Source: Trypanosoma brucei (Eukaryota). Taken from it: a stretch of 64,000 nt of DNA. The stretch lies in contig CP000068.1 in the NCBI GenBank assembly GCA_000002445.1, positions 1,440,001 through 1,504,000 on the forward strand, read 5' to 3'. Shown one piece after another: positions 1 to 64,000 of this stretch. The position numbers were made by a program, and so were the translations under genes. The notes under the pieces were generated by a model. That model ran no database searches. It saw only the letters and a program-made list of their open reading frames with translations, and was not told where the DNA came from. Numbering within the stretch: position 1 is the first letter of the stretch; the number at the start of each line of letters is the position of its first letter.

Positions 1-1171
1 GTGCTTGAGCCGTAAATAAAGCCAGTGCTTTGTGGAAATTGTTTCCGCTTGCCGTCTCTATGCTCACTGGTTGAGCGTCGTCTTGTAGCTTTAGAGCCAC
101 GTTAGTTTCTGTCAGTTTCTCTAAAAACTTCTTGGCAACTGTATCCTTTCCCTTACCAAGTACATTCGCTACTGCTGCTTTGCGTTTGTTTGCGTCTTGC
201 TCTTTTGTGCTTTGACCGGTTAGGATTAGCGCTGCCTCTTGTGCGGTAGTATCGGCTGCTAGTTCGTCTAGGGTTTCGCTGCTGAGCGCCGGCTGCATCG
301 CTAGGTCAGCTTTTTGCGCCAGGCAGACCTTGTAGACAAGGTTGGCCGTCTCTGTGGGGTCGTCGTTGCTGTTTGGCTTTGGTGTTTTGCATGCGTTTTC
401 TGTTTCGATTGGTATTGTGTCATGCGCGATTGTTTTGTCTACTGTCGCTAAACCTTGGATGGCTATGCCGTTGGTGCCGCCGCCAGCATTGTTGCCGCAT
501 CCGTCGTTAGCTGTTAGCGGCGCTGTTGTGCTTGGCGTGCTCTTTGCCTGGAGTGAAGCGAACAATGGAATCGCTTTGATCGTGGTTGCACTAAGAAACT
601 TAAGTTTTGTTTCGCTGGCTATCTGCTCGCCAGCCTTATTTAGCTCGCTGTCGGCCGGTTCCGTGTTGCACTTTGTGTTAGCTGGCGGTGTCACGATTGG
701 ATGGACCCCGCATCTTGTGCTGAAGTCGCCGTTTTTCGCGGGTGTTGTTGTGTCCTCTTTGGCCGGTGTTGTGTACTTTACCGTCGCGGCACCGGCTTTC
801 ACCCGGGACAGCAGTAATAGCCCTATCCTGCTCCCCACCTGCTCTGAGAGCTGAGTTACGGTGGTTGTTGCCGCCTGCTGTTTGCTGATTGCCTTATCTA
901 GTCGCTGCGATGAAATTGCCTCTAGCAGTGTATATGCCATTCCGACCTTAGTCATTGCATGTTGTTCCGCTGCGAGTCTGAGTTGCTTTTGTTGTTTGCT
1001 CAAGGCTTGAACTGTACCAAACAGGTTGTTTAGTTTGCCTGAAAAATGCGTAAGCAAGTTGGCCAGGTACTTTCTCTCAGTACACTCGTCCTTGACCGCG
1101 TTAGCTGCTGTTCCTGGTTCTCCCATCGCTACGTTGGCTGTTACAAGTAAGGCTGTGGCTATTAACAACAT
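1..1171 (-). CDS. VSG-like gene, 5' portion only; ORF continues beyond the window start
   Basis: Hand translation of the minus strand gives an uninterrupted frame of ~390 codons. It runs from an ATG at 1169-1171 (with an in-frame stop just upstream at 1175-1177) down to position 1. It begins with a signal-peptide-like 'MLLIATALLVTANVAMGEPG' and contains spaced Cys residues and Ala/Thr/Lys-rich helical-looking segments like VSG N-terminal domains. It is absent from the ORF track because it has no stop inside the window. A 70-bp repeat lies ~2.5 kb upstream at 3655-3730. Confidence 0.45.
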   Translation of the reverse strand, partial: MLLIATALLVTANVAMGEPGTAANAVKDECTERKYLANLLTHFSGKLNNLFGTVQALSKQQKQLRLAAEQHAMTKVGMAYTLLEAISSQRLDKAISKQQAATTTVTQLSEQVGSRIGLLLLSRVKAGAATVKYTTPAKEDTTTPAKNGDFSTRCGVHPIVTPPANTKCNTEPADSELNKAGEQIASETKLKFLSATTIKAIPLFASLQAKSTPSTTAPLTANDGCGNNAGGGTNGIAIQGLATVDKTIAHDTIPIETENACKTPKPNSNDDPTETANLVYKVCLAQKADLAMQPALSSETLDELAADTTAQEAALILTGQSTKEQDANKRKAAVANVLGKGKDTVAKKFLEKLTETNVALKLQDDAQPVSIETASGNNFHKALALFTAQA

Positions 1172-3654
1172 CGTCTACTTATTCTTGGCGGTACCCTTTT
1201 TCTGTTACTACCGTGGTTTTGGTGTTATGCTTGTGTGTCTTTTTGTTGGTGTTGAAAAGAGGGAGAACCTTGATGTTTTCCGACGTTACTAATGCGCCCC
1301 TGACTGACCGCATGGAGGTGAGTCGTCTGTGGGTTGGCCTATAAACAATGCAACAGCTTGCAAGTCTTGTCCACAAAATAACCTCTTCCATTCTTTCCTC
1401 TGTTTTTTTCATCTCTACCCTATTCTCTCTATATTAAACGCTTTAAGTTTCCATATTTGCGTGTTATATCAGTGTTGAAATATATTTTCAGTTACCACTT
1501 TTGTAAGCACCAGTATTGTAACTAACATCGCAGTTTCTCGACCAAACGTCTACAAAAGTGCAGGCGCTTACCAGTTAGCTACATCACTGTTTTCTTGTCA
1601 ATTGGCGATACTGTGAAATGGTTAAACCTAATCTTGCTGATAGTTGCGCTTTGTAGATTTATTTGAGCTTTTTCATTGTTTTTCGGTGTACATTTTGTTG
1701 CCTCTTACCTTGGGTTTGTTGGTGAACTCTTTTTTGATGTTACGTTTTTTTCCAATTGGAGATTTATTGTTTCTAAAGCTTTTATTCTGTCTGTCTTACT
1801 GACTCGGTCTTTTCTGCTAGCACATAGAGATAAATACACAGAGAAAGCACTCTATATATACTCATTTCAGCACTACCCCTAGTTATTTTCATATTTCTAT
1901 TTACTTTTGTCATTCGTGCAAATATCAGTGCTTGACCGTATGTAGCGTGAAACTGAGAATGGATGTTGTTTCTAAGTTGGTTTTAATATGTTAGCCATCC
2001 GGTCATGTTTGTGCACAGTAATTCCCCGCTTGCGTTTACGCCTTGTTTGCGAGAATTTTCTTAATGATTGCTGCGATTTCTTTGTTTTCTGCTTTTCGTG
2101 CTCTTTTCTAGCACCTTGCACCCTTCCGAAAACTATTGTGCATTTAGGCTTATTTTGACCCTCACTGTCTCCCCTATGTCCGTTTGCCTTTCATCACAAG
2201 ATTGTGTGAGTGCCTTTTAAGTGCTGATCGCTTATATTAGCTTTTGTGAATGTACTAATACCGCTGTAGAATGCTCTACTAGACTTTTATATTAATATTT
2301 CTTGCGTTTTCTTGATTAGGTAGTTTATTATTGGTCTGTTTTTCATATTGAAGATACTTTGAAAGACAAACAACTCACTAATTATAATATGTAAGTTATC
2401 ACTTTCAATTTTTGACTTTAACATCTCTGCTACAATTGTCTCTTCTCCAGTGTTCTCGTGGCCAGCCCTGAGATCTGCGAGAAAATTGTAAGATACTGCC
2501 CTGTTCCTTTTCATCGCTGCGGCTGTATGGGCGGTCTGGCTGGATGACTATATTTTAGTCGCTGCGACCTCCTTGCGCTTTAGCTCGTTCGAGAGTAATT
2601 GCATTTTGACTTTGCTGCCCGCTGCTGCTTGTGCTTTGCTAAGTTTATCTGTTAGCGTCTTGATACAGCCGCGTCTTACGTTATCGCCGCACCGAATTGT
2701 GTCACATGGTTTGCTCACCTGGCCGCTCTTGTTATGCAGCACAGTAGGTGCCTGGGTTGTAATTGCTCTTGTTCGGCTTAACAGAAATTCGAATTGTACG
2801 TTGGCAAAAAGTCACGGCCCCGGTGTCGCGTCGCCTGGCTACCTCTGTATCTGACGGTCCTCGTGCAAGTCCAAACTGATCGTGGCTTCCGACGTCGGCT
2901 GCGGTTATGGAGGGGATAGATTTGTTTGAAAGCGCAGTGTTGGAGTCTTGGTTCTGGAGTTTTTCGGTTTGTTATCTTCTTTTTTTTTGTACAAACACAT
3001 TTTGGCCGACTTGCGTGCTGCCTGGCTTTTGCAGCTACGACACGAAATTTTTTTTACAATCAGAACTATTTGTAACCTCTCGGTACATTTATCCTCATAT
3101 AAGTTGTTGTATTAGCCTCGTCTCCAAATATATGACATAATCTCATTCAATTGCCTCACCTCTGCTGTAACTGTGTAAATCAACAGTATTCGCCGGCTTA
3201 AAAATCGTCGCTTTTAATATAAGTTCTTCTGTTTTATTCATCCATATCCAAGTGTAATAGAGGGTATTATCGGCACCTTCTTTTAAATACTAATGTATTA
3301 TTTTTTTGCGGTGCGCTGTGTCTTGTTACACATTGTTCCACCGCATTACATATTATTCCTTCTTCTCTTCCGTCTACTGCTTCTATCACATCACATGCTT
3401 CGTCGGCTCCATTTGACCAGTACACTCAATTTTATTTCTCACTTACTGTCTCTTCCACCATATACATACGTATTATGATTCCAACCGCCATATTTGTGTT
3501 AACATTGCGCATACTCATTTTCCTGTCTGTGTCTCCTTTTATAATATTGTTCGTGCACTCTTTCTCGCTCTTACTATTTTGCACAAAATTACTGTTTACC
3601 ATCATTTGCGTGCTTCAATTCTTCCCGACCATTAAATATTTGTTATCACTTCTC

Positions 3655-3730
3655 TTATTGTTACTGCTCTCATTATAATATTTGTATATACACACACTCG
3701 CAACATACTTCTATTATCCAAAATAATATA
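3655..3730 (-). repeat. 70-bp repeat, single copy
   Basis: '...cattataatatttgtatatacacacactcgcaacatacttctattatcc...' is the reverse complement of the T. brucei 70-bp repeat core (GTGTTGTGAGTGTGTATATACGAATATTATAATG). Confidence 0.75.
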
Positions 3731-4406
3731 AACGTAAAAAAATATCCATTAAATAAACATAATTAACTAAGGTGGAATAAAACTCATTTTTCATGTCCTA
3801 TAACCGTACTACATTACATCAACAGGACACTTTCATACATATTTTATTAAAAATTTTGAAATATACATTGTGATTCCGACCACCTCATCGTGGTGCGAGG
3901 GTCTAGTACTCCGTCCAGAAGGAATCCAACTGCCCCTATCACACACTCTCCGACAGGATTGTGACGAGAAACAGGACTTCTACCACAAGAGAAGGAGAAA
4001 GTAGCAGCATCGGCACTCTGGGGTAAAGAAATATATTAGACTGCTCCTTTGCAGGTGCGAGCGTTCCTCGATTGGGATACATAGGCTTCTACTACTACTT
4101 AGTGGAGATGTATAACAGAATACCAGTCTCATGACTCTTGGAGCCCAGTGGAATGATGGAGGTCTCTCCAAAGCAACGCGGATCGCCTTAGAGAAGAAAC
4201 TCCACAAAGATATGGTAGTCTTCTGTTTATTTTAGGAGACACACTTAGAAGCAGAAAAGTGCTGTGCATTAAAAATCAAAGGATACCAACACATGGTGTC
4301 ACATTCTCTGCATGGTGGTAAGGTATTAATTCTAGTGAGAGAACGCGTGGAAATCATCTAAGGTCCGAAGAAGGAGGGACTGCCGAAAAGTTCCTCGGAA
4401 ACACTG

Positions 4407-7191
4407 ATGTTTTCAGCCGATTTAACGTTAAATATAAAATCAGCTTACTTTCCACAGAAAAATGTCACTATATCCACGCTTGAAATCTTTGAGAGCTCAA
4501 ATAGAACACTGTTGATGGGATACGACACAAACGCACGTCATGAGTTACGGGACCTGTTATGCTCAAATGATACTGTAGGAGAATTTTTGTGGACTGGTGT
4601 CTACAAAATGATATCAAAATTGCAAATGGTGTCAACCCAACGATAAGAATGCTTCACACGGAAGCCATGCCATTTCCAGACGTTACGATGTACAGAGACT
4701 GCAAAGCCATAAGATGGGAGGCAAGTTTCAGTCCAGATAGTGACAACTACTGGATAACGTTTGAGGTGTGCATTGTGATTGGTGTAGAAACGATCGTCAT
4801 TGCAAACCCGCGAAGTGTGTTGTATGCTTGGAACAAAGCAAATTTGTGAGAGTTTAAAAAATGTGTGGCGTAACAATGTTGAAAAAATTAAGCAATTCGA
4901 AAAAAAAACGTGGATTCCATGAATGAGGCAGTGACTAAAGTCATTCGCACAGCAGCAAAGAAAACGATAACGAAATGTAAGTGAGTATTGCTACAGTTCT
5001 GGACACAAGAACTCGCCGAACTGGACACAAAAATAAGAGAGTATACAAATGAAAAGCACAGAGATGTCCTTACATAAAAGAGAAGGAAGGTTCTCACTGA
5101 AACGTCCCTACAACGGTGGAAGGAAAATGTGCCGAAGATGTCAGTGACCGATATTAAAAGTTCGAGTTTAGTTAAGTCCATTTATGCACAGAGAACACTG
5201 ACATCTCCGGTTATGGTAGTGAATGACCACCCCCTAACACGCAGACAGCAAGATAATAAGCTAGCACATATGTATAGAAACTCGCCGACGAAAGCACCAA
5301 ATGCTCCTTCCATGAGTACACCATATCGAGTGAGCGGAAAATTCGCACCAATAACGATGACATAATTTGAGATGGGACTGAGGGAAATGTCTTAAATCAC
5401 TTCCCCCTGTAAAGATGATATACATCGTAAACAACTGAGGAAATTAGGATGCCGTACCAAGTAATGTGTCCTCAAGCTTTTCAACTGTAGCCTACAGAGA
5501 CGCAGGATCCCGAAAAAGTGGAAGCATGACGTTATTGTCCCTATGCTCAAACCCAACAAACCGGCCAAGTGTATGTCATCGTTCCGGCCCATCACACTCA
5601 AAAGCACCCTCTGTAAACTCATGAAGAGGAATGTAGCGTGACGCATACAAGACACAGTAGAGTGTAAGCTACAACCAAAGCAAACTGATTTTCGTCCGGG
5701 GAAGTCTATATTAGACGTCACCATGAAACGCACAGACTCCATGACTCATAGAGTAGCAGGAGAAAAAACTGCTACGGTATTCATTTATTATGCTAGGGCA
5801 TTTGACTCTGTGGATCACATGTGCATAATGGATGCATTAAAAAGATATGAGGTGAACATGCGCCTCATTGCATGGGTTGCTAATTTTCTGTAGCGAAGGA
5901 CTGCAGTAGCATTAATAAACAACACCCCCTCAAAGAAAATACAGCTCACGTGTGGTGTTGTACAAGGTTCCGTGTTGTGGCCGTTGCTTTTTATTATCGC
6001 AATAGAGTTCCTCAGCGCGAAATTAAATGCCATACCAGCCTTTCAACACTGCTTACTCACAGACGACCTCACGATAGTGTCTTCTAACACTGACATGGAA
6101 GCTATTCGGTAGACGATACAAACAGGATTGGATTGTATAGTGAGCTGGTCAGCAGAGCGCTATATGAAGGTGTCTGCAGAAAAAACGCAATAGACGTTCT
6201 TTGTGGTGAGAGACAGAGACTAATTACACCTAATGGTGGGAGAGTACAGATTACATTAGAAGAGATATCTCAGACTCCTTGGGATGACAATGTAGCCACA
6301 CAAGGATGTAAACAAACATGCTCACACCCTACAAACAGCAGAAAATATGAGATTAATGAAACTAAGTGCTGTTGCATCACCTGAATAGGAGGATAGTAAA
6401 GAAAGCATCCGAGCATTTTACTTAGCCTTAATCCAGGCGAAATTATGCTATGGTACCGCTGCATGCTGGCTCAATGATTCTCCATCATACAAAAAAAAGC
6501 TTGACCGAGTACATGCGCAGAAGGAACATGTTATCGCGAGCATTCCAAAGTACGCGAATCGGGAAGATGCCATGAATGAGGCCCGCCTTCACAAGATAGA
6601 TGATGTTGCTTACAGACGAGCAATAGAATACTATTTAACAAGGAAAGCGAACGGTAAGGCAACGGTCTATACAGTGGAAAAAATGTTCTCACACAGTCAT
6701 CCGATACACACGCGTGTGTTGAGTGTGCCATACTTGTATGAGAAAGTAGATGGATCGGAGACGCCACACACGGCAAACGTATTGCAACTGGAGAGGAGAC
6801 TATACTTCAACACCGCAACGCCAGGTGGTCTCCATTCTGACTCTTCAGACAGCGATAAAAAAGACACATAATGCAAAGTGTACGCAGATTCAAAGACTAC
6901 GATTACCAAGTGTGTACGGATGGGTGGGTGGGACTGAATAAATCCTCTGGTGCCGGCGCGATAATATACCCTAGACAAGGTAATGTGGTAAAAGTGAAGA
7001 AAGGAGCAGACAGGTTAGTGTACAGCTACAGAGGCGAGTGTGCAACCATGGAGGGAGGACTTATGAAACTTAAGTCAGTAATAATGATCAAAGAGAGTAG
7101 AAAAATGAAAGTGGAAATATTCGCAGACTTGTTGCCTTTATTAATGGCACTTAAAACGGGTCTTACAGTAGTGAAAGATTCCATACTGTGA
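4407..7191 (+). pseudogene. Frame-broken endonuclease, reverse-transcriptase and RNase H polyprotein remnants of the ingi-like element
   Basis: Consecutive short ORFs in all three + frames align with the corresponding fragments of the second ingi in the window. There is no continuous ORF. Confidence 0.65.
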
Positions 7192-7765
7192 TGCATATGG
7201 AATTTGATCATACACTTCATGAAACTGAGAGTAGCCATGTCACTTCAGTTTGAGTTTTTTCATTCCCATATCCCGAGAAATAACAAAGTGAACGAGGTCG
7301 TAAACAAAGGAAACCACATGCCGCAAACCTAACCCTGCATTAATCACCGACATTTTAAGATGTATAATGCGCCAATTACGTAATCAGGCACAGCGGAACA
7401 TTGCGGAAGGCCGGCACCAAAACACACACCGCAGTGCTTTACTTAACCACATGAAACCAACATCCAAAAAGAAAGGATGCTGATAGGGAAGATGAGTCAC
7501 TGTTAGCTCAATTTAGAACAGGGACTTCAAAACATTTTGGGTTGCTGTATAAGGTGATCACATGAAAAGTGGACGAACTGGAGTGTAGATGGTGTGCAAA
7601 CCATACGGATAACATTCTCAAGAATATCACTGCATTACTCAAAACACTGCAAAGATGTAATAAAATGAGGAAGGAAAGGTGGTAATAGCTACAAGACAGA
7701 ATGACCCTGTCATATGCTCAGTTTGCAACATAATGTGTGAGAGATGACAAGCTGGAGATATTCAC

Positions 7766-9352
7766 ATGTTAAAAATACATCAGGTGGTTTGTGAAAATGC
7801 ACTTCCTGGATTAAAGATTGCGCCAATAGCAGCACAGGCGTATTCTGGCGTCTATCAGTGTCACTTATGTGGTAACGTATTCGAACGAAAGGGGACTACT
7901 GCAACAACATATGCTACAACACCTTCTCACAACTCCAGTAGTATGGAAAGAGCGACAAAAGAGGAAACGAGAAGAAAAAGAACAATGTATAACAACTGTA
8001 CACAAGTGTCAATGACGCCCCAAGCAGTATGCCACGTATAGCTTGTTGACAAGGCATATGTGTCAGAAACATCCTGAAAAGCAAACCGACGTGACACAAC
8101 AAACGGAAATACAAGATGTGAGTAGCGAAGATGAACAGGAGAAAGGAAAAGAAGCATACGAATGTCTCCGCTGCAAACAGGCGTATAAAAGGAAAACATG
8201 GCTTCACCAAACATAAGTGTAATCCTAAGCAGGGTAAAGGGAAACCAAGCGCACAACTACAGCACGTGCTGCCGGAGAGAGAAACATGTAAGATATGCGG
8301 TAAAGAGTACCGTCACAGCTGGATGTTGAGCCATATGAATACAAAACACCACGGGCATGATATCTCACTCAGACCCAAAGTCGATAAATATAAGAAAAGT
8401 AACGAATGAGATATCAAATTTGTAAGCAAAGGAAAACACTGGTGGAGATAATAAAAATAAAGATGACAATATGCCAAAACTTTATGTTGTGACAAATGCA
8501 AGAGGGGTTTCAAAAGCAAGGCATGTCTAACACGCCACAAGTGCGTGAGCATCGAAAATGCGGACCCAAAATGTCAATTTTGTGAACAACCCCCATAGTG
8601 CAATTACACAACCAGAAAACACTAACAAAAATAGATCGAATGTCAGCACCATAGATAGAGCACTCCCAAACTCAGACTCGTCACACAGAAAAAACTTGAT
8701 TTCCACGACAAGAAAGAGAAAAAGAAGAGACCGAGAATGACACTCCAGAAGGTATTAGAAAAATGTTCGATCAGAGAGAGGAGCTCAAACACAAAAGGCA
8801 GAAGGGCAAACAAAGAACCATCGTAGAGAGTTTGCATGTAAAAGGTGTGAGAACACCTGCGTGTCCTGGTGCACCCTAGCATGGAATACCAGAACACACC
8901 ACAAAAATGCAATCACTGTAAAGAGGAAGCGCGAAGAACGATCCCTTGAAATCACACCACAGACCTCTCTCGAGCACCAATGTTCACACTGCTTGAAGGT
9001 ATTTGCACACAATCAATATCTCACAATGCACCTCCAAGCAGCACATGGGCAGACACGTAACACTGATAGGCGAAATGAGCTAAAAGGAAAATGCAAAGAA
9101 ACATCGGCTCACCTATTACAGTCTCCCGCTTTGAGTAAGCTCATGTCAGAGCATAGAGTAGACAGTCTGAAAGAGGATTACTTATACTTTAGTGTTAAGC
9201 TGACGAACTTCCCAAAAGCATTCTTCTCTCCGACTGCAAATTCGGCTTCCACCATAGAAGCGAAGAAATTGATAACCCGACCGCGAGTAAATAGTGATAA
9301 AGGTTACCATCATGTTAAATATTCACTGACTACATGCGACACACTCGGATGA
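7766..9352 (+). pseudogene. C-terminal C2H2 zinc-finger region of the ingi-like polyprotein, fragmented
   Basis: Three CxxC...HxxxH motifs sit in separate ORF fragments. They are homologous to the zinc-finger fragments at 47903-48250 and 48887-49117 of the minus-strand ingi. Confidence 0.6.
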
Positions 9353-9744
9353 GAACCAGTGAGATTTTCCCCAAATAATGGACAACAATATCCAAAGAGG
9401 GCTTCCTCAACAAGACACCATTAGCCAGGCCCCACAGGAGGAAGCGAGTGGCGGATCGTGAAGATGGAAAACATATCAGCGAAGGATGTTGCCACAAGGA
9501 AAGTTTATATTGATCGATTGAGGCGCATGCAAGTTAATTTACAATGATAAAAATTTTAGATTTTTTATATATTTTAAAATTTTCAAAATTTTCAACAATT
9601 GACTCGTTATGAAACAATGTAAAAGCATATAAAGTTTCAGAAATTTCATAATATTCCACCAAAATAAAAAGTATTTTAGAAATTTCATAAAATTTATATA
9701 AATTCTTTATAATCCTCAAAGTCCGCAAAATACTAAACTTATAA

Positions 9745-11242
9745 AAGCAGTAGCCATACTTAGAGCAAATTTCTTATTGATAAGGGAACTGGAATCTTTG
9801 TAATTCTATCCTTCCCATTTGCAATTCGGAGATTTGCAGTCATCCATTTTCTTATCCTTGCATTTCTATGTTGTTGTTTCGGTTCCACAAGTTTGAGTTT
9901 TTGTTTCAGGGACACCATTTGCTGTGGATTTGGTTGCGTTAAACTTGCACTTTTTATCCTCTTCAGTTTCGGTACTGTTATAACTACAGAAAGGTTTGTC
10001 GTTGCATTCGTTTGCATCCTTTATTTTATTGCATTCAGTTTCCCCTAAGTTGTTGTTGCTCGCCGACAACCGGGCTACAGTCAGCTCCTTTCTTAGTTTG
10101 CTTATAAGCTCCGCTGCTTCCTTCTCGCAAAAAGCCAGGATCGCCGCCAGCTGCCCTGGCTCCGTTACAGCTCGTAGCTCTGTTTCGTCGCCGTTGTTAA
10201 TTATTTTCATTGTCAATTTGTAACTATAGACTTCGTGGAGAAAGGCTTGAATTTTGTCTTTTACTGGTTCTTTGAACGCCTTCTTGACTTTGTCGTCTAG
10301 CTTCAGGTTTGCTTTGTCGGTTGTGGCGTGGATGAGGTGTAAAACGGCTTCTTGGAGGTCCGGCGTCGCTTCAGATACCGTGGTGTTGTCGTTTTTGGCG
10401 GGGTTTTCTGTTTAAAGTGCTTCAATGGCGTTATAGAGGTCGTTCCATACCTTCGCGTCGCCTGTTGTTTGTGCCTTTGCCGTCCCCAACCCCAGTATTG
10501 TTAGGGCATTGTTCGCCTGCGAGACACTGATGAGGTTCATGGCGAGTTTCGCTGGCTGTGTTAGGGCTCCGTCTTTTGCTAGTCCGTTTGCGTTTTGAGC
10601 GTTGAAAAGCACGCAGTCCTTGCTCGCTTGTGTTTGGTGTTCGTTGGCGCTGGCCGCCTCAAGCATGTTTGTGAAACCGCTGGCGTCCGTTAAGTCGAGG
10701 TTATAGTCTCCGGTTACGTCTATGTTTGGCGTTACTGCGCAACTTGTGCCGCCTGCTCCTTGTAGTTTGGTTGCGTGGCAGTAGCCGCTGTTAGCTTGGT
10801 CGAGGAGGCAGCCTTTTCCGCCGTTTACAGTGTGCGTCGCAATCGTCAAAAATTCGGTCAGTCTGCCTTGGAAGTATTCAGCGGCGCTGCTTGCTTTAAT
10901 GGCAGTTTCAATGGCGACACTTGTTAAATTGTTTAGCGTTTTTTCTGCTTTTGTGGCAAAAAATACTTGCAGTATCCGGGCTTGCCGGGCTTTATCCGCG
11001 TCCGCTGTTTTCATTGCAAAGATGGCGCAACGTGTTGCTGTTTTGCTTAGCCGCTGAGCTAGTTTTGTGGTTTCTTTTAGCTTTGTGGCCGCTGCTTTAG
11101 GCACCTGGCCTAGTTTGTCCGCAAGGCCGCATATTTTTGTCCAGGAGCCGTGAACCATGCCGTCGCCTGCAGCCGGGGATGCCTTCTGAGAATTTACTAT
11201 CATTATGAGCAAGGCTTGAGCGAATGCTGCTACCGCCTTCAT
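9745..11242 (-). pseudogene. VSG pseudogene (frameshifted)
   Basis: ORF 10412-11314 has the signal peptide 'MKAVAAFAQALLIMIVNS' and a VSG N-terminal domain. The C-terminal domain lies in other frames (9866-10216 '...CNKIKDANECNDKPFCSYNSTETEEDKKCKFNATK'). The GPI tail '...NKKFALSMATA' precedes a stop near 9745. Confidence 0.75.
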
Positions 11243-13074
11243 TCTTTTCTTTGTTTGGCAGAGCTTTGACAAAACTATCGGTTTGTGGTATTTTTTTAAG
11301 TACAATTCTGCCACAGATATGATCAGTTTGATTGAAAGTCCGACAGTCTGGTTTGTCTCTCCTTGATGTATAGCATGGTTTTACTACTTTACAAAATTTA
11401 TTGCTTTGGCTGTCGCTGCGGGGGAGCGAACAGCTTTAAGGTTAATGATTAGGTACATTTTTTTTTTCAATCGCTTGTTGCTTCTTTCCACTGAACAAAC
11501 AAGTTAAAGTGAATTACGTTTGGAACTGTAAGAGATTTATCTACAACCGCTATGTCCAATCGAACTGCTTTCCGCACTCTCACGTCTCCTTTAAGCACGC
11601 CGAATGTAACAAAGTTTAGTCTGGCGTAAAAAGTCGTTTCTCCATTTCTTGCCTGTGGTTGTTGGTGCATATATCCGTCGGTTTTGTCCAGGCAGTCGCT
11701 TAGTCCAGTGTCATTTTCTAGAGCTTGGTGTTTACACCTATTTATCCCACTTACCTCACTTCCAAAAAACGAATTTTGGAACAGTTCGTCTTCGATTTTC
11801 GTCATTGTTCTACATGGTTAACGACTTATTTTATTTATTTTATGTCCTACTTGCTTACCTTTAGTTTCTCCTCCATAACTTCACCGCCCCACGTTTTGGA
11901 GGGTGTGCAGGTATCTTAGCTTGTTTCTGGAGGTTTGCAAAGAAAGCGCTGAGTAAGGCACAGAATCTCCATTTTTCTTCTATCCTGTACTACTATACAC
12001 CTATATCTACAACATTTATTATGTATTGGTTTCACTGCACTCTATAATTTGTTTGCTTACAGCTACCGTTCAGCTTCTGATTAACAATGTAACGTTAGTG
12101 TTACTGACGTACAATGTCGATATTTTTTTCTTCCTGCAATCAATTTGTGTCGTTTTCTAGAAATTCTGGTTTCCATTGTTTAATTACGGTCCATAAAGTT
12201 ATTTCGTTGCCGCTTCTTCTGTGTTAATCCATGCTGTTAGCTATAAATAAGAGACACATCCTATTTTAATTGCTTGTGCTCTTTAAACGGCTTTGACGTC
12301 TCGCCAATACAGAAATACGGGAATGGAAGAATATCACCAGTGACTCTCTCTACTTCATAGAGTTCTTCAATTGCCTCATCTATGTTATATCTAAATCAAC
12401 TTCCTCGCTGTTTATGCTTCTTTTTATATCGCTGGTAACATAATAGCAGTCCAAATTTTAAAATAATCCTCGCAATAATATTATAAATATTTTTACAGAT
12501 GCTAGCACTATTTACTTTGTTTGATAAAAAATACATTGACATAACTTCAACTGTAAACAATACCGTTCCAATACAGCTGCTTCTTATGGGTTTTCTGCAA
12601 ATCTAGATATTAGAATTCACAATTAAATTAAAAACTACATTTACTATTGCTATCTCTTCCATAGCATATATATTCACTTTTAGTATAATAAGTGGCATTA
12701 TCTGTTACTGTTTCATGTTATTTTGTGTTACGACGTCTTGTGGCCTATCTTTTCATTACATATTTATCATTTTTTTATTTTTTTCTCTCCATTCTTCCGC
12801 AGATGACGTAGAAATTCAATTTGGCTACTAAAGAGGACTCTTTCTATTCCTCATTGTCCTCTTTCTCATTGCATTGCGCATGACGGTGACCATTTTCATG
12901 TTTGTGATTGAAACTTGAAATCTTCAAAATTTCTTCGCTTTATGTTTCTCCTTCTGCGTTCCATTTTATAATATAACTTTTCTTTGATGTTTTGTTTAAT
13001 TAAACCCCCACTTACTTACTTCAATTTCACCCTTGTCGTTGCCTTCAGTTTTTCTATTTGTCTACTAATTCAGT

Positions 13075-13160
13075 TACCAAAATTTTGTTATTATAATATT
13101 CGTATATACACACTCACAAAACTCTCCTATCATTAGCATTACTATTATAATATTACAATA
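13075..13160 (-). repeat. 70-bp repeat, single copy
   Basis: 'attataatattcgtatatacacactcacaaaactctcctatcattagcattactattataatatt'. Confidence 0.75.
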
Positions 13161-13431
13161 ACTAATGTTTATAAATAACCAAAATAAGAAGATAAACCAA
13201 GATGGAAAAATTTTAGAATAGCACTCATTTTCATACCATATTACCGTGCTGCTCTACACCGATAAGTTACTTTCATGCCAAAATGTAGTTCTTAATCTAT
13301 TCAAAATTTCACTAATTTTCACATTTTCATCAAAGGGTCTTAAGTTGTATCAAATTTTAGGAAAATTTAGCAAATTATCTCAAAGTATAAAATTTGATAC
13401 AGTTGGGTAAAAATCTTTAAAAAATTCAAAA

Positions 13432-14940
13432 TCATTAAAATCCTACAAAGCTTATAAATGCAGCAGCCATACTCAGGGCTAAATTCTTACTGACCAGAAA
13501 ACTGGAATCCTGAAACTTGCCTTCAATCCAGCCGCAAACTGCCTTCCTTCTGTGTGGAATATCGCCAATCACAGCTTCACAGTCTGTCTGGTTCTGAAAG
13601 CTGCTGCACACAGGTTTGGCAGTATTACCCCCGTCCTTGCTTTCTCCTGTTTTGTCTGCTGCATCTGATTTGACGTCTGATTCGGGTGCTGTTTTTGTTG
13701 CTGCTTCTGCTGGCTTTTGGTAACGCTTGCTGCTAAAGAAAGAAAAGGCCAGCCCCGCTTCTGGTGTGTTTGCAATCTGTTCTATATTTTTGGTTTCCGC
13801 CTTGCCAGCCACTTTGTACGTCACTTTGGGATGCGTTAATGTTTTTAAAAAGTTTTCTGTGAGTGGTTTGCTGTCATTTCCGAATATATCTGCGACGCGT
13901 TTTTGTAGTTTTTTCTTGTCTTCTTGTTTTTCTGGGTCTAGGATGCCTGGGGGATAAATTAAAAGTTGCGCTGCTATTTTAAGCATGCCTGGATCTTCAG
14001 CAAGCTCCTTGGGGCTAGATGTCGAGACCGCTGTTGGTTGCGCCGGCTACACGGTTCTGGCGTTGCACAACGCTGCTGTTAGGTTGTCGAGAAAGCCATC
14101 TTTTTTGTCTTGCAATTTGGGTTTTGTAGCGCAGGTCGTTCCGCCTGCTGTTCCGTCGAATAAACTCGTCGCTGTGTATTCCTTGTCGTCGTCAAATTTG
14201 AGGTCCGCGCCGATGCCGTTGACTACGCTTTTTCTTGGCTGCGCGCCTGTTGCGCAGTCTTTTGCTGTATTTTGCGTCATGCTGGCAGTGTTGCCGTCGC
14301 CCGCCGCTAGCGCTATAATGGTTGGCGTCCTGTGCGTGAAGAATGTGTCTGGTGCCGCTTTGATTTGTTTAGCTGTCCTTAGTTGTTGGCTTTCCAGCTT
14401 TAGCGCCGGCGTTCGGTCCTCTGTGCTGTCGCATTCACTTCCTCGGCTTGGGGGCTGGTTTAAAGTTATTGTGCATTTTCCTGTGCTTGTCCCACCAGTT
14501 AGCGTTCAGTCATTGTGCGCGAATGTTACAGACTTTTTGGCTGGTTCGCTTTTCCGTCGCATCTTCAACGCAGCTGCTATAAGATCTAACCTGACCGACA
14601 ACTGTTTTAGCGCCTCCCTGCTTGCTACAATTTTTTGCCTGTTTGCCTCCTGTGCTCTGGCTGTCTTGGCTTTGGCGAGTCGCTCCAGCGCGAGGTATCC
14701 TTTTTCTTTGGCGCCGTCGTCGACGGCGGCCACTGCTAGCGCGTATTTTTCACTTTCGGCGCTCATGGCGTCTGTTGCTTTTTGTGCCGCTATTATGTTT
14801 CCTTCAAAGTGCTGTTTTAGTTGCGCCATGTAAACTTTTTCGGTGCAAATGTCAGTTACCGCTGTAAAAGCTGATTGTTCATCTTGGGCGCCGCAGACTA
14901 CTGCAATGAGCATTGTCGCAAACGCCGCCCTGGTACACAT
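13432..14940 (-). pseudogene. VSG pseudogene (3 frame fragments)
   Basis: N-terminal ORF 14506-14940 has the signal peptide 'MCTRAAFATMLIAVVCGA'. A middle fragment is at 14047-14280. The C-terminal ORF 13435-13986 ends '...CGWIEGKFQDSSFLVSKNLALSMAAAFISFVGF*', a class-1-like VSG GPI signal. Confidence 0.8.
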
Positions 14941-16149
14941 TGAAGGCTGGTGGATAGCCGTATAGCTTTGGCTAGTTTTTTCTACCTTTTTTTATTACTC
15001 AGTTCCGGTGGCCTAAAATACACAAGTTTTGACGGCATTCGGTTCATTAATACTTGCAGTATCTAGGACGTTGTCTTTTAGAAGTTGTTGTGGTCGCCGG
15101 CTTTGGCGAGTTTGCATCATTTAATCTGATAACGCTGTTGTTTTAAGCATTCGCCATGTTGTATTTGTCAGCCGGTTGGGGTCCCTGTTCAAATTTTCTG
15201 TGAGTGAAATACTTAAAATGCTACATCTGCGCTTGTTCTGGAATGCTCTCGCTTCATAAAGCAAGGAAGGCGCTCTTTGTGCCTCCATTGTGGGCTGTAC
15301 ATTGTCATTTAGATGTCTGATAATCCAAATTAGCATCCATTTAAAATACGCTAATTTACCTTTAATGTGGGGTATAAATTTTCCGTTGGTTTAGTGTCAT
15401 TTATTCCTTTCTTATTTGTTTATTCAACTTTTTTACAACTCTATATATCTAAAATATTTAGAATTTACAGTCCTCACTATATTATATCATTTGTAAATCT
15501 CCTGTTCTTGTTTTAACTTGAAATAACCTGGAAAGTTGTTGTTTCTCCTGTGTATGACTCCTCTGCTTGTTCTTTCTATTATTTTGTGCGCTTGTATCTC
15601 GGTGGCGGTAAATACTGGGTCATATCGTCGGTTAAAGCTCTTTTTTCTGCTTTTTCTCTTCTTATCCGCGCTGATAATTGTGGTTCTGAGATTCACTTTA
15701 TATGAATCACAAATTCTTGAAACAGCATTAGTGTCTGACCAGTACACTAATAAGAAAATAGTGCAATATCTTTTCTGCCTTCGCGCTAGTCACAAACATT
15801 CTCTTCCGCGTTACATTCGCGATTATTTATTCTTTTCGTCCTTTTCTTTACTAAAGCGTTTGTCGACATCTTCTTCTGCTTGTTATTACAGCAAAAACAT
15901 ATAAACTCCACTTTTTACGTACATTGGGCTCCATCCCCCATCATTGTTCACTAAATCACTTACTCATTCATACACACGTCATCATATTTGTGTTGGCGCA
16001 TGTGCATCTTCAAATCGTCTTCCTCTGCCCTATTTCCTCTATTAATATTCCTTCTTATTTCTCATCTCCTTTCACTTATTCACTCACTTAGCATAATTGT
16101 ATCCTTTCCACTATTTTAACTGCTTATATTTGTACAGTGTACTTTTCTT

Positions 16150-16300
16150 TACCATAAACTTTATAATAATATTAGACTATACACACTCACACCACACCCT
16201 CCTATTATTATTATTATCATAATCATCATCATTATTATTTTTATTACTGCTCTTATTCTTATATTCGTATATACACACTCACAATACTCCCCTGCCTTTA
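16150..16300 (-). repeat. 70-bp repeats, two adjacent copies
   Basis: '...attagactatacacactcacaccacaccctcctattattatta...' and '...cttatattcgtatatacacactcacaatactcccctgcc...'. Confidence 0.7.
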
Positions 16301-16520
16301 TTACAATCCATAAAATAAACACAATATGAAGACTTTCATAATGAAACTATCTTTTTAACCATATTACCCTGTTATATTACACCCACAGTCCACTTTCGTA
16401 AAAAATTTCGTATCTTCATTTTCTTTTTTAACAATTTGAAGGTTTTTATCGAAAAGTGTTAAAATACATTAAATTGTTTCTAAATTTTATGAAATTTATA
16501 AAAATATCTATTTTGAAAGA

Positions 16521-17981
16521 AATTTATAAAATTGAGAAAAATTCTAAATATTTTTCATTTGAAGTCAAAAATGCAGGCAAAAGAGGGACCTTATGAATGA
16601 CAAAAGAATTGCTTTCTGTGGTGTTTGTATTTTTGTCATCATTACCTTCTGTTTCTTGGTTTGCTTTTTCTAGTTGTGCTTTCACATCCTTTTTTAACTC
16701 ACACTTTTTGGTGTTTCTATCAAATATACAGCCTTTCTCCTTTAGAGTTTCACATTTTCCTTCGTCACCTGTCGCCTCATTGCATAGTTTCTCCTCTGGT
16801 GTCGGTTGGGCTGACGAACAGTTGCAAGCATCCGCGGCTGTAGGGATGTTTCTTTGAATGGCTTTGTTGATCGTGTAGTTTGTTTCTAGTTCAGTGAGTA
16901 AGGGTAGGTTACTGATCTCAGCAAGTTTCGTCCCCTTCGTAACCCCGTGGGAGTCCTCTGCTAGCGTCATTGTTTTCAGTTTATTCCAGAACATTGTTGT
17001 TGGATCTGGGTCTTTGCTGCCGTACAGTTTTTCCATTGCTTGCTCTTTTTCCTGTCCGCTGAAGGGTTTGCTGGCGCCAACGGCTGCTGCAAGCGTGGCG
17101 TCAAAGTTGGCAAGGTTTTTCAGGGCATTTTTGTCGGGAAGCTCGATGGTGTTTATTACAAGTGCCGGCTGTGACAATTTGTTGAATGATTTTTCGGCAT
17201 GCCTTTTCTTAGAATCGCCTTCTGGCCCTGCTAGGCTGCTGAGGTCCGTGAGTTGGGCGTCCGTGCTGCTTAGACTGATGAGCCCCATAGCTACGTGTTT
17301 GTTGGCGCCGTAGGTTGCGCTTTCTACCGGGCCGTTGTTGTTGCCGCCGCCGTGTATTTTGCAGCCTTTTGCGTTGGTCGACCATAGGTTGTTTTTGTCT
17401 GTTTTGCGTTTGTACCCCCCTGGTCGATGCGCACTTTTGTCTTGCCATCCTGTTGTGTGTCCGAGGTCGGTCGCTTTGCAATTTGCTACCTGCGCCGCGA
17501 GTTGGTCGCTTGTGTATAAAGTCCCTGCGTTTTCGTCATCTGCAAAACAACCGTTGGTGTTGGCGTTTGTTGCTTGTCCCGCTATATTCAGATACTCGTA
17601 GAGGCCGCGGAGCAAGTAGTTGCTCCGCCTTATAGCTTCTATTGCCAACATTGCGGTTGCTTTAGTAAACTTGGCTGCTTCCTCTGCTGCTGTTCTGTGC
17701 AGGGCGGCGCTGATTGCTTGTAGTTGTAGTGCCTCTTGGGCGGTCGAAGCTGCTGCTATTAGTATCCGTACCTTGGCCAAGACGGCTTGGTTCGCCGATA
17801 GCTTGTCTGCTGCCGCCGTTAGGCCATCGGCGTGAACCTGCTCCTTGGCCCTGACTTCTGCCGCAATATCGCAAACCTGCTCCAAGCCATTCTTTGTGAG
17901 TGCTTTGTCGTTGGCTGCTTTTACCTTCGTCCGGTTCGCTGTACCGCAAAGGAGCAGTATTAGCGCTATCCAGTGGTGCAT
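16521..17981 (-). CDS. VSG with full-length ORF but lost canonical stop and extended GPI-signal tail (probably non-functional)
   Basis: Single 508-codon ORF 16524-18050. The likely start is 'MHHWIALILLLCGTANRT' (signal peptide). The VSG C-terminal domain '...KGCIFDRNTKKCELKK...TNTTESNSFVIHKVPLLPAFL' continues as 'TSNEKYLEFFSIL*' instead of ending '...LLLAFLLF*'. Confidence 0.8.
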
Positions 17982-19544
17982 ATGTGTTGTGCCGAAAAAG
18001 TAAGCTTTTGATCCACTTGAATGTGCGTGTCTCTGCACCAGTAGTGGCACTGGCTGTGGTTTATGTGACCCTTCCTATCGCTGTGGAATTCACTGAGATA
18101 TTTGCGGCGGTATTATTCCTGTAGCTTAGCTCTGTTGAGGTGGTGGTGGTTTTTTGGCCTTGATTTCCTGCGTTTCACTTTGTCTGTGTTTGGTCTGTGG
18201 CGTGTATATTGTCGTAGGCACCCAGCCTTTTGTAGATTCAGTGCCTACAGATCGGCGTAGTTGTGCAGTAAATGGGTGTGAAGTGGTGCTGTTTTACTAG
18301 AGAGTTGTGCTGTATTACCCACAAACATAAAATGAGAAGTGCTACAAGCTGCCCGTCAGTTTGCTTCTGCGAAACCTGGAAATATCCGTTTACAAAATTC
18401 TCGGCCATCCTGACTCCTCACCTACCAAATACCCATCTGATTTCCCACCAGATCAACCTTCTATTTCTATAAAACAGTGAGAAACTCCATATATATAAAG
18501 TATCTTTCATTTATTGTTTTAATGGATCCTATTTTGTTCTTATTTTCATGCACCACTTTCCGGTGGAATGATAATGAACAGCTGTGGTTTTCATGAGAAC
18601 ATAACGGCTTTCGTACCCGCTCTATATATTGGAGGACTTGACCTGCAGTTCCGATTAAGCAGTGGCCATTTGTGGTTTGTCTGCAATTTATTTAGCTGCT
18701 GATATTTCTTTATTCCCTCCATTAAACTAGGATCTTCTTTATTCCTAATATTGAGCGCTGGATAATTGAATGCGGATAATGTTTAGCTTCTCTAAGGTAT
18801 CTAATAAGAGTTATCTTCCAAGTTATTTTTTGTATCTCATAACTGTCCTTTAACAATTCATATATGTACTATTTTCTGCAATTTCCGCTGGTTTCCTCTT
18901 CTTTTCCTTTCCACAGTAATCTATTAGTAATCATAGTTTTAAATTTTTTTATACATAATATTATAATGTTTCCCACAAGTGTTAGCCATTATTACTATAT
19001 ATGAAGAACAGAAGAATTTGACAATACATCACACTCACCCAATCCGTACGACCTCTTTCTTCTTCACCTCTGAACATTAGGATCCTCCATCAGATTAAAA
19101 ACCACAGCCACAAAAATAATCTACGCTGTGCTATCTATCTATTTTTAAATAAAACACTAGGCATCATTGACTCATACTTCTTTTTTAATGATATATTATT
19201 TCACATTCTGTTGTTTCATCTTACATTTTCTTTCCCTCTTCTCCAACAACTTTTATAATCCATACGGGTTACATACGGACTCTATTACGCATCTGCACTT
19301 GACTACGGCTCACCCTTAGTGTTTTTCATTACATTATAGTTTATAAAGATTATCAGCTTCATATTTGTGGACGAAACTGTGCATATTTTATTTTCCTCCA
19401 TGTATTTCTTTTTTTGCGTTGCTTACTAATAATATTACTCGCGCTTTCGCCTTCCAACTTCCTTACTCACCTACTCCAACTGCACTAGCGCCAGTATCTT
19501 AGGCACTTCTATCTTTCGTTGTCTGTTTTGTCTTCAGAAGAAAT

Positions 19545-19625
19545 CTTAACATAATATTAGTATACACAAACTCACAACACTCTCCTATAATCATCATTAT
19601 TGTCATTATATCTATTATTTTAATT
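19545..19625 (-). repeat. 70-bp repeat, single copy
   Basis: 'ataatattagtatacacaaactcacaacactctcctataatcatcattattgtcattat'. Confidence 0.7.
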
Positions 19626-19872
19626 ACTAATATCCATGAAATAAACAAAATCATCAATAAAGAAAATTGGAATATCACTTATTTTTTATACCCTGTCACC
19701 CTGTTGCTTTTCTACTTTGCACCCATAGGCCACCATCATACAAAAATTCGTATTTTAAAAATTTACACTTTTCCAAAAGTGTCAAAACATATCAAAGTGT
19801 AGCAAATTTATAAAGTTCTCTCAAAATAGAAAATTTTCATAATTTTCATATAATTGAGCAAAAACACTTAAA

Positions 19873-21397
19873 ATACTAAAATGCCATCAAAATCATAGAG
19901 GCAGCAGCAATCAGATCAGATTTCTTTTTGACGTCAAAACTGACATCTTTGCAAGCATTATTCTCCCATTTGCATCCAGTAGCCTCTCCACAATCTTTCT
20001 CTAGTTTCTCTTTACATTTCTCCGTTGTTACTGTGGCTCCATCGCCTTCTTGTTTTTCCTGCTCTGCAACCTGCATTTCGCTTGGTTTGCACAATCTGTC
20101 TACCTCAGTTTTACCTTTCCATTTGCATTCTGCGGACCTGCACGTGGAATTGGTACGGAGTTTCTCACATTGTGCTTTGACCTCTATTTTTGTTTGTTTA
20201 GTCGGCGTTGCCGCTTTGCTAAACGCCACTGCCAAAATTCTGGCGCGGATTATCGCCTGCTCGGCTTCTTCTGCTTTTTCGTCCAGTGCTTTGTTGATCT
20301 TTGTGGCTGCCTGTTCGGTTTCGTCCGAAGAAACCAGGTTTGCTGCGAGTGATTCGAACGCCGTTAGCCACGTCAGCTTCTTTGTGCGTTGCCATCTGTC
20401 GCTAGGCCTGTGAATTTTATGCACATGCCCTGTTCTGATGACCCCGAGCAGCCGGTTGGTCGAAACGTACCTAGGTAGCCATGTGTGCCGTCTGTGTGAA
20501 TTAGAGCCTTGATTGTTTTAATCGCAGCTTCAAGTTCTGCCGCCGTTACGGGTGTCTTTGCGCGCTGCGCCGCAGCTTTCGGCTAGTGTTTCGTAGTCTT
20601 ATTTTTGCGGTGGAGTTGTTCCGGAATTCCCTGCGTTATCCGGTTCTGCCTTTTCCGTGCACGCGCCGTCTATTACCTTGTTGGTTTGGCCCTCTGAGCA
20701 CAGACAAGCCAGTACTGCGATCGCTGAAGCCGGGTGTGCGCCGGTTCCTGTTGCTGTACAAGCGGCTGCCCTTGTCCCTGATACCGTTTGTCCGAAAGGA
20801 ACCGTTGCGGGGATGTTGGCTAGGGTTGCTGAGGATGACCCAAGAGTTGCCGTCGTTATGATTTTGTCCGGTGGATTCGTGGTTGGCGCTGCGGTGGAAG
20901 GAGGTAAAGTCGGGTATTGGCCTAGTATTTCCTCTGCTGACCTTGCTATTTGTGATACTTCGGCCGCCGCCAGCTACTTTTCTATTTCTGAGAGTTCCGG
21001 TGTGGTGGCTTTTTTGACCTTCTGGTTGCCTGCCTCTTTTTTTAGTGCCTCGGCTGCGAGTGCCCAGTCAGCCCAAAACTCTGATTCACCTACCTCTTTT
21101 AGCTCGGAAGCTAAAAGCGTTTTCTTGCACTGTTTTGCGGTCTGGTTCCTTGTAGAATTTGGCTTGCCAGTAAGCTAGTGAAAGAGTGAAGTTCAGTTGC
21201 TGTATGTAATTATATACTGCCGTTTTGGGTGGGGTTATTGGCGTGACTGAGACGGGCCTTTTTGTTAGCCTTATGAAAGCACACAAGACTGCATATTCTG
21301 CTCTGTTTTCGCCATACACCATGTTGCCACTGGTTGCCAGTTTTGGTCCGATAATAAGAAGTAGCGCTAATGCTAGACGGTGCATGGCCGCATACAT
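19873..21397 (-). pseudogene. VSG pseudogene (frameshifted)
   Basis: N-terminal ORF 21086-21397 has the signal peptide 'MHRLALALLLIIGPKLATSG' and 'AEYAVLCAFIRL'. C-terminal ORF 19876-20424 has Cys-rich '...CEKLRTNSTCRSAECKWKGK...CKWENNACKDVSFDVKKKSDLIAAASMILMAF*'. The middle is out of frame. Confidence 0.8.
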
Positions 21398-23124
21398 GGA
21401 TTTACTGGTGTGGTGATCTTGGAAAGTGGAAAGCAGGGCTGAGGCATAAGATAAAAATAGACAAAGTCACACATGTAGCGTGGCGATATAAAGTATTTCT
21501 ATTGATGTGTACCTTATACTGAATTAGAAAGGGAAAGTTTCATATAGAATGGCGTTGAAAAAATGCTTCTTTTCCCCTCTTCTGTAATGTAGTTTAACAG
21601 TTCGGACAGAATGTACCGTACTTGTTCGAATGGCGCTGATTTTTTCTTTTAATGGCTTATTGACAGTGCGTAACCTGAGAATCATCCATGCAAGGCCGCA
21701 CAGCTCCTTTTTCGTTCCGTCTTCCGGCTGGGCAGTCATCATAACTTTGCTACCATAAACACTTCTCCTTCTTTTAACGCATCACGACAAATATTTAAAT
21801 ATTCAAAATAAAATTTATCCTCATCTATCACATAAGTTTTAAGTTTTTCAAAATATGTTGTAATTTCCTTCTCTCCACTTCTCTATACCAAGTAATAATT
21901 TTCACAAGCAGTTTCGCTTTTTTCTTTCATGCAACAAGCTCCCAAAGAAAATGAATGAATGGAGTCTCTCTAACTTCACTGTTATATAAAAAGAAAAGAA
22001 AGGCTCCCCATAATCTAATCCAATCATTCCTCTCCTCAAAAAAAATCGCTCTCCAACAGCTTCTTCCTGAACTGCACTCCATATTAGTAGAGGTTTGTGA
22101 ATACTCTGCTCTGACCACCACTCCCCACTTCCCTTTAGTAATTCTCAAAAACTATAATCAAATATCTTAAAAGCCCATACTCTGGCTATTAAACCACCAC
22201 CACTAAGATAAGATTTTCCACTAGGAGGTGATTTTAGAAAATGAGTTAACTTTTTATCCTCTTCTTTTCTGTAACCTACATTAAAAAATCAATAACATCT
22301 ATCTGTAAATGCTCTTTGTGATCTGAGTTCATAAGCAAATCCAACTGAGGAGCATAACATTCTGATATTGTCATGAATATAATAGGGGAAATTTTCTTCT
22401 CTTTTACTATATCTTCTCCACTAAACTTCTCTTTGCTTTCTGCAGTATTTTGTATAAAATATTCCACAGCAGTTTCATATTTATCTCTATCAGAAGCAAT
22501 AGCATCAGAACCATCTACAGTTATAACAATGTCCTTATCACTTGCATTCTGCTTTTCTAAAAATTACATAACCCATCTAATTCTTCTAAGATGGATATAC
22601 AAATCTTTCATTACAATTGTAATAAATTCAACATGGCTTAGTTTACCTTTCAAAATGAGCCTACACTATTCTTGAGTTGCATGAGTTTGAACTACAACCA
22701 CAAAGACTTTAGGATTTCTAGTAAAATTCTCCGTCATATCTGCGTTGTTATTTGTTTCGTCATTAAGAAGAGATAGTGAGTCTAAACACACTGAATGCAA
22801 CTGTAATGGTAAAGTTCTCGAGATAAGAAACTTAATGTCACAATTTAACCTAAAAGATTCAAGTGGGTTATAAAAAATTTAATAAAACCTTAAGAAAGGA
22901 AACAAGTTGTGACACTACTGTTCTTTGATAAGTAAATTGTGTTTACATAAATAAGTAATTCCTCGTTTTTTATGACATATCTGTCTGTGTGTGTATATTC
23001 TGTGTCTTCAGCTTGTAGTTTGGAACTTATCTACAGCAGCTATAAAAGTCAGTTACACTCAATGCGCCATTTCCATTGTTATAAGTGCTTCTGTTTTGAA
23101 AAACAGTTTGATTCATACCATCTC

Positions 23125-23200
23125 TTTTATTATAATATTCTTATATATACACTCAAGACACTTTCCTATTATTATTATTTATTATTATTGCTATTATAAC
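23125..23200 (-). repeat. 70-bp repeat, single copy
   Basis: 'ttataatattcttatatatacactcaagacactttcctattattattatttattattatt'. Confidence 0.7.
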
Positions 23201-23467
23201 CCTACCTAATATGCATAAAATAATTTAAATAAACTAAATTAGAAAATTCAAATATTACGCATTTCTCATACCATATTACTCTGCTACTTTGCATCCATAG
23301 GCTAATTTCATACCAAAAATACTAAAATTCATTATCTTGATAATTTTTAAGGTTTAATCAAAAAGAGTTAAAACATATCAAATTTTATGAAGTTTATAAA
23401 ATTCTTTCAAATATAAAAGTTTCATAAGTTCCTCAAGATTTATAAAAAAACATTTATGAATTTCTAA

Positions 23468-24827
23468 TTTCTAAAACTCTACCATACTTACAAAAGCAAC
23501 AGCCATACTTAGAGCCAATTGTTTATTTCCAAGAAAAGTGGAAGAGTGGAAACCAGGAGTTACTGGGCCAGTGCCTTCGACATAGGTAATCCATCCACAA
23601 AAGGCTTTCTTCCCTTGGAGAATCGGGCCAGTTATTTTGGCGCAATCCTCAGGGGTCTGTGTGGCAGAGCACTTATCTGTTGCTCCTGCGGCTCCATCTC
23701 CTGTACCTTGGGTTTTCTGTTCTTGTCCATCTTTAGGTTTGCATAAATCCCCTTCGGTCTTTTTTTGCCATTCCATTTGCATTTATTGCTTGCTGCACAG
23801 GTCGGGTTTGTTTTTTGGGTTAAGCAGACTGAACCTGGTGTTCGCTTGGTTTCGGTTGGCGTCTCTACATTCTTCATTTCTGTTGGTATTGGGGTGTATA
23901 GTAAGGCCGCTGCTGTTGTGTTTATTAGTTTGATCTTTGCTGCTACCATATCAAGCTTGTTTGCTGCTTTCTTCTGGGAGTCGAACGCGGCTGCTGCGGC
24001 CTTGAGGGCTTATTTCCATTTTAACGTTGCATCTTCGCCTGTGATTTGTTCCTTGCTGAATTTAGCGCACCGTCCTGCGTTACCGTCCATGCGTCTTCGT
24101 TTGGCGAACTCTGGCAATCCAGGCAGCAACCAAGGCCTGCGTTTGCGTCGGTATTCGCGCCCGCACAAAGGCAAAGTAGTGTCCCGTACAGACTGTCGGT
24201 CGCACCTTCGCCTGGGGTGTTGGCACCGGCCGAACCCTTGCCGCAGAATGTCTGCCTGTCGCTGCCGCTCTTGATCTGCCCGGTTTGGCCGGCCTTGCCG
24301 TAAAGCGCCTCTGTTTGCTTTCGTTTTATGGCTTCCCCTTTTAGCTCTACCAGGTTGCCGCTGGCGCTGGCCTGAAGAGCCAGGGCTTCTTCTAGGAGGT
24401 ATTTTACCTGTTGTTTTAAATTTTCATTGCGTCTGTGCTTTTCCCAGTCGCCGAGAGCTTTTCTTTCTGGGTCTGTTGCCGGTAGGTTTGCTACGCGTTT
24501 CCATTGCTCCCAGTGGTCTGCGTAGTACTTTGTTTCTCCTTGATGCTGGTCGCGGATGGTATCCCAGGGCTTTTCTTTGTTTTTTTCAACAGTTGTCCGA
24601 ATGTTGTCATCGAGGAGTGTAAAGTTCATGGCAGTGAGGGTCTTGATAATCTGGTTTATTTCCGGCGGCGCCTCCAAATCTTTTGCTGCCGCTTTGGCGA
24701 ACTGAATTAAGCTGCAGACTGCAGCGAAGTCCGCTGCGTTTTCCCCTTTGGTTACTGCCGCGTCAGCAGTTAAAACTTTTTCGTATAACACTGCTATTAA
24801 AACGCAACAGAAAACACTTAAACCCAT
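23468..24827 (-). pseudogene. VSG pseudogene (b-type N-terminal domain, frameshifted)
   Basis: ORF 24021-24860 has 'MGLSVFCCVLIAVL' and '...LLCLCAGANTDANAGLGCCLDC...'. C-terminal fragments 23632-23949 and 23471-23782 end '...GNKQLALSMAVAFVSMVEF*'. Confidence 0.8.
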
Positions 24828-25340
24828 GCCGCGTCTTATTGAAAGTCGATCTAGTGGCAAGTGTTTCTCTAAAAAATGGTGTCGAAGGATTCAACGGGTG
24901 TTGCTGTGATGCCTGCCCTGTTGGAAATATCGATGACGTTAACAATTACCGCCACGTTGGCTGTACAATTGAAAGGCTTAAAAAATTATTGTGAATATCG
25001 CAGTCTTCAAACAAACAGTCTCTCTCGTTTCACTATTGGTACAAACAAAAATAAATCACATTTCTCAAGCACAACTGCGAAAAAAATACTAAAATAAAAG
25101 TTATTTTTTAAACTCTCATAAAATACCAAATTATGGTGTTTCTGAATGATTTCTTATAAATGGGGATAAATGAAAAACTAATTATAAAATTTGAATTTTC
25201 ACTCTGAATAATAGAGTGTCTCCTATGATCAGCTTGCGTAAAGTTTCATTTCAACATAGAAACACATGGAAGTTGTGAAAATTATGAAAAAAGTTCGATA
25301 TAAACTTTGTTTTTCAAAAGGTTCAACTTTTAATTCTAAG

Positions 25341-25376
25341 TTTCTTTAATATATATATATATATATATATATATGG
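25341..25376. repeat. (AT)n microsatellite
   Basis: 'atatatatatatatatatatatatat' is directly visible. Confidence 0.9.
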
Positions 25377-26699
25377 ATAGATTTTTGTATCTATTTCCGC
25401 TTTTAAAAACTATTGTTCATTCCTTATTGAGAATAACGTACACTTTTCTATAACAGACAATCTAAATCTTATGTTTTGTTCTTATTCATATTTGGCGGAA
25501 ATTTTCTACTACATGCTTGCACAATAAATATGTCACATTGCTGTTCTTCACTGACGCAATTTCTCGCCTTCTTCTGGAGGGCGTCATCTCTATTTTTATG
25601 CCGCTTGTGCTTTTACCTTGGCAATTTTTGTTCTAACCTCAATCTCTATCTGGTATGGTTAACCTTTATTTGTTCAGAAAAGTTTGCTTGGCTCTTATAT
25701 TTATATTAAGTCCCCGTAGCTTGTAAGCATTTTACGTCCTCAGCCATATTCTAATATGAAGCCAGCGGAGGCCCACTCGAACATCTTTTCAGCTTATATA
25801 AAGTCTCTCTAACGAATTGTATATGTGCTATTTCAATTAGTTTCCGGTTTTTTTATTACTTTTATGTATACAGTTATCCATTGTTGTCCCCGTTTATGAT
25901 GTTCTTTTCCAGATAATATTGTTGCAACAAGTGTTGGCGCTTATTACTATATCTAACAAAAACAAAAGACTTAAACACCACCTCACACTTATCAAACCCC
26001 TTTTTTCTCGTACTCCTGCTCCTTTTTTGCAGTTGAACATTATAATATGTTATCAGATTAAAATTACAGTTACAATCATTGAGGAGGCATCATCCATGCA
26101 TTTTCGAGTGAAATATAGCAAAACATGTCAACCAATTCCTAAAGTATTATCATTTTTGTCATGTGTACTTGCATATATTTTTGATTGATTACATTTTTTA
26201 GTTACGTCTTTTCGTGCACTATTGCCGCTGGTGCAGATAACATAGCAAATTGATTTGTCATGTACACTGGACTATGTCTCACCCTCATTGGCCCCTCCCA
26301 TCATATCATTGTAAATAAAACTGTGCGTATTTTATCTTATTAATTTTTTTGGGTTTGTGAATTTTTTTAAATATTCTCCGTGCACTCGCATTCCCATTTA
26401 CTAAATTTATCTTGGTGAACCTCTGCGTTTAATCAAGTGCCTCTATTGTTTCAGTATATTTGGTATTCACACACCAAATTCTTATAATGATACTACAACT
26501 ATAACCCTAAATCACTAATAAAATGCATAAAATAATCAAGAATAACCAAATTACAATATCACTAACTTTTTATGCTATATCACCATGCTGCTTTATATGC
26601 GGCATTCATATGAAAGTTACATATTTTTTTAATTTTCACAAATTTCATAGAATTGAGCAACAATCCTTAGGATGCTAAAATGATAAAATGCTACCAAGC

Positions 26700-28230
26700 T
26701 CCGAAATCTTAAGAAATTCAAGAAAATTTCTTATTTACGAGGAAACTGGACTATTTGCGAGGTTCGCTCTCCCACTTACATTCCGGATATTTACAGTCTT
26801 TTTGCTCTTTTCCTTCGCACTTGGAGTCATTTTTCCAATCATTTCCTACTGTTTTGTCTGCTTCTTTTTGTGCTTTTCCCCTTTCTCTCTCAGTACACAT
26901 TTTGGTCTATCTTTTATGTTGGCATCGTATTTGCAGTTTTTGTCATCATTGCACTTTTCGGCGTCTGTTTTTTCGTTGCAAGTTTTCTCTATTGATTTTA
27001 CTTCTTTTTTGCCATTTTTATGTTCATGGCTTTCACTTTTAGTTTGTTGTTTTCAGCTTGTTGCAAGAAAATTTGGGATTTATATGCGTTGATTTTGTAA
27101 CTGAGATATTGAATCAGTTTCTTCGGTGTGTTAAGTTCAGCCACAGTGTCGGCCTCAGATTTTTCTGCCTGTTGTTTATCTATTGGTGTATTTTGTATAG
27201 TGATCCACAACTTTTTTAGGTTGGGGCCAGCATCTCCTGCCATTCTTTTGAATGTCCCTTCCGCCTTCTGGTCCGCCGGGTCGTCATTCTTCGCAAGCCT
27301 GCTTTGCACTGCCAGCTCCGCTTTTATTGGCTTTATCAGGCTTTCGGTCGCTATGGTGTTGATGAGGTCCTATTGCGTTTCCTCAGCCTGTGCCGGTTGT
27401 CTGTTTTCTAGATTGTTGAGCAAATGATGGGCTAAGTTGATTATCTTTTTGTTGCCGATCGGTTTTGTCTGTGGCGTCTTCCCGACGCCGTGGACTAGTA
27501 GTGCCGCATTGCCGTCTGCTGTGAATTTTAATATAACGGCCATGGTTTTTTGTTTGTCTGGATTGAATTTGTGTTACCGGTGTTCCTGGCTGCGGTGGGT
27601 ACACATTTGTTGTCTTCTGTGTTTGTTGCTGCTAGGTTTGGTCGTACGCGCGTCAGCTCTGAAAACCATGCAGGTATTATTTTTGTGTTGCTGATTTTGG
27701 TTACCGCTGCCGTCAGCGGTGACAGTTTGACTGTGCATCGACTTAGGATCGCGTCATCTGCTGCTGTGCTGGCTGCTGTTTGAGTGTTTAGGCACCGGCC
27801 ACTGCTTGACTGTGCGTCCAGAAGGCTTTTCAGAGTTTGCTCGATGTGGCCGGGACGGGTCGACGCTACCGCCGCCGCTTCAATATTTTGGAGTGTGTCA
27901 CTTACCACCCCGTTTAGGCTTGCTGTGAGGCCGCTTATCGCTGTGGAAGTTACAACACTGAGTGCAAGGGTTGCATTGGTGTCGCCTACTGTTGCTGCTC
28001 TTGAAAGCGGTGCTATTGCCAACGTAAGCGATGTTTGACCTTTTTTGGTTTCTTGTAGTGCGATCCAGGTTACTCTACTTGGCGCTTTCGCTGGGTTCGC
28101 TGTAAAGGTACAGGCCTTTGTCTACGCTGCATAGCCGCTGGGGTTGCTGCCTCCGTCTGTTAGTTTTGTCAGTGGGCTGAGCAACGTTACAGCAACCGCT
28201 AAGCGTACAGATTCTATTTGAATAGCCGTT
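26700..28230 (-). pseudogene. VSG-related pseudogene (no signal peptide found; in-frame stop in the GPI-tail region)
   Basis: ORFs 27528-28022 and 26998-27309 are Ala/Thr/Ser-rich with spaced Cys. The 3' end and downstream region (26440-26760) are homologous to the 3' end of the VSG-related gene at 59778-61330, where the tail reads 'KDYSFLFNKKFSW'. Here the corresponding stretch reads 'QIVQFPRK*'. Confidence 0.5.
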
Positions 28231-29049
28231 TTTGAATGTTCTAGTATGCCTATCTCTAATATTCCCTCCCTCTTTTTTCTTCCTTTACTTTCGCGATGCT
28301 ATTTTCTTTTATTGCCATTTTTCAGCTTGAAAAAGGCTACGGATTTGGTTCTGTGCCGTCTTTCCTGCGACTACAGTTTTTCCTGTCTCGATTCTTGCTC
28401 TAGCGTCCTGTTTTTTAGCTGGTGGCGAAGGACACTTCGCTACTGTTCGCTGTAGTTAGGTTAGCAATCGTATTTTCTAGTTTTTGGCACAAATGTAATG
28501 CATATTTGGCCATTATCTATTAAACCTTCTCTGCATTATTGCCACCGTTGCAATAATACCCCAAATTTAACCTTCGAATCCTCAGCGTTTTCTAAGTTTA
28601 ATATTTAACATTAAAGTACCCCATTATATAAAAAATCAGAGTCACTACCATCATCTCCTCTGTATCATCTATCCATTGTTGTGTAAAAATGGCACATCAT
28701 TGTTTGCTCCTGATGTATCATTGTTCGCTGGGCTTCCACCTAGTCTGTCATTTCGTTGAAAAGTTTCATCTTTCCTTTTTCCTCTGGTATCGCCGCTTCT
28801 ATATATAACGAATACATTTGGCTTGTAAACCGTGCTCTCTTTCTCTCTTTCTACACCTTATTATTCTCTCCATCATCTACTTGTGATTGAAGCTGAGCAT
28901 ATTACACGTCCCTGCTGTTCCGCTTTTCCTCTAGCAATACTCCTTTTGATAAATTCTTCTTACCAGCTGGCCCACCCACTAACTCACTCTCATTGCAACC
29001 GTTACTTTTGTTTAACTGCTTCTATTGTGGTTGTCCATTGAGTTCTCAT

Positions 29050-29130
29050 TACTAACCTTATTATAATATTTGTATACACACACGCACTACAGACTCTAGT
29101 ATCATTAGCATTACTATTATAATATCACCT
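29050..29130 (-). repeat. 70-bp repeat, single copy
   Basis: 'ttataatatttgtatacacacacgcactacagactctagtatcattagcattactattataatat'. Confidence 0.7.
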
Positions 29131-29329
29131 AAATATTTATAAAATATTTAAAATAAGAGGATAAATTGAAATTAGAATAGCATTCGTTTTTAATGCACTA
29201 TCACCTCGCTACTTTGCATACACATTCCAGTACGATACAAAAAATTTCACTAACCTTCACAATTTAGTTAAGAAATGTTAAAATATAGAAAGTTCTTGTA
29301 AATTATAAAAATAATTAAAATAGCAAATT

Positions 29330-29600
29330 CATAAAAGGAGCAGCCATCAGGGCCATTTTTTTCCTAGTAGAAAACTACTATTTCGACACTTCTCCGTATT
29401 CCTGTCGTCTTCACCATCTTTACCCTTCCGCCATGCACAATTTCGTTTACCGTCTGTTTTGTCATTCTTAGAAGCGGCTTTATATATATGCGTTGCAAAT
29501 CCAGCTGCAGCTGCTCCCTCTTTTGGTATCAGTCCTGTTCCTGCTGCTGTGGTTTCTACTCCTGCTTTAGGTTTGTACTCTTTTTTTGTTGTCATCATAG
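29330..29600 (-). pseudogene. Orphan VSG 3' fragment (C-terminal ~85 codons plus GPI tail)
   Basis: ORF 29347-29598 reads '...KNDKTDGKRNCAWRKGKDGEDDRNTEKCRNSSFLLGKKWP*'. The next frame continues 'KKMALMAA...'. This is a VSG C-terminal domain and GPI signal with no N-terminal domain upstream. What lies upstream instead is the A-tract block and the telomere repeats. Confidence 0.6.
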
Positions 29601-29759
29601 TTGCAGCCGGAAGCTGCGCATCCTTCTGTGGTCTTGCTCGTGACAGCTTTGAATTTATTCTGTTCCTCTTCTGTTATCTTCTAAAGAGATCCCTTTCGTT
29701 AGTCGTAGGGATGAAACTCGAAACCGCAAGATGGGCGTTGATGGTGCCGCTGGCTTACT

Positions 29760-30240
29760 GATAACGAATATAGGAAAAATTTGATTGAACATGGCTGGCT
29801 GCCGAATAAGGTGGCCAACCGCTTTAAAAAAACCGGCACGCCGTTTAAAAAAATATATTTAACAAAGCTACAAAAAAAAGAATTCAAAAAATTCAAAAAC
29901 CTAAAAAAATAGGGGGAAAGGAAATCATGTGACTGCTGTCGCTTAAAAAATTAAAAGGTTAAAATAAAAAATTAAAGTCGAAAAAAATTTAACCGTAAAA
30001 AAAACAAGTCGTAGCGTCACCGCGAATGAAAAAAAAAAACTGGGTTGACGGCGTGGGTAGGAAAAAAGTCGCCGCTAGACTGATGTCGAAAAAAGTTAGG
30101 GTCCGCATAACAAAACAGCCGCTGAATCACTTTTAAAAAAATTAAAAAATTAGCAAACTTATTGTAAACAAGTAAAAAAAAGAGCAAAAAAACAAAAACA
30201 ATTAAATGAAAGAAAATCAAAAAATAGTTAGAGTAAAATT
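29760..30240. other. A-tract-punctuated low-complexity block abutting the telomere repeats
   Basis: Short GC-rich islands of 10-20 nt ('ccggcacgccg', 'gtgactgctgtcgc', 'gtcgtagcgtcaccgcg', 'gggttgacggcgtgggtagg', 'gtcgccgctagactgatgtcg', 'cagccgctgaatcac') are separated every ~20-35 bp by A6-A11 tracts, often as 'ttaaaaaa(a)tt'. No coding potential on either strand. It is unlike the VSG flanks elsewhere in the window. Confidence 0.5.
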
Positions 30241-30243
30241 AAA

Positions 30244-30360
30244 CCTAACCCTAACCCTAACCCTAACCCTAACCCTAACCTTAACCCTAATCCTAACCCT
30301 AACCCTAACGCTAACCCTAACCCTAACCCTAACCCTACCTAACCTCCTAACTAACTAACC
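30244..30360 (-). repeat. Interstitial telomere repeat tract, (TTAGGG)n on the minus strand, ~17 units
   Basis: Reads 'cctaaccctaaccctaaccctaaccctaaccctaaccTtaaccctaaTcctaaccctaaccctaacGctaaccctaaccctaaccctaaccctacctaacctcctaactaactaacc'. The variant and degenerate units cluster at the VSG-proximal (right) side. That is what a subtelomere-telomere junction looks like when the chromosome end lies to the left. Confidence 0.9.
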
Positions 30361-30474
30361 TTCCTACAAAAATAAAAAAAAAAGGGAAAGAAGAAAAAAA
30401 TTTTAGTTACCAGAAAATATTTTTATCAGAATCACAAACTTACAAACAAAGTTCAATTTTTCGGCTGAATTTAG

Positions 30475-30490
30475 GTGTTAAAATATATCA
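30475..30490 (-). promoter_or_regulatory. VSG 3'UTR 16-mer stability element (perfect match)
   Basis: 'gtgttaaaatatatca' is the reverse complement of TGATATATTTTAACAC. It lies ~40 nt downstream of the stop of the VSG at 30531-31987. Confidence 0.85.
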
Positions 30491-30530
30491 GAAGTTTTCA
30501 AGTGGCAAAATTCTTTTTAAAGAGAGGGGG

Positions 30531-31987
30531 AAATTAAAAAAGCGAAAATTCAGGCCAAAGAGGGACTTTGTTAATCACAAATGAATTGCTTGCTGTGGTG
30601 TTTGTGGGTTTTCCATCTTCTTTTTTTCCCTCTACTTCTTTGTTGGCTTCCTCACTCAGTGTGCACTTTTTGTTTGCATCAGTGGCATTCTCTTTCCATT
30701 TGCATGGGGATTTGCATTCATTTTGTCCCTTCTTGTTGCAGGTTTCTTCTGTTTCAGTGATTTGCGGTTTGCATGCCTTTTTAGCTGCATCAGCTACCGC
30801 TAACATACTTTTGCCTTCAAAGTAACTGACTGCTACTTCGAAATCGTCAGACCTTGCTATATCCTCTAGCGACTTTTCAGGTTGGTCCTTTTCCAGTTTT
30901 TTGAAACTTACTCGCGTGCTTTTCAGTCCAGTAATAAATGTCGCCGAAAAATTTGAGGCATCTCCTATTAGTTCTTGCAATGCCCCTTGTACTGCCGTCT
31001 TCCCTTCGCCTGTTGTTGGGTCGCTTACTTTCTTTGGCCCCATCATCAAATTGTTTGCTGCTTGTAGTGCTTCTGGCGAATTTTTTATCGCTTCTGGGGT
31101 TATTGCTGCAAGTGATGGCGCCGGATTTGCTGCGCTTTGTTGGGCCTCGCAAAGCAGCCGAGCTAGTCGATCGCTGGGTGGCTCGTCGGCGGTGCTGCTC
31201 GGGGCGTCTTTGCATTTGGTTTCTCCGTGAGTTGTTTGTTTCAGCGGCTTGGGTGTCGTCCCAGTTTGCGTCGTTCCTGGCCATGTTATTCCGGCGGTTA
31301 GAGTGCCGGTGCCGCTGTTGGCTGTTATGCACGTTGTCCCGCTGGCTCTGCTGAATGTGTCTGATGCCAGCGTGTTTGTTAGAGTTGCGCCGTTCGTTAG
31401 TACTGCGAGATCCGTTGTGTCCGATACTTTGATTTTTGTGGCGGCTGTTGGTGCCGTCAAGGGTACATTAACACCCGCGTCCGCCAGAGTTTTGAAGTTG
31501 CAGCTGCTGTCGGGGCGGGCAGTTATCGTCATCGTCTGTTTGCACGTTGTTGAGTCAGGCGTCGTCGCTGTTCCTAGAGTTGCTGTTTTCTGAAGCTCGA
31601 AAGCATGCTGGCGCCCGCGTAAATAGCCTTCGTGTCGGGACATTGCTACGATGAGGTCGACCTCTTTGTGCATCTTCTCGTTCTGTGCCTTGCCGACTTG
31701 CTTCAAGAGGGTCGTCGCATACGCTTTTAGAACAGCGTAGAAATGCTTTTTTTCGGGTCTGTCTCCACTCCCCTTGCGAGGTCCCACACTTTTGTCATCG
31801 TTGCAAGGCTTTCGCTGCTTGGGCCGCTTTGTTTAATTCGCGGAGTGTAAGTTTCGACAGCTGTTTTGAAATAAACTGCTTCTTTGCATGGAGTGTTTAT
31901 TGCGCTAAGCATGTCGTCCTCTGGTGTCGCCTGCGAGATGGTTACCACCGCTGCATAAAACAGAAGGCCGACCGTGGATGGTGCCAT
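30531..31987 (-). pseudogene. Telomere-repeat-adjacent VSG, full length except one frameshift and an altered GPI tail
   Basis: N-terminal ORF 31727-31987 has the signal peptide 'MAPSTVGLLFYAAVVTISQA'. The main ORF 30534-31787 (417 codons) carries a VSG N-terminal domain and the C-terminal domain '...CNKKGQNECKSPCKWKENATDANKKCTLSEE...NTTASNSFVINKVPLWPEFSLF*'. The two frames overlap over 31727-31787, which contains a T7 homopolymer (~31747-31753). The frameshift could therefore be real or a sequencing indel. Confidence 0.85.
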
Positions 31988-33239
31988 ATTTATTCCGCCT
32001 AAATAAGCAACCTCAATGTATTTAAAAAAATTTGATTAGCAGTGGGTTGGTTTGCAAACATGTTATGTTGGACTGGCTTGTTTAAATTCAAACACTTGGA
32101 ATTTAAAATTTTACAAACCAAATTTCTTGTCCACGTATCAAATTTCTCACCTACTTGTCAAGCGAACCAGCATTGTACAACTTTAAAAACCTTTAAAAAA
32201 TATTACAATTATATATACAATTTTAATCTTTGCGTCCGATAGCCGCTTCTGTTTTATACAACTGCATACTTCTCAGTCGAAACTGTAACAAAGAAGTGGA
32301 ACCACGCTTTTTCAAGAATAAAAACTGTCTTTTATTCCGTTCATCTTATTTCAGTTTACGTCTCTGGAATTTAAGAATTGGACATTTGCGTCCAGCAAGC
32401 GTTTTTTATGCTTTGCTTTCGTCCATACGATTCTTTATGCCAGCATAAGGTTCAATATTCATGTGTATTGCTCGTTATTTAAATGATGTTTGCGGACGGC
32501 GGTTCCACCAGCAGGTCTGTGTGGCACTGACGCTGCCAATTATCTATACTGTGTAAAGTTCCACCATTGCGTCATTTACGCATATTATAGGCAGTTTCAA
32601 CATTTTTTTCTTCTTTTTACTATTCGCAATAATCTATTAGCAGTCCTCGTTACAAAAATTTCCCTCTCAAAAATGTTATATTGTTTCTCACAAATGTTAG
32701 CCATTACTATAATTAATGAGAAAAAGACATTGACGACACCTCATTTTTACGCAATACCTCCTCTCTGTTTCTGCTTTTTCCTCTTCACAACTTGGAATTA
32801 GAATCCGTCATAAGCCTATAAATCAAAGTCCATACCATCACAGCTGTTAAAACTATGCCCCTTTCTGCTAAATACACAACAGAATTAACTCATATGCTTC
32901 ATTTGATGTATTATTTTCTTCTGCTTTGTGTTATAATTTCTTTTTACCAGGTATGTCTTTCCTTCTTGTCGTTTCATAGTTCTTGTTCTGTTACTGGGAG
33001 CAACGTAGAAATAAAACTTCCCACTGACACTGCTCTCACCGTTATCAAGTGCTTGTCCACAACGATCGCACTACTCGAGTTTGTGTTTCAAACTCCGGTT
33101 TTTCAATTTCCTTTTCCACTATCTTTGCCTGACGGTGATTTCTTTAATATGCCTCTTGTTGTCCCTTTCTTTCTTTCTTGTTCCTTACCTTAAAGTCATT
33201 TTCTATTACCGTTGCTTTATGTGTTTCTATTTCAACTGT

Positions 33240-34030
33240 GCGTTTAGTCTTTATTATTATCATTATTATCATTAATGTTATTACTGCTCTCATTATAATA
33301 TTCGTATATACACACTCACAACACTTTCCTATTATTATTATTACTATTTATACTATTACTGCTCTTATTATAATATTCGTATATACACACTCACAACACT
33401 TTCCTATTATCATTATTATCATTAATGTTATTACTGCTCTCATTATAATATTCGTATATACACACTCACAACACTTTCCTATTATCATTATTATCATTAA
33501 TGTTATTACTGCTCTCATTATAATATTCGTATATACACACTCACAACACTTTCCTATTATCATTATTATCATTAATGTTATTACTGCTCTCATTATAATA
33601 TTCGTATATACACACTCACAACACTTTCCTATTATTATTATTACTATTTATACTATTACTGCTCTTATTATAATATTCGTATATACACACTCACAACACT
33701 TTCCTATTATCATTATTATCATTAATGTTATTACTGCTCTCATTATAATATTCGTATATACACACTCACAACACTTTCCTATTATCATTATTATCATTAA
33801 TGTTATTACTGCTCTCATTATAATATTCGTATATACACACTCACAACACTTTCCTATTATTATTATTACTATTTATACTATTACTGCTCTCATTATAATA
33901 TTCGTATATACACACTCACAACACTTTCCTATTATTATTATTACTATTTATACTATTACTGCTCTTATTATAATATTCGTATATACATACTCACAACACT
34001 GTTCTATCATTATTACAATTATAACTATTA
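33240..34030 (-). repeat. 70-bp repeat tandem array, ~10 copies of 76-77 bp, two alternating subtypes
   Basis: Repeated unit '...attactgctct(c/t)attataatattcgtatatacacactcacaacactttcctatta...'. The spacer is either 'tcattattatcattaatgtt' or 'ttattattactatttatact'. The order is II,I,II,II,II,I,II,II,I,I. It lies ~1.25 kb upstream of the telomere-adjacent VSG. Confidence 0.9.
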
Positions 34031-34274
34031 TAACCCTAAACAATACCCATATATTAAAATTAATAAAATCAACCAAATTATAATACAGCTATATTTTTAT
34101 TCCCCATTACATTTTTTTGTACCTACAGGGCGCTATCATGACAATTTTTTAAATTTCACTAATTTAAACATTTCATCACATAAGTATTAAAATATATATA
34201 ATTTTATTCAAATAGCAAAGTTTTATAAAGTTTTATAAAATTGAGGAAAAATCTTTAAAATGATACTAAACTCA

Positions 34275-35820
34275 CAAAATCAGCAGCCATCAGAGCAAAT
34301 TTCTTATTGAAGAGAAAACTCGATTTCTTGCACTTGCCTTCAATCCATCCGAAAGAGCTTTTTTATCTTTTGCAATATCACCTTTTACTGCAGCACATTC
34401 TTCAGCAGTTTTAGCAGCACAGCACTTCTCTGTTGGTGTTTTTTTGAGCTCCTGTCGTTTGAGGTGCTTGTTTTTCTAGCTTAACGGGTTAAATTTTGAA
34501 TTTTCTGTTTGCATCACTTTCAGATTGGTTCCACGCAAAGGGCCATTTGCAGGCTGTGTTAGTTTTATGCTTATTGCGGTCGGCTGCCGTTATGGTGGTT
34601 TGCGTAGGAATCGTGGGCACATTGGTTTGGGCAGGCTTCTTAGAGACAAAAAGCTTTCATCTGAGCCTCTACTGCTTTGACTTTTTAAAGAAGCGCCATC
34701 TCCCCCGCGCTTGCCGCTGCCAGTTTCTCGATTGCCGCTGCGGCTTTGCTTATCTCATTCGCCCACGCTATGCCCTTGCTGTCTTTTACCATGTCGTTGT
34801 AATCAATACAAATGCATGTAGATTGCGTAGTCTTGCCGGACGAAGCACTGGCACAGGACGGGGCCTGACCGTTTTTTATTATGTACCGCCCGATTATATT
34901 TTTCCTGTTTGCTTGAAGGCCCGTTCCGTCTAGGTTTCCAGCCGTTGCGCTGCCACAGTTTGAACTGCCGCTGGCGAAAAAGTTGCTGACTGCTTGTGTG
35001 AGGGTAGACGGTGAGAGCTCTAGCGGCCTCGGTGAGACCAGTTTTTCACACTGCGCTTTGATGCCGCTCCACAAAGTCCCTAGAGTCCCCTTGGATGTCG
35101 CGCCACTCAGGTTAGCCGTTCCTATGTTGCCGCTGCTTGCACAGGCGTCGTATGCTGCGCTTGCTGATTTGGTGCAAAGGCATATTGCGTCCGCTGCCAA
35201 TGCTCTGCTTGCACCGGTTAATGTTGTTGGTGGCTTCGCGCATTCGCTGTCTCGCATGTTGGTTCCCGTCCATGATAAAGTTGTTGACAGGTCGGATTGA
35301 AAGTCGGCGTCGGGGTCTGTTGTGTCTGCAAACCCCACCACGACAGTTTCACGATAAAGCGCTGTCACCATATGTTTTTTTTTTCTCGCCGCCGCAGCTT
35401 AGTTTCTTGTTGGTGAGCTACGTCAAAAGCGGTTCGTATGTCCTCTCATTTGTTTGCTAGTTTTGCCATCGGTTGCCGTAGGTGCTGTCGCGTCGTGGTT
35501 GGTGGTAGTGGAATATCATTCTCCTCTCTGAATTATTTTTTGTTTGTCCCATTAGGGTCTTGTAACTAGACTTCATATCGTCGAACTGCTTTTGGTCTTT
35601 GAAATGAGTTTTCTGTGGCGTTTTCTGGCTGACTTGTTCCCATTCACTCTCTGTTCCTGTGGCTGAAAGGATTGCTTCGACCTCGTCTGGGATTGTCGTT
35701 AGGCTTAAGAGAATAAAGTTCGATTGAACTGCTCCTGTCTGCTTCCGTGAACTGTTGGTTTCTTTTTTTGCACTTTTATGCTGTACCGGTTTGCTCGGCG
35801 CCCGTTGATAGATCACGCAT
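34275..35820 (-). pseudogene. VSG pseudogene (no signal peptide; frameshifted)
   Basis: ORF 34685-35371 has '...ADAICLCTKSASAAYDACASSGNIG...STCICIDYND...'. An upstream fragment 35457-35816 has '...EWEQVSQKTPQ...'. The C-terminus at ~34280-34480 reads '...GWIEGKCKKSSFLFNKKFALMAAD'. Confidence 0.7.
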
Positions 35821-37062
35821 ATGTCCTTGAATTCTATGGAAATTTCACCTGCTACTCTTACCCAGATGCCGCGAAAACGGTAGAAAATGTCAGTTTAAAG
35901 AAAATAGTGTCGTTGTGGAAGTTGGACTGCTGATTAAAAGGAAAAGAAACAAGCCGCATAAAGTTAGAAATATAAAACTACTTAAATACTGAGGAAAAGA
36001 CCCGAAGCTTGTATAGGATTCGGCTTGATAGTTATTGTGGTCCTATAAAAACAGCTATCAGTAAAGACAAGTAATCTTCATATTAAAGCCCAATCTATAT
36101 CATTATATATATATATCTCAAGCATTTTCACTTATGGTTGTTTTTGGTGCCTAATGTTGCCTAACTCCCATTACTTGAAGTTGGTTTAAATGACGATATA
36201 ACGGTGAAGCTTCACCCTTGCGCACGACTTTGACCATTCGTTAACACATAGGCTTCCTGGAACTCATAGTAGTTTTTAATATGGATGTCTATGATTTTTT
36301 CGCCATTTTTGGTACTATCGATGCCGCACAAGTGTGCATTCTTGTATAAATGAGAAGTTCCCTGAATGGGATAAACGTTTTTCTATCGATTAAAAGAGGA
36401 TAAGACGAGTATCATTCGAAACATTTTGTACTTTAGAAAGCTCTTCTGTGTTTTCCAATGCGCGCTTTTCTAACTTCTGCTGTCCTTTTTCCTTGCAGTT
36501 TACTCAACAGCATCTCCCTTTGCTGTCTTTACATGGAACTTTGTAGCTGAACTTTCTCGTACTTTGCTGTGTGCTTATCCACTCTCGAAGTCTACAAATT
36601 TTTGCGCCTTTTTGTACCTTTTTTATCGTAGCGTTTGAAAGTGCATAAAATTAGTGCATCTCTCTGTATTTCTACTTATTCTGACTCAATTTTATTGCAC
36701 ATTTCCTTTACTCCGTACTTCTATTTTGTACATGTCCATGGTATCATATACAAATCCTTTAAAAATATTAGCATGTATACTTTTACAACACATTCATATC
36801 AATATAATAATTACTGTTTCTGTTATAACCCTAACACTAATATCCACAGCATAAACTAAATAAACAAATTAGAAAATTATAATAGCACTCATTTTTAATA
36901 CAATATCAGACAAATACTTTGAACCCATAGGTCACAGTTATGCATATTTCAAATTTCCATAATCTGCGCAACTTGAAAAGGTTTTACGAAAGGATTAAAA
37001 TATATCATATTTTAGAAAATATAATAAATTTCATAAAATTTAGCAAACATCTTTTAAAAATT

Positions 37063-38568
37063 TGATTATAGAATCAAAAATGCAAGCAAAAGATGGGCCT
37101 TCATAAGAGCAGAAATGATAACAGTTCCCTCTTTAACTTTGCACTGTTTGTTTTCTGCGTTCCAATCGCACTTTTTCGTGTCACAATCTTTCTCTTCAGT
37201 GGCTGTGCAAACCTCGGCTTTATTTTGCTCTTCTTTCTTATTTTCTGCTTTATCTGCTGCATCTGTTTTGCCGTCTCCTTTGGGACTGTCCCCTCCTGAA
37301 CCAGCTGCTGTCTTTTTGAGGTTAAGCGCATAGTAATAAGCCATGGCTTCGTTGTAATGTTCTGCCGCAATCGTGGTTGTAGGCCCTGTTATTGGTTTGT
37401 CACTTGTTGGAATTGAATTGCTGTCACTTTCTAGAGGCTTTAAAAACTTTGTCCCTACATCCCCTGTGTCCTTTCCGAATATTAGTTGTGCTACTGTTTT
37501 TGCATCTGCTTGTTCTGTTGGCCGCTTAGTTGTGCCTTTGGTTAAAAAGTCGTAGGCGGCTCTAGCCGTTGGCGTCTGAGCTAAGTCTACTAGAGCTTCT
37601 TTATCTAGAGGCTTCGGTGGTACGCTATAGGCCTTTTGTGCTGCCCTGATTGCTTGTGCGAGCAACTTTTCGCTAATGATCCAGCACCGTTCGTCGGAGT
37701 TTGCTGGTTGAATGTCTGCATCTTCCGCGCCGTCGGCTGTTGTTTCTAAGTTTATTGTCTTTGGCGTTATCGCCGACGTGCTGTACGTGATGGCCGTGAG
37801 TGCCAGTCCCTTTGTTGCAGCTGACGCGGTTTGCGCTGAGCCGTTGTCGCTGCAGTGTGTTGGCGTTGTTCCAGTGATCATTCCTGCCGAGTGCGTTACG
37901 TCGCCTATGCCTTCGATTACGCCCGTGGCCTTTGCTAGTTTGAGCTGTTTTGAAGACACGACTTTTATGCTTTTGAGTGTTTTTAGCTCTGCCGCAACTT
38001 TTTGGGCGGCTCTAAAGTGTGGTTTTTGGCCGGCGCACGACGACTTCAGCGTCGCGCCTGGAGTTGCTGAGACTCCGCATCTAGCCGTGTTGGCTTGGTT
38101 TTGCGTCAGCACTGTGCCGCCTTGGGTTTGCGCGGCGTGCTGGTACTGCAGTGGTCCTGCCGGTACCGTTAGTTTCAGGATCGCCAGAGCGCTCGCTCTG
38201 CGCCCCGCGACAGCCGCCAGGGCTGTCGTTACTGCCGCCGCCCGCGTGCTTGCTACTTTCGCCGCTTATTTTGCTCGCTGTTCTACCTCAGCTACCAGCA
38301 CCTCGTAAGCGACTTCCTTACTCGTGCCGGCGGCTTTTGCTTTTTCTAGTCTTAGCAGCTGGTTTTGCTCTTCGAGGCGCTCGGTCACTGCCGCCGCAGC
38401 CGTCACCCATGCAGCTAGTTCCGTTTCGATCGCTTGGTAGTAAACGTCTAGTGTACAGGCTTCTGTTGCTGCTGCATTAGCTTCGGTTTCTCCAGATTTT
38501 ACTCCCTGTGCCCCACTGGGTGCGGGCAGCGCCGCAACTAATGTTATTAAAATTAGAGTTTGTTCCAT
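37063..38568 (-). pseudogene. VSG, near full length, frameshifted between N-terminal fragment and main ORF
   Basis: ORF 38266-38568 has the signal peptide 'MEQTLILITLVAALPAPSGA'. ORF 37066-38112 (348 codons) has the VSG N- and C-terminal domains and ends '...CDTKKCDWNAENKQCKVKEGTVIISALMKAHLLLAFLIL*'. Confidence 0.8.
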
Positions 38569-40489
38569 TGGAGGAGATCTGGTGTAGCTGACCTCTTATT
38601 ATTAAATGTTTTTGCCGCCCTTCTGAAATCGAAGCTCGTGTTTTTACCTATCCTGTGTTAGTATCACTCAGAATTTAAGATATTTGAGAAAACAGTCTTT
38701 ATAAAGGCGCTTTTAGACCGCTACGGTTCTGCCCTTAAAAGAATACTTCGTTAGAGGACAGCCACAATGTGGCTATGGTTTCCCGATGAAAGAAAGGCCA
38801 GTTGTAGTTGCTTACGGTCGGCCATTATTAGAGTTAGTCTCAACACTTCTCACGTTTTGTAAAAATTACAAAAAAAATCAGTTTACATTTCTCTCTATTC
38901 CCCCTATCCTTTTTATTCTGTCTATTCCACATTCCACATTCCTCCAACTCCAACACTTCCATTTCAAAGCACTACAAAAAAGCTTCTACATCCACCATTT
39001 CCCTCAGCACAAGTTGAGCAGCTGATTTAGCTTCTTTTGTATCTAACTCTGACTAAAGTGCGGTTTTTTTCAGCTGTATGAGTTTCTGAACTCCTTTCCA
39101 CCTGGATTTTGGTCGATATGCGTAAAGCTATTGTCGCAGTTAGATTGGACTCTTAGATTGCTTGTTTTTTTAATTCGCTGTGACTTTATACGCTCTTGTT
39201 GTTGTCGGATACACTGCTGTTTGGTTTCGGCTTATATTGGCGTAATTTTGCCGTATAACTTATTATTGACAGGTAACGGTTTGTCGTGTAAGCCAATTAC
39301 CAAGTCAGCTCCATTTATAAATTTAAAACCCGTTTTTGTTGCTTTCTTTTAAATTACAATCTATTTCTCATCTATTTTATGAGCATTCACATCTCTGCCT
39401 CTATAAACAATTTAATAACTTTCCATAATTAAAGCGCCTATCATTTGTCCGTTGCACTTCGTTCCATTCTATCATCTTCTGCATCTTTTTCTTTGACTCA
39501 ATAACCAGCTAACAATGTCAGTTCTGACGCACACGACTGTTTTTTTCATTCTTTCTTGATCTCCTGGTCCGTTGTAGAACATTAACGCTTAACCCGTGGT
39601 AATGTGATACTATTCTCCAAATTTCTTATCTTTTGAGACTTATTTACTTTCTCTAGTGGGTGAAGATATTCCTTTTTCCTAATATAGAGCTTTGAATCAT
39701 TGAGTGCGGTTAGTGTTTTGCTTCTAGAACAGTATATAACTGTAGTCGTGCTCCTAAGCTACTCTTCGTATCTCATAACTGTCACCTAATGACTCATATA
39801 AACACTATTTAACAGTTTCCGCGTTTTTATTCTTTTTTAAAGGAAACAGTAATCTGTAAGTAGTCCTAATTTTATAACTCTCTTCACGATAAAATTATTT
39901 CGTTTTCCATAAAAATTGGTAATTGTTACTATAGCTGATAAGCAAATGACTTTGACGTTCCCTGACACGCACTTACACAATACACTTTATCTGTTTTTAC
40001 TTCTTATATTTTTTCTATACATCGAGACATTATAATTCACGATAATGTTTACAGCCACAGTCCCCTACGTCTTCGATGTTGTATCTATACATTTTTAGTG
40101 AAATACGTGGTATTGTCTCCTCCTGTACATCAGCTCTTTGCACATTTATTTTGCCTATCCAGCCGTTTCATTGCATAGGTTCCTCCTGTCGTGTTTCACC
40201 GCTTTGCCTACAGATAATATAGTGAGCCCATTTGGCCTCTACACTGAATTTTCTCCCTCCCTCATTGTTCCATTCAACATTCTCGTGTTTACCGCCTACC
40301 ATCTTCATGCTTGTGCACAAGCATCCACATATGCCATCTTTTACTCCCTCTGCTCCTTTCTCTCTGTTTTTTCTTTGAAAATATTCCCCGTGCTCATCCA
40401 CTCACTTTCACTTACTTAGTTGCCCCTACTGCATCCTTTCAATTGCCTTAAATGATTTAATTTCAATATTCCATTTAGTTTTCACCGCT

Positions 40490-40570
40490 AGTATAATATT
40501 AGTATATTCACACTCACAAAGGACTAGTATCATTATTATTATTATTTTAATTGTTATCCTTATAATTATC
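40490..40570 (-). repeat. 70-bp repeat, single copy
   Basis: 'tataatattagtatattcacactcacaaaggactagtatcattattattattatttt'. Confidence 0.7.
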
Positions 40571-40821
40571 ATAACAATACCTAATATCCATAAAATAGAT
40601 GGAAGACCCTAGATTATAATGGCACTAAATTTTTCATATCCTACCACTCCACTACTTTCAACCTATAGTGTACATTGATGTGCATTTCACGAAATATTCA
40701 AAATTCAAAATTCAACATTTTAACAATTTGCAAATGTTTGAAAAATGTGCTAACATATCTCAATTTTTAACAAAATTTTATAAATTTCCTGAAAAAAAAT
40801 ATTTATAATATTTTGTAACAT

Positions 40822-42270
40822 TCTTTAAAAATTTAATGGTAGTAGCCGCAATGCCAGCAAAAGAGGTGCCTTGTTAATAATAAAAGAATTGTTTCCTGTG
40901 GTGTTTGTGGTTCCAGTTTTTCCATCTTTTTCTCCTGTTTCTTCTACTGCTTTAGGTTCGCACTTGCCTTTATCATCAGTGCCTTTCCATTCGCATTTTT
41001 TCGGGTCACAATTACCTTTGGGTTTATCTTCGCACTCATCTGTAGCCCTGGAGAGTTCTCCCTGTCCCTTGACAGGTCGCGACTGGCCTACTTGCGTGAT
41101 AAGTGCCTCCTCCCTTTCTACTGTTTCGTATACACGTTGTGCTTGTCTAAGGACTTTTTGAAGTTGGGTTCCCGTGGCCTTTTTTTCTCTTACAGCTCTT
41201 TCCCCTTCGGCGACCGTGTCAGCGGCGGCTAATAGCTTGTGCAGCCAGTTGTCTGTGCTTACTGATGCAGACGCTGTGGCCGCTGAAATGCCGGTAAAAT
41301 CAACACAACCCTCGTTGGCGACACTGCGGCAGTCGCCATTTGTTGGTTCGCTTCCGTAGTAAATCAGGGCCCCGCCGGCTTCGCCCTTCGTTTTGAGCTT
41401 TGCTTTGAACGCTGTCACTAGGCTGCGGATGTGTGATGCTGTAAGTCGCTGCTGTGGTGTCTGTGTGCACTTGTTGTGGATTGTTTCGTAAATAGTTCCT
41501 ACGTTGGTTGATCCATCGAACGTTAGCGCCGTCGTTGTCGTGGCTTTCCTGCATAGCTCACCGCTCGTTTGAGTTCCGTCTTTGGCGCAGAGGCAGACAG
41601 CTGTGCCACATACCGCCGCTGCGGCCGCCGTTACTTTGCACGCCGTCTGACGGTTGCTCGGCATCGCTACCTTGCATCTTTTGTTTTGCGCCGCTGGCTC
41701 TGCTCCTGCGCCAAAAATGGCTTCCTGTATTTGCGCTTTTTAGGCTGCTTTCGCTGCTGCGATAATCGGTTTAATTCTAGATTTGTATTGCTCGACTAGC
41801 GCCGACGCTTCCGCTAGAAGTGTGCTGAGCTGCATCCTGGCTGCCGCTCCGGCTGGGCTTACGAGCTTATCCGTGGGGATGAGAGTTTTTGTTGGCAGAG
41901 AGTCCGCTTTGGCTGCCGCTACAGCGGCCTTTTTCCAGGAGTTCCATTGGGTTATGCATTGCTCTTTCGGTTTTGCTTCTTTGCAATAATTAGGATCTTC
42001 TTCGTCTGGTATGATCTCTTTAGGGAACATCACCTGCCACATTGGTAAGCTTAGTGACATGTTGATCTTTTCTAGTTCTGTATGCTCCATTGTTTGAAGA
42101 TCGCTGTCGTCGAAAGCTGATGCGTCGTCGGTGTGAAGGTTGATTACGTGACAAAGAAGCTCCAAATCTGCTACGTTCTTGGCATTGGCCTCATCCGCCT
42201 GAGCATATTGATTATAACACACGCACGCTGCTGTCACTATGATGACAGCTGTTGTTATGCAGTGAAACAT
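40822..42270 (-). pseudogene. VSG with one frameshift and an extended or altered GPI tail
   Basis: ORF 41740-42270 has the signal peptide 'MFHCITTAVIIVTAACVCYNQYAQA'. ORF 40825-41664 has '...AVCLCAKDG...CEDKPKGNCDPKKCEWKGTDDKGKCEPK...TNTTGNNSFIINKAPLLLALRLLPLNF*'. The canonical tail would be '...LLLAFLLF*'. Confidence 0.8.
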
Positions 42271-44009
42271 CTAGGGTTACGTTGGTTCCTAAGTCGGGCA
42301 ATTTAATTTCTTGTAATGGCGTTGATATATGTTTGTTTCTAAGCAGGATTTCCTGGTGCTGAAATGGGTTTAGTGTGTTATAGAAGTTTTGTGTTCCAGT
42401 TATATGAAGTTCTGGTGCATATTATCTTAATTATCACCTGTGTGGCATAGTAATCTTTTACAGCGCCACCATTGCTGTTGTTAGTAAGTGTTGAATGTTC
42501 GATAAATTAATTCCATCATCAAATACTGATGTCTGTGTTGCGGAGAAGAATAACTTGTCGCCACAGCATGATTTTTCCTAGTTTCTTCAGTTTATTGTGT
42601 ATGCATTATTCTGTGATATTTTCATTTGTATGCTTCAGCAATGTTGTCTGGTTTATGCCGTAGGCGTCTTTCTATTGTCTGAACAGTTTTTTTTGCCCAA
42701 ATGCTAATTTATACCAATTTATGAAATTATAATATCTGTCAGCTTCAAATCTATTGAATTGCGTTTGTCCGGCTGAACGTCGAAGTGTGTTATTTCCTTT
42801 CATAAATTAAGGGGATACTTGTATTTACAAAGCCAGTTGCAATTCCGGTTGATTGCTTATATCTTTTGGAATGTTCCCTTTATTCAAAGATTTGTATTTT
42901 AACATATAAAATGCCTTGGCCACGAAACCTTTGGTGTTGGGCTGCTTGCACTCGGTTAACAGACTGCTAGAATTATGTCTGTACACACAAATTCTGCTTC
43001 GAGTTGTGCTGTAGATTTCGCCTATTCTTGTGTAAATACGCTTGGCACACCTTTTATGATCGCTGGTGATTTCTGGTTGCGCTAGAGTTCACAGTATAGC
43101 GTCGGCTGTTTCTTCGACGCTATGTTGTGCTAGAACATCGCTGTGTATTTTTATGTTAGTTTGTCGGCACATATGGATGGGCTACAAAAGAGTTTCTACC
43201 GATAAAGCGCTTGCGTTTCTTTTTGATGGCTAGTCGTTTTTAACCGCGTCCTCATTTCTTCTCAAATCTCTATTAAGTTTTCCAGCATTGCTTTTTGTCA
43301 CTTAAATAAACGGAACGCTGTAGGGGGATAAACTGTTTGTGGCACATGGCTGCATTTTCGTGTGCTCTGCATGTGAGGTTTGATCCACTTGAATTATTCT
43401 AAGTAATCTCATTTGTAATCTTATAAATTTGTTATTTTTTCTACATTTTCTGGGTTTCTTGCGGTTCAGTACCGAAAATACTAAAACTTCAGTTACAACT
43501 AACAGCACTTTCATTTTTCTTAAGTGAAATATGCACTAATAGTTACCGTCTCCACACTATTTTGCAATGCAATAACAACTTTATCGTTGCTTTTTATTTT
43601 ATACTTTGACGCACTTTTCCTCTTAGGGCCAGTATTTTTAAATTTGTTGTTAGTTCTTGTACTTTTCGCAGGATTGGGTTAGGTCACCTTCTGTTTGTTT
43701 GGGTACTTGTGTTTTTATCTAGTTTATACGGTGGCGGAAAGACTTTTAGACTATTTGTAAAGTTTTCCTCTTACAAATTAACTGCATATTTAGATACGTA
43801 TATTATTATTTTACTCCATATTATCTTTTATTCCTTTTTGTCTCCGATTCTGCTTCTTCTGATAACGGACCGACACCATTTGGAGATACGCTGGACTCCG
43901 TCTCTCCATTACAGTCTTCTTCATTATCTGTTTGTGCATAATGATTTAGATCATCATATTTTGATGTCTAAACTACGCATATGTTATTTCTCTCTTTTTT
44001 CTAACTTTA

Positions 44010-44090
44010 TTATTATAATAAACGTATATACACACTCACAACACTCTCCTATTATTGTCATTATTATTATTATTAGACCACTATACATCA
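44010..44090 (-). repeat. 70-bp repeat, single copy
   Basis: 'ttataataaacgtatatacacactcacaacactctcctattattgtcattattattatt'. Confidence 0.75.
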
Positions 44091-44268
44091 AATATACAAA
44101 AAATAAACCAAATTATAATAGCACTCATTTTCCATATCTGACACTCTCTTACGTAGGATCTTTAGACTACTGTCATACTTATTTTGACCCAGAAGCGTTA
44201 TAATATATTAAATTTTCTCAAATTAGGAAAATTTTCAAATTTTTATAATTTTGAGAAAAATTCTTATA

Positions 44269-45675
44269 GTGTTATGCCAGAACCAAAACTGCAAGCAAAA
44301 GAGGGACCTTGTTAATCACAAAAGAATTGTTTACTGTGGTGTTTGTGTTTGTTTTTTCATCGTTTTCCGCTTTCACTGAGTCTTTAAGTTTGCATTTTCC
44401 GTCTTTGAAATCACACTTCTCATTGTCGCATTTAGCTTGGTCGCTTCCCTCGCATTTTATGTCAGACTTTGTGGCTGCGGCTATATTGTCGCATATCCTT
44501 GCTTTTGCTTCTAAAAATTGCTTTGAGACAGCTGTTAGTGCTACATTGTCTGGTGTAGCGAGATTCTCTAGCTTGTCTTTTAGCTCTTTGCCGCCGATCG
44601 TTAAGTCCATCATAGTTTCTTTAAGGGTTTTACAAAATCCATTTTCAAATGCATTTTTATCAGATCCAAATGTCTGGGTTATCAAACTGTCAATTTCTGC
44701 TTTTTGGGCGCTGTTTCCGGGGTCGTACTTGGTTGAAGCTCCGTGTGTTGCTGCTAGCATGACGCACCTGATTGTCTCGTCGCTTTTGCTTGTGGCGGTG
44801 GTCCCGAGATCAAGTTTGCTGAAGTCGCAGTATTTGTTCTTGAGGAAGTCATGTACTCTCCATTCAAGGTCGTGTTCGTGCCGTGCCAGAGATGTTTTGC
44901 CTTCGGTTTTTTTTTGGAGGCTCTGTTTGTGCTGATTTTCCTACTGCTTTCACCTGCAGTTGTTTGGGCGCCTTCTCCTTCAGCAGCTTTTTGTTGACTA
45001 CCTTGACCCGCCAGCTGCTTGGCGTGTTGCATCTGCCGCTGCAACCTGTGTTGCACAACTTGCGGTCGGTGTGCCCTGGGGTGCTGTATTGTTCCAGGCC
45101 GAAGACATTTAGGTTTTCTAGTCCTGGTAAGTTTACTTCCGTTTCTTTGGCTTCTAGGCTGCTGGCTTGTGCATCTGTGCAGCTGCTGCCGTCCGTGCCT
45201 GTGAGAGTTAGTTCGGCGTACTTCTCGGCTGCGCCGGCGCTGTCGGTAAGTGCTTCACCGCTGGCTGCACTGGCTGTTATTGCTGCCGCCTCCGCTATGG
45301 CCCAGTGCTTACCGGATTGTATCGCTAGGACAGTCGCGGTTTCGGCCGCCTTTGCTAAGCACTGCTCCGCTTTTCCAAGTAGTTCTGTTAGCTGTCTGTT
45401 GACTGCTGCTAGAAGTGCGATCGCGCCCCTGGATTTTGCCTTATCTGTCACACTGCTCGCTAGTTCGAGTAGCTCTCGAGCTTCCTGCATGGCCTTGATT
45501 TCGCTGAGCAGGAGTCGCGGTTGCTGTCGATTTGCTTTTTGTAGGCTTTGTATGTAGTTAGCTGATTTACATGCTGTCGACTGCTCGGCTGTCTCAGTGT
45601 CGGCGCCGTACGCGAGTATCGTTATTGCAAGAAACAGTGCTGATCCTGTGAAAGCCGCGTTTACTTTGCGCATTG
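44269..45675 (-). pseudogene. VSG with one frameshift (a-type N-terminal domain)
   Basis: ORF 44864-45727 has the signal peptide 'MRKVNAAFTGSALFLAITILAYGA' and an N-terminal domain. ORF 44272-44760 has the C-terminal domain '...KCEGSDQAKCDNEKCDFKDGKCKLK...NTNTTVNNSFVINKVPLLLAVLVLA*'. Confidence 0.8.
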
Positions 45676-47259
45676 TTGTGGCTAAATTCTGTTCTACCGT
45701 TAGAGTGGCTTTCTTGAGACGTAGCACCGGTGTTACAAACCTTTAGGGAGTTTCTGCCGCGAAGATATTGTTGTTTGTTTTTCTCCTTAGCTGCCGTGAG
45801 TTGCGTATATAGTGCAAGTAGGATTGAAAAAAAAATTGTCAGGACACTTAAGTGATTTGGCTTCCTGTGTCTTGGTGCCTGATTGCGCTAAAGTGTGAGA
45901 AAAATGAAGAGGTGATATCGCCCAGTTGGCACGCGCGTACTGCGATGGATGTTTCAGTTTCTAACCTTCTGCATTCCGTAAACATTCTATAACTACTAAT
46001 CAAAGGGTGGACTGTAACAGGAAAGGCCTTGTCAAAAGGCTTTATCGGTCTACTCCCTTTTATTTTAAGCTGAATGTGTGAATTCCAAATCTACTGAAAC
46101 TATACTAGGGATTGAGCAATTTGTGCCTTATTTTCAGCTGCCTTTCACCAGACTATGTGTGGGTGGTGCTCCACTCGCTCTGACGTTCCCGTGAAAAAGC
46201 ATACCGCTTAGCCAAAGGCCCTCATTCTTTCAAATCTAACCTATACCATTTATCCATATGTAAATCAATTAAAATTTATGTTTCTCCCTCCCTTCTATCA
46301 TCTTCTAATTTGAATGCCTCCCTTTTAACACGAAATAACGTGAAACTGTCGCTTCCTCTCGTAAATAAGATTGGCTTATTGTTTTTTATTTTGATTATCT
46401 GACTTCGTTTTGTGGAAATGGAGGTTCAAACTGGTATTTTTGGGCTCCAAAAGTACCTGACTCATTGCTGTTGTTCTAGTAATTCGTGCGGTCATCTGCG
46501 CCTCTGCGACAACTATTATATGAATTGTTCGTCCCTTCAAGGGTCTTGGTTTCTGGCGTCTATAACAATATGAAATAGGATGAGTATCATTAAAAACTTT
46601 CTGCAACGCGTAAATCTCCTCAAACAGGTAAAATACACTTAAAATAAAGCAGTTTCTGCTTCTTTTTTAATGTGTTATCCACCGTAATTAAACTGTAGTT
46701 AAAGCTTTAAAAATATCTTCTCACAAATATTACATTTTTTTACAGAAATGTTAGCAATTATTTCTACATCTGATGAGAATAATAATTTTACTTTTCCTCA
46801 TACTCATCCAAAACCTTCCTTCTTATGCTCATTCTCCTTCATTTTCACAGCTGGATGTTGGGATAGGCCATCAGAATAAAAAACTACAATCGCCGCTATT
46901 TCTCACTAGCATTTATACATTAAAAATTTATGCATAATCTTCAACTGTCATTTACTGTATTGTCACATTTTCTGGCATTTCATTCTGTATTTTTCAAACG
47001 TTTTGCTTACTGCTTCTTCAGATGATGTAGCAGCTCCATGTGGCTTGTACACTGTATTTACTTTTTATCCAATAGCTCACCCTATCATCCCTTTGTGTAT
47101 TGGCTGCCCCATTTATCATATTCTTTTTCATCTCTCTTTCTCTTTCCCTCTTTCTCTTCCTCTTACAAACTCTCCCCCTTATTCACTTACTCCCATTGCA
47201 CACTCGCCATTGTTTTAATCTCTTCTATTTTGTTCAAAGAATTTGCTTATCACAAACAT

Positions 47260-47320
47260 TCGTATTATAACAATAGTATGTACATACTCACAATACTCTC
47301 CTATTATTATTATTATACAT
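47260..47320 (-). repeat. 70-bp repeat, single degenerate copy
   Basis: 'tattataacaatagtatgtacatactcacaatactctcctattattattattatac'. Confidence 0.6.
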
Positions 47321-47545
47321 ATTAACCTAACTAATATAAATAAAATAACAAAGTTAGAATATACTCTAAGTAAGCAAAATAAAACAAAAAATAGAAAGAT
47401 TTTAGCATGGCGCTCGTTTTTCATCACCATCACTATACTACGATGTATCTATAGGTCATTATCGCACACATTTGACCTATATTCGAAAAATACATATTTT
47501 TCATACTTTTCAAGAATTCAGCTCTTTTCACATTTTAACGATAAA

Positions 47546-47561
47546 GTATTAAAATATATCA
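47546..47561 (-). promoter_or_regulatory. VSG 3'UTR 16-mer (1 mismatch), separated from its VSG CDS by the ingi insertion
   Basis: 'gtattaaaatatatca' lies ~45 nt beyond the ingi poly(A) end. The flank 47320-47605 plus 52887-52935 together reconstitute a normal-length VSG 3' downstream region (~340 bp against ~285-325 bp elsewhere in the window). Confidence 0.7.
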
Positions 47562-47605
47562 AATTATCTGAGTAGAAGATTCCAAAATTTTTCTAAATTT
47601 CCTAA

Positions 47606-50600
47606 TTTTTTTTTCATTGTGCATTTATTGTGCTCGTGCTTCGGTAGGGTCGTTACTGCTCCTGTGGCTCTGCAAACCAGAAAGGGACGTTGAGCGCAAC
47701 GGGGATCCCATCCTCGCTTTATTGAATGAAACTTTGAAGCTGATTGACTTATCCGCAGTTTCAGCTTCAAGGGGACGTTTCCTCATGGTTTCTGCAGTGC
47801 ACACCCATAACGACTTCGCTGCCGCAGAGGTGTGGTAGGCGAAATCCAACTCCGTGGGCGACCAGTGCCTCTTCACGGCTTGAGTGGGCCCAGATGTTGA
47901 CTCTAAGATTGGGGGGAGGGGGCAGATGGGCTCTCTAGGTTTAAGAGCTCCTTCAGGAAGCTGGCTAGTTGCACACTGAAGAACACTTCCTCGTCCTTCA
48001 GGGTTTCCAGACCGTGCTTTTCCCTTAGTGCTCGCAAGCTTGGGCACTGAAAGAGGTGCACTGCAGACTCCTTACACTTCACCTTCACTGAGTTATACTC
48101 AGCTTTCTTCTTCAGTTGGCCGTGCTTCGCGTGCAGGTGTATCGTGAGGCACTGCTTGACTGTGCACTTCATTTGGCAGTATGGACACTGGAGTGACCTT
48201 TGCAAAAGAGGTGTTACCGCTACCGTGCGGTCCTTCAGCTTCCGTTTCACTGCCGTGGCGTGCTCATGATGTGTGCGCGTGTGTCAAATCAGTGAGCACC
48301 ACTGCTTGTACGCCCTGCTGCGTCTATCATACACATAGTCCATTCCCTCTTTTCCTTCTGTGTGGCGGCCCACCCGAGGACGCTTCTGCGGTCTCTCCCC
48401 ATTTTCCCTTCCTGCTGACTCCAATGACCCACTCACCTTACTCTTTGCCTGAGCTTATGCTTTCACTACCTTTCGCTTTGCCTTCTCTTGTGGCTGAGGA
48501 CGCAATGACTCGTCGTGACCCGGGTGCTTTTCCAGCATGTGTCGCAGCAACCATCTGTAATGATATTGCTTTCTAAAAATGGAACACGCCACTGTAACCG
48601 ACTGCTCTGCCATGTTAGAGTCTTCCGAGTTCGTGTTCGAGGTTGGTTCGCACTTGTGCCTGGTGGGCCATGTCTTGCTTTTGAGGACGCGTTGGCACCT
48701 GTAGCATACAAATTCCTTTTTATCCTGCTCCTCCTGCTCTGCATCGCCATCACTGTCGGACGCGTCCTGTGACTCTATGGCGCTGCGCCTTAACTGCTTT
48801 TCCGGGTTTTTCTGCAGCCACGCGTGTACAGTGTACTTTTTCGCACACCAACGCCATTTGAGTGCGTTGCCATTATCGGCCCCATCTTACTCCACTGCTG
48901 GCACTCTATCCGGAGGGTGCTGTGCCATATACTCCACGAGTAGCCCACACCGCTCAAAGACATCACCGCACACATGACATCTGTAACCATTCTTATGCGT
49001 CTGCACCGCACCCTTAGCTTTCTTGGTCAGTGCTAATGCATAATTCCTCCCCAGACCATGAATCTTCACTAGGTGCACCACGTCAGGCTTTCTCCGCCCG
49101 CAAACCACGTTGAACAATCGGCAAGTGATCTGGTCGTTGCTCCTTGTCGCGATTCCAGGATATGGTGCGTTCGCATTGTCCGATGCTTACTCCGCCCCCC
49201 GGGCGCTCCTCTGCTGTGTCGCTGCGTGGTTCCTGCGTGTCGCACCGTATGCATCCAAGCTGGTCCGTCTTGCGTGTGAGCACCCTGTTAAGCGATCCAA
49301 AATGCTTCGAAGTGCCTGTTCTGAAGTGCGCCATCAGCGTCTCACCCAGACGTACCAGCCTTGTGTGCTTCGGTGCGGCCCGAACGTAGTCGAGTAGCGC
49401 ACTACGATGCGTACGCGGCATCCGGACCTCCTTGAAGGCCTTGTATACCGCATTCCCGACCTTCCTCTCCACACACGTCACTATGTCAGTGATCCATGCT
49501 GGATACGACTGCAGCTTTGTGTTTCCCTGCTCAACTGCCTTTTCAGCAGCTTCATCGCGCGGCACCCCGCAGTGTGAGAACACGAAATGGAAGTTGACGG
49601 ACACAAGAAGCCGCACAATACTCAAGATAAGATCCCAAATGCGTCCCAGAATCGAGCCCTCCACAACTTCAGGGCCAGTGCTCAGCGCCATCAACAGCGA
49701 AATTAAATCCGTGAGGGTCACCACTCTCGTTCTGTGCGTCTTGCTTAGCTCCATGAAATCCGCTAGCCTCTTCAACCCCGCCTCCATCGCCGCACATTCC
49801 GTGCGATAGCTGCAGGATGGCGACCCAACTCCCAGGGCAACCTTCTTCCGCTTCCTCTCTTTCGGGTACACAAGGGCACCTGCGCCTGAAGAGACGTCCA
49901 GCACCACGGACCCGTCCGTCCACACCTGGTTATCATAGTCCTTGAACAACTGTACCTGCCGCATGGTGTGCACCTTCTTGTCCCTCCCCGGCGCACCCGC
50001 TTTGAGGCCGCCTGGCTCGTTGGTGTTAAAGTGGACGCACGTGGCCATCCGCAACACCGTCGCATCGTGTGGATTCTCAGGGCCATCAATGGTGTTTTAC
50101 GGACGCTGTACCGTCGCAAGCATGACATGGGCTGGATGCTCAGGCGGGAATATGCTGTTCGTAATTTTTAATTGCGTTGGGCACTCTGCTTTCAGGCGTA
50201 GATAGCATGCCAAGGCTCTCAGGTGCGCCATATCATTTATAAACTTTAGCCGAGCTTCTCACACGGCATCCTCCCGATTGGCTGCCTTGGGAATACCCGT
50301 CATTATGTGTGCTGCCTGTGCCTGCACCCTCTCTAGCCTCTCATGATCCGACAGCGAGGAATCGGACCACCATGAAGCAATGCCGTAGAATATCTTAGCC
50401 CGGACCAGCACTAGGTAGAATGCTCGCAGTTTCTCCCTGTCTGGGCCCCATTCTGGCGACACCACTGCCCTAAGCTGCATGAGCCGCGTGTCTGCCGCTG
50501 CCTTCACGCTCCGTGCATGCTTGCTCAAACCCTTGTGCGGCTGCACGGTAATACCGAGCAGCTTCGGTGTGTACACTTCCTTCAACACAGTCTCTCCAAT

Positions 50601-52886
50601 CCTCAGGTAAAGCAGGTTTGTGTCCCGCGCACCGAACAGTGTGTACTCAGCTTTCCCCGCTGACCAATTTGTGACTCAACTCAGTCCTTGTTGAACGGTT
50701 CGCTGGATTGCATTCAGGTCAGAGCTCGTGCATACTATTGTGAGGTCGTTCGCAAAGAAAACGTGCTGCAACCCAGGGATGCAGTTCAGCCGCTTGCTCG
50801 GCGAATCCACCTTGACAATGAACAGCAGTGGACCATGCACCGAGCCCTGAGGGACCCAGCATGTGAGGTGTATGTTCTCAGACAGCATATTGCTCGCCCC
50901 CACCCGCGCGGTGCGACCCTGCAGGAAGCCCGCAATTCACGCCACCAGATGCTTCTCAACTCCAAATGTCTCTAGTGCCTTAACCATGCAGCCGTGATCA
51001 ACCGAATCAAAAGCGCGCGCATAGTCAATAAATACAGCTGCTGTCTTCTCACCGTCCCTCCTCCGCCGCACTGCGCTTGTCACCTGCATGAGCGTGTCCA
51101 GCGTCGACTGCGCCGGCATGAAGCCTGCTTGCTGTGGCTGCAGATTGTCTTCAATGCAGTTCCTAACACGACGTGCCACAATGTGCTCCATCACTTTGCA
51201 CAGCGTGCTGATGAGAGTGGCCGGCCGAAAGGACGCGGTACTGCTAGCTGGCTTGCTCGGCTTAAGCAGCGGGACTGTGATGCCGTGCCTCCACTTGGCT
51301 GGTACCCTCCCCGCGCGCAGACTGCAGATGAACAGTCGCAGCGCACACTTTTTGGCTACTCATCCTAGCTGCTTCAGCTCCTCTCAGTGGATTCCATCAT
51401 CGCGCGCCGCCGTGCCAGAATGCAGCTCACACAGCGCAACTTTCAGCTCTGACTCGGTGACCGGCCGGAACGCGCTCCGTCTGGTGCTGGGTATCTTCAT
51501 TTCTGGCGCATGTGGTGCCTTCGTTGACCTGGCCTTGTACATGTTGACCAAAGTTTGTGCTTACTGGCGCTTTGTCAACCGATGGCCATTCACCACCAGC
51601 ATTGGCGAAGTCAACGACCGCGGCGCATATACCGACTTCACCAGGTTCCAGTTCGCCGAATCCGTGGTCGCCGGCTTCGACACATTTTCCTTCCACCAAC
51701 CCAGCGCCGTTTCAGCCAGCGCTTTCTTCCTCCAGCGAGTCAGCCCGTCCAGATTCGTCAGCCCCTGTGTCCAGAACGGTAACGCTACGCCCTTGCCCTT
51801 GGGAATTGTCCTCTTTGCGGCCATTCGGATGCCTCATGTCACCGCCTCGTCGAGGGCATCCGCGCCCTTGTCCGGCCTCTTCATTCCTCTGAATATGAAC
51901 TCGTCACTCAATTTTCTAAACTCCTGTCACCTCGCTTTGTTCCGTGCATACAGTGTACGTGTGGGCTTGGGGGGGGGGGCAATCACGTCTAGGCAGGTGC
52001 CCCACGAACACATCGAACGTGATCTAATAATGATCACTGTGCGGGCTCAGTGTGTATGCCAAGTTAGAGATCTCGCGCAGCCTCCACACAACGTGATGTC
52101 CGGCGACGATAGTGCACCCGTTCCCGGCTGCCTCCTGGTGATCGATCCGGTATTCGCAACTTTCAGATCGCTCTGCACGCACCAGTTGACTACGCACTCT
52201 CCCTTGTCGTCGCTCGGACGAAACGGATCCCACAACACGTGGTGTGAGCTCACGTCCGCTTCTGCTACCAATGGCCCGCTTTCTACCGCTAATTGTTTCA
52301 ACTATGCTTTTGAATTCATCGATTTTCTAGGAAAATAAGCTGAAGCGCCTGCCAGGTTCACAGCAGCAGAAAATCGCAGCGTCGCTGTCACTTTTTCTGG
52401 CACTTCCTTGTCCATCTTTCACACCCCCACTCCCACCCCTGTGCGGTGTTTTTGCCACAACTACATGCTGCTATCCGCCTATTTGAAGCGCAGCACACTC
52501 CACCGACGCTAGGAGTGTCTCCTGCAAGAGACAAAATAAAACCATATCCTCATGAATCTTCCTCTTCATGACAACCCGCTTCGACTGGAAGAAACCCCTA
52601 AATTTCCACTGGTTTCCACGAATAACGGGAGCAAGATTCGTCTCAACATCTTCACTAAGTAGTAGTATAAGCCTTTTTATCCCAATCGAGGTAAGGTTGC
52701 ACGTGCAGAGGAGCAGTCTAATATATTGCTTCACCCTAGAGTGCCGATGCTGCTACATACTTCTTCTCTGGTCGCCGAAAGCCCCCTTTCCACCCCAATC
52801 ATGTTAAACAGGGCATAATGCGGGCGCTTGTCTTCCTCCTGGATAAAGTACTAGACCCCGGCACCACATTGAGGTGACCGGCATCA
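47606..52886 (-). mobile_element. ingi: ingi non-LTR retrotransposon, ~5.28 kb, degenerate (frame-broken)
   Basis: The 5' end (minus sense) is '...ccatggtgatgccggtcacctcaatgtggtgccggggtctagtactttatccaggaggaagacaagcgcccgcattatgccc...', the RIME/ingi terminal region. The 3' end is '...gagcacaataaatgcacaatg' plus A9 (poly-T at 47606-47614 on +). Internal minus-strand ORF fragments cover the endonuclease (52047-52301), 51561-51824, RT (50937-51194 '...AAVFIDYARAFDSVDHGCMVKAL...', 50676-50903, 50259-50588), RNase H (49083-50057) and C2H2 zinc fingers (48887-49117 'HVCGDVFERCG', 47903-48250 'CPYCQMKCTVKQCLTIHLHAKHG'). The coding region is interrupted by multiple frameshifts. Confidence 0.9.
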
Positions 52887-52935
52887 CCATGGAAATCTGC
52901 AAATTTTAGTAAAAAAAAGAGCAAGAATTCATAGA

Positions 52936-54540
52936 ATTCTAAAATGCCACCAAACTCATAACAGCAGCAGCCATACTCAGGGCCATTTTCTTATTTACAA
53001 AAAAACTAGAATCATTGCACTTGTCTTCAATTCGACCACAGTTGGCTTTTTCTCCGGGTTTGTGACCCTCATTTTCCTTTTCACAGTCCTTTTTTTTGGT
53101 ATGTCTTGTGTACCTATTTGACTCACGTTTCCCATCATTCCACCATTTTTCTTGGTTTTCTTTTTCTACTTTCTTTTTGGCCTCTTCACTCAATGTGCAC
53201 TTTTTTCCTTCGCCTCCTTTGGGGTTAAAAACGCACCCCTTATCCTTTAAGTTTTCACATTCTTTCTGGTTGTCGTTTGCTGTTTTGCAAACTCGTTCTG
53301 CTTCCTTTGTGGCTCTTAGGTGGTCTGTTGCGGGTTGGTTGCCGCTACTTTGCCCCGTTGTTGCTGCTGCAAATAGTTTGCTCTCAGATGCCAGTCCTTC
53401 GGCTGCCTTTGAGAGGAGCGTTAGAGAAGCTGCTAAGGCATTGCTTGTGCTTGCTGCTGTTGCTCCTGCTCGCATTGCTGCTGCTGCAGTTTCAATTTTT
53501 GTTGCCCATGCTAGCTCCTGCATACCTTTTTTGCCTGTTTTATATTTGGGCATTTTGAAGCAAACGCCGTTTGTTCTTGTCCCGTCGCAGGTCGCTGCTC
53601 CGTCAGTGGTGCCGAAGTAAGCGTCCGTTTTGAAAATCTTGATGTGGCTTTCTAAGCTCCGCAGCGCTGTGAGCATCTTGTCCGGTGTTATTTCCTCCTC
53701 CGTATTGAAGTTACAGTCTTTTACCAAGGCGTCGTATTGGTTTTTGATATCGTTTTCCGCTGCCAGGTTATGTGCTTTTGGTGCATGGTTGCTGGCGTGA
53801 TCACTGCAGATCTTGTTTGCGCCCGTTGGGATGTCTGAGTTTCCTTGGGTGCATACACAAATTAAAATGTCCGCTAAGCAGTCGTCAGTGCCTGTTACCG
53901 TGCCTGCTCCGCAGAAAGCTGCCGAGGCCCTTGCCGCTGATGTTTTCCCGGCATCGGTGAACTCTTTTGCCGCTTCCCCTGTTCCGATCGCCGCCTCTGT
54001 GAGCAGTTTTTTAATCTTTGCTGGTTCGGCATTGTCGATGGCTGCCTGAAGACTCTTGATTTTGGTCTGTAGGGTTGAAGCTTGTTCTAGAATGAGGCTC
54101 ATTCTTGTTCGCGCAAGCTTTAGCTGTTGGTCTGTTATGGATAGTTTGGAGAAGTTGCTGGGTCTGCTGTCGGCGCCGTGCTTCTTGAAGACTCTTTCGG
54201 CGCTTGCTGCCCATTCCGCCCAGCTGGAAGCCCAGTGAGAATTTTCTTTGGCTGGCGACGTTTGCGGGTCCCATTGCTTCTGGGTTCCGTCTGGTTTTAG
54301 AAATTGATTTACCCACGCGGGTCCCCCTAAAGTCATGTTAACGTCGTTGATAGTCTCCATTGCGTTTTGCCATTCCTGTTCCTGGTCTGGAGCTTTGATC
54401 TTCCCTGCTTGTAGTTGTAATACACTGCACAGAGCTTTATAAACGCTGGCGTGCGCTGCGGTTGCAGTGTCGGCGTCACTGCTTTGTGGTACCATCATCA
54501 AAATGACTGACGCTGTTGCTGCGTAACCTGGCATTGCCAT
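52936..54540 (-). CDS. Intact VSG gene (b-type N-terminal domain), 533 codons
   Basis: Single uninterrupted ORF 52939-54540. Signal peptide 'MAMPGYAATASVILMMVPQSSDA'. N-terminal domain with '...CLADILICVCTQGNSD...'. Two Cys-rich C-terminal subdomains '...CKTANDNQKECENLKDKGCVFNPKGGEGKKCTLSEE...CEKENEGHKPGEKANCGRIEDKCNDSSFFVNKKMALSMAAAVMSLVAF*' give a canonical GPI signal. Confidence 0.9.
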
Positions 54541-56094
54541 GGGATGTGCTGTCGACTATTCTTTAGTGTTTGGAAAAAGAAGGAAGTTGCTTCACGAAGA
54601 TGATTAGCTACGGAAATGCTTTACTTCTTTGTTTTCAGCTTGGTCTTATTGACAAGCACAGATTATGTTCACCGTGTCGTTTTAGCTACGTTCAGCGGCC
54701 GGAGTTGTTGTTCCCGCCAGCCTGCGCTGCTATAAGATTCCCGGTTTTTGTCCCTTTTAATTACCTTTAGGGGAACTTTAGATTCTTCCAAGACTTCACC
54801 CATTTTCAGCCCCCAGTTTCCTTGCCTTTCAATTGTGTTTATTGTTCTTTTGTTGTTCATCACAGCAGCCCTTTTCATACGTGCTAAACTTTTTATTGTT
54901 TCCCTTACCTGACATCTCAGTTGCTTACTCACAAGCATTGCCGCGTCTACGGTATGTTTCTGTGTACGCTAGAACTGATATTGGTGGTGCTGCTGTTTTT
55001 ATGATATTTTCGTGTGTAAATTCTGCTGTTTTAAATACCAGTTGTTTTGTTTCTCTACGGCTTTTTGCGAGGATTTTCATTATTTCATCTGCCATTCCTG
55101 GTACTAAACTAACTTTGCACATTGATTTCTGTACTGCTATTTTTTATTGTCCGCATACTACTTGTCCGTACAAGAGCAACTGCTGATACAAATCTTGTGT
55201 ATCTTTCTATACTTTTGGCGCTTTTTCGATGCAATCTGATAAATATTTCTTGTCGATTTTCTTTTTCTAGTACTGCTTGCTTATAAACTTACCATGACGA
55301 AAAAAACTGTAAGGAGGAAAAAAATGCTTATGGGAAATGGGTATTTCTCTGAACTGCCGACCTTGTCAGAAGAAATAAGTTCTACTCTCAAAAATGACTG
55401 CACTTTTATTTAACTTAATCTGCTGTTAGAGTTGTACTTTTAACCTTTCCATAGATTCATTCTAGAAACTAAAAAATATTCATTCTGGCTAATAAATTTT
55501 CTAATTTGCTTGTGTTTGTGTTCCGCTAAGGCTCACTATTTGTCAGCTACATGTCGAAGCACTACCACTTTTAGTGGTGGTTTCGGTTTCTATCTCGGTG
55601 CATGTTTCCGTATACTTTCAGTCTTTCTAAATTTGGCGTTGTTTTTTCTAGTTGATTCAAGATTAGTTGTGATCACTAGCTTCGTGCTTTGTTTCTGGAT
55701 GTTCTTTGGTCTTGCGTCCTGCAATAGTCGGATCTTCAGACGAATTATACACCTCTTGCTAGTGCTTCCTCTAATATGTCGGTGGTTCACACTCAGATAT
55801 TTTATTCCGTATGTTTTTTCTTCCCCTTCTATTTTGCCGCTGTTTCATCGTAAAGGTAACGATTCCGTTTTGCATGTACAATGCACTTGGTCTCTCTGCC
55901 ACTACCCGTGTGTAATCCCCGTGTGTATGATGGTGCCCATTTTCAGATTTGTATTCAAGCGTGCGCAAACTCTCTCCATTTTTCTCTATCTTCCTCTCGG
56001 TTAATGTGCCGCTGACACATTAATCACATTGCACTCTTTCCATTTTTTAAGTGCTTCTATTATCCCCACCCACTTCATCTTCATAAAAACTTTT

Positions 56095-56170
56095 ATTTTA
56101 ATATTTGTATATACACAATCACAACACCATCCACTTATCATTTCTATTATAATACTAAATTATTCCTAAT
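56095..56170 (-). repeat. 70-bp repeat, single copy
   Basis: 'ttttaatatttgtatatacacaatcacaacaccatccacttatcatttctattataatact'. Confidence 0.7.
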
Positions 56171-56404
56171 ACCCACAAAATAAACAAAATAAAACAAATT
56201 AGAATACCATACGTTTTAAATGCTCTATAACCCTACTATTTTGCATAAATAAGCCACTATCATATACACTTTAAAAATTTTTATGCTTTCATTATTTTTA
56301 AAAATGAGAATTTTCACTTTTTCAACAAAAAATGTTATAAAATACCATATATTAATATGTTTCATAAATTTAATATAAAATTAGGCTAAAATCCTAAATT
56401 CTTT

Positions 56405-57849
56405 ATTATAGAATAAAAAATGCAAGCAAAAGAGATGCGTTAATCACAACTGTATTTATTCCTGTTGTATTTGTATGTTTACAATCATTCTCTACTCTCT
56501 TTCCATCTTTTCCATCTTTAGCCTTGCACCTGCCACTTTTGTCTGTTCCTTTCCATTCGCACATGGCGCCGGTATCGCACTCGGTTTTACCCTTTTTATC
56601 ACAGCTTGGTGAATGTTTTGTGGCGTTTTTTCATGTATCTGTGATTTCATATTTCTTCAACGCTGCCAGTGATTGTTTTGCTAGGTAGAAACCTATGGCT
56701 TGCTCGAGTTTTTTGATATATCTTATCTCTTTTATCTGAATGTCTTTTTCTCCGGACATCGCTTCAGCTGCAATGGCTACACGGTCTACCTGTGAACATA
56801 GCTGTTTATTCAGTTTGTCGTCTGAATCTCCATAAATTTCACCAATGTTTTGTGTTAGTACTGTTTTGTGCTTATCCGCATCCTTTTGTTTCCATTCTTT
56901 GATCTACGTTAGGCCAACAGCTTCTCTTAACGGCGGATTTGCTGTTAGATGGTGCGTCTGTTGACTATTGAATGCTGTCCTTATAGTTTTAAGGTTGACT
57001 TCCAGCGTGTGGAGCTTGCTTATTAGTTCGGCTGCTTTGGCGACTGGAGGTATTGACTAGCTAATGGTTGCCGGTGTTGTACTGTAGGCGCTAGCGAAGG
57101 TTGTCGGAGCTTTGTAACTCACCGCAGTTTGTTTGTAAATTTTGCCGCCTTTGACCATCAGATCGGTGAGCAACGATTTTGTCGTGCAGGTGGTTGGTAG
57201 CGTTGCACCTGTCGATTTTCAGAAAAGGTTTTCTCCCGTTTTTTAGGTTTCCGGTGTCGTGGTTTGTAGATAATACAGCGTTATTGCGGCCTCTGTGTCG
57301 AATGTCCGCGGTACGACTGCCTTGTTCTCACGCGGTGGATCGGTTGGTTGGCACGCCCTGTGTGCCTTTGCACCTGTTTTAAATTTAAGTGCGTACATAC
57401 CGCCGTTGAAAAAGGTGCTTACATCCGTCCCTGCCGCGCTTTCAAGCATCTTCGCCAGAAAATCACTGGTTAGCCTCTGTTGTCCCGCTATCTGCGCACA
57501 CGCCGCAACGTTGTCTAGTGAAGTGCGCAAACCGTTCCTCAACTCCTCTGCTGCTGCTGCTACCTCATCGCTTGGACCTGTCACTATTGGTGCCACAAGT
57601 TTTTTGATTTCAGTGCTTCCAGCTAAGGCCGCTAATAAAACTTGTTTTGTCTCTACGTTGACAGCCGCTCCATATTCGGTTGCTGGTTGTACTTTGTTTT
57701 TTTAGTTGTGTCAACATGTTGCGTACATAGTCGGCTGCTTCGCCAGAGTCTTTCATCTCTATTGTGACATTGTGCACGGGGGATGGAGACGGTACCGCGC
57801 TGAATGCGGTGACTTTTATGAGTAGAGCCGTAGATACGAGATTGATCAT
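56405..57849 (-). pseudogene. VSG pseudogene (multiple frameshifts)
   Basis: ORF 57610-57849 has the signal peptide 'MINLVSTALLIKVTAFSAVPSPSP'. Fragment 57243-57596. The C-terminus at ~56410-56640 translates to a Cys-rich domain ending '...TNTTGINTVVINASLLLAFFIL*'. Confidence 0.75.
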
Positions 57850-59777
57850 GTGCCAACCTGCTTCTTGTTATTACTGAGTTGCTAGTGTCTGCTGTGCATT
57901 CCCGCGGCTCCAAAGGAGATGTGGTAAAGCTAGTGAAACTGTGGGTGTTAGCATCTCAGTTGTTGACCGTCCGCTGCTTTGTTAACTCAATGCTGCTGCT
58001 AATGCTTTGTATTTATCTCCTTTTCTGTTGCTGTTGTTCCGAATTTTTACCCGACGTCCAGCTGTGCAGGTACGTGCTTGAGAAAATTAGATGCGGCAAG
58101 CCGCTTTGGTTGCTAAAACACAGCAAAGGTGCATTGCTCATCGTCTGAATCCCATGTGAATGTTTGGCACCTTGGTATCCCTAGATGTAGCTATGTGTAA
58201 AACGTAGTAAGAAATTCTTTGGCCACAGTTTTTTACTATTGTTGATTGCTGCAAGAACTTTTCTCGCTTTTATCCTTGTTCCCTTTTTCAATACGCAAAG
58301 AAAAGCAAATAATTGCATATATTATTGTCTTATTTGGCTTCTTTTCTTCTATTTACTCTAGATTTTTACATAGGTTTTGAGGTCTGCATCGGCAATCTTA
58401 TTGAGTGCTGTATCTGGCCAAGTTGGCAACAGCTAAATTTTCATATTGTTCGCTCATTTGGGTCGAGCTCGTGTTTCACCGTTCCACAGTTAAAAAATTA
58501 CCTATTCATATCTCCACTACACTTTGTCGAGTGACTCTGAGGATTTCATTCTTTTTTGAGCCCGATAATCACGAAAGAATGCATTTGACGAGTTTTACCT
58601 GCCATATTACGAAGCTTCGAGCCACATTTAATAGTCATAATTTTTTTATCGTCGTGTGCAGATGGACGGGTCTTACCACTAACTTCACCGTCTCCCTTAC
58701 CCACTTTAAGGTTACTTTTATGGATATCGCTTCGCTCTCCTCTGTTTATCCTCGCTTTCTTGTGGGTTTATAAGTTATTGCTGCCTCCAACCTTGTTTGT
58801 AGAATATCTTCATATATTGTTGTTTGCCTTACTGGTCCTTTTTGGACCACCTAAGGTTTTTGCATACCAGATATTATGCTAACATGGATATTCTACCTCC
58901 TTCTCTCAGTAGTATAGCAGGATCCAAATACAATATAACTGCTGTTGTTGATTACGTCAAACTTTTATATTATTGATTTTTTAAACTCATCAGCACAGAA
59001 AGCTGTAGGTGGATGAATTAATTATGGGAAATTGGTTACCTTTCGCTGTTTATGTATGTTAAGAAGGATGTGATTACACTATTGTAAGCTAAGACGCTTT
59101 GAATCGACAAAATATTTCTCTGAAGTTGGATTTTAATAATTTTATATGGTTTATTATAAAAAAGAAGGACTCTGGTCTATCTAATAACGTTACTATTTTG
59201 GTTGCGTTTAGAAGACAATAAAAGCTACTATCTCTACACCACGTTTTTATTAAACAACACTTCTGTTGCTGTTTGGCTGTTTTCACGCGTTCTGTCGCTT
59301 ATTGTTGTGTCAAACGATAAGTCAAAGGTTTTGAAAAATTAGCCCGAAGAAACCTCCATACTCATTTTTCCATACCCCTCGCGTCTCATTATGTTAAACA
59401 CACACATGTTCCTACATTTTTCGGTTACAGCAGTACAGGAATATCCTTTCCAGACATTGTTTCTCACAGTCCCTAGTTTACAACTAATTTTTCCCTTTAC
59501 TTAACTCAACGATGACTAAGCTGCAGAAGCTTGCGTGTAAGTTCCATTGTACCCTTGATGTTGTTTTACGTGCCTCTGTTTTATGTTTCCATTTGGTATT
59601 TACACCCCACATTTCTTAATATTACTACAACTAAAACCATGAATTACTACTAAAATGCATAAAATAATCAAGAATAACCAAATTACAATATCACTAACTT
59701 TTTATGCCATATTAGCATGCTGCATTACACCCATATGCTAGCATTATACATATTTTACTAAAAATTTCAAAATATCA

Positions 59778-61330
59778 CTATTTTTTTACATTCTCATAAG
59801 TAGTGTTAGAAAATATCAGAATAAAAAATTCATGAAACCGAGAAAAAGTACTTAAAATGCTAAAATGCTGCCAAGCTCTGAAACCTGCAGCAATCCAAGA
59901 AAATTTCTTATTGAAAAGAAAACTGTAATCTTTGCATTTGTTTTCTATCCAATTTGCAGCTGGTGTCCTTCTTGCAGACATCCTCCAATTTCCCTTCGCA
60001 TTTCTCTGTTGTTTCTCCTCCTGTTTCTGTTGTTCTCCCTTCTCTTGCTTTAGCTTTGCATTTTTTCTCTTTTTGATCACATTCTCAGCTTTGTGATGGG
60101 CACTTTTTGGTTTCCATTGTATTTTTCACATGCTTTCTTCTCTTCTGCTGTTGGTTCTTTGTTTCCTTTTGGTGTTAGTGCCGGCGTTGTTCGTACATAC
60201 TCGATCTTTATTGCTTCGTACAATTTCCATGCGCTGCGTTTGAGTTGTTGTAGTTCTGTAGCGGTTTTTTTCTGTTTCGCTGCCTTCTGAACTCGCACTA
60301 AAAGTTTGCGTGCGGCCTGCTCGAGGCTTTTGTACCATTTTATTTTGTTGCTGGGCTCGCTTGGTCACTGCTTTATTGCTTTTGTGTAGTCTACGCAGGC
60401 TACTTGTGCTTGCCTTGGGCATTTGCCGCTGGTATGCGGATGTCCCAAGATAACAGTGCCGTCGGTTCCTTGGGTGTCACTCTTCAGTGCGGCTCTGAAC
60501 GTGGCTAGTGCCGCTGTGATTTCGTGCGCCGTGAGTTTTTCCGTAAACGGCGGGCATTTGCTTTCCACTGTCCTCCAGTCCGTTTTGGGGACGAATGTCG
60601 GCCCCCAGGTGTTTCCGTGGGTAGCTACCGTGTGCCCGCAGAGCTCGACGGCGGTAGTTGTTCTATCTGGAGCGCACAAGCAGATCATGTCGCCAATCAG
60701 AGATTTGCCGGCGGCGGGCAACGCGCAGTCCACACTGCGTGTCCCGCTGTGTGACATTGTTGCTGTGTCGCTGCCGTCTTTTTTGAACGTGCCTGTTCCG
60801 AATAGGGCGTTCTCAAGATCGGTTTTGATGTCCGGAGCGTCGGCAGCTAAACTTGGCTTAATGTTCCTTTCGTATTCGGCGTAGATTGTATTGGCGCGCT
60901 CCGCTATTAGTGAAAGTTGTTTTTGGATTCGCCTGCCTGTGACAGTTTCCTGTGGCCCTCTTTTGAGTTTGAGTTTATCATTAGTTATCTAAACCGCTAC
61001 GAACGCCGCTTTTGCGGCCTGCCATTTGGGGTAGAGTGTTTTGCAGTTCTCCCTGTCGTGTGCCATTATCTTGGAGCATGTCTTTTCTGCTTTGTCTGCC
61101 TGTGCGTCTTTTACCTCGTCTTCGAATGCATTGTACCATGAAGCTGCACTGGCTGACATGTTTAGGTGTTCTATTTCGCTGACATCGTTTCTGGTGAGCT
61201 CTACTACATTTAACTTAGTCGGATCGCTGTGTGCTAATGAAATAAGTGTACACATCACGTGGAATTCCTTGCCTTTGGACATGTCGCCTGCACCCCTTGC
61301 GTGTCGTACCAATGCCGGCAATAGCACCTA
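59778..61330 (-). pseudogene. VSG-related pseudogene (frameshifted); 3' block shared with the gene at 26700-28230
   Basis: Fragments 60989-61327, 60365-60757 ('...IGDMICLCAPDRTTTAVELCGHTVATHGNTWGP...'), 60126-60422 and 59778-60080 ('...NWIENKCKDYSFLFNKKFSWIAAGF...'). The 3' ~300 bp and the downstream region (59570-59870) are highly similar to 26440-26760. Confidence 0.6.
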
Positions 61331-62629
61331 AAGAAAAGCTAATATGACGTGTGGATTCATCTGGTAGTCTGCTTTGCCTATAAAGTTAAAAGTGTAGTCA
61401 AAACGTAGTTACTGACACATCTGGATAGTTATTAGGTGCTTTTGGTTTGTATTTTTGGCGGTCTAACTAGATTTCGTTTTTAATTTTGATTGTAATTTAG
61501 ATGTAGTCTTCTACTTCCGCTATTCTGATCTATATCGTTCTATTCCTATATCTAAAACCATTAAAATTTATGGTTTCTTTGAGTCAGTCTATTTCAGTTC
61601 AACTTTTCTGGCAGGATGTATCGGCTACAATGATTTATCGCTAATTATTTGGCAGTACGCATGATTGTAAGCATTTCGCACTGTAGTGACATCCTATTAT
61701 CGGTTTCTTTAGTCTTTTACACGGCAACTGCGTTACCTCGCGCACTTTTTTTTCTATTGAATCTTCTTGTTACACTTCTTCAATACCGCGTCACCGTGTA
61801 TTTTTATGCTAATTAGCCACTCTTTAAACAGTCGTAGTGTTTGGCCGTTGAACCAATATGGTAGTGGTGGTGTATCATTACAAACTTTTAACACCCCACA
61901 CCAACCTCCTATAACGGCTGATGCACGCACCATTTTAAGAAGTTTTCGCATCTTCACCCTTCCTCTTCTCGCCAAAGAAATTCATTATTAGTCTTGGTTT
62001 TATACTTACTCTCCCCATAATATTACATTGCTTTCCACAATGTTTGACTATTACCACTATTTCTTATTGGAAGAAGGCCCCACATTACCTCGTATTTATC
62101 TAATTTCTTCTTTCTGCTGTTGGTGTTCCTATTTTTTAAAAGCTGGATATTAGAATTCACCATTAAATTAAAAACCACGTTTGCTACTATTGTTTCTTCA
62201 ATGGCACATATATCAAATTTTAGTAAAATACGTGGGGTTATCGGTTACTGTTTCGTGTGCTTTTTTGTTACGAAGTCTTGTAGTGTATCGTTTTATGCCA
62301 TATTTTATTATCTTCTTTTCCTTTTTTCTTCTCTAAATACTTCTGTAGATGACTTAGAAATTTCATTTGGATACTAAAGAGGACTCTTTCTTTTCCTCAT
62401 TGCCCCTTTCATCATTCCCTTGCGCATAATGATGACCATGTGCCTGTCTCTGATTGACACCTGGAATCTTCAAAATTTCTTCCCTTTATGTTTCTCTTTC
62501 TGCTTTCCATTTTATAATACAACGTGTGCTTGACGTTTCGTTTAATTAAACCCCCACTTTCTTACTTCAATTTTACCCTTTTTGTTGCCTTCAGTTTTTC
62601 CATTTGTCTACTCATTCAGTAATTAAAAT

Positions 62630-62710
62630 TTTGTTCTTATAATATTCGTATATACACACTCACAACATATTCCAATCACTATCATCATCATTATCATTAT
62701 TCCCTACTTA
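62630..62710 (-). repeat. 70-bp repeat, single copy
   Basis: 'ttataatattcgtatatacacactcacaacatattccaatcactatcatcatcattatcattatt'. Confidence 0.75.
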
Positions 62711-62949
62711 ATATCCATAAATAAACTAAATTAGAATATCACTTATTTTCCACACCCTATTGCCATACTACTTTGAACCTGTAGTTCACTGTCATACACA
62801 TTATACAAAATTTCATATTTATCAAATTCTCAAAGGTTTCGAAGGTTATACAAAAGTTTTAAAATGCATCAAATTTTAGTAAGTTTTAGAAATTATCTCA
62901 AGATATAAAATTTCATAAATTTCATAATATTGAGCAGAAAATCCTAAAT

Positions 62950-64000
62950 ATTTTTCATTATAGAAACAAAGCTACAAGCAAAAGAGGGGCCTTGTTAATG
63001 ACAAATGAATTGCTTCCTGTGGTGTTTGTGGTTCCAGTTTTTCCTTCCGTTTCTTGGTTTGCTTTTTCTGCTGCTTGTTTGCCTTCCTCACTCAATCTGC
63101 ACTTTTTGTTTTCCTCGCCATCGTTGTTGAAAACACACCCCTTATTCTTTAGCTTTTCGCAGGCTTTTTGGTCGTCTTTGGCTGCATTGCAAATTTTTCC
63201 TTGTTTTCTGCTGATTCTGTTTCCTGTTTTTTGCTCACAGCGTCTAGATTTTTCTTGAGAGTTACCACATTTTGTGCGGCTATCATCTCGTAATTGCTAA
63301 GGATGTCTCCTAACTCCACTGTATCGTGAATTTTTGCTAGGGGTGTTTCAGTGGTTCTACCTGCAATACCAGCTGGTATTATCTCGGCATTCACCATATC
63401 GAGGTATGTTTTTGTTTTGTCTGCTGCTAGGCCACCGAAAAGTGCTTCCAGCTTTGTTTTCTCTGCGTTGGGCTCAGTGCTGCCCTTTGGCAGCAACAGT
63501 GTTTTTACTAGCGCTTTGAGTGTCGGCCGTGTATCCAGGTTTCCAGTTTCGTTTGTGTAGGCTATGTCTGTTGCCTTTGATTCGCTGTTTCGTGCTTCCC
63601 ATGCTTCGTGCCACGCCGGGGCGGTTGCTTTGTGACCAGCTCCCATGGCTTGCATGTTTGCTAGCGTTGCTTCCACCGCTGTCGTCGGTATTGTCATGTA
63701 CCCTCTGAGCACCCGCGGTGCGCTGTCCAGGGCCGAAGTGGCCGGGTAACCATTTGTGTTGTGGCCGCTCAGCAATTTGCATGTTCCAGTGCTTTCTGCT
63801 GGCTGGAAGGTGTTATCCGTCTTTCCACCGCCGTGTCGTAGATTTGGATATCCAGCTGCCGTTAGTTCAGTTCGAGTTCCTGGTCCTGCTGTTGCTGGTG
63901 GCATGTTGAGGTCGCATTCTTCGGAGTCTAGCGTGGTTCCCGCTCGGGTTGCGGGTGTGTCAGCATCAGTTGTTACTAGGCACATGTTTTGTGTTCCGCC
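62950..64000 (-). pseudogene. VSG, 3' two-thirds; 5' end beyond the window; frameshift between body and C-terminal domain
   Basis: ORF 63149-63985 (278 codons) has no start inside the window and is VSG N-terminal-domain-like. The C-terminal region ~62975-63150 translates in another frame to '...KACEKLKNKGCVFNNDGEENKKCRLSEE...GTTNTTGSNSFVINKAPLLL...'. Confidence 0.75.

What the first reader, a model, noticed from the sequence alone, without database searches (positions are those of the whole stretch)
3655..9745. Second, diverged ingi-family element also nested in a VSG 3' flank, in opposite orientation
The plus-strand element (3866-9555, ~5.7 kb) is flanked on its 5' side by 70-bp repeat plus ~135 bp, and on its 3' side by ~190 bp leading to the stop of VSG 9745-11242. 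These two pieces again sum to one normal VSG downstream region. Candidate degenerate TSD: 'attttgaaatata' (3853-3865) and 'attttttatata' (~9566-9577). Both retroelements in the window therefore sit in the same kind of site, the AT-rich VSG 3' flank. That may reflect endonuclease target preference or tolerated sites in silent arrays. Homology between the two elements' 5' junctions extends ~25 nt upstream of the shared 'ggtctagtact' core ('aaattttgaaatatacattgtgattccgacc' vs 'aaatttgcagatttccatggtgatgccggtc'). From sequence alone this cannot be assigned either to the element terminus or to a conserved target-site motif.
Basis: seen in the sequence. Interest (0 to 1): 0.5.

Follow-up and report, generated by a model that had tools for sequence, protein, structure and literature searches.

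The report
Dead ingi-like retroposon beside VSG pseudogene
This is a full-length but dead copy of an extinct Trypanosoma brucei retroposon lineage (a DIRE related to the ingi elements of T. vivax and T. congolense) sitting in the AT-rich spacer behind a silent surface-antigen pseudogene; this kind of element is already catalogued, so the finding is ordinary.

Summary
A 5.69-kb non-LTR retroposon lies on the + strand at 3865-9552 (±1 nt), antisense to the VSG array. The window is T. b. brucei TREU927.

It is not a canonical T. brucei ingi. It is a degenerate ingi-clade element (DIRE) of the ingi6 lineage:
- Its endonuclease, RT, RNase H and zinc-finger remnants are collinear with T. vivax and T. 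congolense ingi ORFs at 31-59% aa identity.
- It starts with the Pr77 signature and ends in ACAATGA plus a short A-run, like a control Tvingi copy.
- It is preceded by the ingi6 target motif TTTTxxxxxA^A plus 12 nt, not the Tbingi (ingi4) motif.

The second element (52892-47607, − strand) belongs to the same lineage and is much less diverged (74% nt identity to Tvingi and Tcoingi).

Removing the element rejoins one normal VSG downstream spacer. The distance from 16-mer to 70-bp-repeat core becomes 237 nt, against 175-249 nt in ten intact paralogues.

About 17 nt of the shared upstream sequence are the element's own 5' end. The remaining ~14 nt are target site, and their similarity is explained by the ingi6 motif.

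The TSD is only vestigial (8/12) and not significant alone.

Known biology; low interest.

The parts
3652..3711 (-). Single 70-bp-repeat unit belonging to the next VSG cassette downstream, read in VSG sense
   Evidence: The exact core GTATATACACACACTC is at 3684-3699. It aligns with the 70-bp units of 10 paralogous flanks.
3712..3841 (-). Distal part of the split VSG downstream spacer. It holds the conserved blocks GTATGAAAGTG..., ...TATTCCAC and TTATTTAATGGATATT.
   Evidence: Collinear alignment with intact paralogous flanks.
3842..3852 (+). ingi6-type target motif TTTTxxxxxA^A (TTTT at 3842-3845, AA at 3851-3852)
   Evidence: It scores 6/6 with the element start set at 3864 and 5/6 with the start at 3865. 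The ingi4 motif scores at most 5/10. [quoted passage not shown] Its frequency in VSG flanks is 0.0053 per position. The motif is taken from PMC3820030.
3853..3864 (+). 5' copy of the vestigial 12-bp target-site duplication, ATTTTGAAATAT (alternative register 3852-3863)
   Evidence: It matches the 12-mer abutting the A-tail at 8 of 12 positions. This is weak on its own (P 0.02-0.10).
3865..9552 (+). E1: a full-length degenerate ingi-clade retroposon (TbDIRE, ingi6-related), 5,688 bp, boundaries ±1 nt
   Evidence: Pr77 lies at the 5' end. The coding remnants are collinear with the Tvingi ORFs. The 3' end is ACAATGA plus an A-run, as in Tvingi L006. At least 16 in-frame stops fall in 1,107 homology-aligned codons, and there are at least 3 frameshifts.
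3865..3939 (+). Pr77 ('76-79 bp signature'), including the DPE motif CGTG at 3889-3892
   Evidence: It shares 49 of 59 aligned nt with L1Tc Pr77 positions 12-72. The five-way alignment includes Tvingi, Tcoingi and L1Tc. The DPE definition comes from PMC4748587. The P1 helix of the L1Tc ribozyme is not recovered in the MFE fold.
4008..4583 (+). Remnant of the AP-endonuclease domain
   Evidence: tblastn with T. vivax P0073 aa 4-197 gives 46% identity. P0073 carries PF14529.
4586..6832 (+). Remnant of the reverse-transcriptase region. The Pfam RVT_1 core maps to about 5561-6286 (my conversion from the translated residues).
   Evidence: Pfam RVT_1, E = 1.2e-25. Identity to T. vivax and T. congolense RTs is 45-54%.
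6859..7876 (+). Remnant of the RNase H region, reached after a frameshift at about 6832-6859
   Evidence: tblastn with Tvingi ORFb aa 233-570 gives 43-59% identity. ORFb carries a weak PF00075 match.
7911..9013 (+). Remnant of the C-terminal C2H2 zinc-finger region, with about 300 bp extra relative to E2 between 8397 and 8867
   Evidence: tblastn with Tvingi ORFc gives 31-38% identity, and aa 33-115 match twice. tblastx offsets against E2 jump from +116 to +411.
9540..9552 (+). 3' terminus TACAATGA, then T, then a short A-run
   Evidence: Aligns with CACAATGA+A(n) of E2 and of Tvingi L006.
9553..9564 (+). 3' copy of the vestigial TSD, ATTTTAGATTTT (alternative register 9552-9563)
   Evidence: It lies at the start of a 9-bp periodic run, 9553-9600.
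9565..9715 (-). Proximal part of the split VSG downstream region, including a degenerate 16-mer at 9617-9632 (11/16 to TGATATATTTTAACAC, counted by eye)
   Evidence: The 16-mer is placed by its position in the alignment with paralogous flanks. It has too many mismatches to appear in the pattern scan.
9716..11242 (-). VSG pseudogene (A-type N-terminal domain, frameshifted C-terminal domain, GPI-signal remnant)
   Evidence: PF00913, E = 5.6e-43, on 10415-11242. PF10659 on 9869-10216. The ORF is fragmented.
47607..52892 (-). E2: the other ingi6-type DIRE in the window, used as comparator. Its TSD candidates are ATTTGCAGATTT (52904-52893) and ATTAGGAAATTT (47606-47595).
   Evidence: It aligns end to end with Tvingi L006 (74.3% nt) and Tcoingi L003 (74.6% nt). 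TSD 9/12. ingi6 motif 6/6.

Best explanation
E1 (3865-9552, + strand) is a fossil, full-length non-LTR retroposon of the trypanosomatid ingi clade. It is a TbDIRE of the ingi6 lineage, the lineage of T. vivax Tvingi and T. congolense Tcoingi, which is extinct in T. brucei.

Proposed history (inferred from family knowledge):
1. The element's AP-type endonuclease recognised a TTTTxxxxxA^A site in the AT-rich spacer between a VSG's 16-mer and the next cassette's 70-bp repeat.
2. It nicked the first strand. The A-tailed RNA was reverse-transcribed from that nick (target-primed reverse transcription).
3. A second nick 12 bp away produced a 12-bp duplication.
4. Because the copy is full length, it carries the Pr77 5' signature.
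5. Since then it has decayed by point mutations (stops), a few frameshifts and a small internal length change. Nothing found here suggests any remaining function.

Shown directly: the element's identity, boundaries, orientation and domain order, the target motif, and the rejoined empty site.
Inferred: the insertion mechanism, and that the 8/12 match is the remains of the TSD.
For: Organism: the intact VSGs of the window are exactly XP_845139 and XP_845138 of T. b. brucei TREU927, on a 1.6-Mb contig.

Family:
- Pfam RVT_1, E = 1e-25.
- The best protein matches are T. vivax and T. congolense reverse transcriptases, 45-56% identity for E1 and 64-76% for E2.
They score 320-429 bits. A Strigomonas protein scores 307 bits and all others score 202 bits or less.
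- The EN, RT, RNase H and zinc-finger remnants are collinear with the three ORFs of a complete Tvingi.

Termini:
- The 5' end aligns with CCCTGG of L1Tc Pr77, Tvingi and Tcoingi.
- The 3' end ACAATGA+A(n) is as in Tvingi L006.
- L006 is a positive control. It has a perfect 12-bp TSD (AAGAATGCAATA) abutting CCCTGG and the A-tail, preceded by TTTTATTTTA^A.

Target:
- The ingi6 motif scores 6/6 for E1, E2, L002 and L003. The ingi4 motif scores at most 5/10.
- The motif occurs at 0.0053 per position in VSG flanks.

Empty site:
- The rejoined flanks align collinearly with at least 10 intact paralogues.
- The spacing is restored: 237 nt against 175-249 nt.

Literature (PMC3820030): 12-bp TSDs throughout the clade, the ingi6 motif, and eight ingi6-type TbDIREs in T. 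brucei, all preceded by that motif.
Against: - The TSD is only 8/12, and P is about 0.10 once the AA start is imposed. The 3' flank is a 9-bp periodic run that gives other, equally good matches.
- The exact 5' boundary and register are uncertain by 1 nt.
- I could not retrieve a Tbingi or L1Tc protein, so there is no tree containing all ingi subclades. For E1 alone the margin is modest. Over the N-terminal 256-258 aa of the RT query it is about 45% identical to two unnamed trypanosomatid-like RTs (P0133, P0135). That compares with about 50% to the T. vivax RTs over the whole RT query.
- No orthologous empty site from another strain could be fetched.
Confidence: 0.88

Rival explanations
1. E1 is a strongly decayed copy of the canonical T. 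brucei ingi (Tbingi, ingi4 subclade).
For: It has roughly the same size class (5.7 kb against 5.25 kb), the same clade-wide Pr77 signature and the same domain order. No Tbingi protein was available for a direct comparison.
Against: - The upstream ingi4 motif AxxxxxxxTxxxGTxGGxTxxx^xTxTxxTxxxxx scores only 3-5 of 10, whereas the ingi6 motif scores 5-6 of 6.
- The 14-nt Tbingi/RIME Pr77 motif GCCGGCACCTCAAC (PMC12975129) is absent from both elements' 5' ends. E1 has CCGACCACCTCATCGTGG, identical to the T. vivax copy L002.
- The best protein hits are all T. vivax or T. congolense. No T. brucei ingi protein appears among the listed hits, and for E2 only the best 120 of 316 hits were listed.
Confidence: 0.04
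2. The two flanks of E1 were never one site. Recombination or gene conversion within the VSG array brought an element-bearing fragment next to unrelated VSG-flank pieces, so there was no simple insertion here.
For: VSG arrays recombine frequently (general knowledge). The TSD is not statistically secure. The paralogues are only 60-65% identical, so the junction cannot be placed to the nucleotide.
Against: - The rejoined flanks contain every conserved block of a VSG downstream region once, in order, with normal spacing of 237 nt against 175-249 nt.
- The element is complete at both ends.
- The ingi6 motif sits at the expected distance from the 5' end.
Confidence: 0.05
3. The ~14 nt of extra similarity upstream of the two 5' ends belong to the element itself, which would make its true 5' end about 14 nt further upstream.
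For: E1 and E2 share 10 of 14 nt upstream of the Pr77-defined start, P about 0.005 against random flank pairs.
Against: - The Tvingi and Tcoingi copies are unrelated to each other and to E1 and E2 upstream of CCCTGG, apart from the TTTT...AA motif.
- In Tvingi L006 a perfect TSD abuts CCCTGG.
- Once both sites are required to carry TTTTN5AA, the remaining similarity is not significant (P = 0.20).
Confidence: 0.03

Closest known systems
TbDIRE of the ingi6 subclade (called TbDIRE2 in Bringaud et al. 2006, as cited in PMC3820030)
   Same: - Host is T. brucei.
- About 5 kb, with a degenerate ORF.
- Pr77 signature at the 5' end and an A-run at the 3' end.
- Preceded by TTTTxxxxxA^A plus 12 nt.
- RT closest to Tvingi and Tcoingi.
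   Different: Nothing essential differs. E1 is longer (5.69 kb) and much more diverged than E2. On polarised sites the E1 lineage shows 946 changes and the E2 lineage 256. I could not check whether this exact copy is one of the eight catalogued elements.
Tvingi (T. vivax) and Tcoingi (T. congolense), the potentially active ingi6 retroposons
   Same: - The same termini: CCCTGG-type start and CAATGA+A(n) end.
- The same domain order.
- The same target motif and 12-bp TSD rule.
These points were checked on L002, L003 and L006.
   Different: - E1 has at least 16 in-frame stops and at least 3 frameshifts.
- It is only 31-59% identical at the protein level.
- Nucleotide similarity is detectable only in the first ~380 nt and in patches.
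- It is in a different species, where the lineage is extinct.
Tbingi/RIME (ingi4), the active T. brucei pair
   Same: Same clade, with the Pr77 signature, a 12-bp TSD and a single multifunctional ORF.
   Different: The target motif is different (tested, not met), the Pr77 variant is different, and E1 is not among close relatives by protein search. E1 is non-coding.
L1Tc (T. cruzi, ingi1)
   Same: Pr77 is 49/59 identical over positions 12-72, including the DPE motif CGTG at +25 to +28.
   Different: L1Tc is 4.7 kb and active. Its Pr77 has shown promoter and HDV-like ribozyme activity. In E1 the 5'-terminal heptamer that pairs in the L1Tc fold is mutated, and the MFE fold does not recover that helix.

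Membership tests
ingi clade non-LTR retroposon (trypanosomatid) | Conserved 76-79-bp signature (Pr77) at the 5' extremity | tested here: met
   3865-3939 aligns with L1Tc Pr77, Tvingi and Tcoingi. The invariant core is CCACCTCA.CGTGGT...GGGT.TAGTACT.
ingi clade non-LTR retroposon (trypanosomatid) | Single long ORF with the order AP endonuclease, RT, RNase H, C2H2 zinc fingers | tested here: met
   The remnants of all four regions are collinear with the Tvingi ORFs, although interrupted.
ingi clade non-LTR retroposon (trypanosomatid) | 3' poly(dA) stretch | tested here: met
   ACAATGA, then T, then A5, homologous to CACAATGA+A(n) in E2 and Tvingi. The tail is very short.
ingi clade non-LTR retroposon (trypanosomatid) | 12-bp target-site duplication | tested here: inconclusive
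   8/12 for the abutting pair, P 0.02-0.10. By the criterion of PMC3820030 (over 65% identity) it counts as a vestigial TSD.
[quoted passage not shown] | About 5 kb, full length with the signature, but the ORF destroyed by accumulated mutations | tested here: met
   5,688 bp. At least 16 stops fall in 1,107 homology-aligned codons, and there are at least 3 frameshifts. The longest open stretch is 197 codons.
ingi6 subclade (Tvingi/Tcoingi/TbDIRE2) | Upstream motif TTTTxxxxxA^A followed by the 12-bp TSD | tested here: met
   6/6 with the start at 3864 and 5/6 with the start at 3865. The same motif is found for E2, L002, L003 and L006.
ingi6 subclade (Tvingi/Tcoingi/TbDIRE2) | RT domain groups with Tvingi and Tcoingi in a phylogeny | tested here: inconclusive
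   The nearest proteins by score are all T. vivax or T. congolense. No tree with named Tbingi or L1Tc sequences could be built. For E2 the case is clear, with 74% nt identity end to end.
Tbingi (ingi4) | Upstream motif AxxxxxxxTxxxGTxGGxTxxx^xTxTxxTxxxxx | tested here: not met
   3-5 of 10 specified positions in every register.
Tbingi (ingi4) | Tbingi/RIME-type Pr77 containing GCCGGCACCTCAAC | tested here: not met
   no match at the element's 5' end with up to 3 mismatches. E1 reads TCCGACCACCTCATC.
HDV-like ribozyme (L1TcRz type) within Pr77 | A nested double-pseudoknot fold with helix P1 formed by the first nucleotides, and self-cleavage at +1 | tested here: inconclusive
   No Rfam match. 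The MFE fold of L1Tc pairs nt 1-7 with 31-37, whereas E1 does not, because ACATTGT faces GCGAGGG. Pseudoknots and activity cannot be tested with these tools.

The most novel reading that the evidence does not exclude
VSG downstream spacers may have been a preferred landing zone for the extinct ingi6-type endonuclease.
- The motif TTTTN5AA is about 4.4 times denser there than in the window as a whole.
- Two ingi6-type DIREs lie in one 64-kb array, against eight catalogued for the genome (PMC3820030).

E1 may also come from an older, A-rich ingi6-related subfamily that has not been separately described, rather than being a more decayed copy of the E2 family.
- Its first ~380 nt are 72% identical to E2, but its coding blocks only 55%.
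- Its lineage-specific changes are biased towards A on the sense strand.

If so, such fossils could be used to date VSG-array cassettes.
Probability: 0.2. Interest if true: 0.3.

Novelty: already known. Interest (0 to 1): 0.12.

Why it matters
It matters little beyond correct annotation. The element should be labelled as an ingi6-type DIRE rather than as ingi. The VSG next to it is a pseudogene, and the element lies outside the segment normally copied in VSG gene conversion.

One modest use is that old DIREs embedded in VSG cassettes are markers for the age and rearrangement history of silent arrays.

Tried and rejected
- Rfam scan of the whole window: no family reached its threshold, so there is no catalogued ribozyme or RNA at the 5' end.
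- Exact-protein look-ups of window VSG ORFs, to fetch the same locus from other strains as a true empty site: nothing on record. Only the identity of the strain was recovered.
- Attempts to obtain named Tbingi or L1Tc proteins for a tree:
  - The library search returned unnamed representatives.
  - The contigs fetched for P0149, P0133 and P0135 are from unidentified sequencing runs. The 5' ends read for the first two (L001, L004) carry a Pr77-like signature of a different type, so they were not used as references.
- The key family paper (PMC2756862) is not held.
- Minimum-free-energy folding of the first 77 nt: z-scores are near zero for all five sequences, including the active L1Tc, so this method cannot judge ribozyme competence.
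They do not abut the A-tail and lie in a 9-bp periodic run.
- Nucleotide-level repeat search for an internal duplication in E1 found nothing convincing. The evidence for extra sequence is only at the protein level.

Full report
**Setting.** The window is a silent VSG array of Trypanosoma brucei brucei TREU927. Two intact VSG ORFs of the window (52942-54540 and 16527-17981, both − strand) are exactly XP_845139 and XP_845138, on a 1,608,198-bp contig. The VSG domains tested lie on the − strand. 70-bp-repeat cores recur on the + strand as their reverse complement, with 21 matches against 0.4 expected. The VSG 3'UTR 16-mer recurs likewise, with 16 matches against 1 expected.

**What is at 3655-9745.**
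- A 5.69-kb stretch on the + strand carries a Pfam RVT_1 domain (E = 1.2e-25).
- It has remnants of endonuclease (4008-4583), reverse transcriptase (4586-6832), RNase H (6859-7876) and a C2H2 zinc-finger region (7911-9013).
- These remnants are collinear with the three ORFs of a complete T. vivax ingi copy.
- The reading frame is broken by at least three frameshifts and by at least 16 stops in 1,107 homology-aligned codons. The longest open stretch is 197 codons.
- The neighbouring VSG (9716-11242, − strand) is itself a pseudogene. It has an A-type N-terminal domain on 10415-11242 and a C-terminal-domain fragment on 9869-10216 in another frame.
- On the other side there is a single 70-bp-repeat unit (core at 3684-3699).

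**Boundaries.**
- The first 77 nt of T. cruzi L1Tc (Pr77; sequence from PMC1874656) align with both window elements. L1Tc position 1 corresponds to 3865 in E1 and to 52892 in E2.
- I fetched real ingi6 elements as references: T. vivax L002 and L006, and T. congolense L003.
- In a five-way alignment all copies become alignable at CCCTGG (ACATTG in E1, CCATGG in E2). Upstream of that point they share only a TTTT block and an A-run.
- L006 is a clean positive control. The element starts at CCCTGG and ends with CACAATGA plus A17. It is flanked by a perfect 12-bp duplication, AAGAATGCAATA, preceded by TTTTATTTTA.
- E1 ends with the homologous TACAATGA, then T, then A5. E2 ends with CACAATGA followed by an A-run.
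- E1 is therefore 3865-9552, ±1 nt.

**Which family.**
- PMC3820030 summarises the ingi clade. All members have a 12-bp TSD. Three lineages have distinct upstream motifs. The ingi6 lineage (Tvingi, Tcoingi, TvRIME) has TTTTxxxxxA^A plus 12 nt. The ingi4 lineage (Tbingi, RIME) has AxxxxxxxTxxxGTxGGxTxxx^xTxTxxTxxxxx.
- That paper also states that T. brucei has 73 DIREs. Eight of them are ingi6-type, and all eight are preceded by the ingi6 motif.
- E1 matches the ingi6 motif at 6/6 (start 3864) or 5/6 (start 3865). E2 matches at 6/6, and so do L002 and L003. The ingi4 motif never exceeds 5/10.
- The Tbingi/RIME Pr77 motif GCCGGCACCTCAAC (PMC12975129) is absent from both 5' ends. E1 instead reads CCGACCACCTCATCGTGG, exactly as the T. 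vivax copy L002 does.
- Protein searches return T. vivax and T. congolense reverse transcriptases as the best hits. Identity is 45-56% for E1 and 64-76% for E2.
These include the best 150 representatives of a 1.84-billion-protein library search made with the T. congolense RT P0009. E1 and E2 rank the same T. vivax (Tvingi-type) proteins first.
- E2 aligns end to end with Tvingi (74.3% nt) and Tcoingi (74.6% nt).
- E1 is far more diverged. It is 47% identical to E2 at the protein level in RT and 55% at the nucleotide level in coding blocks. Nucleotide similarity to any reference is detectable only in the first ~380 nt and in patches.
- Both elements are thus DIREs of the ingi6 lineage, not Tbingi. 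I could not obtain named Tbingi or L1Tc proteins, so the RT-phylogeny criterion remains formally untested for E1.

**Empty site.**
- I joined the left flank, ending at 3863, to the right flank, starting at 9564. One search used 3500-3863 plus 9564-9900, and one search used 3670-3863 plus 9564-9760. The joined sequence aligns collinearly across the junction with at least 10 intact VSG downstream regions of the window, at 60-65% identity.
- All landmarks occur once and in order: GPI-signal coding end, 16-mer, a variable AT-rich stretch, the conserved GTATGAnAGTG...TATTnTAA block, TTTATGGATATTAG, a TAA/TGA run, and the 70-bp repeat.
- From 16-mer to 70-bp core the rejoined site measures 237 nt. 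The ten intact paralogues measure 175-249 nt.
- E1 lies about 50 nt distal to the degenerate 16-mer, in the inter-cassette spacer. E2 lies between the stop codon of an intact VSG and its 16-mer. 'The same kind of site' is therefore true only in the broad sense.

**TSD and the shared upstream sequence.**
- The 12-mers that abut the element are ATTTTGAAATAT and ATTTTAGATTTT for E1 (8/12). For E2 they are ATTTGCAGATTT and ATTAGGAAATTT (9/12).
- Against random 12-mer pairs from VSG flanks these have P = 0.022 and 0.006. Conditioned on both copies starting with AA, P = 0.10 and 0.03. E1's TSD is vestigial and not significant alone.
It is separated from the A-tail by TTTTAG and lies in a 9-bp periodic run that produces several 10/12 matches at arbitrary offsets. 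I reject it.
- The similarity between the E1 and E2 junctions divides cleanly. About 17 nt (ACATTGTGATTCCGACC against CCATGGTGATGCCGGTC) are the Pr77 terminus. The ~14 nt further upstream are target DNA.
- That upstream similarity is unusual for random flank pairs (10/14, P = 0.005). It is not unusual among flank sites that carry TTTTN5AA (P = 0.20). It is therefore explained by the endonuclease's target motif.
- The motif is itself 4.4 times denser in VSG flanks than in the window overall.

**Mechanism (inferred from family knowledge).** An ingi6-type endonuclease nicked at A^A. The A-tailed RNA was reverse-transcribed from the nick. A second nick 12 bp away created the duplication. A full-length copy with Pr77 resulted and has since decayed.

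The DPE promoter motif CGTG (PMC4748587) survives at +25 to +28 in E1 (3889-3892) and is TGTG in E2. The 5' heptamer that pairs with nt 31-37 in the L1Tc fold is mutated in E1. Simple folding does not recover that helix, and the method has no discriminating power here. I see no evidence of present function.

**Verdict.** The interpretation needs refinement: a DIRE of the ingi6 lineage, not ingi. The open question is answered. This is catalogued biology (PMC3820030 and references therein). Interest is low.

Noticed in passing
window 47546-54540: E2 separates an intact VSG ORF (52942-54540, = XP_845139, 'VSG, atypical') from its 3'UTR 16-mer (47546-47561, 1 mismatch). The element starts about 46 nt after the stop codon. 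The gene's native 3'UTR is therefore interrupted by 5.3 kb.
   Followed up: partly
window 3889-3892 and about 52868-52865 (− strand): The Pr77 downstream promoter element CGTG (+25 to +28) is intact in the more decayed E1. It is mutated to TGTG in the better preserved E2.
   Followed up: partly
window 8287-8867: E1 is about 290-400 bp longer than E2 and Tvingi, and the extra sequence lies here. Residues 33-115 of the Tvingi zinc-finger ORF match E1 twice. This suggests an old internal duplication, or cross-matching of repeated C2H2 motifs. No repeat is detectable at the nucleotide level.
   Followed up: partly
window 3865-9552 (E1) against E2, L006 and L003: On sites polarised with Tvingi and Tcoingi, the E1 lineage has 946 changes and the E2 lineage 256. 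E1's changes favour A on the sense strand. G>A affects 27.7% of ancestral G, against 16.5% of ancestral C for C>T. C>A affects 18.4%, against 10.1% for G>T. The surrounding + strand is T-rich, so the bias follows the element's own strand rather than the chromosome's. The cause is unknown.
   Followed up: partly
window 3865-4248: The first ~380 nt of E1 (5'UTR plus the start of the ORF) are 72% identical to E2 and 66-70% identical to Tvingi and Tcoingi. The coding blocks are only 55% identical to E2. Conservation here is at the nucleotide level, because tblastx hits appear in all three frames. That fits a cis-acting 5' region, and it suggests that part of E1's divergence predates its insertion.
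   Followed up: partly
window 9553-9600: A short 9-bp periodic run (ATTTTAGAT / ATTTTCAAA units) lies immediately 3' of E1. It is the source of several spurious TSD-like matches.
   Followed up: yes
window 33304-33994: Ten 70-bp-repeat cores spaced 75 bp apart form the only long 70-bp-repeat array in the window. The other cassettes have one or two units.
   Followed up: no
VSG flanks throughout the window (for example 13090-13435, 23124-23480, 56090-56420): The ingi6 target motif TTTTN5AA occurs at 0.0053 per position in VSG downstream spacers, against 0.0012 in the window overall. I did not test whether this exceeds what the AT-rich composition alone predicts.
   Followed up: no
L004 900-990 and L001 80-150: Two unnamed retroelement contigs from public sequencing runs (SRR10017629, SRR22388086) carry Pr77-like 5' signatures of a different type (GGTCCAGTACCCCGTGATGGGGGAAGCTAAGAGCC in L004). 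They probably come from other kinetoplastids. The organisms were not identified.
   Followed up: no

What the first reader, a model, noticed from the sequence alone, without database searches (positions are those of the whole stretch)
29330..29600. Orphan VSG C-terminal/3' fragment next to the telomere junction: a recombination scar
Only the last ~85 codons of a VSG (Cys-rich C-terminal domain, 'NSSFLLGKKMAL...' GPI region) are present, with a normal 3' flank and 70-bp repeat (29050-29130) downstream. In place of the N-terminal domain there is the A-tract block and then the telomere tract. VSG 3' ends are the usual downstream boundaries of gene conversion. This therefore looks like the resident array VSG whose 5' part was replaced when the telomeric segment was inserted.
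Basis: inference. Interest (0 to 1): 0.5.

Follow-up and report, generated by a model that had tools for sequence, protein, structure and literature searches.

The report
Orphan VSG C-terminal pseudogene fragment
This is a decaying leftover of a trypanosome surface-coat (VSG) gene that keeps only its tail end, sitting in a silent gene array of the T. brucei TREU927 reference genome beside a short internal stretch of telomere repeats; such fragments are a common, known class, and only its neighbourhood is mildly unusual.

Summary
The minus strand of 29,315-29,690 encodes a VSG C-terminal domain (Pfam PF10659, E 2.4e-15 after frame repair). It has 75 homologues, all aligned at the C-termini of VSGs. 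The fragment is longer than reported: about 125 codons, covering the whole two-subdomain domain plus the GPI signal.

It is decayed. Two +/-1 frameshifts lie in A7 runs, and 4 of 8 conserved cysteines are substituted. Its 3' context is that of a normal array unit: a degenerate 16-mer, then a single 70-bp repeat about 190 bp past the stop.

No N-terminal domain lies between it and the telomere tract. Homology and strand composition both break at about 29,690-29,705, in the hinge.

Upstream lie 0.54 kb of unidentified DNA with reversed strand asymmetry, then (TTAGGG)16. That tract starts 197 nt downstream of another VSG pseudogene, which follows ten 70-bp repeats.

The window is T. b. brucei TREU927, in a 1.6-Mb record. 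VSG fragments are a known archive class there.

The "scar of a telomeric insertion" reading is plausible but unproven. The spacer is unexplained, and a pre-existing C-terminal-only fragment fits equally well in most respects. Interest is low to moderate.

The parts
29315..29690 (-). VSG C-terminal-domain pseudogene fragment: two 4-Cys subdomains, GPI signal, and TAA stop at 29,315-29,317. It has no N-terminal domain and no start codon.
   Evidence: Pfam PF10659 E 2.4e-15, profile 5-104/104. 75 homologues. Frameshift-aware alignments end at 29,671-29,705. Alignment A1 shows 51-59% identity, with Cys replaced by F10, Y41, F61 and S70. 79% nucleotide identity over 190 nt to a T. equiperdum VSG CTD.
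29581..29587 (-). Frameshift 1: an A7 run where A6 would keep the frame (...NYDDNKK|EYKPK...).
   Evidence: Frames; sequence.
29356..29362 (-). Frameshift 2: an A7 run where A8 would keep the frame (...FLLGKK|MALMAAPFMNLLF*).
   Evidence: sequence.
29275..29290 (-). Degenerate VSG 3'UTR 16-mer (TTCTATATTTTAACAT, 13/16 identical to TGATATATTTTAACAC).
   Evidence: 84% identity to the 3'UTR of the T. equiperdum homologue.
29048..29128 (-). Single 70-bp repeat, about 190 bp downstream of the fragment's stop. It is the upstream element of the next array VSG (about 28,300 to 26,600).
   Evidence: Self-BLAST at 77-80% identity to the 33,255-34,015 array and other copies, same orientation. TRF consensus.
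29700..29825 (.). Spacer part 1: about 46% GC, with no detectable homology to VSG or anything else. The + strand AT skew turns positive here.
29826..30239 (+). Spacer part 2, the A-tract block: 51% A on the + strand, 18 runs of A>=5 and no T runs. Its strand asymmetry is opposite to the rest of the array. One inverted TTAGGG hexamer lies at 30,096-30,101. Origin unknown.
   Evidence: No protein, Rfam, plasmid, prokaryote or metagenome match.
30240..30366 (-). Interstitial telomere tract: 16 TTAGGG units on the minus strand (30,337 down to 30,240) with three variant units. It is degenerate on the VSG-proximal side (30,338-30,366) and ends abruptly on the distal side (TTAGG|TTTAAT).
30367..30533 (-). 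3'UTR and flank of the telomere-linked VSG, with a perfect 16-mer at 30,475-30,490. The distance from stop to telomere repeats is 197 nt.
   Evidence: Range for expression sites from PMC2567434.
30534..31987 (-). Telomere-linked VSG pseudogene, 98% identical to EATRO1125 VSG 1125.3097. It has a -1 frameshift in the A7 run at 31,747-31,753.
33255..34015 (-). Ten tandem 75-bp copies of the 70-bp repeat, upstream of the telomere-linked VSG. This is the proposed homologous 5' boundary of the inserted cassette.
   Evidence: TRF: 10.1 copies, 94% matches..

Best explanation
The feature is a non-functional relic. It is the 3' third of a silent array VSG (complete C-terminal domain, GPI signal, 3'UTR) in the subtelomeric VSG array of T. 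b. brucei TREU927, in a 1.6-Mb record that is probably chromosome 5. It still sits in the normal 3' context of an array unit.

Shown. It is a VSG C-terminal domain. It lacks any N-terminal domain. Its 5' limit lies in the inter-domain hinge at about 29,690-29,705. It is decaying, with two poly-A slippage frameshifts and four of eight structural cysteines lost. Immediately upstream lie 0.54 kb of foreign-looking DNA, then a truncated telomere tract belonging to a VSG cassette with telomere-proximal hallmarks.

Inferred. A break in the array was repaired by copying a telomere-proximal VSG cassette. Copying started by homology in the 70-bp repeats (33,255-34,015) and ran through the VSG and its 3'UTR into the first ~100 bp of telomere repeats. 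The nascent end was then joined illegitimately to the resident unit at the hinge of its VSG. T. brucei lacks classical end joining, so the join probably used microhomology or template switching, and the 0.54-kb spacer may be templated filler. The event deleted the resident upstream region and N-terminal domain.

The fragment now does nothing except possibly serve as a patch of homology for segmental conversion.
For: - Identity and extent.
- No N-terminal domain: Pfam on all six frames; pre-CTD segments of 45 homologues score 21.3 against a shuffle mean of 20.3 +/- 3.3.
- Coincident break: homology and AT skew both break at about 29,690-29,700.
- Normal array context: every unit in the window runs stop, about 150-430 bp, then a 70-bp repeat, with all units on the minus strand and a period of about 3.3-3.6 kb. 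This fragment follows the pattern, which argues for a colinear array rather than two fused ends.
- Telomere-proximal hallmarks of the neighbour: ten homogeneous 70-bp repeats against single degenerate copies elsewhere; the only perfect 16-mer; 197 nt from stop to repeats against 200-1590 nt in expression sites (PMC2567434); a tract that is degenerate on the VSG side and abrupt on the far side.
- Mechanistic background: telomere-adjacent VSGs are copied from the 70-bp repeats by break-induced replication, and NHEJ is absent (PMC12137147). Pol theta-mediated MMEJ is present (PMC8311970).
Against: - No parental, donor or orthologous sequence was available, so no breakpoint is proven.
- The 0.54-kb spacer has no identified source. 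Its reversed strand asymmetry is not predicted by a simple replacement.
- A boundary exactly at the hinge is also what a generic C-terminal-only fragment would show, and such fragments are common (PMC1934917).
- The model needs an illegitimate join in an organism that strongly prefers homologous repair.
- The fragment appears more decayed than the telomere-linked VSG, which is 98% identical to its EATRO1125 copy. The fragment may therefore be older than the event.
Confidence: 0.5

Rival explanations
1. Pre-existing fragment. The C-terminal-only fragment, perhaps with part of the spacer, already existed as one of the many fragmentary VSGs of the archive. The telomere-linked cassette later landed, or was converted, next to it. 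The adjacency is then coincidental and the fragment is not the scar of that event.
For: Fragmentary VSGs are the remaining roughly one-fifth of the TREU927 archive (PMC1934917; PMC1868767). The boundary lies at the domain hinge, where VSG homology tracts often end (PMC1934917). The fragment is heavily decayed, with 4/8 Cys lost and two frameshifts, while the neighbour is 98% identical to its EATRO1125 copy. 540 bp of unrelated DNA separate it from the telomere tract.
Against: The fragment occupies exactly the slot where one full unit is expected. The inter-repeat distance (29,128 to 33,255) is only about 0.6-0.8 kb longer than a normal unit, so there is no room for an additional complete resident unit. 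Nothing upstream resembles a second 70-bp repeat that would mark a separate unit for the fragment.
Confidence: 0.27
2. Former chromosome end. The TTAGGG tract marks a real former chromosome end (VSG plus eroded telomere). That end was either fused to another end that had lost its repeats, or extended by break-induced replication into another subtelomere. The DNA left of 30,240, including the spacer and fragment, would then come from a different chromosome arm.
For: The telomere tract ends abruptly against DNA of opposite strand asymmetry. The spacer carries TTAGGG-like motifs on the + strand, inverted relative to the tract, including one perfect hexamer at 30,096-30,101. Fusions between one short telomere and one deleted subtelomere are a classic outcome of telomere erosion in other eukaryotes (own knowledge).
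Against: About 15 VSG units on both sides of the junction are on the same strand with the same unit architecture, which a head-to-head fusion of two like ends would not give. One hexamer in 540 bp is within chance (about 0.3 expected). The 70-bp-repeat boundary at 33,255-34,015 is explained better by a cassette insertion.
Confidence: 0.13
3. Assembly artefact. Two BAC or shotgun contigs of the repetitive, hemizygous array were joined wrongly in or near the telomere tract or A-rich block.
For: The two annotated VSG proteins of the window carry accessions from different primary submissions, AAX69825 and AAX69703. Arrays are hard to assemble. A GAATTC site lies inside the block at 29,880-29,885.
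Against: TREU927 is a finished Sanger genome (own knowledge). The junction sequences are unique in the window, with no repeat to mis-join on. A chimera at the EcoRI site would require two unrelated halves that are both extreme A-tract DNA. There is no vector or bacterial similarity.
Confidence: 0.05

Closest known systems
VSG gene fragments (C-terminal-domain-only pseudogenes) of the T. brucei TREU927 silent archive (Berriman et al. 2005; VSGdb, PMC1868767; PMC1934917)
   Same: It lies in a subtelomeric array on the same strand as its neighbours and keeps the C-terminal domain, GPI signal, 3'UTR element and downstream 70-bp repeat. It has no N-terminal domain and carries frameshifts.
   Different: Its upstream neighbour is not array spacer. 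It is a 0.54-kb A-tract block followed by an interstitial telomere tract. Half of the structural cysteines are already lost.
Two-subdomain, eight-cysteine VSG C-terminal domains (types 1/3/6 in VSGdb nomenclature), e.g. EATRO1125 VSG 1125.4190 (P0003) and the T. equiperdum OVI CTD protein SCU72569.1 (P0001)
   Same: 51-59% amino-acid identity, with 79% nucleotide identity over 190 nt to the T. equiperdum gene. The shared motifs include KPK..G.E, NCAWRKGK.GEDD..TEKCRN.SF and a hydrophobic tail ending in LLF.
   Different: Cys is replaced by F, Y, F and S at four positions. Two frameshifts are present. There is no attached N-terminal domain.
Telomere-proximal VSG cassette (70-bp repeats, VSG, telomere) as in bloodstream and metacyclic expression sites and minichromosomes (PMC2567434; PMC12137147)
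   Same: The neighbouring unit 34,015 to 30,240 has a multi-copy 70-bp array, a VSG with a perfect 16-mer, and TTAGGG repeats 197 nt past the stop in the correct orientation.
   Different: It is internal rather than terminal. Only 16 repeats remain, and the VSG is a pseudogene in TREU927.
Short interstitial telomeric sequences inserted at double-strand-break repair sites in vertebrates (PMC7215372; PMC2246262; PMC8537989)
   Same: A short internal (TTAGGG)n tract with an abrupt junction to unrelated DNA, adjacent to extra DNA of uncertain origin.
   Different: Here the tract is contiguous with a natural subtelomere (VSG 3' flank, degenerate proximal repeats), so it looks copied from a telomere rather than added by telomerase at a break. 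No spliced-leader sequence, as a full retro-copy of the trans-spliced telomerase RNA would carry, is present.

Membership tests
VSG C-terminal domain (Pfam PF10659 Trypan_glycop_C) | Profile match above the curated gathering score (21.4 bits) | tested here: met
VSG C-terminal domain (functional) | [quoted passage not shown] | tested here: not met
   Only 4 of 8 conserved Cys columns retain Cys; the others are F10, Y41, F61 and S70.
VSG C-terminal domain (functional) | Uninterrupted reading frame through a GPI-anchor signal to the stop | tested here: not met
   Two +/-1 frameshifts lie in the A7 runs at 29,581-29,587 and 29,356-29,362. The GPI tail MALMAAPFMNLLF* is out of frame.
VSG gene (complete) | An N-terminal domain (type A or B) upstream of the C-terminal domain | tested here: not met
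   No Pfam VSG domain in six frames of 29,600-30,245. No excess similarity to pre-CTD segments of 45 homologues. Composition break at about 29,695.
Array VSG unit / VSG fragment class of TREU927 | Located in a subtelomeric tandem array, with a 3'UTR 16-mer and a 70-bp repeat marking the next unit | tested here: met
   16-mer-like element (13/16) at 29,275-29,290. 70-bp repeat at 29,048-29,128. About 15 co-oriented VSG units. Source record is TREU927.
Telomere-proximal VSG cassette (for the neighbouring unit) | 70-bp repeat tract upstream, and TTAGGG repeats a few hundred nt downstream in VSG-to-telomere orientation | tested here: met
   Ten repeats at 33,255-34,015. 197 nt to 16 TTAGGG units on the coding strand. 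Published range 200-1590 nt.
Telomere-proximal VSG cassette (for the neighbouring unit) | Terminal position at a chromosome end | tested here: not met
   About 30 kb of further array follows the tract in the window.
Interstitial telomeric sequence formed at a DSB repair site | An orthologous locus without the tract, colinear on both sides | not testable with these tools
   No T. brucei genomic DNA collection was searchable. Exact-protein look-ups of window ORFs found no contigs.
Telomerase-RNA-flanked ITS (TERC-ITS type) | Flank distal to the G-strand repeats is a retro-copy of telomerase RNA 5' of the template | tested here: inconclusive
   The TbTR template is at nt 339-349 of a trans-spliced RNA (PMC8643685). 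No spliced-leader sequence is in the window. The block (410-540 nt) is longer than 338 nt. The TbTR sequence itself was not available for alignment.

The most novel reading that the evidence does not exclude
The interstitial telomere tract and the reversed-asymmetry spacer may be the footprint of an end-capture event. In that reading, a telomere-proximal VSG (for example minichromosomal) with a critically short telomere was physically incorporated into a megabase-chromosome array. This would be a route by which telomeric VSGs are archived and arrays grow. The orphan C-terminal fragment would mark the resected recipient end, and the spacer would be templated filler from microhomology-mediated repair.
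Probability: 0.15. Interest if true: 0.55.

Novelty: new member of a known kind. Interest (0 to 1): 0.27.

Why it matters
By itself the fragment is ordinary. VSG gene fragments are a recognised class of the silent archive, and this one lies in the long-published TREU927 reference.

The modest value lies in the junction. A telomere-type VSG cassette with about 100 bp of telomere repeats is embedded co-linearly in an array. If its history could be reconstructed from other strains, it would give a concrete example of how telomeric VSGs move into arrays. It would also show how illegitimate joins form in an organism without classical end joining.

An internal TTAGGG tract could also bind TRF/RAP1 or base J locally, which is testable with existing ChIP data.

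Tried and rejected
1. Frameshifted N-terminal domain upstream. Pfam on six frames, tblastn of 75 VSGs (only noise above 29,700) and a frameshift-aware Smith-Waterman against shuffles all found none.

2. Closer paralogue of the fragment. The word-indexed search found nothing. The exhaustive search gave at most 63% identity. No paralogue exists in the window.

3. Retrieving the locus or orthologues. Exact-product look-ups failed for all window ORFs and for EATRO1125 VSG 1125.3097. Only a T. equiperdum contig (L001) could be fetched. It shows an ordinary full-length pseudogene context with no T-rich block or telomere repeats.

4. Origin of the 29,700-30,239 spacer.
- No protein homologue in six frames.
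- No Rfam family.
- No plasmid or vector match, and no prokaryote or metagenome match to two 21-22-mers.
- No similarity to anything else in the window, including the putative retroelement remnants seen by eye elsewhere in the window, so an ingi/RIME tail is unlikely.
- No internal repeat structure and no 10-bp phasing.
- No match to primers from the VSG-telomere interval of Lister 427 expression sites.

5. Second VSG 3' end inside the block. Frame 2 reads '...DSSHMISFPPIFLGF*', followed by a 16-mer-like AAATATATTTTTTTAAAC. This is attractive by eye but T-rich DNA gives hydrophobic tails by default. Pfam does not see it and MAFFT does not align it with eleven real 3' ends. Rejected as unsupported.

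6. Retro-copied telomerase RNA flank. There is no spliced leader and the length does not fit. The TbTR sequence was not obtainable.

7. Similarity to the 177-bp minichromosome repeat. Only a 10-mer recalled from memory matched, so it was not pursued.

8. Literature. Searches for internal telomere repeats in T. brucei arrays found no description of such a locus. Marcello & Barry 2007 is not held.

Full report
**Source and setting**

Two ORFs of the window are exact matches to T. brucei brucei TREU927 proteins on a 1,608,198-bp record. They are XP_845139.1 at 52,939-54,540 and XP_845138.1 at 16,524-17,981, both annotated 'VSG, atypical'. I take the record to be chromosome 5 from its size (own knowledge).

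The window is a silent VSG array. tblastn with 75 VSGs plus Pfam shows about 15 VSG units. All are on the minus strand with a period of about 3.3-3.6 kb. Each unit runs from its stop codon through about 150-430 bp to a 70-bp repeat, then about 1.2 kb to the next VSG.

EATRO1125 VSGnome entries are 98-99% identical to three VSGs of the window: 1125.200, 1125.4989 and 1125.3097.

**The observation**

The minus strand of the flagged interval encodes a VSG C-terminal domain.
- The raw 83-aa ORF (29,347-29,598) scores E 3.8e-07 against Pfam PF10659.
- A 114-aa sequence assembled across two frame changes scores E 2.4e-15 and covers profile positions 5-104 of 104.
- An exhaustive HMMER search of 1.84 billion representatives returned 75 proteins at E<=1e-3. 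In the full-length (~500-aa) hits the match ends within roughly the last 30 residues of the VSG.
- A sample of these are named VSGs or VSG-domain proteins of T. brucei, T. b. equiperdum and T. equiperdum.

A frameshift-aware Smith-Waterman that I wrote aligns the best homologues from about 29,671-29,705 down to the stop at 29,315-29,317. The fragment is therefore about 125 codons, not 85. It comprises both four-cysteine subdomains, the GPI signal and the stop.

The ORF reads ...GKKWP*, and MALMAAPFMNLLF* follows in another frame after an A7 run at 29,356-29,362 where A8 is needed. A second slip lies in the A7 run at 29,581-29,587 where A6 is needed.

In a seven-sequence alignment the fragment is 51-59% identical to its relatives. 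It carries F, Y, F and S at four of the eight conserved cysteine columns. By the VSGdb criterion that a foldable domain needs four or eight cysteines (PMC1868767), it is a dead domain.

**3' context**

A 13/16 copy of the VSG 3'UTR 16-mer lies at 29,275-29,290. The 3'UTR matches that of the closest homologue's gene at 84%. A single 70-bp repeat at 29,048-29,128 matches the other copies in the window in the same orientation. The 70-bp repeat belongs functionally to the next VSG downstream.

**5' limit**

No VSG N-terminal domain is found in any of the six frames of 29,600-30,245 (Pfam, E up to 10). The 72 residues that precede the C-terminal domain in 45 full-length homologues align to 29,684-29,900 no better than to shuffled DNA (mean 21.3 against 20.3 +/- 3.3).

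Independently, the + strand AT skew flips from about -0.5, typical of minus-strand VSG coding DNA here, to +0.2 at 29,690-29,700. Homology and composition thus break at the same place, in the hinge between the domains.

**What lies upstream**

From 29,700 to 30,239 there are about 540 bp that I could not identify.
- The first part is a 126-bp segment of 46% GC.
- The second is a 414-bp block that is 51% A on the + strand, with 18 runs of A>=5 and none of T. This is the extreme of the whole window.
- The rest of the window is T-rich on the + strand (A 0.24, T 0.35), so the block has the opposite strand asymmetry to the array around it.
- It has no internal repeat structure or helical phasing.
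- It has no similarity to anything else in the window, no protein homologue, no Rfam match, and no plasmid, prokaryote or metagenome match.

Next comes the telomere tract, 30,240-30,337: 16.3 hexamers at 92% match. On the minus strand it reads TTAGGG. It is degenerate on the side facing the upstream VSG (GTAGGAAGGTTAGTTAGTTAGGAGGTTAGGTAGGG...). It ends abruptly on the far side (...GGGTTAGG|TTTAATTTT). That polarity is the one expected of a natural telomere following a VSG.

That VSG (31,987 to 30,534) has these properties:
- It is 98% identical to EATRO1125 VSG 1125.3097.
- It is disabled in TREU927 by a -1 slip in yet another A7 run, at 31,747-31,753.
- It has the only perfect 16-mer in the window.
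- Its stop is 197 nt from the repeats, at the low end of the 200-1590 nt measured for expression sites (PMC2567434).
- It is preceded by ten homogeneous 70-bp repeats at 33,255-34,015, whereas other units have single, degenerate copies.

The unit therefore looks like a telomere-proximal VSG cassette that is now internal.

**Interpretation**

The most economical history is an ectopic repair event in a colinear array.
- Copying of a telomere-proximal cassette began by homology in the 70-bp repeats, as in VSG switching by break-induced replication (PMC12137147).
- It ran through the VSG into the first ~100 bp of telomere.
- The end was then joined illegitimately to the resident unit at the hinge of its VSG, removing that unit's upstream region and N-terminal domain.
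- T. brucei lacks classical end joining but has Pol theta and MMEJ, so a microhomology or template-switch join with templated filler is the likeliest source of the spacer.

This is inference, and none of the joins can be verified without parental sequences. I give it 0.5.

The main rival (0.27) is that the C-terminal-only fragment already existed. Fragmentary VSGs are the remaining roughly one-fifth of the TREU927 archive (PMC1934917), and homology tracts between VSGs often end in the C-terminal domain or hinge (same paper). Against it, the spacing of 70-bp repeats leaves room for only one resident unit.

A former chromosome end that was fused or extended (0.13) is suggested by the abrupt telomere end and the reversed asymmetry. 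It fits poorly with about 15 co-oriented, uniformly built units on both sides.

An assembly chimera (0.05) cannot be excluded without reads. It is unlikely, because the junction sequences are unique and the genome is a finished Sanger assembly.

The incoming cassette kept its own complete 3' end and telomere, and the resident boundary is 5' of the C-terminal domain.

**Comparison with known things**

The fragment is a member, as a pseudogene, of the VSG C-terminal domain family and of the annotated class of VSG gene fragments. It fails the tests for a functional domain (cysteines, reading frame) and for a complete VSG (no N-terminal domain).

The telomere tract resembles vertebrate short interstitial telomeric sequences formed at break-repair sites. 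It differs in being contiguous with a natural subtelomere.

A telomerase-RNA retro-copy flank, as in rodent TERC-ITSs, was considered. There is no spliced leader in the window, and the block is longer than the 338 nt that precede the TbTR template (PMC8643685).

**Verdict**

The object is an ordinary decaying VSG C-terminal fragment in a well-known reference genome. Only its juxtaposition with an embedded telomere-type cassette and an unexplained 0.54-kb A-tract spacer is of some interest.

Noticed in passing
window 33255-34015: Ten tandem, 94%-matching 75-bp copies of the 70-bp repeat. Other array units in the window carry only single, more degenerate copies. This is the kind of tract expected upstream of a telomere-proximal VSG.
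   Followed up: partly
window 29356-29362, 29581-29587, 31747-31753: All three frameshifts that could be located (two in the fragment, one in the telomere-linked VSG relative to its EATRO1125 copy) are +/-1 length changes in A7 runs on the coding strand. In a Sanger-finished genome this points to homopolymer slippage as a main route of VSG pseudogenisation here.
   Followed up: partly
window 30475-30490 versus 12 other sites: Only the telomere-linked VSG has a perfect 3'UTR 16-mer (TGATATATTTTAACAC). The array VSGs have 1-3 mismatches.
   Followed up: partly
window 30534-31987 (-): The telomere-linked VSG, 98% identical to EATRO1125 VSG 1125.3097, gets no hit from either Pfam VSG N-terminal model or the C-terminal model, even after frame repair. 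Its other relatives are named VSGs at 38-41% identity. It is a VSG lineage poorly covered by Pfam.
   Followed up: partly
window 16524-17981, 30534-31787, 52939-54540: EATRO1125 VSGnome proteins 1125.4989, 1125.3097 and 1125.200 are 98.3%, 98.1% and 99.3% identical to three VSGs spread over 38 kb of this TREU927 window. This suggests the array segment, possibly including the telomere-linked VSG, is shared between the two East African strains.
   Followed up: partly
window 30096-30101 (+): One perfect TTAGGG hexamer and several TTAGGG-like motifs (GGGTAGG, GGGTTGA, TAGGGGG) lie on the + strand of the A-tract block, inverted relative to the 16-repeat tract. This is within chance expectation but relevant to an end-fusion reading.
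   Followed up: no
window 7700-9100 (+): An A-rich (41-44% A) stretch on the + strand whose translation shows repeated C..C....H...H zinc-finger-like spacing by eye. It is possibly a degenerate retroelement (ingi/DIRE-type) ORF remnant on the strand opposite to the VSGs.
   Followed up: no
window 49083-50057 (-) and 51088-52338 (+): Two long ORFs (324 and 416 aa) without any Pfam hit lie in the one stretch of the window (about 46-52 kb) where no VSG unit is detected. The first contains a 'TDGS...GAGA' motif reminiscent of RNase H by eye. It is possibly a degenerate retrotransposon interrupting the array.
   Followed up: partly
window 29880-29885: A GAATTC (EcoRI) site lies inside the A-tract block. 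It was considered as a possible BAC chimera joint and judged unlikely, because both sides are the same extreme A-tract DNA.
   Followed up: partly

What the first reader, a model, noticed from the sequence alone, without database searches (positions are those of the whole stretch)
29760..30240. Unexplained A-tract-punctuated low-complexity block directly beyond the telomere repeats
About 480 bp of 10-20 nt GC-rich islands are separated by A6-A11 tracts at ~20-35 bp spacing, with many 'ttaaaaaa(a)tt' motifs. The block has no ORF and no resemblance to the VSG flanks, 70-bp repeats or ingi sequence seen elsewhere in the window. It occupies the position of the partner DNA joined to the short telomere. 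Candidate explanations are filler or partner DNA of an end-joining event, remnant of a retroposon poly(A)-rich tail, or intrinsically bent DNA from phased A-tracts. A single 'gttagggtcc' occurs inside it.
Basis: seen in the sequence. Interest (0 to 1): 0.6.

Follow-up and report, generated by a model that had tools for sequence, protein, structure and literature searches.

The report
Orphan A-rich filler beside buried telomere
A real but apparently functionless ~570-bp stretch of A-run-studded DNA of unknown origin sits where an old, worn-down chromosome end carrying a surface-antigen gene was joined into a silent antigen-gene array of Trypanosoma brucei; it is most likely a repair scar.

Summary
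Positions 29775-30224 carry 20 A-runs of at least 5 nt and no T-run of at least 5 nt. That includes 17 of the window's 65 A>=6 runs; no other 481-bp window has more than 4-5 such runs. The block is unique in the window.

The window is T. brucei TREU927, a Sanger-era reference, so a long-read basecalling artefact is excluded.

Read on the minus strand, the layout is: 70-bp repeats, VSG-A, its 3'UTR, about 16 degenerate TTAGGG repeats, the block, the C-terminal fragment and 3'UTR of another VSG, then the next cassette. The block therefore lies exactly beyond a relic chromosome end.

Negative results:
- No helical phasing of the A-tracts, so the bent-DNA idea is not supported.
- No credible coding or RNA signal.
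- No match to ingi, 70-bp repeats, VSG flanks, minicircle conserved blocks, vectors, E. coli, plasmids, phages, or prokaryotic, viral or metagenomic contigs.

Best reading: orphan DNA trapped when an eroded VSG telomere was joined to a break inside an array VSG. Its source could not be found because no trypanosome genome could be searched.

Two further clues are unresolved: strict strand polarity (compatible with telomere-primed reverse transcription) and TTAGGG-like fragments in the opposite orientation (compatible with head-to-head fusion). Interest is modest.

The parts
29672..30239 (.). Orphan non-coding block. The A-run-punctuated core is 29775-30224 (A-runs on the + strand, T-runs on the minus strand, which is the sense strand of the array).
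   Evidence: Sequence. Run counts, shuffles and sliding windows. Unique in the window. No internal repeat family. No Rfam hit at E<=1. No Pfam or homologue support for any frame. Left limit set by the end of weak VSG C-terminal-domain similarity at 29671.
30240..30366 (-). Relic telomere. About 16 hexamers, (CCCTAA)n on the + strand and (TTAGGG)n on the VSG sense strand; 12 of 16 are canonical. Degenerate GGTTAG/TTAGGAGG-type repeats lie on the VSG-proximal side (30335-30366). The distal end is abrupt at 30240.
   Evidence: TRF: 30240-30337, period 6, 16.3 copies, 92% matches; 30335-30366 degenerate. Hexamer register. It is the only telomere tract in the window.
30367..30533 (-). VSG-A 3'UTR and downstream polypyrimidine tract. 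It carries the only exact copy in the window of the VSG 16-mer TGATATATTTTAACAC (30475-30490).
30534..31987 (-). VSG-A, a telomere-type VSG cassette that is frameshifted near its N-terminus in this strain. Its 70-bp repeat array lies upstream at 33255-34015.
   Evidence: ORFs 30534-31787 and 31727-31987. 98% identical to EATRO1125 VSG 1125.3097. 70-bp repeats.
29327..29671 (-). VSG-X: a C-terminal-domain fragment only (frameshifted), including the GPI-signal region. It is the broken array gene on the other side of the junction.
   Evidence: Weak tblastn matches to VSG C-termini (RNTEKCRNSSFLLGKK, KKMALMAAPFMN, EEEQNKFKAVTSKTTEGC). DNA similarity to other VSG 3' ends at 29307-29384. A database search found no close relative.
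29131..29326 (-). VSG-X 3'UTR, with a degenerate 16-mer-like CTATATTTTAACAT.
   Evidence: Read from the sequence. Similarity to other VSG downstream regions.
29048..29130 (-). Single 70-bp-type repeat that opens the next VSG cassette (VSG-B, about 27000-28500).
   Evidence: blastn to the 33255-34015 repeat array at 77-80%.

Best explanation
The block is junction DNA in a chromosome-rearrangement scar, not a working element.

Proposed sequence of events:
1. A VSG cassette once sat at a chromosome end. It consisted of 70-bp repeats, VSG-A, a 3'UTR with the canonical 16-mer, and then TTAGGG repeats.
2. Its telomere wore down to about 100 bp.
3. This uncapped end was joined to a double-strand break inside another VSG (VSG-X) of a silent array. 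Only the C-terminal part and 3'UTR of VSG-X survive.
4. About 570 bp of unrelated, A-run-rich, non-coding nuclear DNA was trapped between the two ends as captured or filler DNA. Trypanosomes rely on microhomology-type joining rather than classical NHEJ.
5. The tract has since been carried passively in the TREU927 chromosome.

Shown: the layout, orientations, boundaries, uniqueness, lack of coding, RNA or structural signal, and lack of helical phasing.
Inferred: the joining event, its pathway, and the lack of function.
Not resolved: where the 570 bp came from.
For: - Order and orientation of the parts.
- TTAGGG is on the VSG-A sense strand and starts 168-197 nt after the stop. This sits at the low end of the 200-1590 nt reported between VSG and telomere repeats in expression sites (PMC2567434).
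- Degenerate repeats lie on the VSG-proximal side and the distal end is abrupt, beginning CCTAAC.
- VSG-A is the only VSG in the window with an exact 16-mer.
- On the far side there is only a VSG C-terminal fragment followed by a normal 3'UTR, a 70-bp repeat and the next cassette.
- The block is unique in 64 kb. It has no repeat family, no Rfam hit, folding z-scores of only -1.2 and -1.6, and no credible protein homologue.
- It is not vector, E. coli, plasmid or phage DNA. Four different 21-24-nt islands have no exact match: two tested in bacterial/archaeal contigs, two in metagenomic contigs (one island in both), one in viral contigs.
- The source genome is the Sanger-era TREU927 reference.
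- Trypanosomatids mainly use non-NHEJ joining, with Pol theta-dependent MMEJ (PMC8311970).
- Short interstitial telomere tracts at break-repair sites are an established class in other eukaryotes (PMC7215372 abstract).
Against: - No source for the block was found, so 'captured DNA' is a default rather than a demonstrated origin.
- Randomly captured DNA does not predict the extreme one-strand polarity (20 A-runs versus 0 T-runs). It also does not predict the enrichment of TTAGGG-like pentamers on the + strand (10 observed versus 2.4 expected, P about 0.003, a post-hoc test).
- No microhomology or templated copy from nearby sequence was detected.
- No second strain or allele could be examined, so the event itself is inferred from a single sequence.
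Confidence: 0.55

Rival explanations
1. RNA-templated filler. The 3' end of the eroded telomeric G-strand primed a reverse transcriptase of the ingi type. This resembles endonuclease-independent LINE-1 insertion at dysfunctional telomeres. The enzyme copied A-rich or oligo/poly-adenylated RNA, possibly with several template switches, and the cDNA end was then joined to the break in VSG-X. Each 'island plus A-run' would be the 3' end of one RNA with its tail.
For: - All 20 A-runs are on the + strand. On the strand that carries TTAGGG, the repeats are followed by T-rich sequence (TTAGG|TTTAATTTTAC...) and by 20 T-runs and no A-runs. This single polarity is what RT priming from a G-strand end enforces.
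- No target-site duplication was found, as expected for endonuclease-independent events.
- Three consecutive units are islands of 21-24 nt followed by A6-A11.
- An ingi element lies in the same array.
- Precedent in mammals: L1 RT acting at uncapped telomeres (PMC4700185).
Against: - There is no pure poly(T) at the telomere junction, although the neighbouring repeats are still 92% intact.
- About 20 template switches in 450 bp would be unprecedented in vivo.
- Several 'islands' are only 1-6 nt long.
- No similarity to the ingi copy in the window.
- No spliced-leader sequence.
- The source RNAs are unidentified.
- It does not explain the TTAGGG-like fragments on the + strand.
Confidence: 0.13
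2. Head-to-head end fusion. The block is the terminal (telomere-associated) DNA of a second chromosome end that had lost essentially all of its own repeats. It fused to the short VSG-A telomere, giving [partner subtelomere with degenerate TTAGGG-like remnants on the + strand][(CCCTAA)n].
For: - Telomere G-strand pentamers are enriched on the + strand of 29690-30239: 10 observed versus 2.4 expected in dinucleotide shuffles, P about 0.003. C-strand pentamers are not enriched (2 versus 2.6).
- These include GTTAGTCGTAGGG at the VSG-X boundary (29698), GTTAGGGT (30095) and TAGTTAGAG 13 nt from the junction (30225). The last resembles the degenerate proximal repeats on the VSG-A side.
Against: - Four of the ten pentamers come from a single heptamer, and the test was post hoc.
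- There is no 6-bp periodicity and no tandem repeats on that side.
- The model needs an earlier event that left a truncated VSG-X next to this DNA.
- It still does not say what the A-run-rich DNA is.
- Fusion of two array-bearing ends predicts a dicentric chromosome unless further breaks followed.
Confidence: 0.12
3. Captured kinetoplast DNA: a minicircle fragment, with its A-tract bend region, trapped at the break. This would be a trypanosome equivalent of a nuclear mitochondrial insertion.
For: - Minicircles carry phased A-tracts upstream of CSB-1 and are A/T-rich with strand bias (PMC6868439).
- The right-hand 100 bp of the block is A/G/T-rich and C-poor.
- A small fraction (0.26-0.33%) of CSB-3-containing reads map to the TREU927 nuclear reference (PMC6868439 Table 1).
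Against: - CSB-1 (GGGCGTGCA), which is invariant in 391 minicircles, is absent; the best match has 2 mismatches.
- CSB-3 is absent; the best match has 3-4 mismatches of 12, which is chance level.
- The A-tracts are not in helical phase.
- The CpG-rich islands of 58-71% GC do not fit the G/C-poor cassette-flanking regions described for minicircles.
Confidence: 0.03
4. A functional cis-element, for example nucleosome-excluding or bent poly(dA:dT) DNA acting as a boundary, replication origin or recombination hotspot next to an interstitial TRF-binding tract.
For: The density of A-runs is about eight-fold higher than anywhere else in the window. It lies next to about 100 bp of TTAGGG that could bind telomere proteins.
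Against: - It is single-copy in 64 kb of otherwise repetitive cassette architecture.
- No helical phasing.
- No conserved motif or internal repeat.
- No comparative evidence of conservation was obtainable.
- The position is fully explained as a junction.
Confidence: 0.04
5. Assembly or cloning artefact: a chimeric clone joining a telomeric fragment to an array fragment, with junk DNA between them.
For: Arrays and telomeres are hard to clone and assemble. The block matches nothing that could be searched here.
Against: - The source is the finished Sanger-era TREU927 reference.
- No vector, E. coli or plasmid sequence.
- The telomere tract carries several variant hexamers and degenerate proximal repeats, typical of the oldest, innermost part of a real telomere.
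- Both flanks continue as regular cassettes.
Confidence: 0.05

Closest known systems
Interstitial telomeric sequences (ITS) and chromosome-end fusion or capture scars in other eukaryotes
   Same: A short, partly degenerate TTAGGG tract at an internal site, lying at the junction of two unrelated sequence blocks and flanked by DNA with no local homology (class described in the PMC7215372 abstract).
   Different: Here the tract is clearly the inner end of a genuine gene-proximal telomere (VSG 3'UTR, then degenerate repeats, then canonical repeats). It is not a few repeats added by telomerase at a break. It is also followed by about 570 bp of orphan A-run-rich DNA, whereas the flanks would be expected to abut directly.
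Telomeric VSG cassette of bloodstream, metacyclic or minichromosomal loci in T. brucei
   Same: 70-bp repeats, VSG, a 3'UTR with an exact 16-mer and TTAGGG repeats, in the same order and orientation. The VSG-to-repeat distance (168-197 nt) is near the lower end of the published 200-1590 nt range.
   Different: It lies inside a silent array in TREU927. The telomere is only about 100 bp long and the chromosome continues beyond it.
Endonuclease-independent LINE-1 insertion at dysfunctional telomeres (Morrish et al. 2007, as reviewed in PMC4700185)
   Same: Telomeric G-strand repeats are followed directly by T-rich sequence of a single polarity. There is no target-site duplication and no endonuclease-type target site.
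   Different: No retroelement body, no clean poly(A)/poly(T) at the junction, and many short A-runs in place of a single tail. Membership is not established.
Kinetoplast minicircle A-tract bend region
   Same: A cluster of A5-A8 runs on one strand, as in the stretch 29872-29909 (description of the bend in PMC6868439).
   Different: The tracts are not in phase with the helix. CSB-1 and CSB-3 are absent, and the GC- and CpG-rich islands are unlike minicircle DNA.

Membership tests
Internalised chromosome end / interstitial telomere scar | Tandem telomere hexamers at a non-terminal position | tested here: met
   30240-30337, period 6, 16.3 copies, 92% matches. It is the only such tract in the window.
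Internalised chromosome end / interstitial telomere scar | Orientation and spacing of a genuine gene-proximal telomere: G-strand on the VSG sense strand, degenerate repeats proximal, a few hundred nt after the VSG | tested here: met
   Degenerate repeats start 168 nt after the stop and canonical repeats 197 nt after it. The proximal sequence is GGTTAGTTAGTTAGGAGGTTAGGTAGGG. Published range is 200-1590 nt.
Internalised chromosome end / interstitial telomere scar | Sequence discontinuity at the distal end of the tract, with unrelated DNA beyond it | tested here: met
   The block 29672-30239 has no similarity to anything else in the window and is followed by a truncated VSG.
Internalised chromosome end / interstitial telomere scar | An orthologous or allelic locus that lacks the junction (pre-event state) | not testable with these tools
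   No trypanosome genome could be searched at DNA level. Exact-protein look-ups returned no contigs.
Intrinsically bent DNA from phased A-tracts | [quoted passage not shown] | tested here: not met
   Strongest periodicities are 15.8 and 26 bp. Power at 10-11 bp is exceeded by 85% of segment-order shuffles. Rayleigh p >= 0.08 for periods of 9.5-11.5 bp.
ingi/RIME non-LTR retroposon (tail or body) | Sequence similarity to ingi/RIME | tested here: not met
   blastn with word size 7 against the window, which contains an ingi copy at about 47606-52900, gives only low-complexity A-run matches.
ingi/RIME non-LTR retroposon (tail or body) | A single terminal poly(A) and flanking target-site duplication | tested here: not met
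   A-runs are dispersed over 450 bp. No direct repeat pair brackets the block.
Telomere-primed (endonuclease-independent) reverse transcription product | cDNA of uniform polarity starting at the G-strand 3' end with a copy of an A-tail | tested here: inconclusive
   Polarity is uniform (20 versus 0 runs). The junction reads TTAGG|TTTAATTTTAC rather than a clean T-run.
Telomere-primed (endonuclease-independent) reverse transcription product | The insert corresponds to cellular or retroelement RNA | not testable with these tools
   No T. brucei transcriptome or genome was available. No spliced leader is present (best match 17 mismatches of 35).
kDNA minicircle insertion | Conserved sequence blocks CSB-1 (GGGCGTGCA) and CSB-3 (GGGGTTGGTGTA or GGGGTTGATGTA) | tested here: not met
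   Best matches have 2 of 9 and 3-4 of 12 mismatches, which is chance level. Definitions from PMC6868439. A fragment from the variable part of a minicircle cannot be excluded.
Vector, adapter or bacterial contamination | Similarity to plasmid, E. coli, phage or prokaryotic sequence | tested here: not met
   blastn found no match at E<=0.01 in plasmids, E. coli genomes or phages. Five exact-match scans with four different islands (21-24 nt) found no match in genome, metagenome or viral contigs.
Structured non-coding RNA gene | Match to a curated RNA family, or folding beyond composition | tested here: not met
   Rfam: 0 hits at E<=1. Folding z-scores are -1.24 (+ strand) and -1.59 (- strand).
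Protein-coding sequence (lysine-rich reading of the A-runs) | An open frame with homologues or domain matches | tested here: not met
   - The 56-codon frame 29742-29909(+) hit only two internally repetitive proteins among 1.84 billion. Each repeat unit scores about 25 bits, and the total is inflated by repeat summation.
- The 45-codon frame 29999-30133(+) had no hit.
- Pfam gave nothing significant.
- Longer stop-free frames on the opposite strand are poly-Phe artefacts.

The most novel reading that the evidence does not exclude
The block is a patchwork cDNA. An eroded VSG telomere was extended by a retroposon reverse transcriptase that copied, one after another, the 3' ends of several oligo- or poly-adenylated RNAs, each giving an 'island plus A-run' unit. 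The end was then ligated into a broken array VSG. This would be the first evidence for RNA-templated repair or capping of chromosome ends in trypanosomes, and a route by which telomeric VSGs are archived into arrays.
Probability: 0.1. Interest if true: 0.7.

Novelty: new member of a known kind. Interest (0 to 1): 0.3.

Why it matters
The scar is a fossil record of how the T. brucei antigen archive is built. It shows a telomere-type VSG cassette, with the only canonical 16-mer in the window, buried in a silent array together with the stump of its telomere. That implies traffic from chromosome ends into arrays by end capture as well as by homologous conversion. The identity of the trapped 570 bp would indicate which pathway joined the ends: DNA capture, RNA-templated synthesis, or end-to-end fusion. 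If it proves to be ordinary genomic DNA, the finding is a minor annotation point. An interstitial TTAGGG tract could still matter locally, for TRF or base-J binding or as a fragile site.

Tried and rejected
- **Bent DNA.** Rejected: no 10-11 bp phasing.
- **Hidden tandem or internal repeat.** Rejected: only short 8-9 bp A-rich micro-arrays, and no repeat family.
- **A-runs as insertions into a VSG or other coding sequence.** Deleting the A-runs gives no open frame and no VSG similarity.
- **Lysine-rich coding sequence with enterobacterial-looking codons.** No homologues. The two database hits are statistical artefacts of internally repetitive proteins.
- **Vector, E. coli, plasmid, phage, prokaryotic or metagenomic origin.** No hits.
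- **Known RNA family or stable structure.** None found.
- **kDNA minicircle.** Conserved blocks are absent.
- **Nanopore or PacBio miscalling of J-modified telomere repeats (TTAGGG read as TTAAAA).** Considered, then dropped. The window is the Sanger-era TREU927 reference and there is no 6-bp periodicity.
- **Templated copying from nearby DNA (Pol theta-type).** No matches of 14 nt or longer elsewhere in the window.
- **Composition models.** Third-order Markov models trained on the window's VSG, intergenic and ingi DNA all score the islands at about the uniform level, so this was uninformative.
- **Defining the VSG-X breakpoint with a close relative.** The protein search found none.
- **Retrieving the locus from other assemblies.** Exact-protein look-ups found no contigs.
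- **Literature.** Searches for interstitial telomere tracts in VSG arrays, and for the island sequences themselves, found nothing relevant.

Full report
**What the window is**

The window is a silent VSG array of Trypanosoma brucei brucei TREU927.
- The 533-aa ORF at 52939-54540(-) is exactly XP_845139.1/AAZ11580.1, 'VSG, atypical', recorded on a 1,608,198-bp contig.
- Most VSG ORFs lie on the minus strand.
- A 10-copy 70-bp-type repeat array lies at 33255-34015.
- An ingi-type element lies at about 47.6-52.9 kb.
- TREU927 is a Sanger-era finished reference (my knowledge). Miscalling of telomeric DNA by long-read basecallers, which I considered because of the TTAAAA-like motifs, therefore does not apply.

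Yes.
- In 29760-30240 the + strand is 49% A. It carries 20 A-runs of at least 5 nt, 17 of at least 6 nt (longest 11), and no T-run of at least 5 nt.
- The 17 runs are a quarter of all A>=6 runs in 64 kb. No other 481-bp window has more than 4 A-runs or 5 T-runs.
- Mononucleotide shuffles give a mean of 3.4 runs. A first-order Markov model of the block itself gives 10.8 (P about 0.02). The clustering therefore goes beyond simple A-richness, though less dramatically once nearest-neighbour composition is allowed for.

- Islands range from 1 to 46 nt. Only about six are GC-rich (58-71% GC, many CpGs; CpG observed/expected 1.27).
- Spacing is 8-51 bp.
- The TTAAAAAA(A)TT motif occurs three times.
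- GTTAGGGTCC occurs once, at 30095.

**Anatomy of the locus, read on the minus strand (the sense strand of the array)**

1. 70-bp repeats (34015-33255).
2. VSG-A (31987-30534). It is frameshifted near the N-terminus here and 98% identical to EATRO1125 VSG 1125.3097.
3. Its 3'UTR, with the only exact TGATATATTTTAACAC in the window (30490-30475), and a polypyrimidine tract.
4. Degenerate repeats, GGTTAGTTAGTTAGGAGGTTAGGTAGGG.
5. Sixteen TTAGGG hexamers, 12 of them canonical, ending abruptly at 30240.
6. The block (30239 to about 29672).
7. Only the C-terminal domain and GPI-signal region of another VSG, VSG-X (29671-29327). Support is weak but colinear tblastn matches plus DNA similarity at the stop-codon region.
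8. Its 3'UTR.
9. One 70-bp repeat (29130-29048).
10. The next cassette.

The telomere tract has the orientation and spacing of a real VSG telomere. It starts 168-197 nt after the stop, against 200-1590 nt in sequenced expression sites (PMC2567434). The block therefore sits exactly beyond the end of a former chromosome end, between that end and a VSG that has lost its N-terminal two-thirds.

**What the block is not**

- It is unique in the window and unrelated to 70-bp repeats, VSG flanks or ingi.
- It has no internal repeat family.
- Its A-runs are not in phase with the helix. The strongest periods are 15.8 and 26 bp, power at 10-11 bp is lower than in 85% of shuffles of segment order, and Rayleigh p is at least 0.08. 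The bent-DNA idea is not supported.
- It matches no Rfam family at E<=1 and folds no better than shuffles (z -1.2 and -1.6).
- Removing the A-runs does not restore any frame or VSG similarity.

I was briefly attracted by a + strand frame in which the A-runs read as in-frame AAA AAA lysine pairs between GC-rich codons (29742-29909).
- An exhaustive HMMER search of 1.84 billion representative proteins returned only two hits. Both are internally repetitive proteins in which about 25-bit matches are summed over 5-24 repeats.
- The second such frame had no hit, and Pfam gave nothing.
- Longer stop-free frames exist on the T-rich strand simply because T-runs lack stops.
- I therefore treat the block as non-coding.

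It is also not vector, E. coli, plasmid or phage DNA. Exact scans with four different 21-24-nt islands found nothing in bacterial/archaeal genomes, metagenomes or viral contigs. The minicircle hallmarks CSB-1 and CSB-3 (PMC6868439) are absent beyond chance-level partial matches.

**Two residual clues point in different directions**

- Polarity is absolute. On the strand that carries TTAGGG, the repeats are followed by T-rich sequence and 20 T-runs, with no A-run. This is the geometry expected if the G-strand 3' end primed reverse transcription of A-tailed RNA, as in endonuclease-independent L1 insertion at uncapped mammalian telomeres (PMC4700185). Three consecutive units are islands of 21-24 nt followed by A6-A11. 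Against this reading, the junction is TTAGG|TTTAATTTTAC rather than a clean T-run, many islands are only 1-6 nt, and no source RNA or retroelement similarity was found.
- TTAGGG-type pentamers are enriched on the + strand of the block (10 versus 2.4 expected, P about 0.003), while the complementary set is not (2 versus 2.6). Examples lie at the VSG-X boundary (GTTAGTCGTAGGG, 29698) and 13 nt from the telomere junction (TAGTTAGAG). That orientation is opposite to the adjoining CCCTAA tract, as in a head-to-head fusion with an end that had lost its repeats. The test was post hoc, four of the ten hits come from one heptamer, and there is no hexamer periodicity.

**Conclusion**

The best-supported statement is structural. 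The block is orphan, non-coding DNA trapped at the junction where an eroded telomeric VSG cassette was joined to a break in an array VSG. Trypanosomatids rely mainly on non-NHEJ, microhomology-type joining (PMC8311970).

- I put about 0.55 on 'captured or filler nuclear DNA in a repair scar, no function'.
- About 0.13 on RNA-templated filler.
- About 0.12 on a fused partner end.
- Small probabilities on kDNA capture, a functional cis-element, or a clone chimera.

The origin could not be settled because none of the available collections holds trypanosome genomes. Exact-protein look-ups gave no contigs, and literature searches found no description of this tract. A single BLASTN against TriTrypDB and the minicircle set would probably decide it.

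**Novelty and interest**

Interstitial telomere tracts at rearrangement junctions are a known kind of feature. This is a clear trypanosome example with an unusually odd filler. It is of modest interest unless the filler proves to be cDNA or organellar DNA.

Noticed in passing
window 30475-30490 (minus strand): VSG-A is the only VSG in the 64-kb window whose 3'UTR carries an exact copy of the canonical 16-mer TGATATATTTTAACAC. All other cassettes have variants. This fits a telomeric or expression-site origin for this cassette.
   Followed up: partly
window 31727-31800: VSG-A is split into two ORFs by a frameshift at a lysine/A-run in TREU927. The EATRO1125 orthologue (VSG 1125.3097) reads through the same point (...RGVETDPKKKHFYAV...). 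The gene differs by only about 2 further residues in 400.
   Followed up: partly
window 26502, 34031, 36826 (+ strand): Exact TAACCCTAA (1.5 telomere units) recurs at the edge of 70-bp-type repeats downstream of VSGs, always in the same orientation as the relic telomere. It appears to be part of the repeat-flank consensus, not a sign of separate telomere relics.
   Followed up: partly
window 29690-30239: TTAGGG-type pentamers are enriched on the + strand (10 observed versus 2.4 expected, P about 0.003). This is opposite in orientation to the adjoining CCCTAA tract. It includes GTTAGTCGTAGGG exactly at the VSG-X/block boundary.
   Followed up: partly
window about 47606-52930: An ingi-type retroposon lies on the minus strand, with a short A9-10 tail at 47606-47615. 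It abuts the 3'UTR of the intact 'atypical' VSG (52939-54540). That UTR lacks a 16-mer and seems to be truncated by the insertion.
   Followed up: no
window about 4000-10000: AT skew is positive here (+0.13 to +0.40) but negative in nearly all the rest of the window. This suggests a segment of the array in inverted orientation.
   Followed up: no
window 30171-30190 vs 52908-52927: A 19/20-nt match (GTAAAAAAAAGAGCAA...) links the block to the reverse complement of the 3'UTR of the VSG at 52939-54540 (blastn E=0.012). It is low-complexity and probably chance.
   Followed up: partly
window 29742-29909 (+): This frame resembles a repeat unit of an mTERF-like repeat protein (NEYxKxLxxxGxxPxxxAxxFKK, about 25 bits per unit). 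I judged it a statistical artefact of repeat summation.
   Followed up: yes

What the first reader, a model, noticed from the sequence alone, without database searches (positions are those of the whole stretch)
47546..54540. ingi retrotransposon inserted inside the 3'UTR of the only intact VSG, between stop codon and 16-mer
The intact 533-codon VSG ends at 52936. The 5' end of a 5.28 kb ingi starts ~50 nt later (about 52886). The VSG 16-mer (one mismatch) is found only ~45 nt beyond the ingi poly(A) end at 47561-47546, so the two flank pieces sum to a normal VSG 3' region. Degenerate ~11-nt target-site-duplication candidates flank the element: 'aaatttgcaga' (reverse complement of 52891-52901) and 'aaatttagaaa' (reverse complement of 47591-47601). 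The 16-mer is required for VSG mRNA stability, and the conserved 3'UTR is a common 3' boundary for duplicative gene conversion. This intact VSG is therefore physically separated from both. Any conversion that used the UTR as its boundary would have to copy 5 kb of ingi or end within the CDS or C-terminal domain instead.
Basis: partly seen in the sequence, partly recalled or inferred. Interest (0 to 1): 0.65.

Follow-up and report, generated by a model that had tools for sequence, protein, structure and literature searches.

The report
Old ingi element splits VSG 3'UTR
A long-dead 5.3 kb ingi retrotransposon sits inside the 3' untranslated region of a silent, already annotated "atypical" surface-coat (VSG) gene of Trypanosoma brucei TREU927, cutting the coding sequence off from its mRNA-stability motif; this is real but fairly ordinary, because such genes normally borrow their 3' end when they are used.

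Summary
The core observation holds. Window = T. brucei TREU927 chr 5 (NC_007278 1,440,001-1,504,000). A 533-codon VSG ORF (54540..52939, minus strand) is followed by 46 nt of 3'UTR. Next comes a full-length 5,287-bp ingi-clade LINE (52892..47606). Then come 44 nt of UTR and a one-mismatch 16-mer (47561..47546).

I fixed the boundaries with independent copies and the L1Tc Pr77 start. The 5' end is 52892, not ~52886. An in-register vestigial 12-bp TSD (ATTTGCAGATTT / ATTAGGAAATTT, 9/12, p≈0.01-0.03) abuts both ends. Removing the element restores a 79-nt stop-to-16-mer UTR, collinear with neighbouring VSG UTRs of 81 and 90 nt.

The element is dead: at least 16 in-path stops, at least 2 frameshifts, and RT motif FAND.

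The VSG is annotated "atypical" because one CTD cysteine is missing. It is not the only uninterrupted VSG ORF in the window.

The functional reading is overstated. 3' donation inside the CTD is routine (57% of expressed TREU927 VSGs). A T. evansi relative switches its C-terminus at that point.

A public TREU927 ingi table already lists this element. It shows at least 5 other ingi 5' ends just after VSG stop codons, so this is probably a recurrent target. Interest is low to moderate.

The parts
56105..56150 (-). Single degenerate 70-bp repeat. It marks the upstream (5') recombination boundary of the focal VSG cassette.
   Evidence: The 70R-TALE target AGGAGAGTGTTGTGA matches with 3 mismatches at 56119-56133. 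The sequence reads ...GATAAGTGGATGGTGTTGTGATTGTGTATATAC.
52939..54540 (-). VSG coding sequence, 533 codons plus TAG. It has a B-type N-terminal domain and a two-subdomain CTD, and is annotated 'VSG, atypical' (XP_845139.1 / AAZ11580.1).
   Evidence: ORF. Pfam VSG_B 3.7e-66 and Trypan_glycop_C 1.3e-21. 100% identical to the TREU927 protein. 529/533 identical to EATRO1125 VSG 1125.200. The second CTD subdomain reads Y-x8-C-x14-C-x6-C, where a neighbour reads C-x7-C-x5-C-x6-C.
53176..53205 (-). CTD block encoding KKCTLSEEAK. It is a likely internal 3' recombination boundary.
   Evidence: The T. evansi relative P0002 diverges immediately after this block. The block is 85% identical over 41 nt to the ex-telomeric cassette at 30631-30671. 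That falls within the homology range reported for 3' donation (PMC3708902).
52893..52938 (-). 3'UTR part 1, the 46-nt stub still attached to the CDS. It contains no 8-mer and no 16-mer.
   Evidence: Read directly from the sequence. It aligns to the first half of neighbouring VSG 3'UTRs.
52893..52904 (-). 5' copy of the vestigial 12-bp target-site duplication, ATTTGCAGATTT.
   Evidence: It abuts the first base of the element. It matches the 3' copy at 9/12, p = 0.009-0.03.
47606..52892 (-). Full-length but degenerate ingi-clade non-LTR retrotransposon, 5,287 bp.
   Evidence: The 5' end was set by alignment with two other Pr77-type starts and the L1Tc +1 primer. The 3' end was set by two T. equiperdum copies whose homology stops at the A-run. 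Identity is 64-77% at amino-acid level to Tvingi and T. equiperdum proteins. The conceptual ORF path has at least 16 stops, at least 2 frameshifts and RT motif FAND. The element is listed as an INGI/RIME hit at NC_007278 1492646-1492896.
52814..52892 (-). Pr77 / '79-bp signature' region at the 5' end of the element.
   Evidence: CCATGGTGATGCCGG aligns with the L1Tc 5'Pr77 primer CCCTGGCTCAGCCGG. The ingiR-TALE target GCCGGCCACCTCAAC matches at 13/15 at 52882-52868. Alignment A2 supports the same placement. There is no Rfam hit.
50678..51245 (-). Reverse-transcriptase domain of the element. It is inactivated: FAND replaces the xADD catalytic motif at about 50759.
   Evidence: Pfam RVT_1 4e-23 on the conceptual translation and 8.8e-09 on ORF 50937..51194. 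Motif shown.
47606..47614 (-). A9 tail of the element.
   Evidence: Homology with L001 and L002 ends here.
47595..47606 (-). 3' copy of the vestigial TSD, ATTAGGAAATTT. Its first A is shared with the tail.
47562..47605 (-). 3'UTR part 2, 44 nt. It includes an 8-mer-like CTTCTACT at 47578..47571.
   Evidence: It is collinear with the second half of neighbouring VSG UTRs.
47546..47561 (-). VSG 16-mer with one mismatch (TGATATATTTTAATAC).
47288..47302 (-). 70-bp repeat core of the next cassette downstream. It shows that the 16-mer sits in the normal array position.
   Evidence: 1 mismatch. The spacing of about 245 nt compares with 165-200 nt behind the other 16-mers in the window.

Best explanation
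An ingi-clade LINE integrated by target-primed reverse transcription into the AT-rich 3'UTR of a silent subtelomeric array VSG. The insertion point is 46 nt after the stop codon and upstream of the 8-mer-like and 16-mer motifs.

The copy has since decayed, or was already defective when it was mobilised in trans. It is not a recent event.

The effect is purely structural. The VSG ORF is now 5.3 kb away from the UTR motifs that stabilise VSG mRNA and that can serve as a downstream homology tract.

If this gene is ever used, the likeliest route is the ordinary one. Upstream homology would come from the 70-bp repeat. The downstream crossover would fall inside the CTD-coding region, for example at the conserved KKCTLSEEAK block. 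The expression-site copy would then supply the rest of the CTD, the GPI signal and an intact 3'UTR ('3' donation'). That route would also replace the defective, cysteine-poor second CTD subdomain.

Shown: element identity, boundaries, degeneracy, UTR reconstruction, atypical CTD. Inferred: the TPRT origin from the vestigial TSD, the age of the insertion, and the activation route.
For: Boundaries:
- The 5' start CC at 52892 aligns with two other Pr77-type starts and with the L1Tc +1 primer.
- At the 3' end, homology with two T. equiperdum copies that have unrelated flanks stops at the A-run at 47606.

Insertion signature:
- An in-register 12-bp TSD matches 9/12, p = 0.009-0.03. 12 bp is the size reported for Tbingi/RIME (PMC3820030).
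- The reconstructed empty site gives 79 nt from stop to 16-mer, against 81 and 90 nt in same-class neighbours. It aligns across the junction: ATTT|AGAAAAATTTT against ATTTGAAAGAATTTT.
- The next 70-bp repeat follows at a normal distance.

Dead element:
- At least 16 in-path stops, frames 3 to 1 to 2, and FAND in the RT.
- 82-84% nucleotide identity to the nearest retrieved copies.

VSG status:
- Annotated 'atypical'.
- One CTD cysteine is missing.

Activation route:
- 3' donation occurred in 57% of expressed TREU927 VSGs. Boundary homology was above 85% over 13-143 bp (PMC3708902).
- The focal CTD block is 85% identical over 41 nt to an ex-telomeric cassette in the same window.
- T. evansi P0002 shares 87% identity up to KKCTLSEEAK and then has a different C-terminus.
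Against: - The TSD has 3 mismatches in 12. It lies in low-complexity AT-rich sequence where similar out-of-register matches occur, for example an 11/14 match.
- I could not retrieve a canonical Tbingi/RIME reference or any orthologous locus from another strain. Identity to active ingi, polymorphism of the insertion and a true empty site are therefore untested.
- The VSG ORF is intact while the adjacent element carries about 3 stops per kb. Either the ORF is younger than the insertion (renewed by conversion), or the element was already defective when inserted. The age is therefore uncertain.
- The provenance of the T. evansi sequence (cDNA or genomic) is unknown, so it may not be a 3'-donation product.
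- No expression data for this gene were found.
Confidence: 0.8

Rival explanations
1. The arrangement is not a simple insertion. Two different VSG cassettes, each with an ingi nearby, were joined by homologous recombination between ingi copies. On this view the 16-mer downstream never belonged to this VSG.
For: The TSD is imperfect at 9/12. ingi and RIME are known to mediate rearrangements (PMC2854126). Several other TREU927 VSGs have an ingi 5' end just after the stop codon, so partner loci exist.
Against: The candidate TSD is exactly in register at both ends, with p about 0.01-0.03. The two flank pieces add up to a normal UTR length and are collinear with neighbouring UTRs across the junction. 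There is no VSG coding remnant between the element and the 16-mer. The next 70-bp repeat sits at the usual distance.
Confidence: 0.1
2. This is a recent, possibly strain-polymorphic insertion that has newly disabled a functional VSG donor.
For: The VSG ORF is uninterrupted and 99% identical to the EATRO1125 orthologue. Defective LINE copies can in principle be mobilised in trans, so degeneracy alone does not date the insertion.
Against: The TSD is already 25% diverged. The element has at least 16 stops and a mutated RT motif, and is only 82-84% identical to the nearest copies found. The TALE target that has about 470 exact matches in Lister 427 has 2 mismatches here. The VSG is 'atypical' irrespective of the insertion.
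Confidence: 0.08
3. The insertion reflects a sequence-driven hot spot. The AT-rich VSG 3'UTR matches the target preference of the ingi endonuclease, so ingi elements repeatedly land between the stop codon and the 16-mer. This would systematically uncouple array VSGs from their UTR motifs. It is compatible with the best explanation and adds a genome-wide claim.
For: - In the TREU927 INGI/RIME table, hits that continue into the ingi proper are directly preceded by a VSG GPI-signal, stop codon and short UTR. The loci are chr5 1414414, chr10 3981137, chr9 2596341, chr3 62231 and chr6 1443454, plus the focal locus.
- One reference sequence used in that table seems itself to carry about 175 nt of VSG tail before the ingi start.
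- The 5' flanks of three independent elements share a TTAYTAAAAWTTT-like motif (p about 0.02).
- ingi-clade elements are reported to have relative site specificity (PMC3820030).
Against: No formal enrichment test was done. Some loci may be paralogous copies of one old VSG-plus-ingi unit. My reading of the table's UP_SEQ and reference coordinates is an inference checked only on the focal locus. VSG arrays are rich in transposable elements anyway.
Confidence: 0.4

Closest known systems
Tbingi (ingi/L1Tc clade non-LTR retrotransposon of T. brucei) and its degenerate relatives (DIRE)
   Same: It has a Pr77-type 5' signature and is about 5.25 kb long. The domain order is APE-like endonuclease, RT, RNase H, C2H2 zinc finger. 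It has an A-tail, a TSD of about 12 bp, and an A/T-rich conserved motif upstream.
   Different: The ORF is destroyed (at least 16 stops, at least 2 frameshifts, FAND). The canonical 15-mer GCCGGCCACCTCAAC has 2 mismatches. Identity to the nearest copies retrieved is only 82-84%. It is less decayed than the DIRE-like element at window 3865-~8400, which is about 45% identical at amino-acid level.
ingi element inside bloodstream expression site BES2 of Lister 427 (between the 70-bp repeats and VSG 427-9)
   Same: An ingi lies within a VSG cassette, between the recombination boundaries (PMC2567434).
   Different: In BES2 the element is upstream of the VSG in an activatable telomeric site. Here it is downstream, inside the 3'UTR of a silent array gene.
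Other TREU927 loci where an ingi/RIME 5' end directly follows a VSG stop codon (chr5 1.414 Mb, chr10 3.981 Mb, chr9 2.596 Mb, chr3 62 kb, chr6 1.443 Mb)
   Same: The geometry is the same: VSG GPI-signal, stop codon, roughly 40-60 nt of UTR, then the ingi 5' end (PMC4660242 supplement 1).
   Different: The VSG tails and UTR sequences differ. The 3' junctions and TSDs are not available to me. Independence of the events is not established.
3' donation / segmental gene conversion of VSGs
   Same: It gives the expected way of using this gene: a crossover inside the CTD-coding region and retention of the expression-site 3' end (PMC3708902). The T. evansi relative has that architecture.
   Different: No expressed product of this particular gene has been observed.
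RHS (retrotransposon hot spot) genes
   Same: They are another T. brucei gene family in which ingi/RIME insert repeatedly at a preferred sequence. This comes from established knowledge (Bringaud et al. 2002, 2004) and was not re-tested here.
   Different: RHS insertions are in-frame within the coding sequence at one fixed position. Here the target is a non-coding UTR and the positions vary.

Membership tests
ingi/L1Tc clade non-LTR retrotransposon (Tbingi) | Conserved 77-79-nt Pr77 signature at the extreme 5' end | tested here: met
   CCATGGTGATGCCGG... aligns base for base with the L1Tc 5'Pr77 primer CCCTGGCTCAGCCGG. It matches the ingiR-TALE target at 13/15. It aligns with two other element starts.
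ingi/L1Tc clade non-LTR retrotransposon (Tbingi) | About 5.25 kb long, encoding endonuclease, RT, RNase H and zinc finger in that order | tested here: met
   The element is 5,287 bp. RVT_1 scores 4e-23. Exo_endo_phos_2 and the Zn domain score below threshold. The RNase H and zinc-finger regions match Tvingi proteins that carry PF00075 and PF00096.
ingi/L1Tc clade non-LTR retrotransposon (Tbingi) | Intact long ORF (potentially autonomous copy) | tested here: not met
   There are at least 16 in-path stop codons and at least 2 frameshifts. The RT catalytic motif reads FAND.
ingi/L1Tc clade non-LTR retrotransposon (Tbingi) | 3' poly(A) tail | tested here: met
   An A9 tail lies at 47614..47606. 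Homology with L001 and L002 ends there.
ingi/L1Tc clade non-LTR retrotransposon (Tbingi) | 12-bp target-site duplication | tested here: inconclusive
   The in-register pair matches 9/12, p = 0.009-0.03. The literature accepts more than 65% identity as a 'vestigial TSD' (PMC3820030).
ingi/L1Tc clade non-LTR retrotransposon (Tbingi) | RIME-A and RIME-B halves at the two ends, with high identity to the canonical ingi consensus | not testable with these tools
   No canonical ingi or RIME sequence was available. The only indirect evidence is a public BLAST table, which lists window 52646-52896 as an INGI/RIME 'RIME A' hit with E = 1e-50.
Functional ('intact') VSG | Complete N-terminal domain, CTD and GPI signal in one ORF | tested here: met
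   Pfam VSG_B covers profile positions 1-351 of 352 and Trypan_glycop_C covers 1-104 of 104. The C-terminal ...DSSFFVNKKMALSMAAAVMSLVAF is a 23-aa-class GPI signal.
Functional ('intact') VSG | Canonical cysteine pattern of the CTD subdomains | tested here: not met
   The second subdomain has 3 Cys (Y-x8-C-x14-C-x6-C). The neighbour v19 has 4 (C-x7-C-x5-C-x6-C). The source annotation reads 'VSG, atypical'.
Canonical VSG 3'UTR | Exact 16-mer TGATATATTTTAACAC contiguous with the CDS within about 100 nt | tested here: not met
   The 16-mer has 1 mismatch and lies 5,377 nt from the stop codon. After removing the element in silico the distance is 79 nt.

The most novel reading that the evidence does not exclude
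The AT-rich stretch of VSG 3'UTRs between the stop codon and the 8-mer/16-mer is a preferred landing site for ingi-clade retrotransposons. At least 6 loci in TREU927 fit this, and so does a reference ingi clone. If so, retrotransposition recurrently severs array VSGs from their own UTR motifs and downstream homology. Their use would then be biased towards 3' donation or mosaic formation.
Probability: 0.4. Interest if true: 0.5.

Novelty: new member of a known kind. Interest (0 to 1): 0.28.

Why it matters
For this single locus it matters little. The gene is silent and annotated as atypical. It would be expressed, if at all, through the routine 3'-donation pathway, which ignores its own UTR.

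Its value is as a clean worked example. It gives exact junctions, a vestigial TSD and a reconstructed empty site. These show how transposable elements remodel the recombination landmarks of VSG cassettes.

If the recurrence seen in the public TREU927 table reflects a real target preference, it would link the specificity of the ingi endonuclease to the architecture of the VSG archive. It would also bear on how donors are used (whole-gene conversion against 3' donation). That can be tested directly with existing long-read genomes and VSG-seq data.

Tried and rejected
- Exact-protein look-ups of the focal VSG, of P0001 and of two ORFs inside the element found no contigs. No orthologous locus or empty site from another strain was therefore obtained.
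- The homology search with the VSG returned only the TREU927 protein and one T. evansi protein. Its cluster adds EATRO1125 VSG 1125.200, but without DNA.
- Literature searches for VSG-200 / 1125.200 and for the T. evansi accession found nothing useful.
- Bringaud 2004, Bringaud 2009 and Marcello & Barry 2007 are not held. I could not quote the published ingi4 target consensus or the archive-wide UTR statistics.
- I first read about 40 short hits at reference positions 111-176 in the PMC4660242 table as degenerate ingi fragments behind VSGs. I rejected that reading. The focal row shows that UP_SEQ is the sequence immediately upstream of each hit, and that this reference carries about 175 nt of VSG tail and UTR. 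The short hits are therefore VSG tails. I kept only rows whose hit continues into the ingi proper.
- I considered calling the element a DIRE. It keeps full length, Pr77, the tail and 64-77% amino-acid identity to ingi-type proteins. The true DIRE-like element in the window (3865-~8400) is at about 45%. I therefore describe it as an old, degenerate ingi.

Full report
**Source and context.**
The focal ORF is 100% identical to 'variant surface glycoprotein (VSG, atypical), putative' of Trypanosoma brucei brucei TREU927 (XP_845139.1 / AAZ11580.1). That protein lies on a 1,608,198-bp record.

A public table of ingi/RIME hits in TREU927 lists a minus-strand hit at NC_007278 1492646-1492896. Its 100-nt upstream sequence is exactly the tail and UTR stub of our VSG. 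This places the window at chr 5 1,440,001-1,504,000.

The window is a typical minus-strand VSG array. It holds seven 16-mer-like motifs, against 0.03 expected by chance. It also holds 70-bp-repeat cores and several VSG ORF fragments.

**The observation.**
ORF 54540..52939 (533 codons plus TAG) has a complete B-type VSG N-terminal domain and a VSG C-terminal domain.

Reading the minus strand after the stop codon gives four pieces in order:
- 46 nt of AT-rich UTR: AATTCTATGAATTCTTGCTCTTTTTTTTACTAAAATTTGCAGATTT.
- The element, beginning CCATGGTGATGCCGGTCACCTCAATGTGGTGCCGGGGTCTAGTAC and ending ...CACAATAAATGCACAATG(A)9.
- A further 44 nt of UTR: TTAGGAAATTTAGAAAAATTTTGGAATCTTCTACTCAGATAATT.
- The 16-mer TGATATATTTTAATAC, with one mismatch.

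**Boundaries.**
The 5' end rests on three lines of evidence:
- The L1Tc Pr77 +1 primer is CCCTGGCTCAGCCGG (PMC4748587). Our CCATGGTGATGCCGG aligns with it position for position.
- The ingi TALE target GCCGGCCACCTCAAC lies in the conserved 5' 79 bp and has about 470 genomic matches in Lister 427 (PMC12975129). It matches here at 13/15.
- A second, more decayed element in the window (start 3865, plus strand) and a copy in T. b. equiperdum (L002) align from the same first bases, while their upstream flanks differ.

For the 3' end, two T. equiperdum copies (L001, L002) are 82-84% identical over about 3.3 kb. They lose homology exactly at the A-run and then continue into unrelated flanks.

The element is therefore 52892..47606, or 5,287 bp.

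**What the element is.**
tblastn with Tvingi, Tcoingi and T. equiperdum proteins gives 64-77% identity through the RT, RNase H and zinc-finger regions. A conceptual translation hits Pfam RVT_1 at 4e-23, with weak endonuclease and Zn hits in the expected order.

The reading path moves from frame 3 to frame 1 to frame 2. It contains at least 16 stop codons, and the RT motif reads FAND. A T. equiperdum protein (P0041) shares the same FAND change.

This is an old, dead member of the ingi clade. It is less decayed than the DIRE-like element at 3865-~8400, which is about 45% identical at amino-acid level. I could not obtain a canonical Tbingi/RIME sequence, so its divergence from active ingi is unmeasured.

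**Simple insertion or not.**
- *TSD.* Tbingi/RIME make 12-bp TSDs (PMC3820030). The pair that abuts both ends is ATTTGCAGATTT | element | (A)TTAGGAAATTT, which matches 9/12. In shuffles, 9/12 or better arises in 0.9% of trials (strict register) to 2.9% (relaxed). None of 364 12-mers from other VSG UTRs in the window reaches it. This is suggestive rather than conclusive, because an out-of-register 11/14 match also exists.
- *Empty site.* Deleting the element and one TSD copy gives a 79-nt stop-to-16-mer UTR. The two neighbours with the same CTD class have 81 and 90 nt. The reconstructed sequence is collinear with them across the junction.
- *Array position.* The 16-mer is followed about 245 nt later by the next cassette's 70-bp repeat, as elsewhere in the array.

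Together these favour one TPRT insertion into an intact UTR over an ingi-ingi recombination product.

**The VSG.**
EATRO1125 has an orthologue, VSG 1125.200. It is 529/533 identical, has the same length and has the same odd CTD.

The second CTD subdomain has three cysteines and an expanded spacer (Y-x8-C-x14-C-x6-C). A neighbouring VSG has C-x7-C-x5-C-x6-C. This fits the 'atypical' label.

ORF 18050..16524 is another uninterrupted, full-length A-type VSG ORF with a read-through GPI signal. 'The only intact VSG' is therefore too strong on both counts.

**Consequences.**
The 16-mer is needed for VSG mRNA stability, for CFB2 action and for m6A (PMC8051951). Both it and the 8-mer-like motif now lie beyond the element.

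This is a silent donor, however. In TREU927 infections, 57% of unique expressed VSGs showed 3' donation with the boundary in the CTD-coding region. That process uses short homology (above 85% over 13-143 bp) and rescues damaged CTDs (PMC3708902).

The focal CTD contains such a block, KKCTLSEEAK at 53205..53176. It is 85% identical over 41 nt to the once-telomeric cassette at about 30.6 kb.

A T. evansi VSG (P0002) is 87% identical up to exactly this block and then has a generic one-subdomain C-terminus. This is consistent with 3' donation, although the provenance of that record is unknown.

Six of the seven array 16-mers in the window are imperfect. Only the one followed by telomere repeats is exact. 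The insertion is thus unlikely to change how this donor can be used.

**Precedent and recurrence.**
ingi elements in VSG cassettes are known. One example is BES2 of Lister 427, where an ingi lies between the 70-bp repeats and VSG 427-9 (PMC2567434).

In the PMC4660242 table, the focal row shows that 'UP_SEQ' is the 100 nt immediately upstream of each hit. It also shows that one reference carries about 175 nt of VSG tail and UTR ahead of the ingi start. I therefore discarded the many short hits at reference positions 111-176.

I kept only rows whose hit runs on into the ingi proper and whose upstream sequence is a VSG GPI-signal, stop codon and short UTR:

| Locus | Reference positions |
|---|---|
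| chr5 1414414-1420039 | 170-5803 |
| chr10 3981137-3981342 | 171-377 |
| chr9 2596341-2599827 | 144-3630 |
| chr3 62231-62951 | 143-817 |
| chr6 1443454-1443522 | RIME reference, 1-69; 43 nt after TAG |

The upstream flanks of three element starts that I could read share a TTAYTAAAAWTTT-like motif. This fits the reported relative site specificity of the clade.

I did not run a formal enrichment test. The hot-spot idea is a lead (about 0.4), not a result.

**Verdict.**
The structural finding is real and now has exact coordinates. It is an old ingi-clade insertion in the 3'UTR of an annotated, atypical, silent VSG in a reference genome, and the element is already catalogued. The functional implication is modest, because 3' donation bypasses it. 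Interest is low to moderate. The only potentially new angle is the recurrence of the same geometry at other VSGs.

Noticed in passing
window 30240-30337 (with 30475-30490, 30534-31787, 33255-34015): A tract of 16 TTAGGG-type telomere repeats (minus strand) lies about 140 nt downstream of the only perfect 16-mer in the window. That 16-mer follows a VSG-like ORF. Ten tandem 75-bp '70-bp repeats' lie upstream. This looks like a formerly telomeric VSG cassette now embedded inside the array.
   Followed up: partly
window 3865-~8400 (+): A second, much more decayed ingi-clade element (DIRE-like) lies here. It is about 45% identical at amino-acid level to Tvingi proteins and has a Pr77-type start ACATTGTGATTCCGACCACC. 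Its upstream flank TTTTATTAAAAATTTTGAAATAT resembles the focal flank TTTTACTAAAATTTGCAGATTT, p about 0.02.
   Followed up: partly
window 16524-18050 (-): An uninterrupted 508-aa ORF has a complete A-type VSG N-terminal domain (Pfam 4e-93). Its GPI-signal region reads through (...VPLLPAFLTSNEKYLEFFSIL). The focal gene is therefore not the only unbroken VSG ORF in the window.
   Followed up: partly
window: 16-mers at 16456, 19779, 23365, 36992, 47546, 59803 versus 30475: Six of the seven VSG 16-mers in this array stretch carry 1-2 mismatches. Only the one next to telomere repeats is exact. This suggests that array copies do not keep a functional UTR.
   Followed up: no
TREU927 chr5 1414414-1420039, chr10 3981137, chr9 2596341, chr3 62231, chr6 1443454 (outside the window; PMC4660242 supplement 1): In a published BLAST table, other ingi/RIME 5' ends are directly preceded by a VSG GPI-signal, a stop codon and roughly 40-60 nt of UTR. 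One reference sequence used there seems itself to begin with about 175 nt of VSG tail.
   Followed up: partly
L002 (T. b. equiperdum CM010675.1) ~13,690-13,715: A Pr77-type element start is preceded by 70-bp-repeat-like sequence (ACTGCTCTTATTATAATATTAGTACAC). ingi-clade elements may therefore also land in 70-bp repeats.
   Followed up: no
L001 1-280 and L002 7000-7150: The two T. equiperdum copies of the related element are truncated at the same internal position, equivalent to window ~50950-50963. They share the same upstream flank, so they are orthologous or duplicated copies of one 5'-truncated insertion. One of them (P0041) carries the same FAND change in the RT motif as the focal element.
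   Followed up: no
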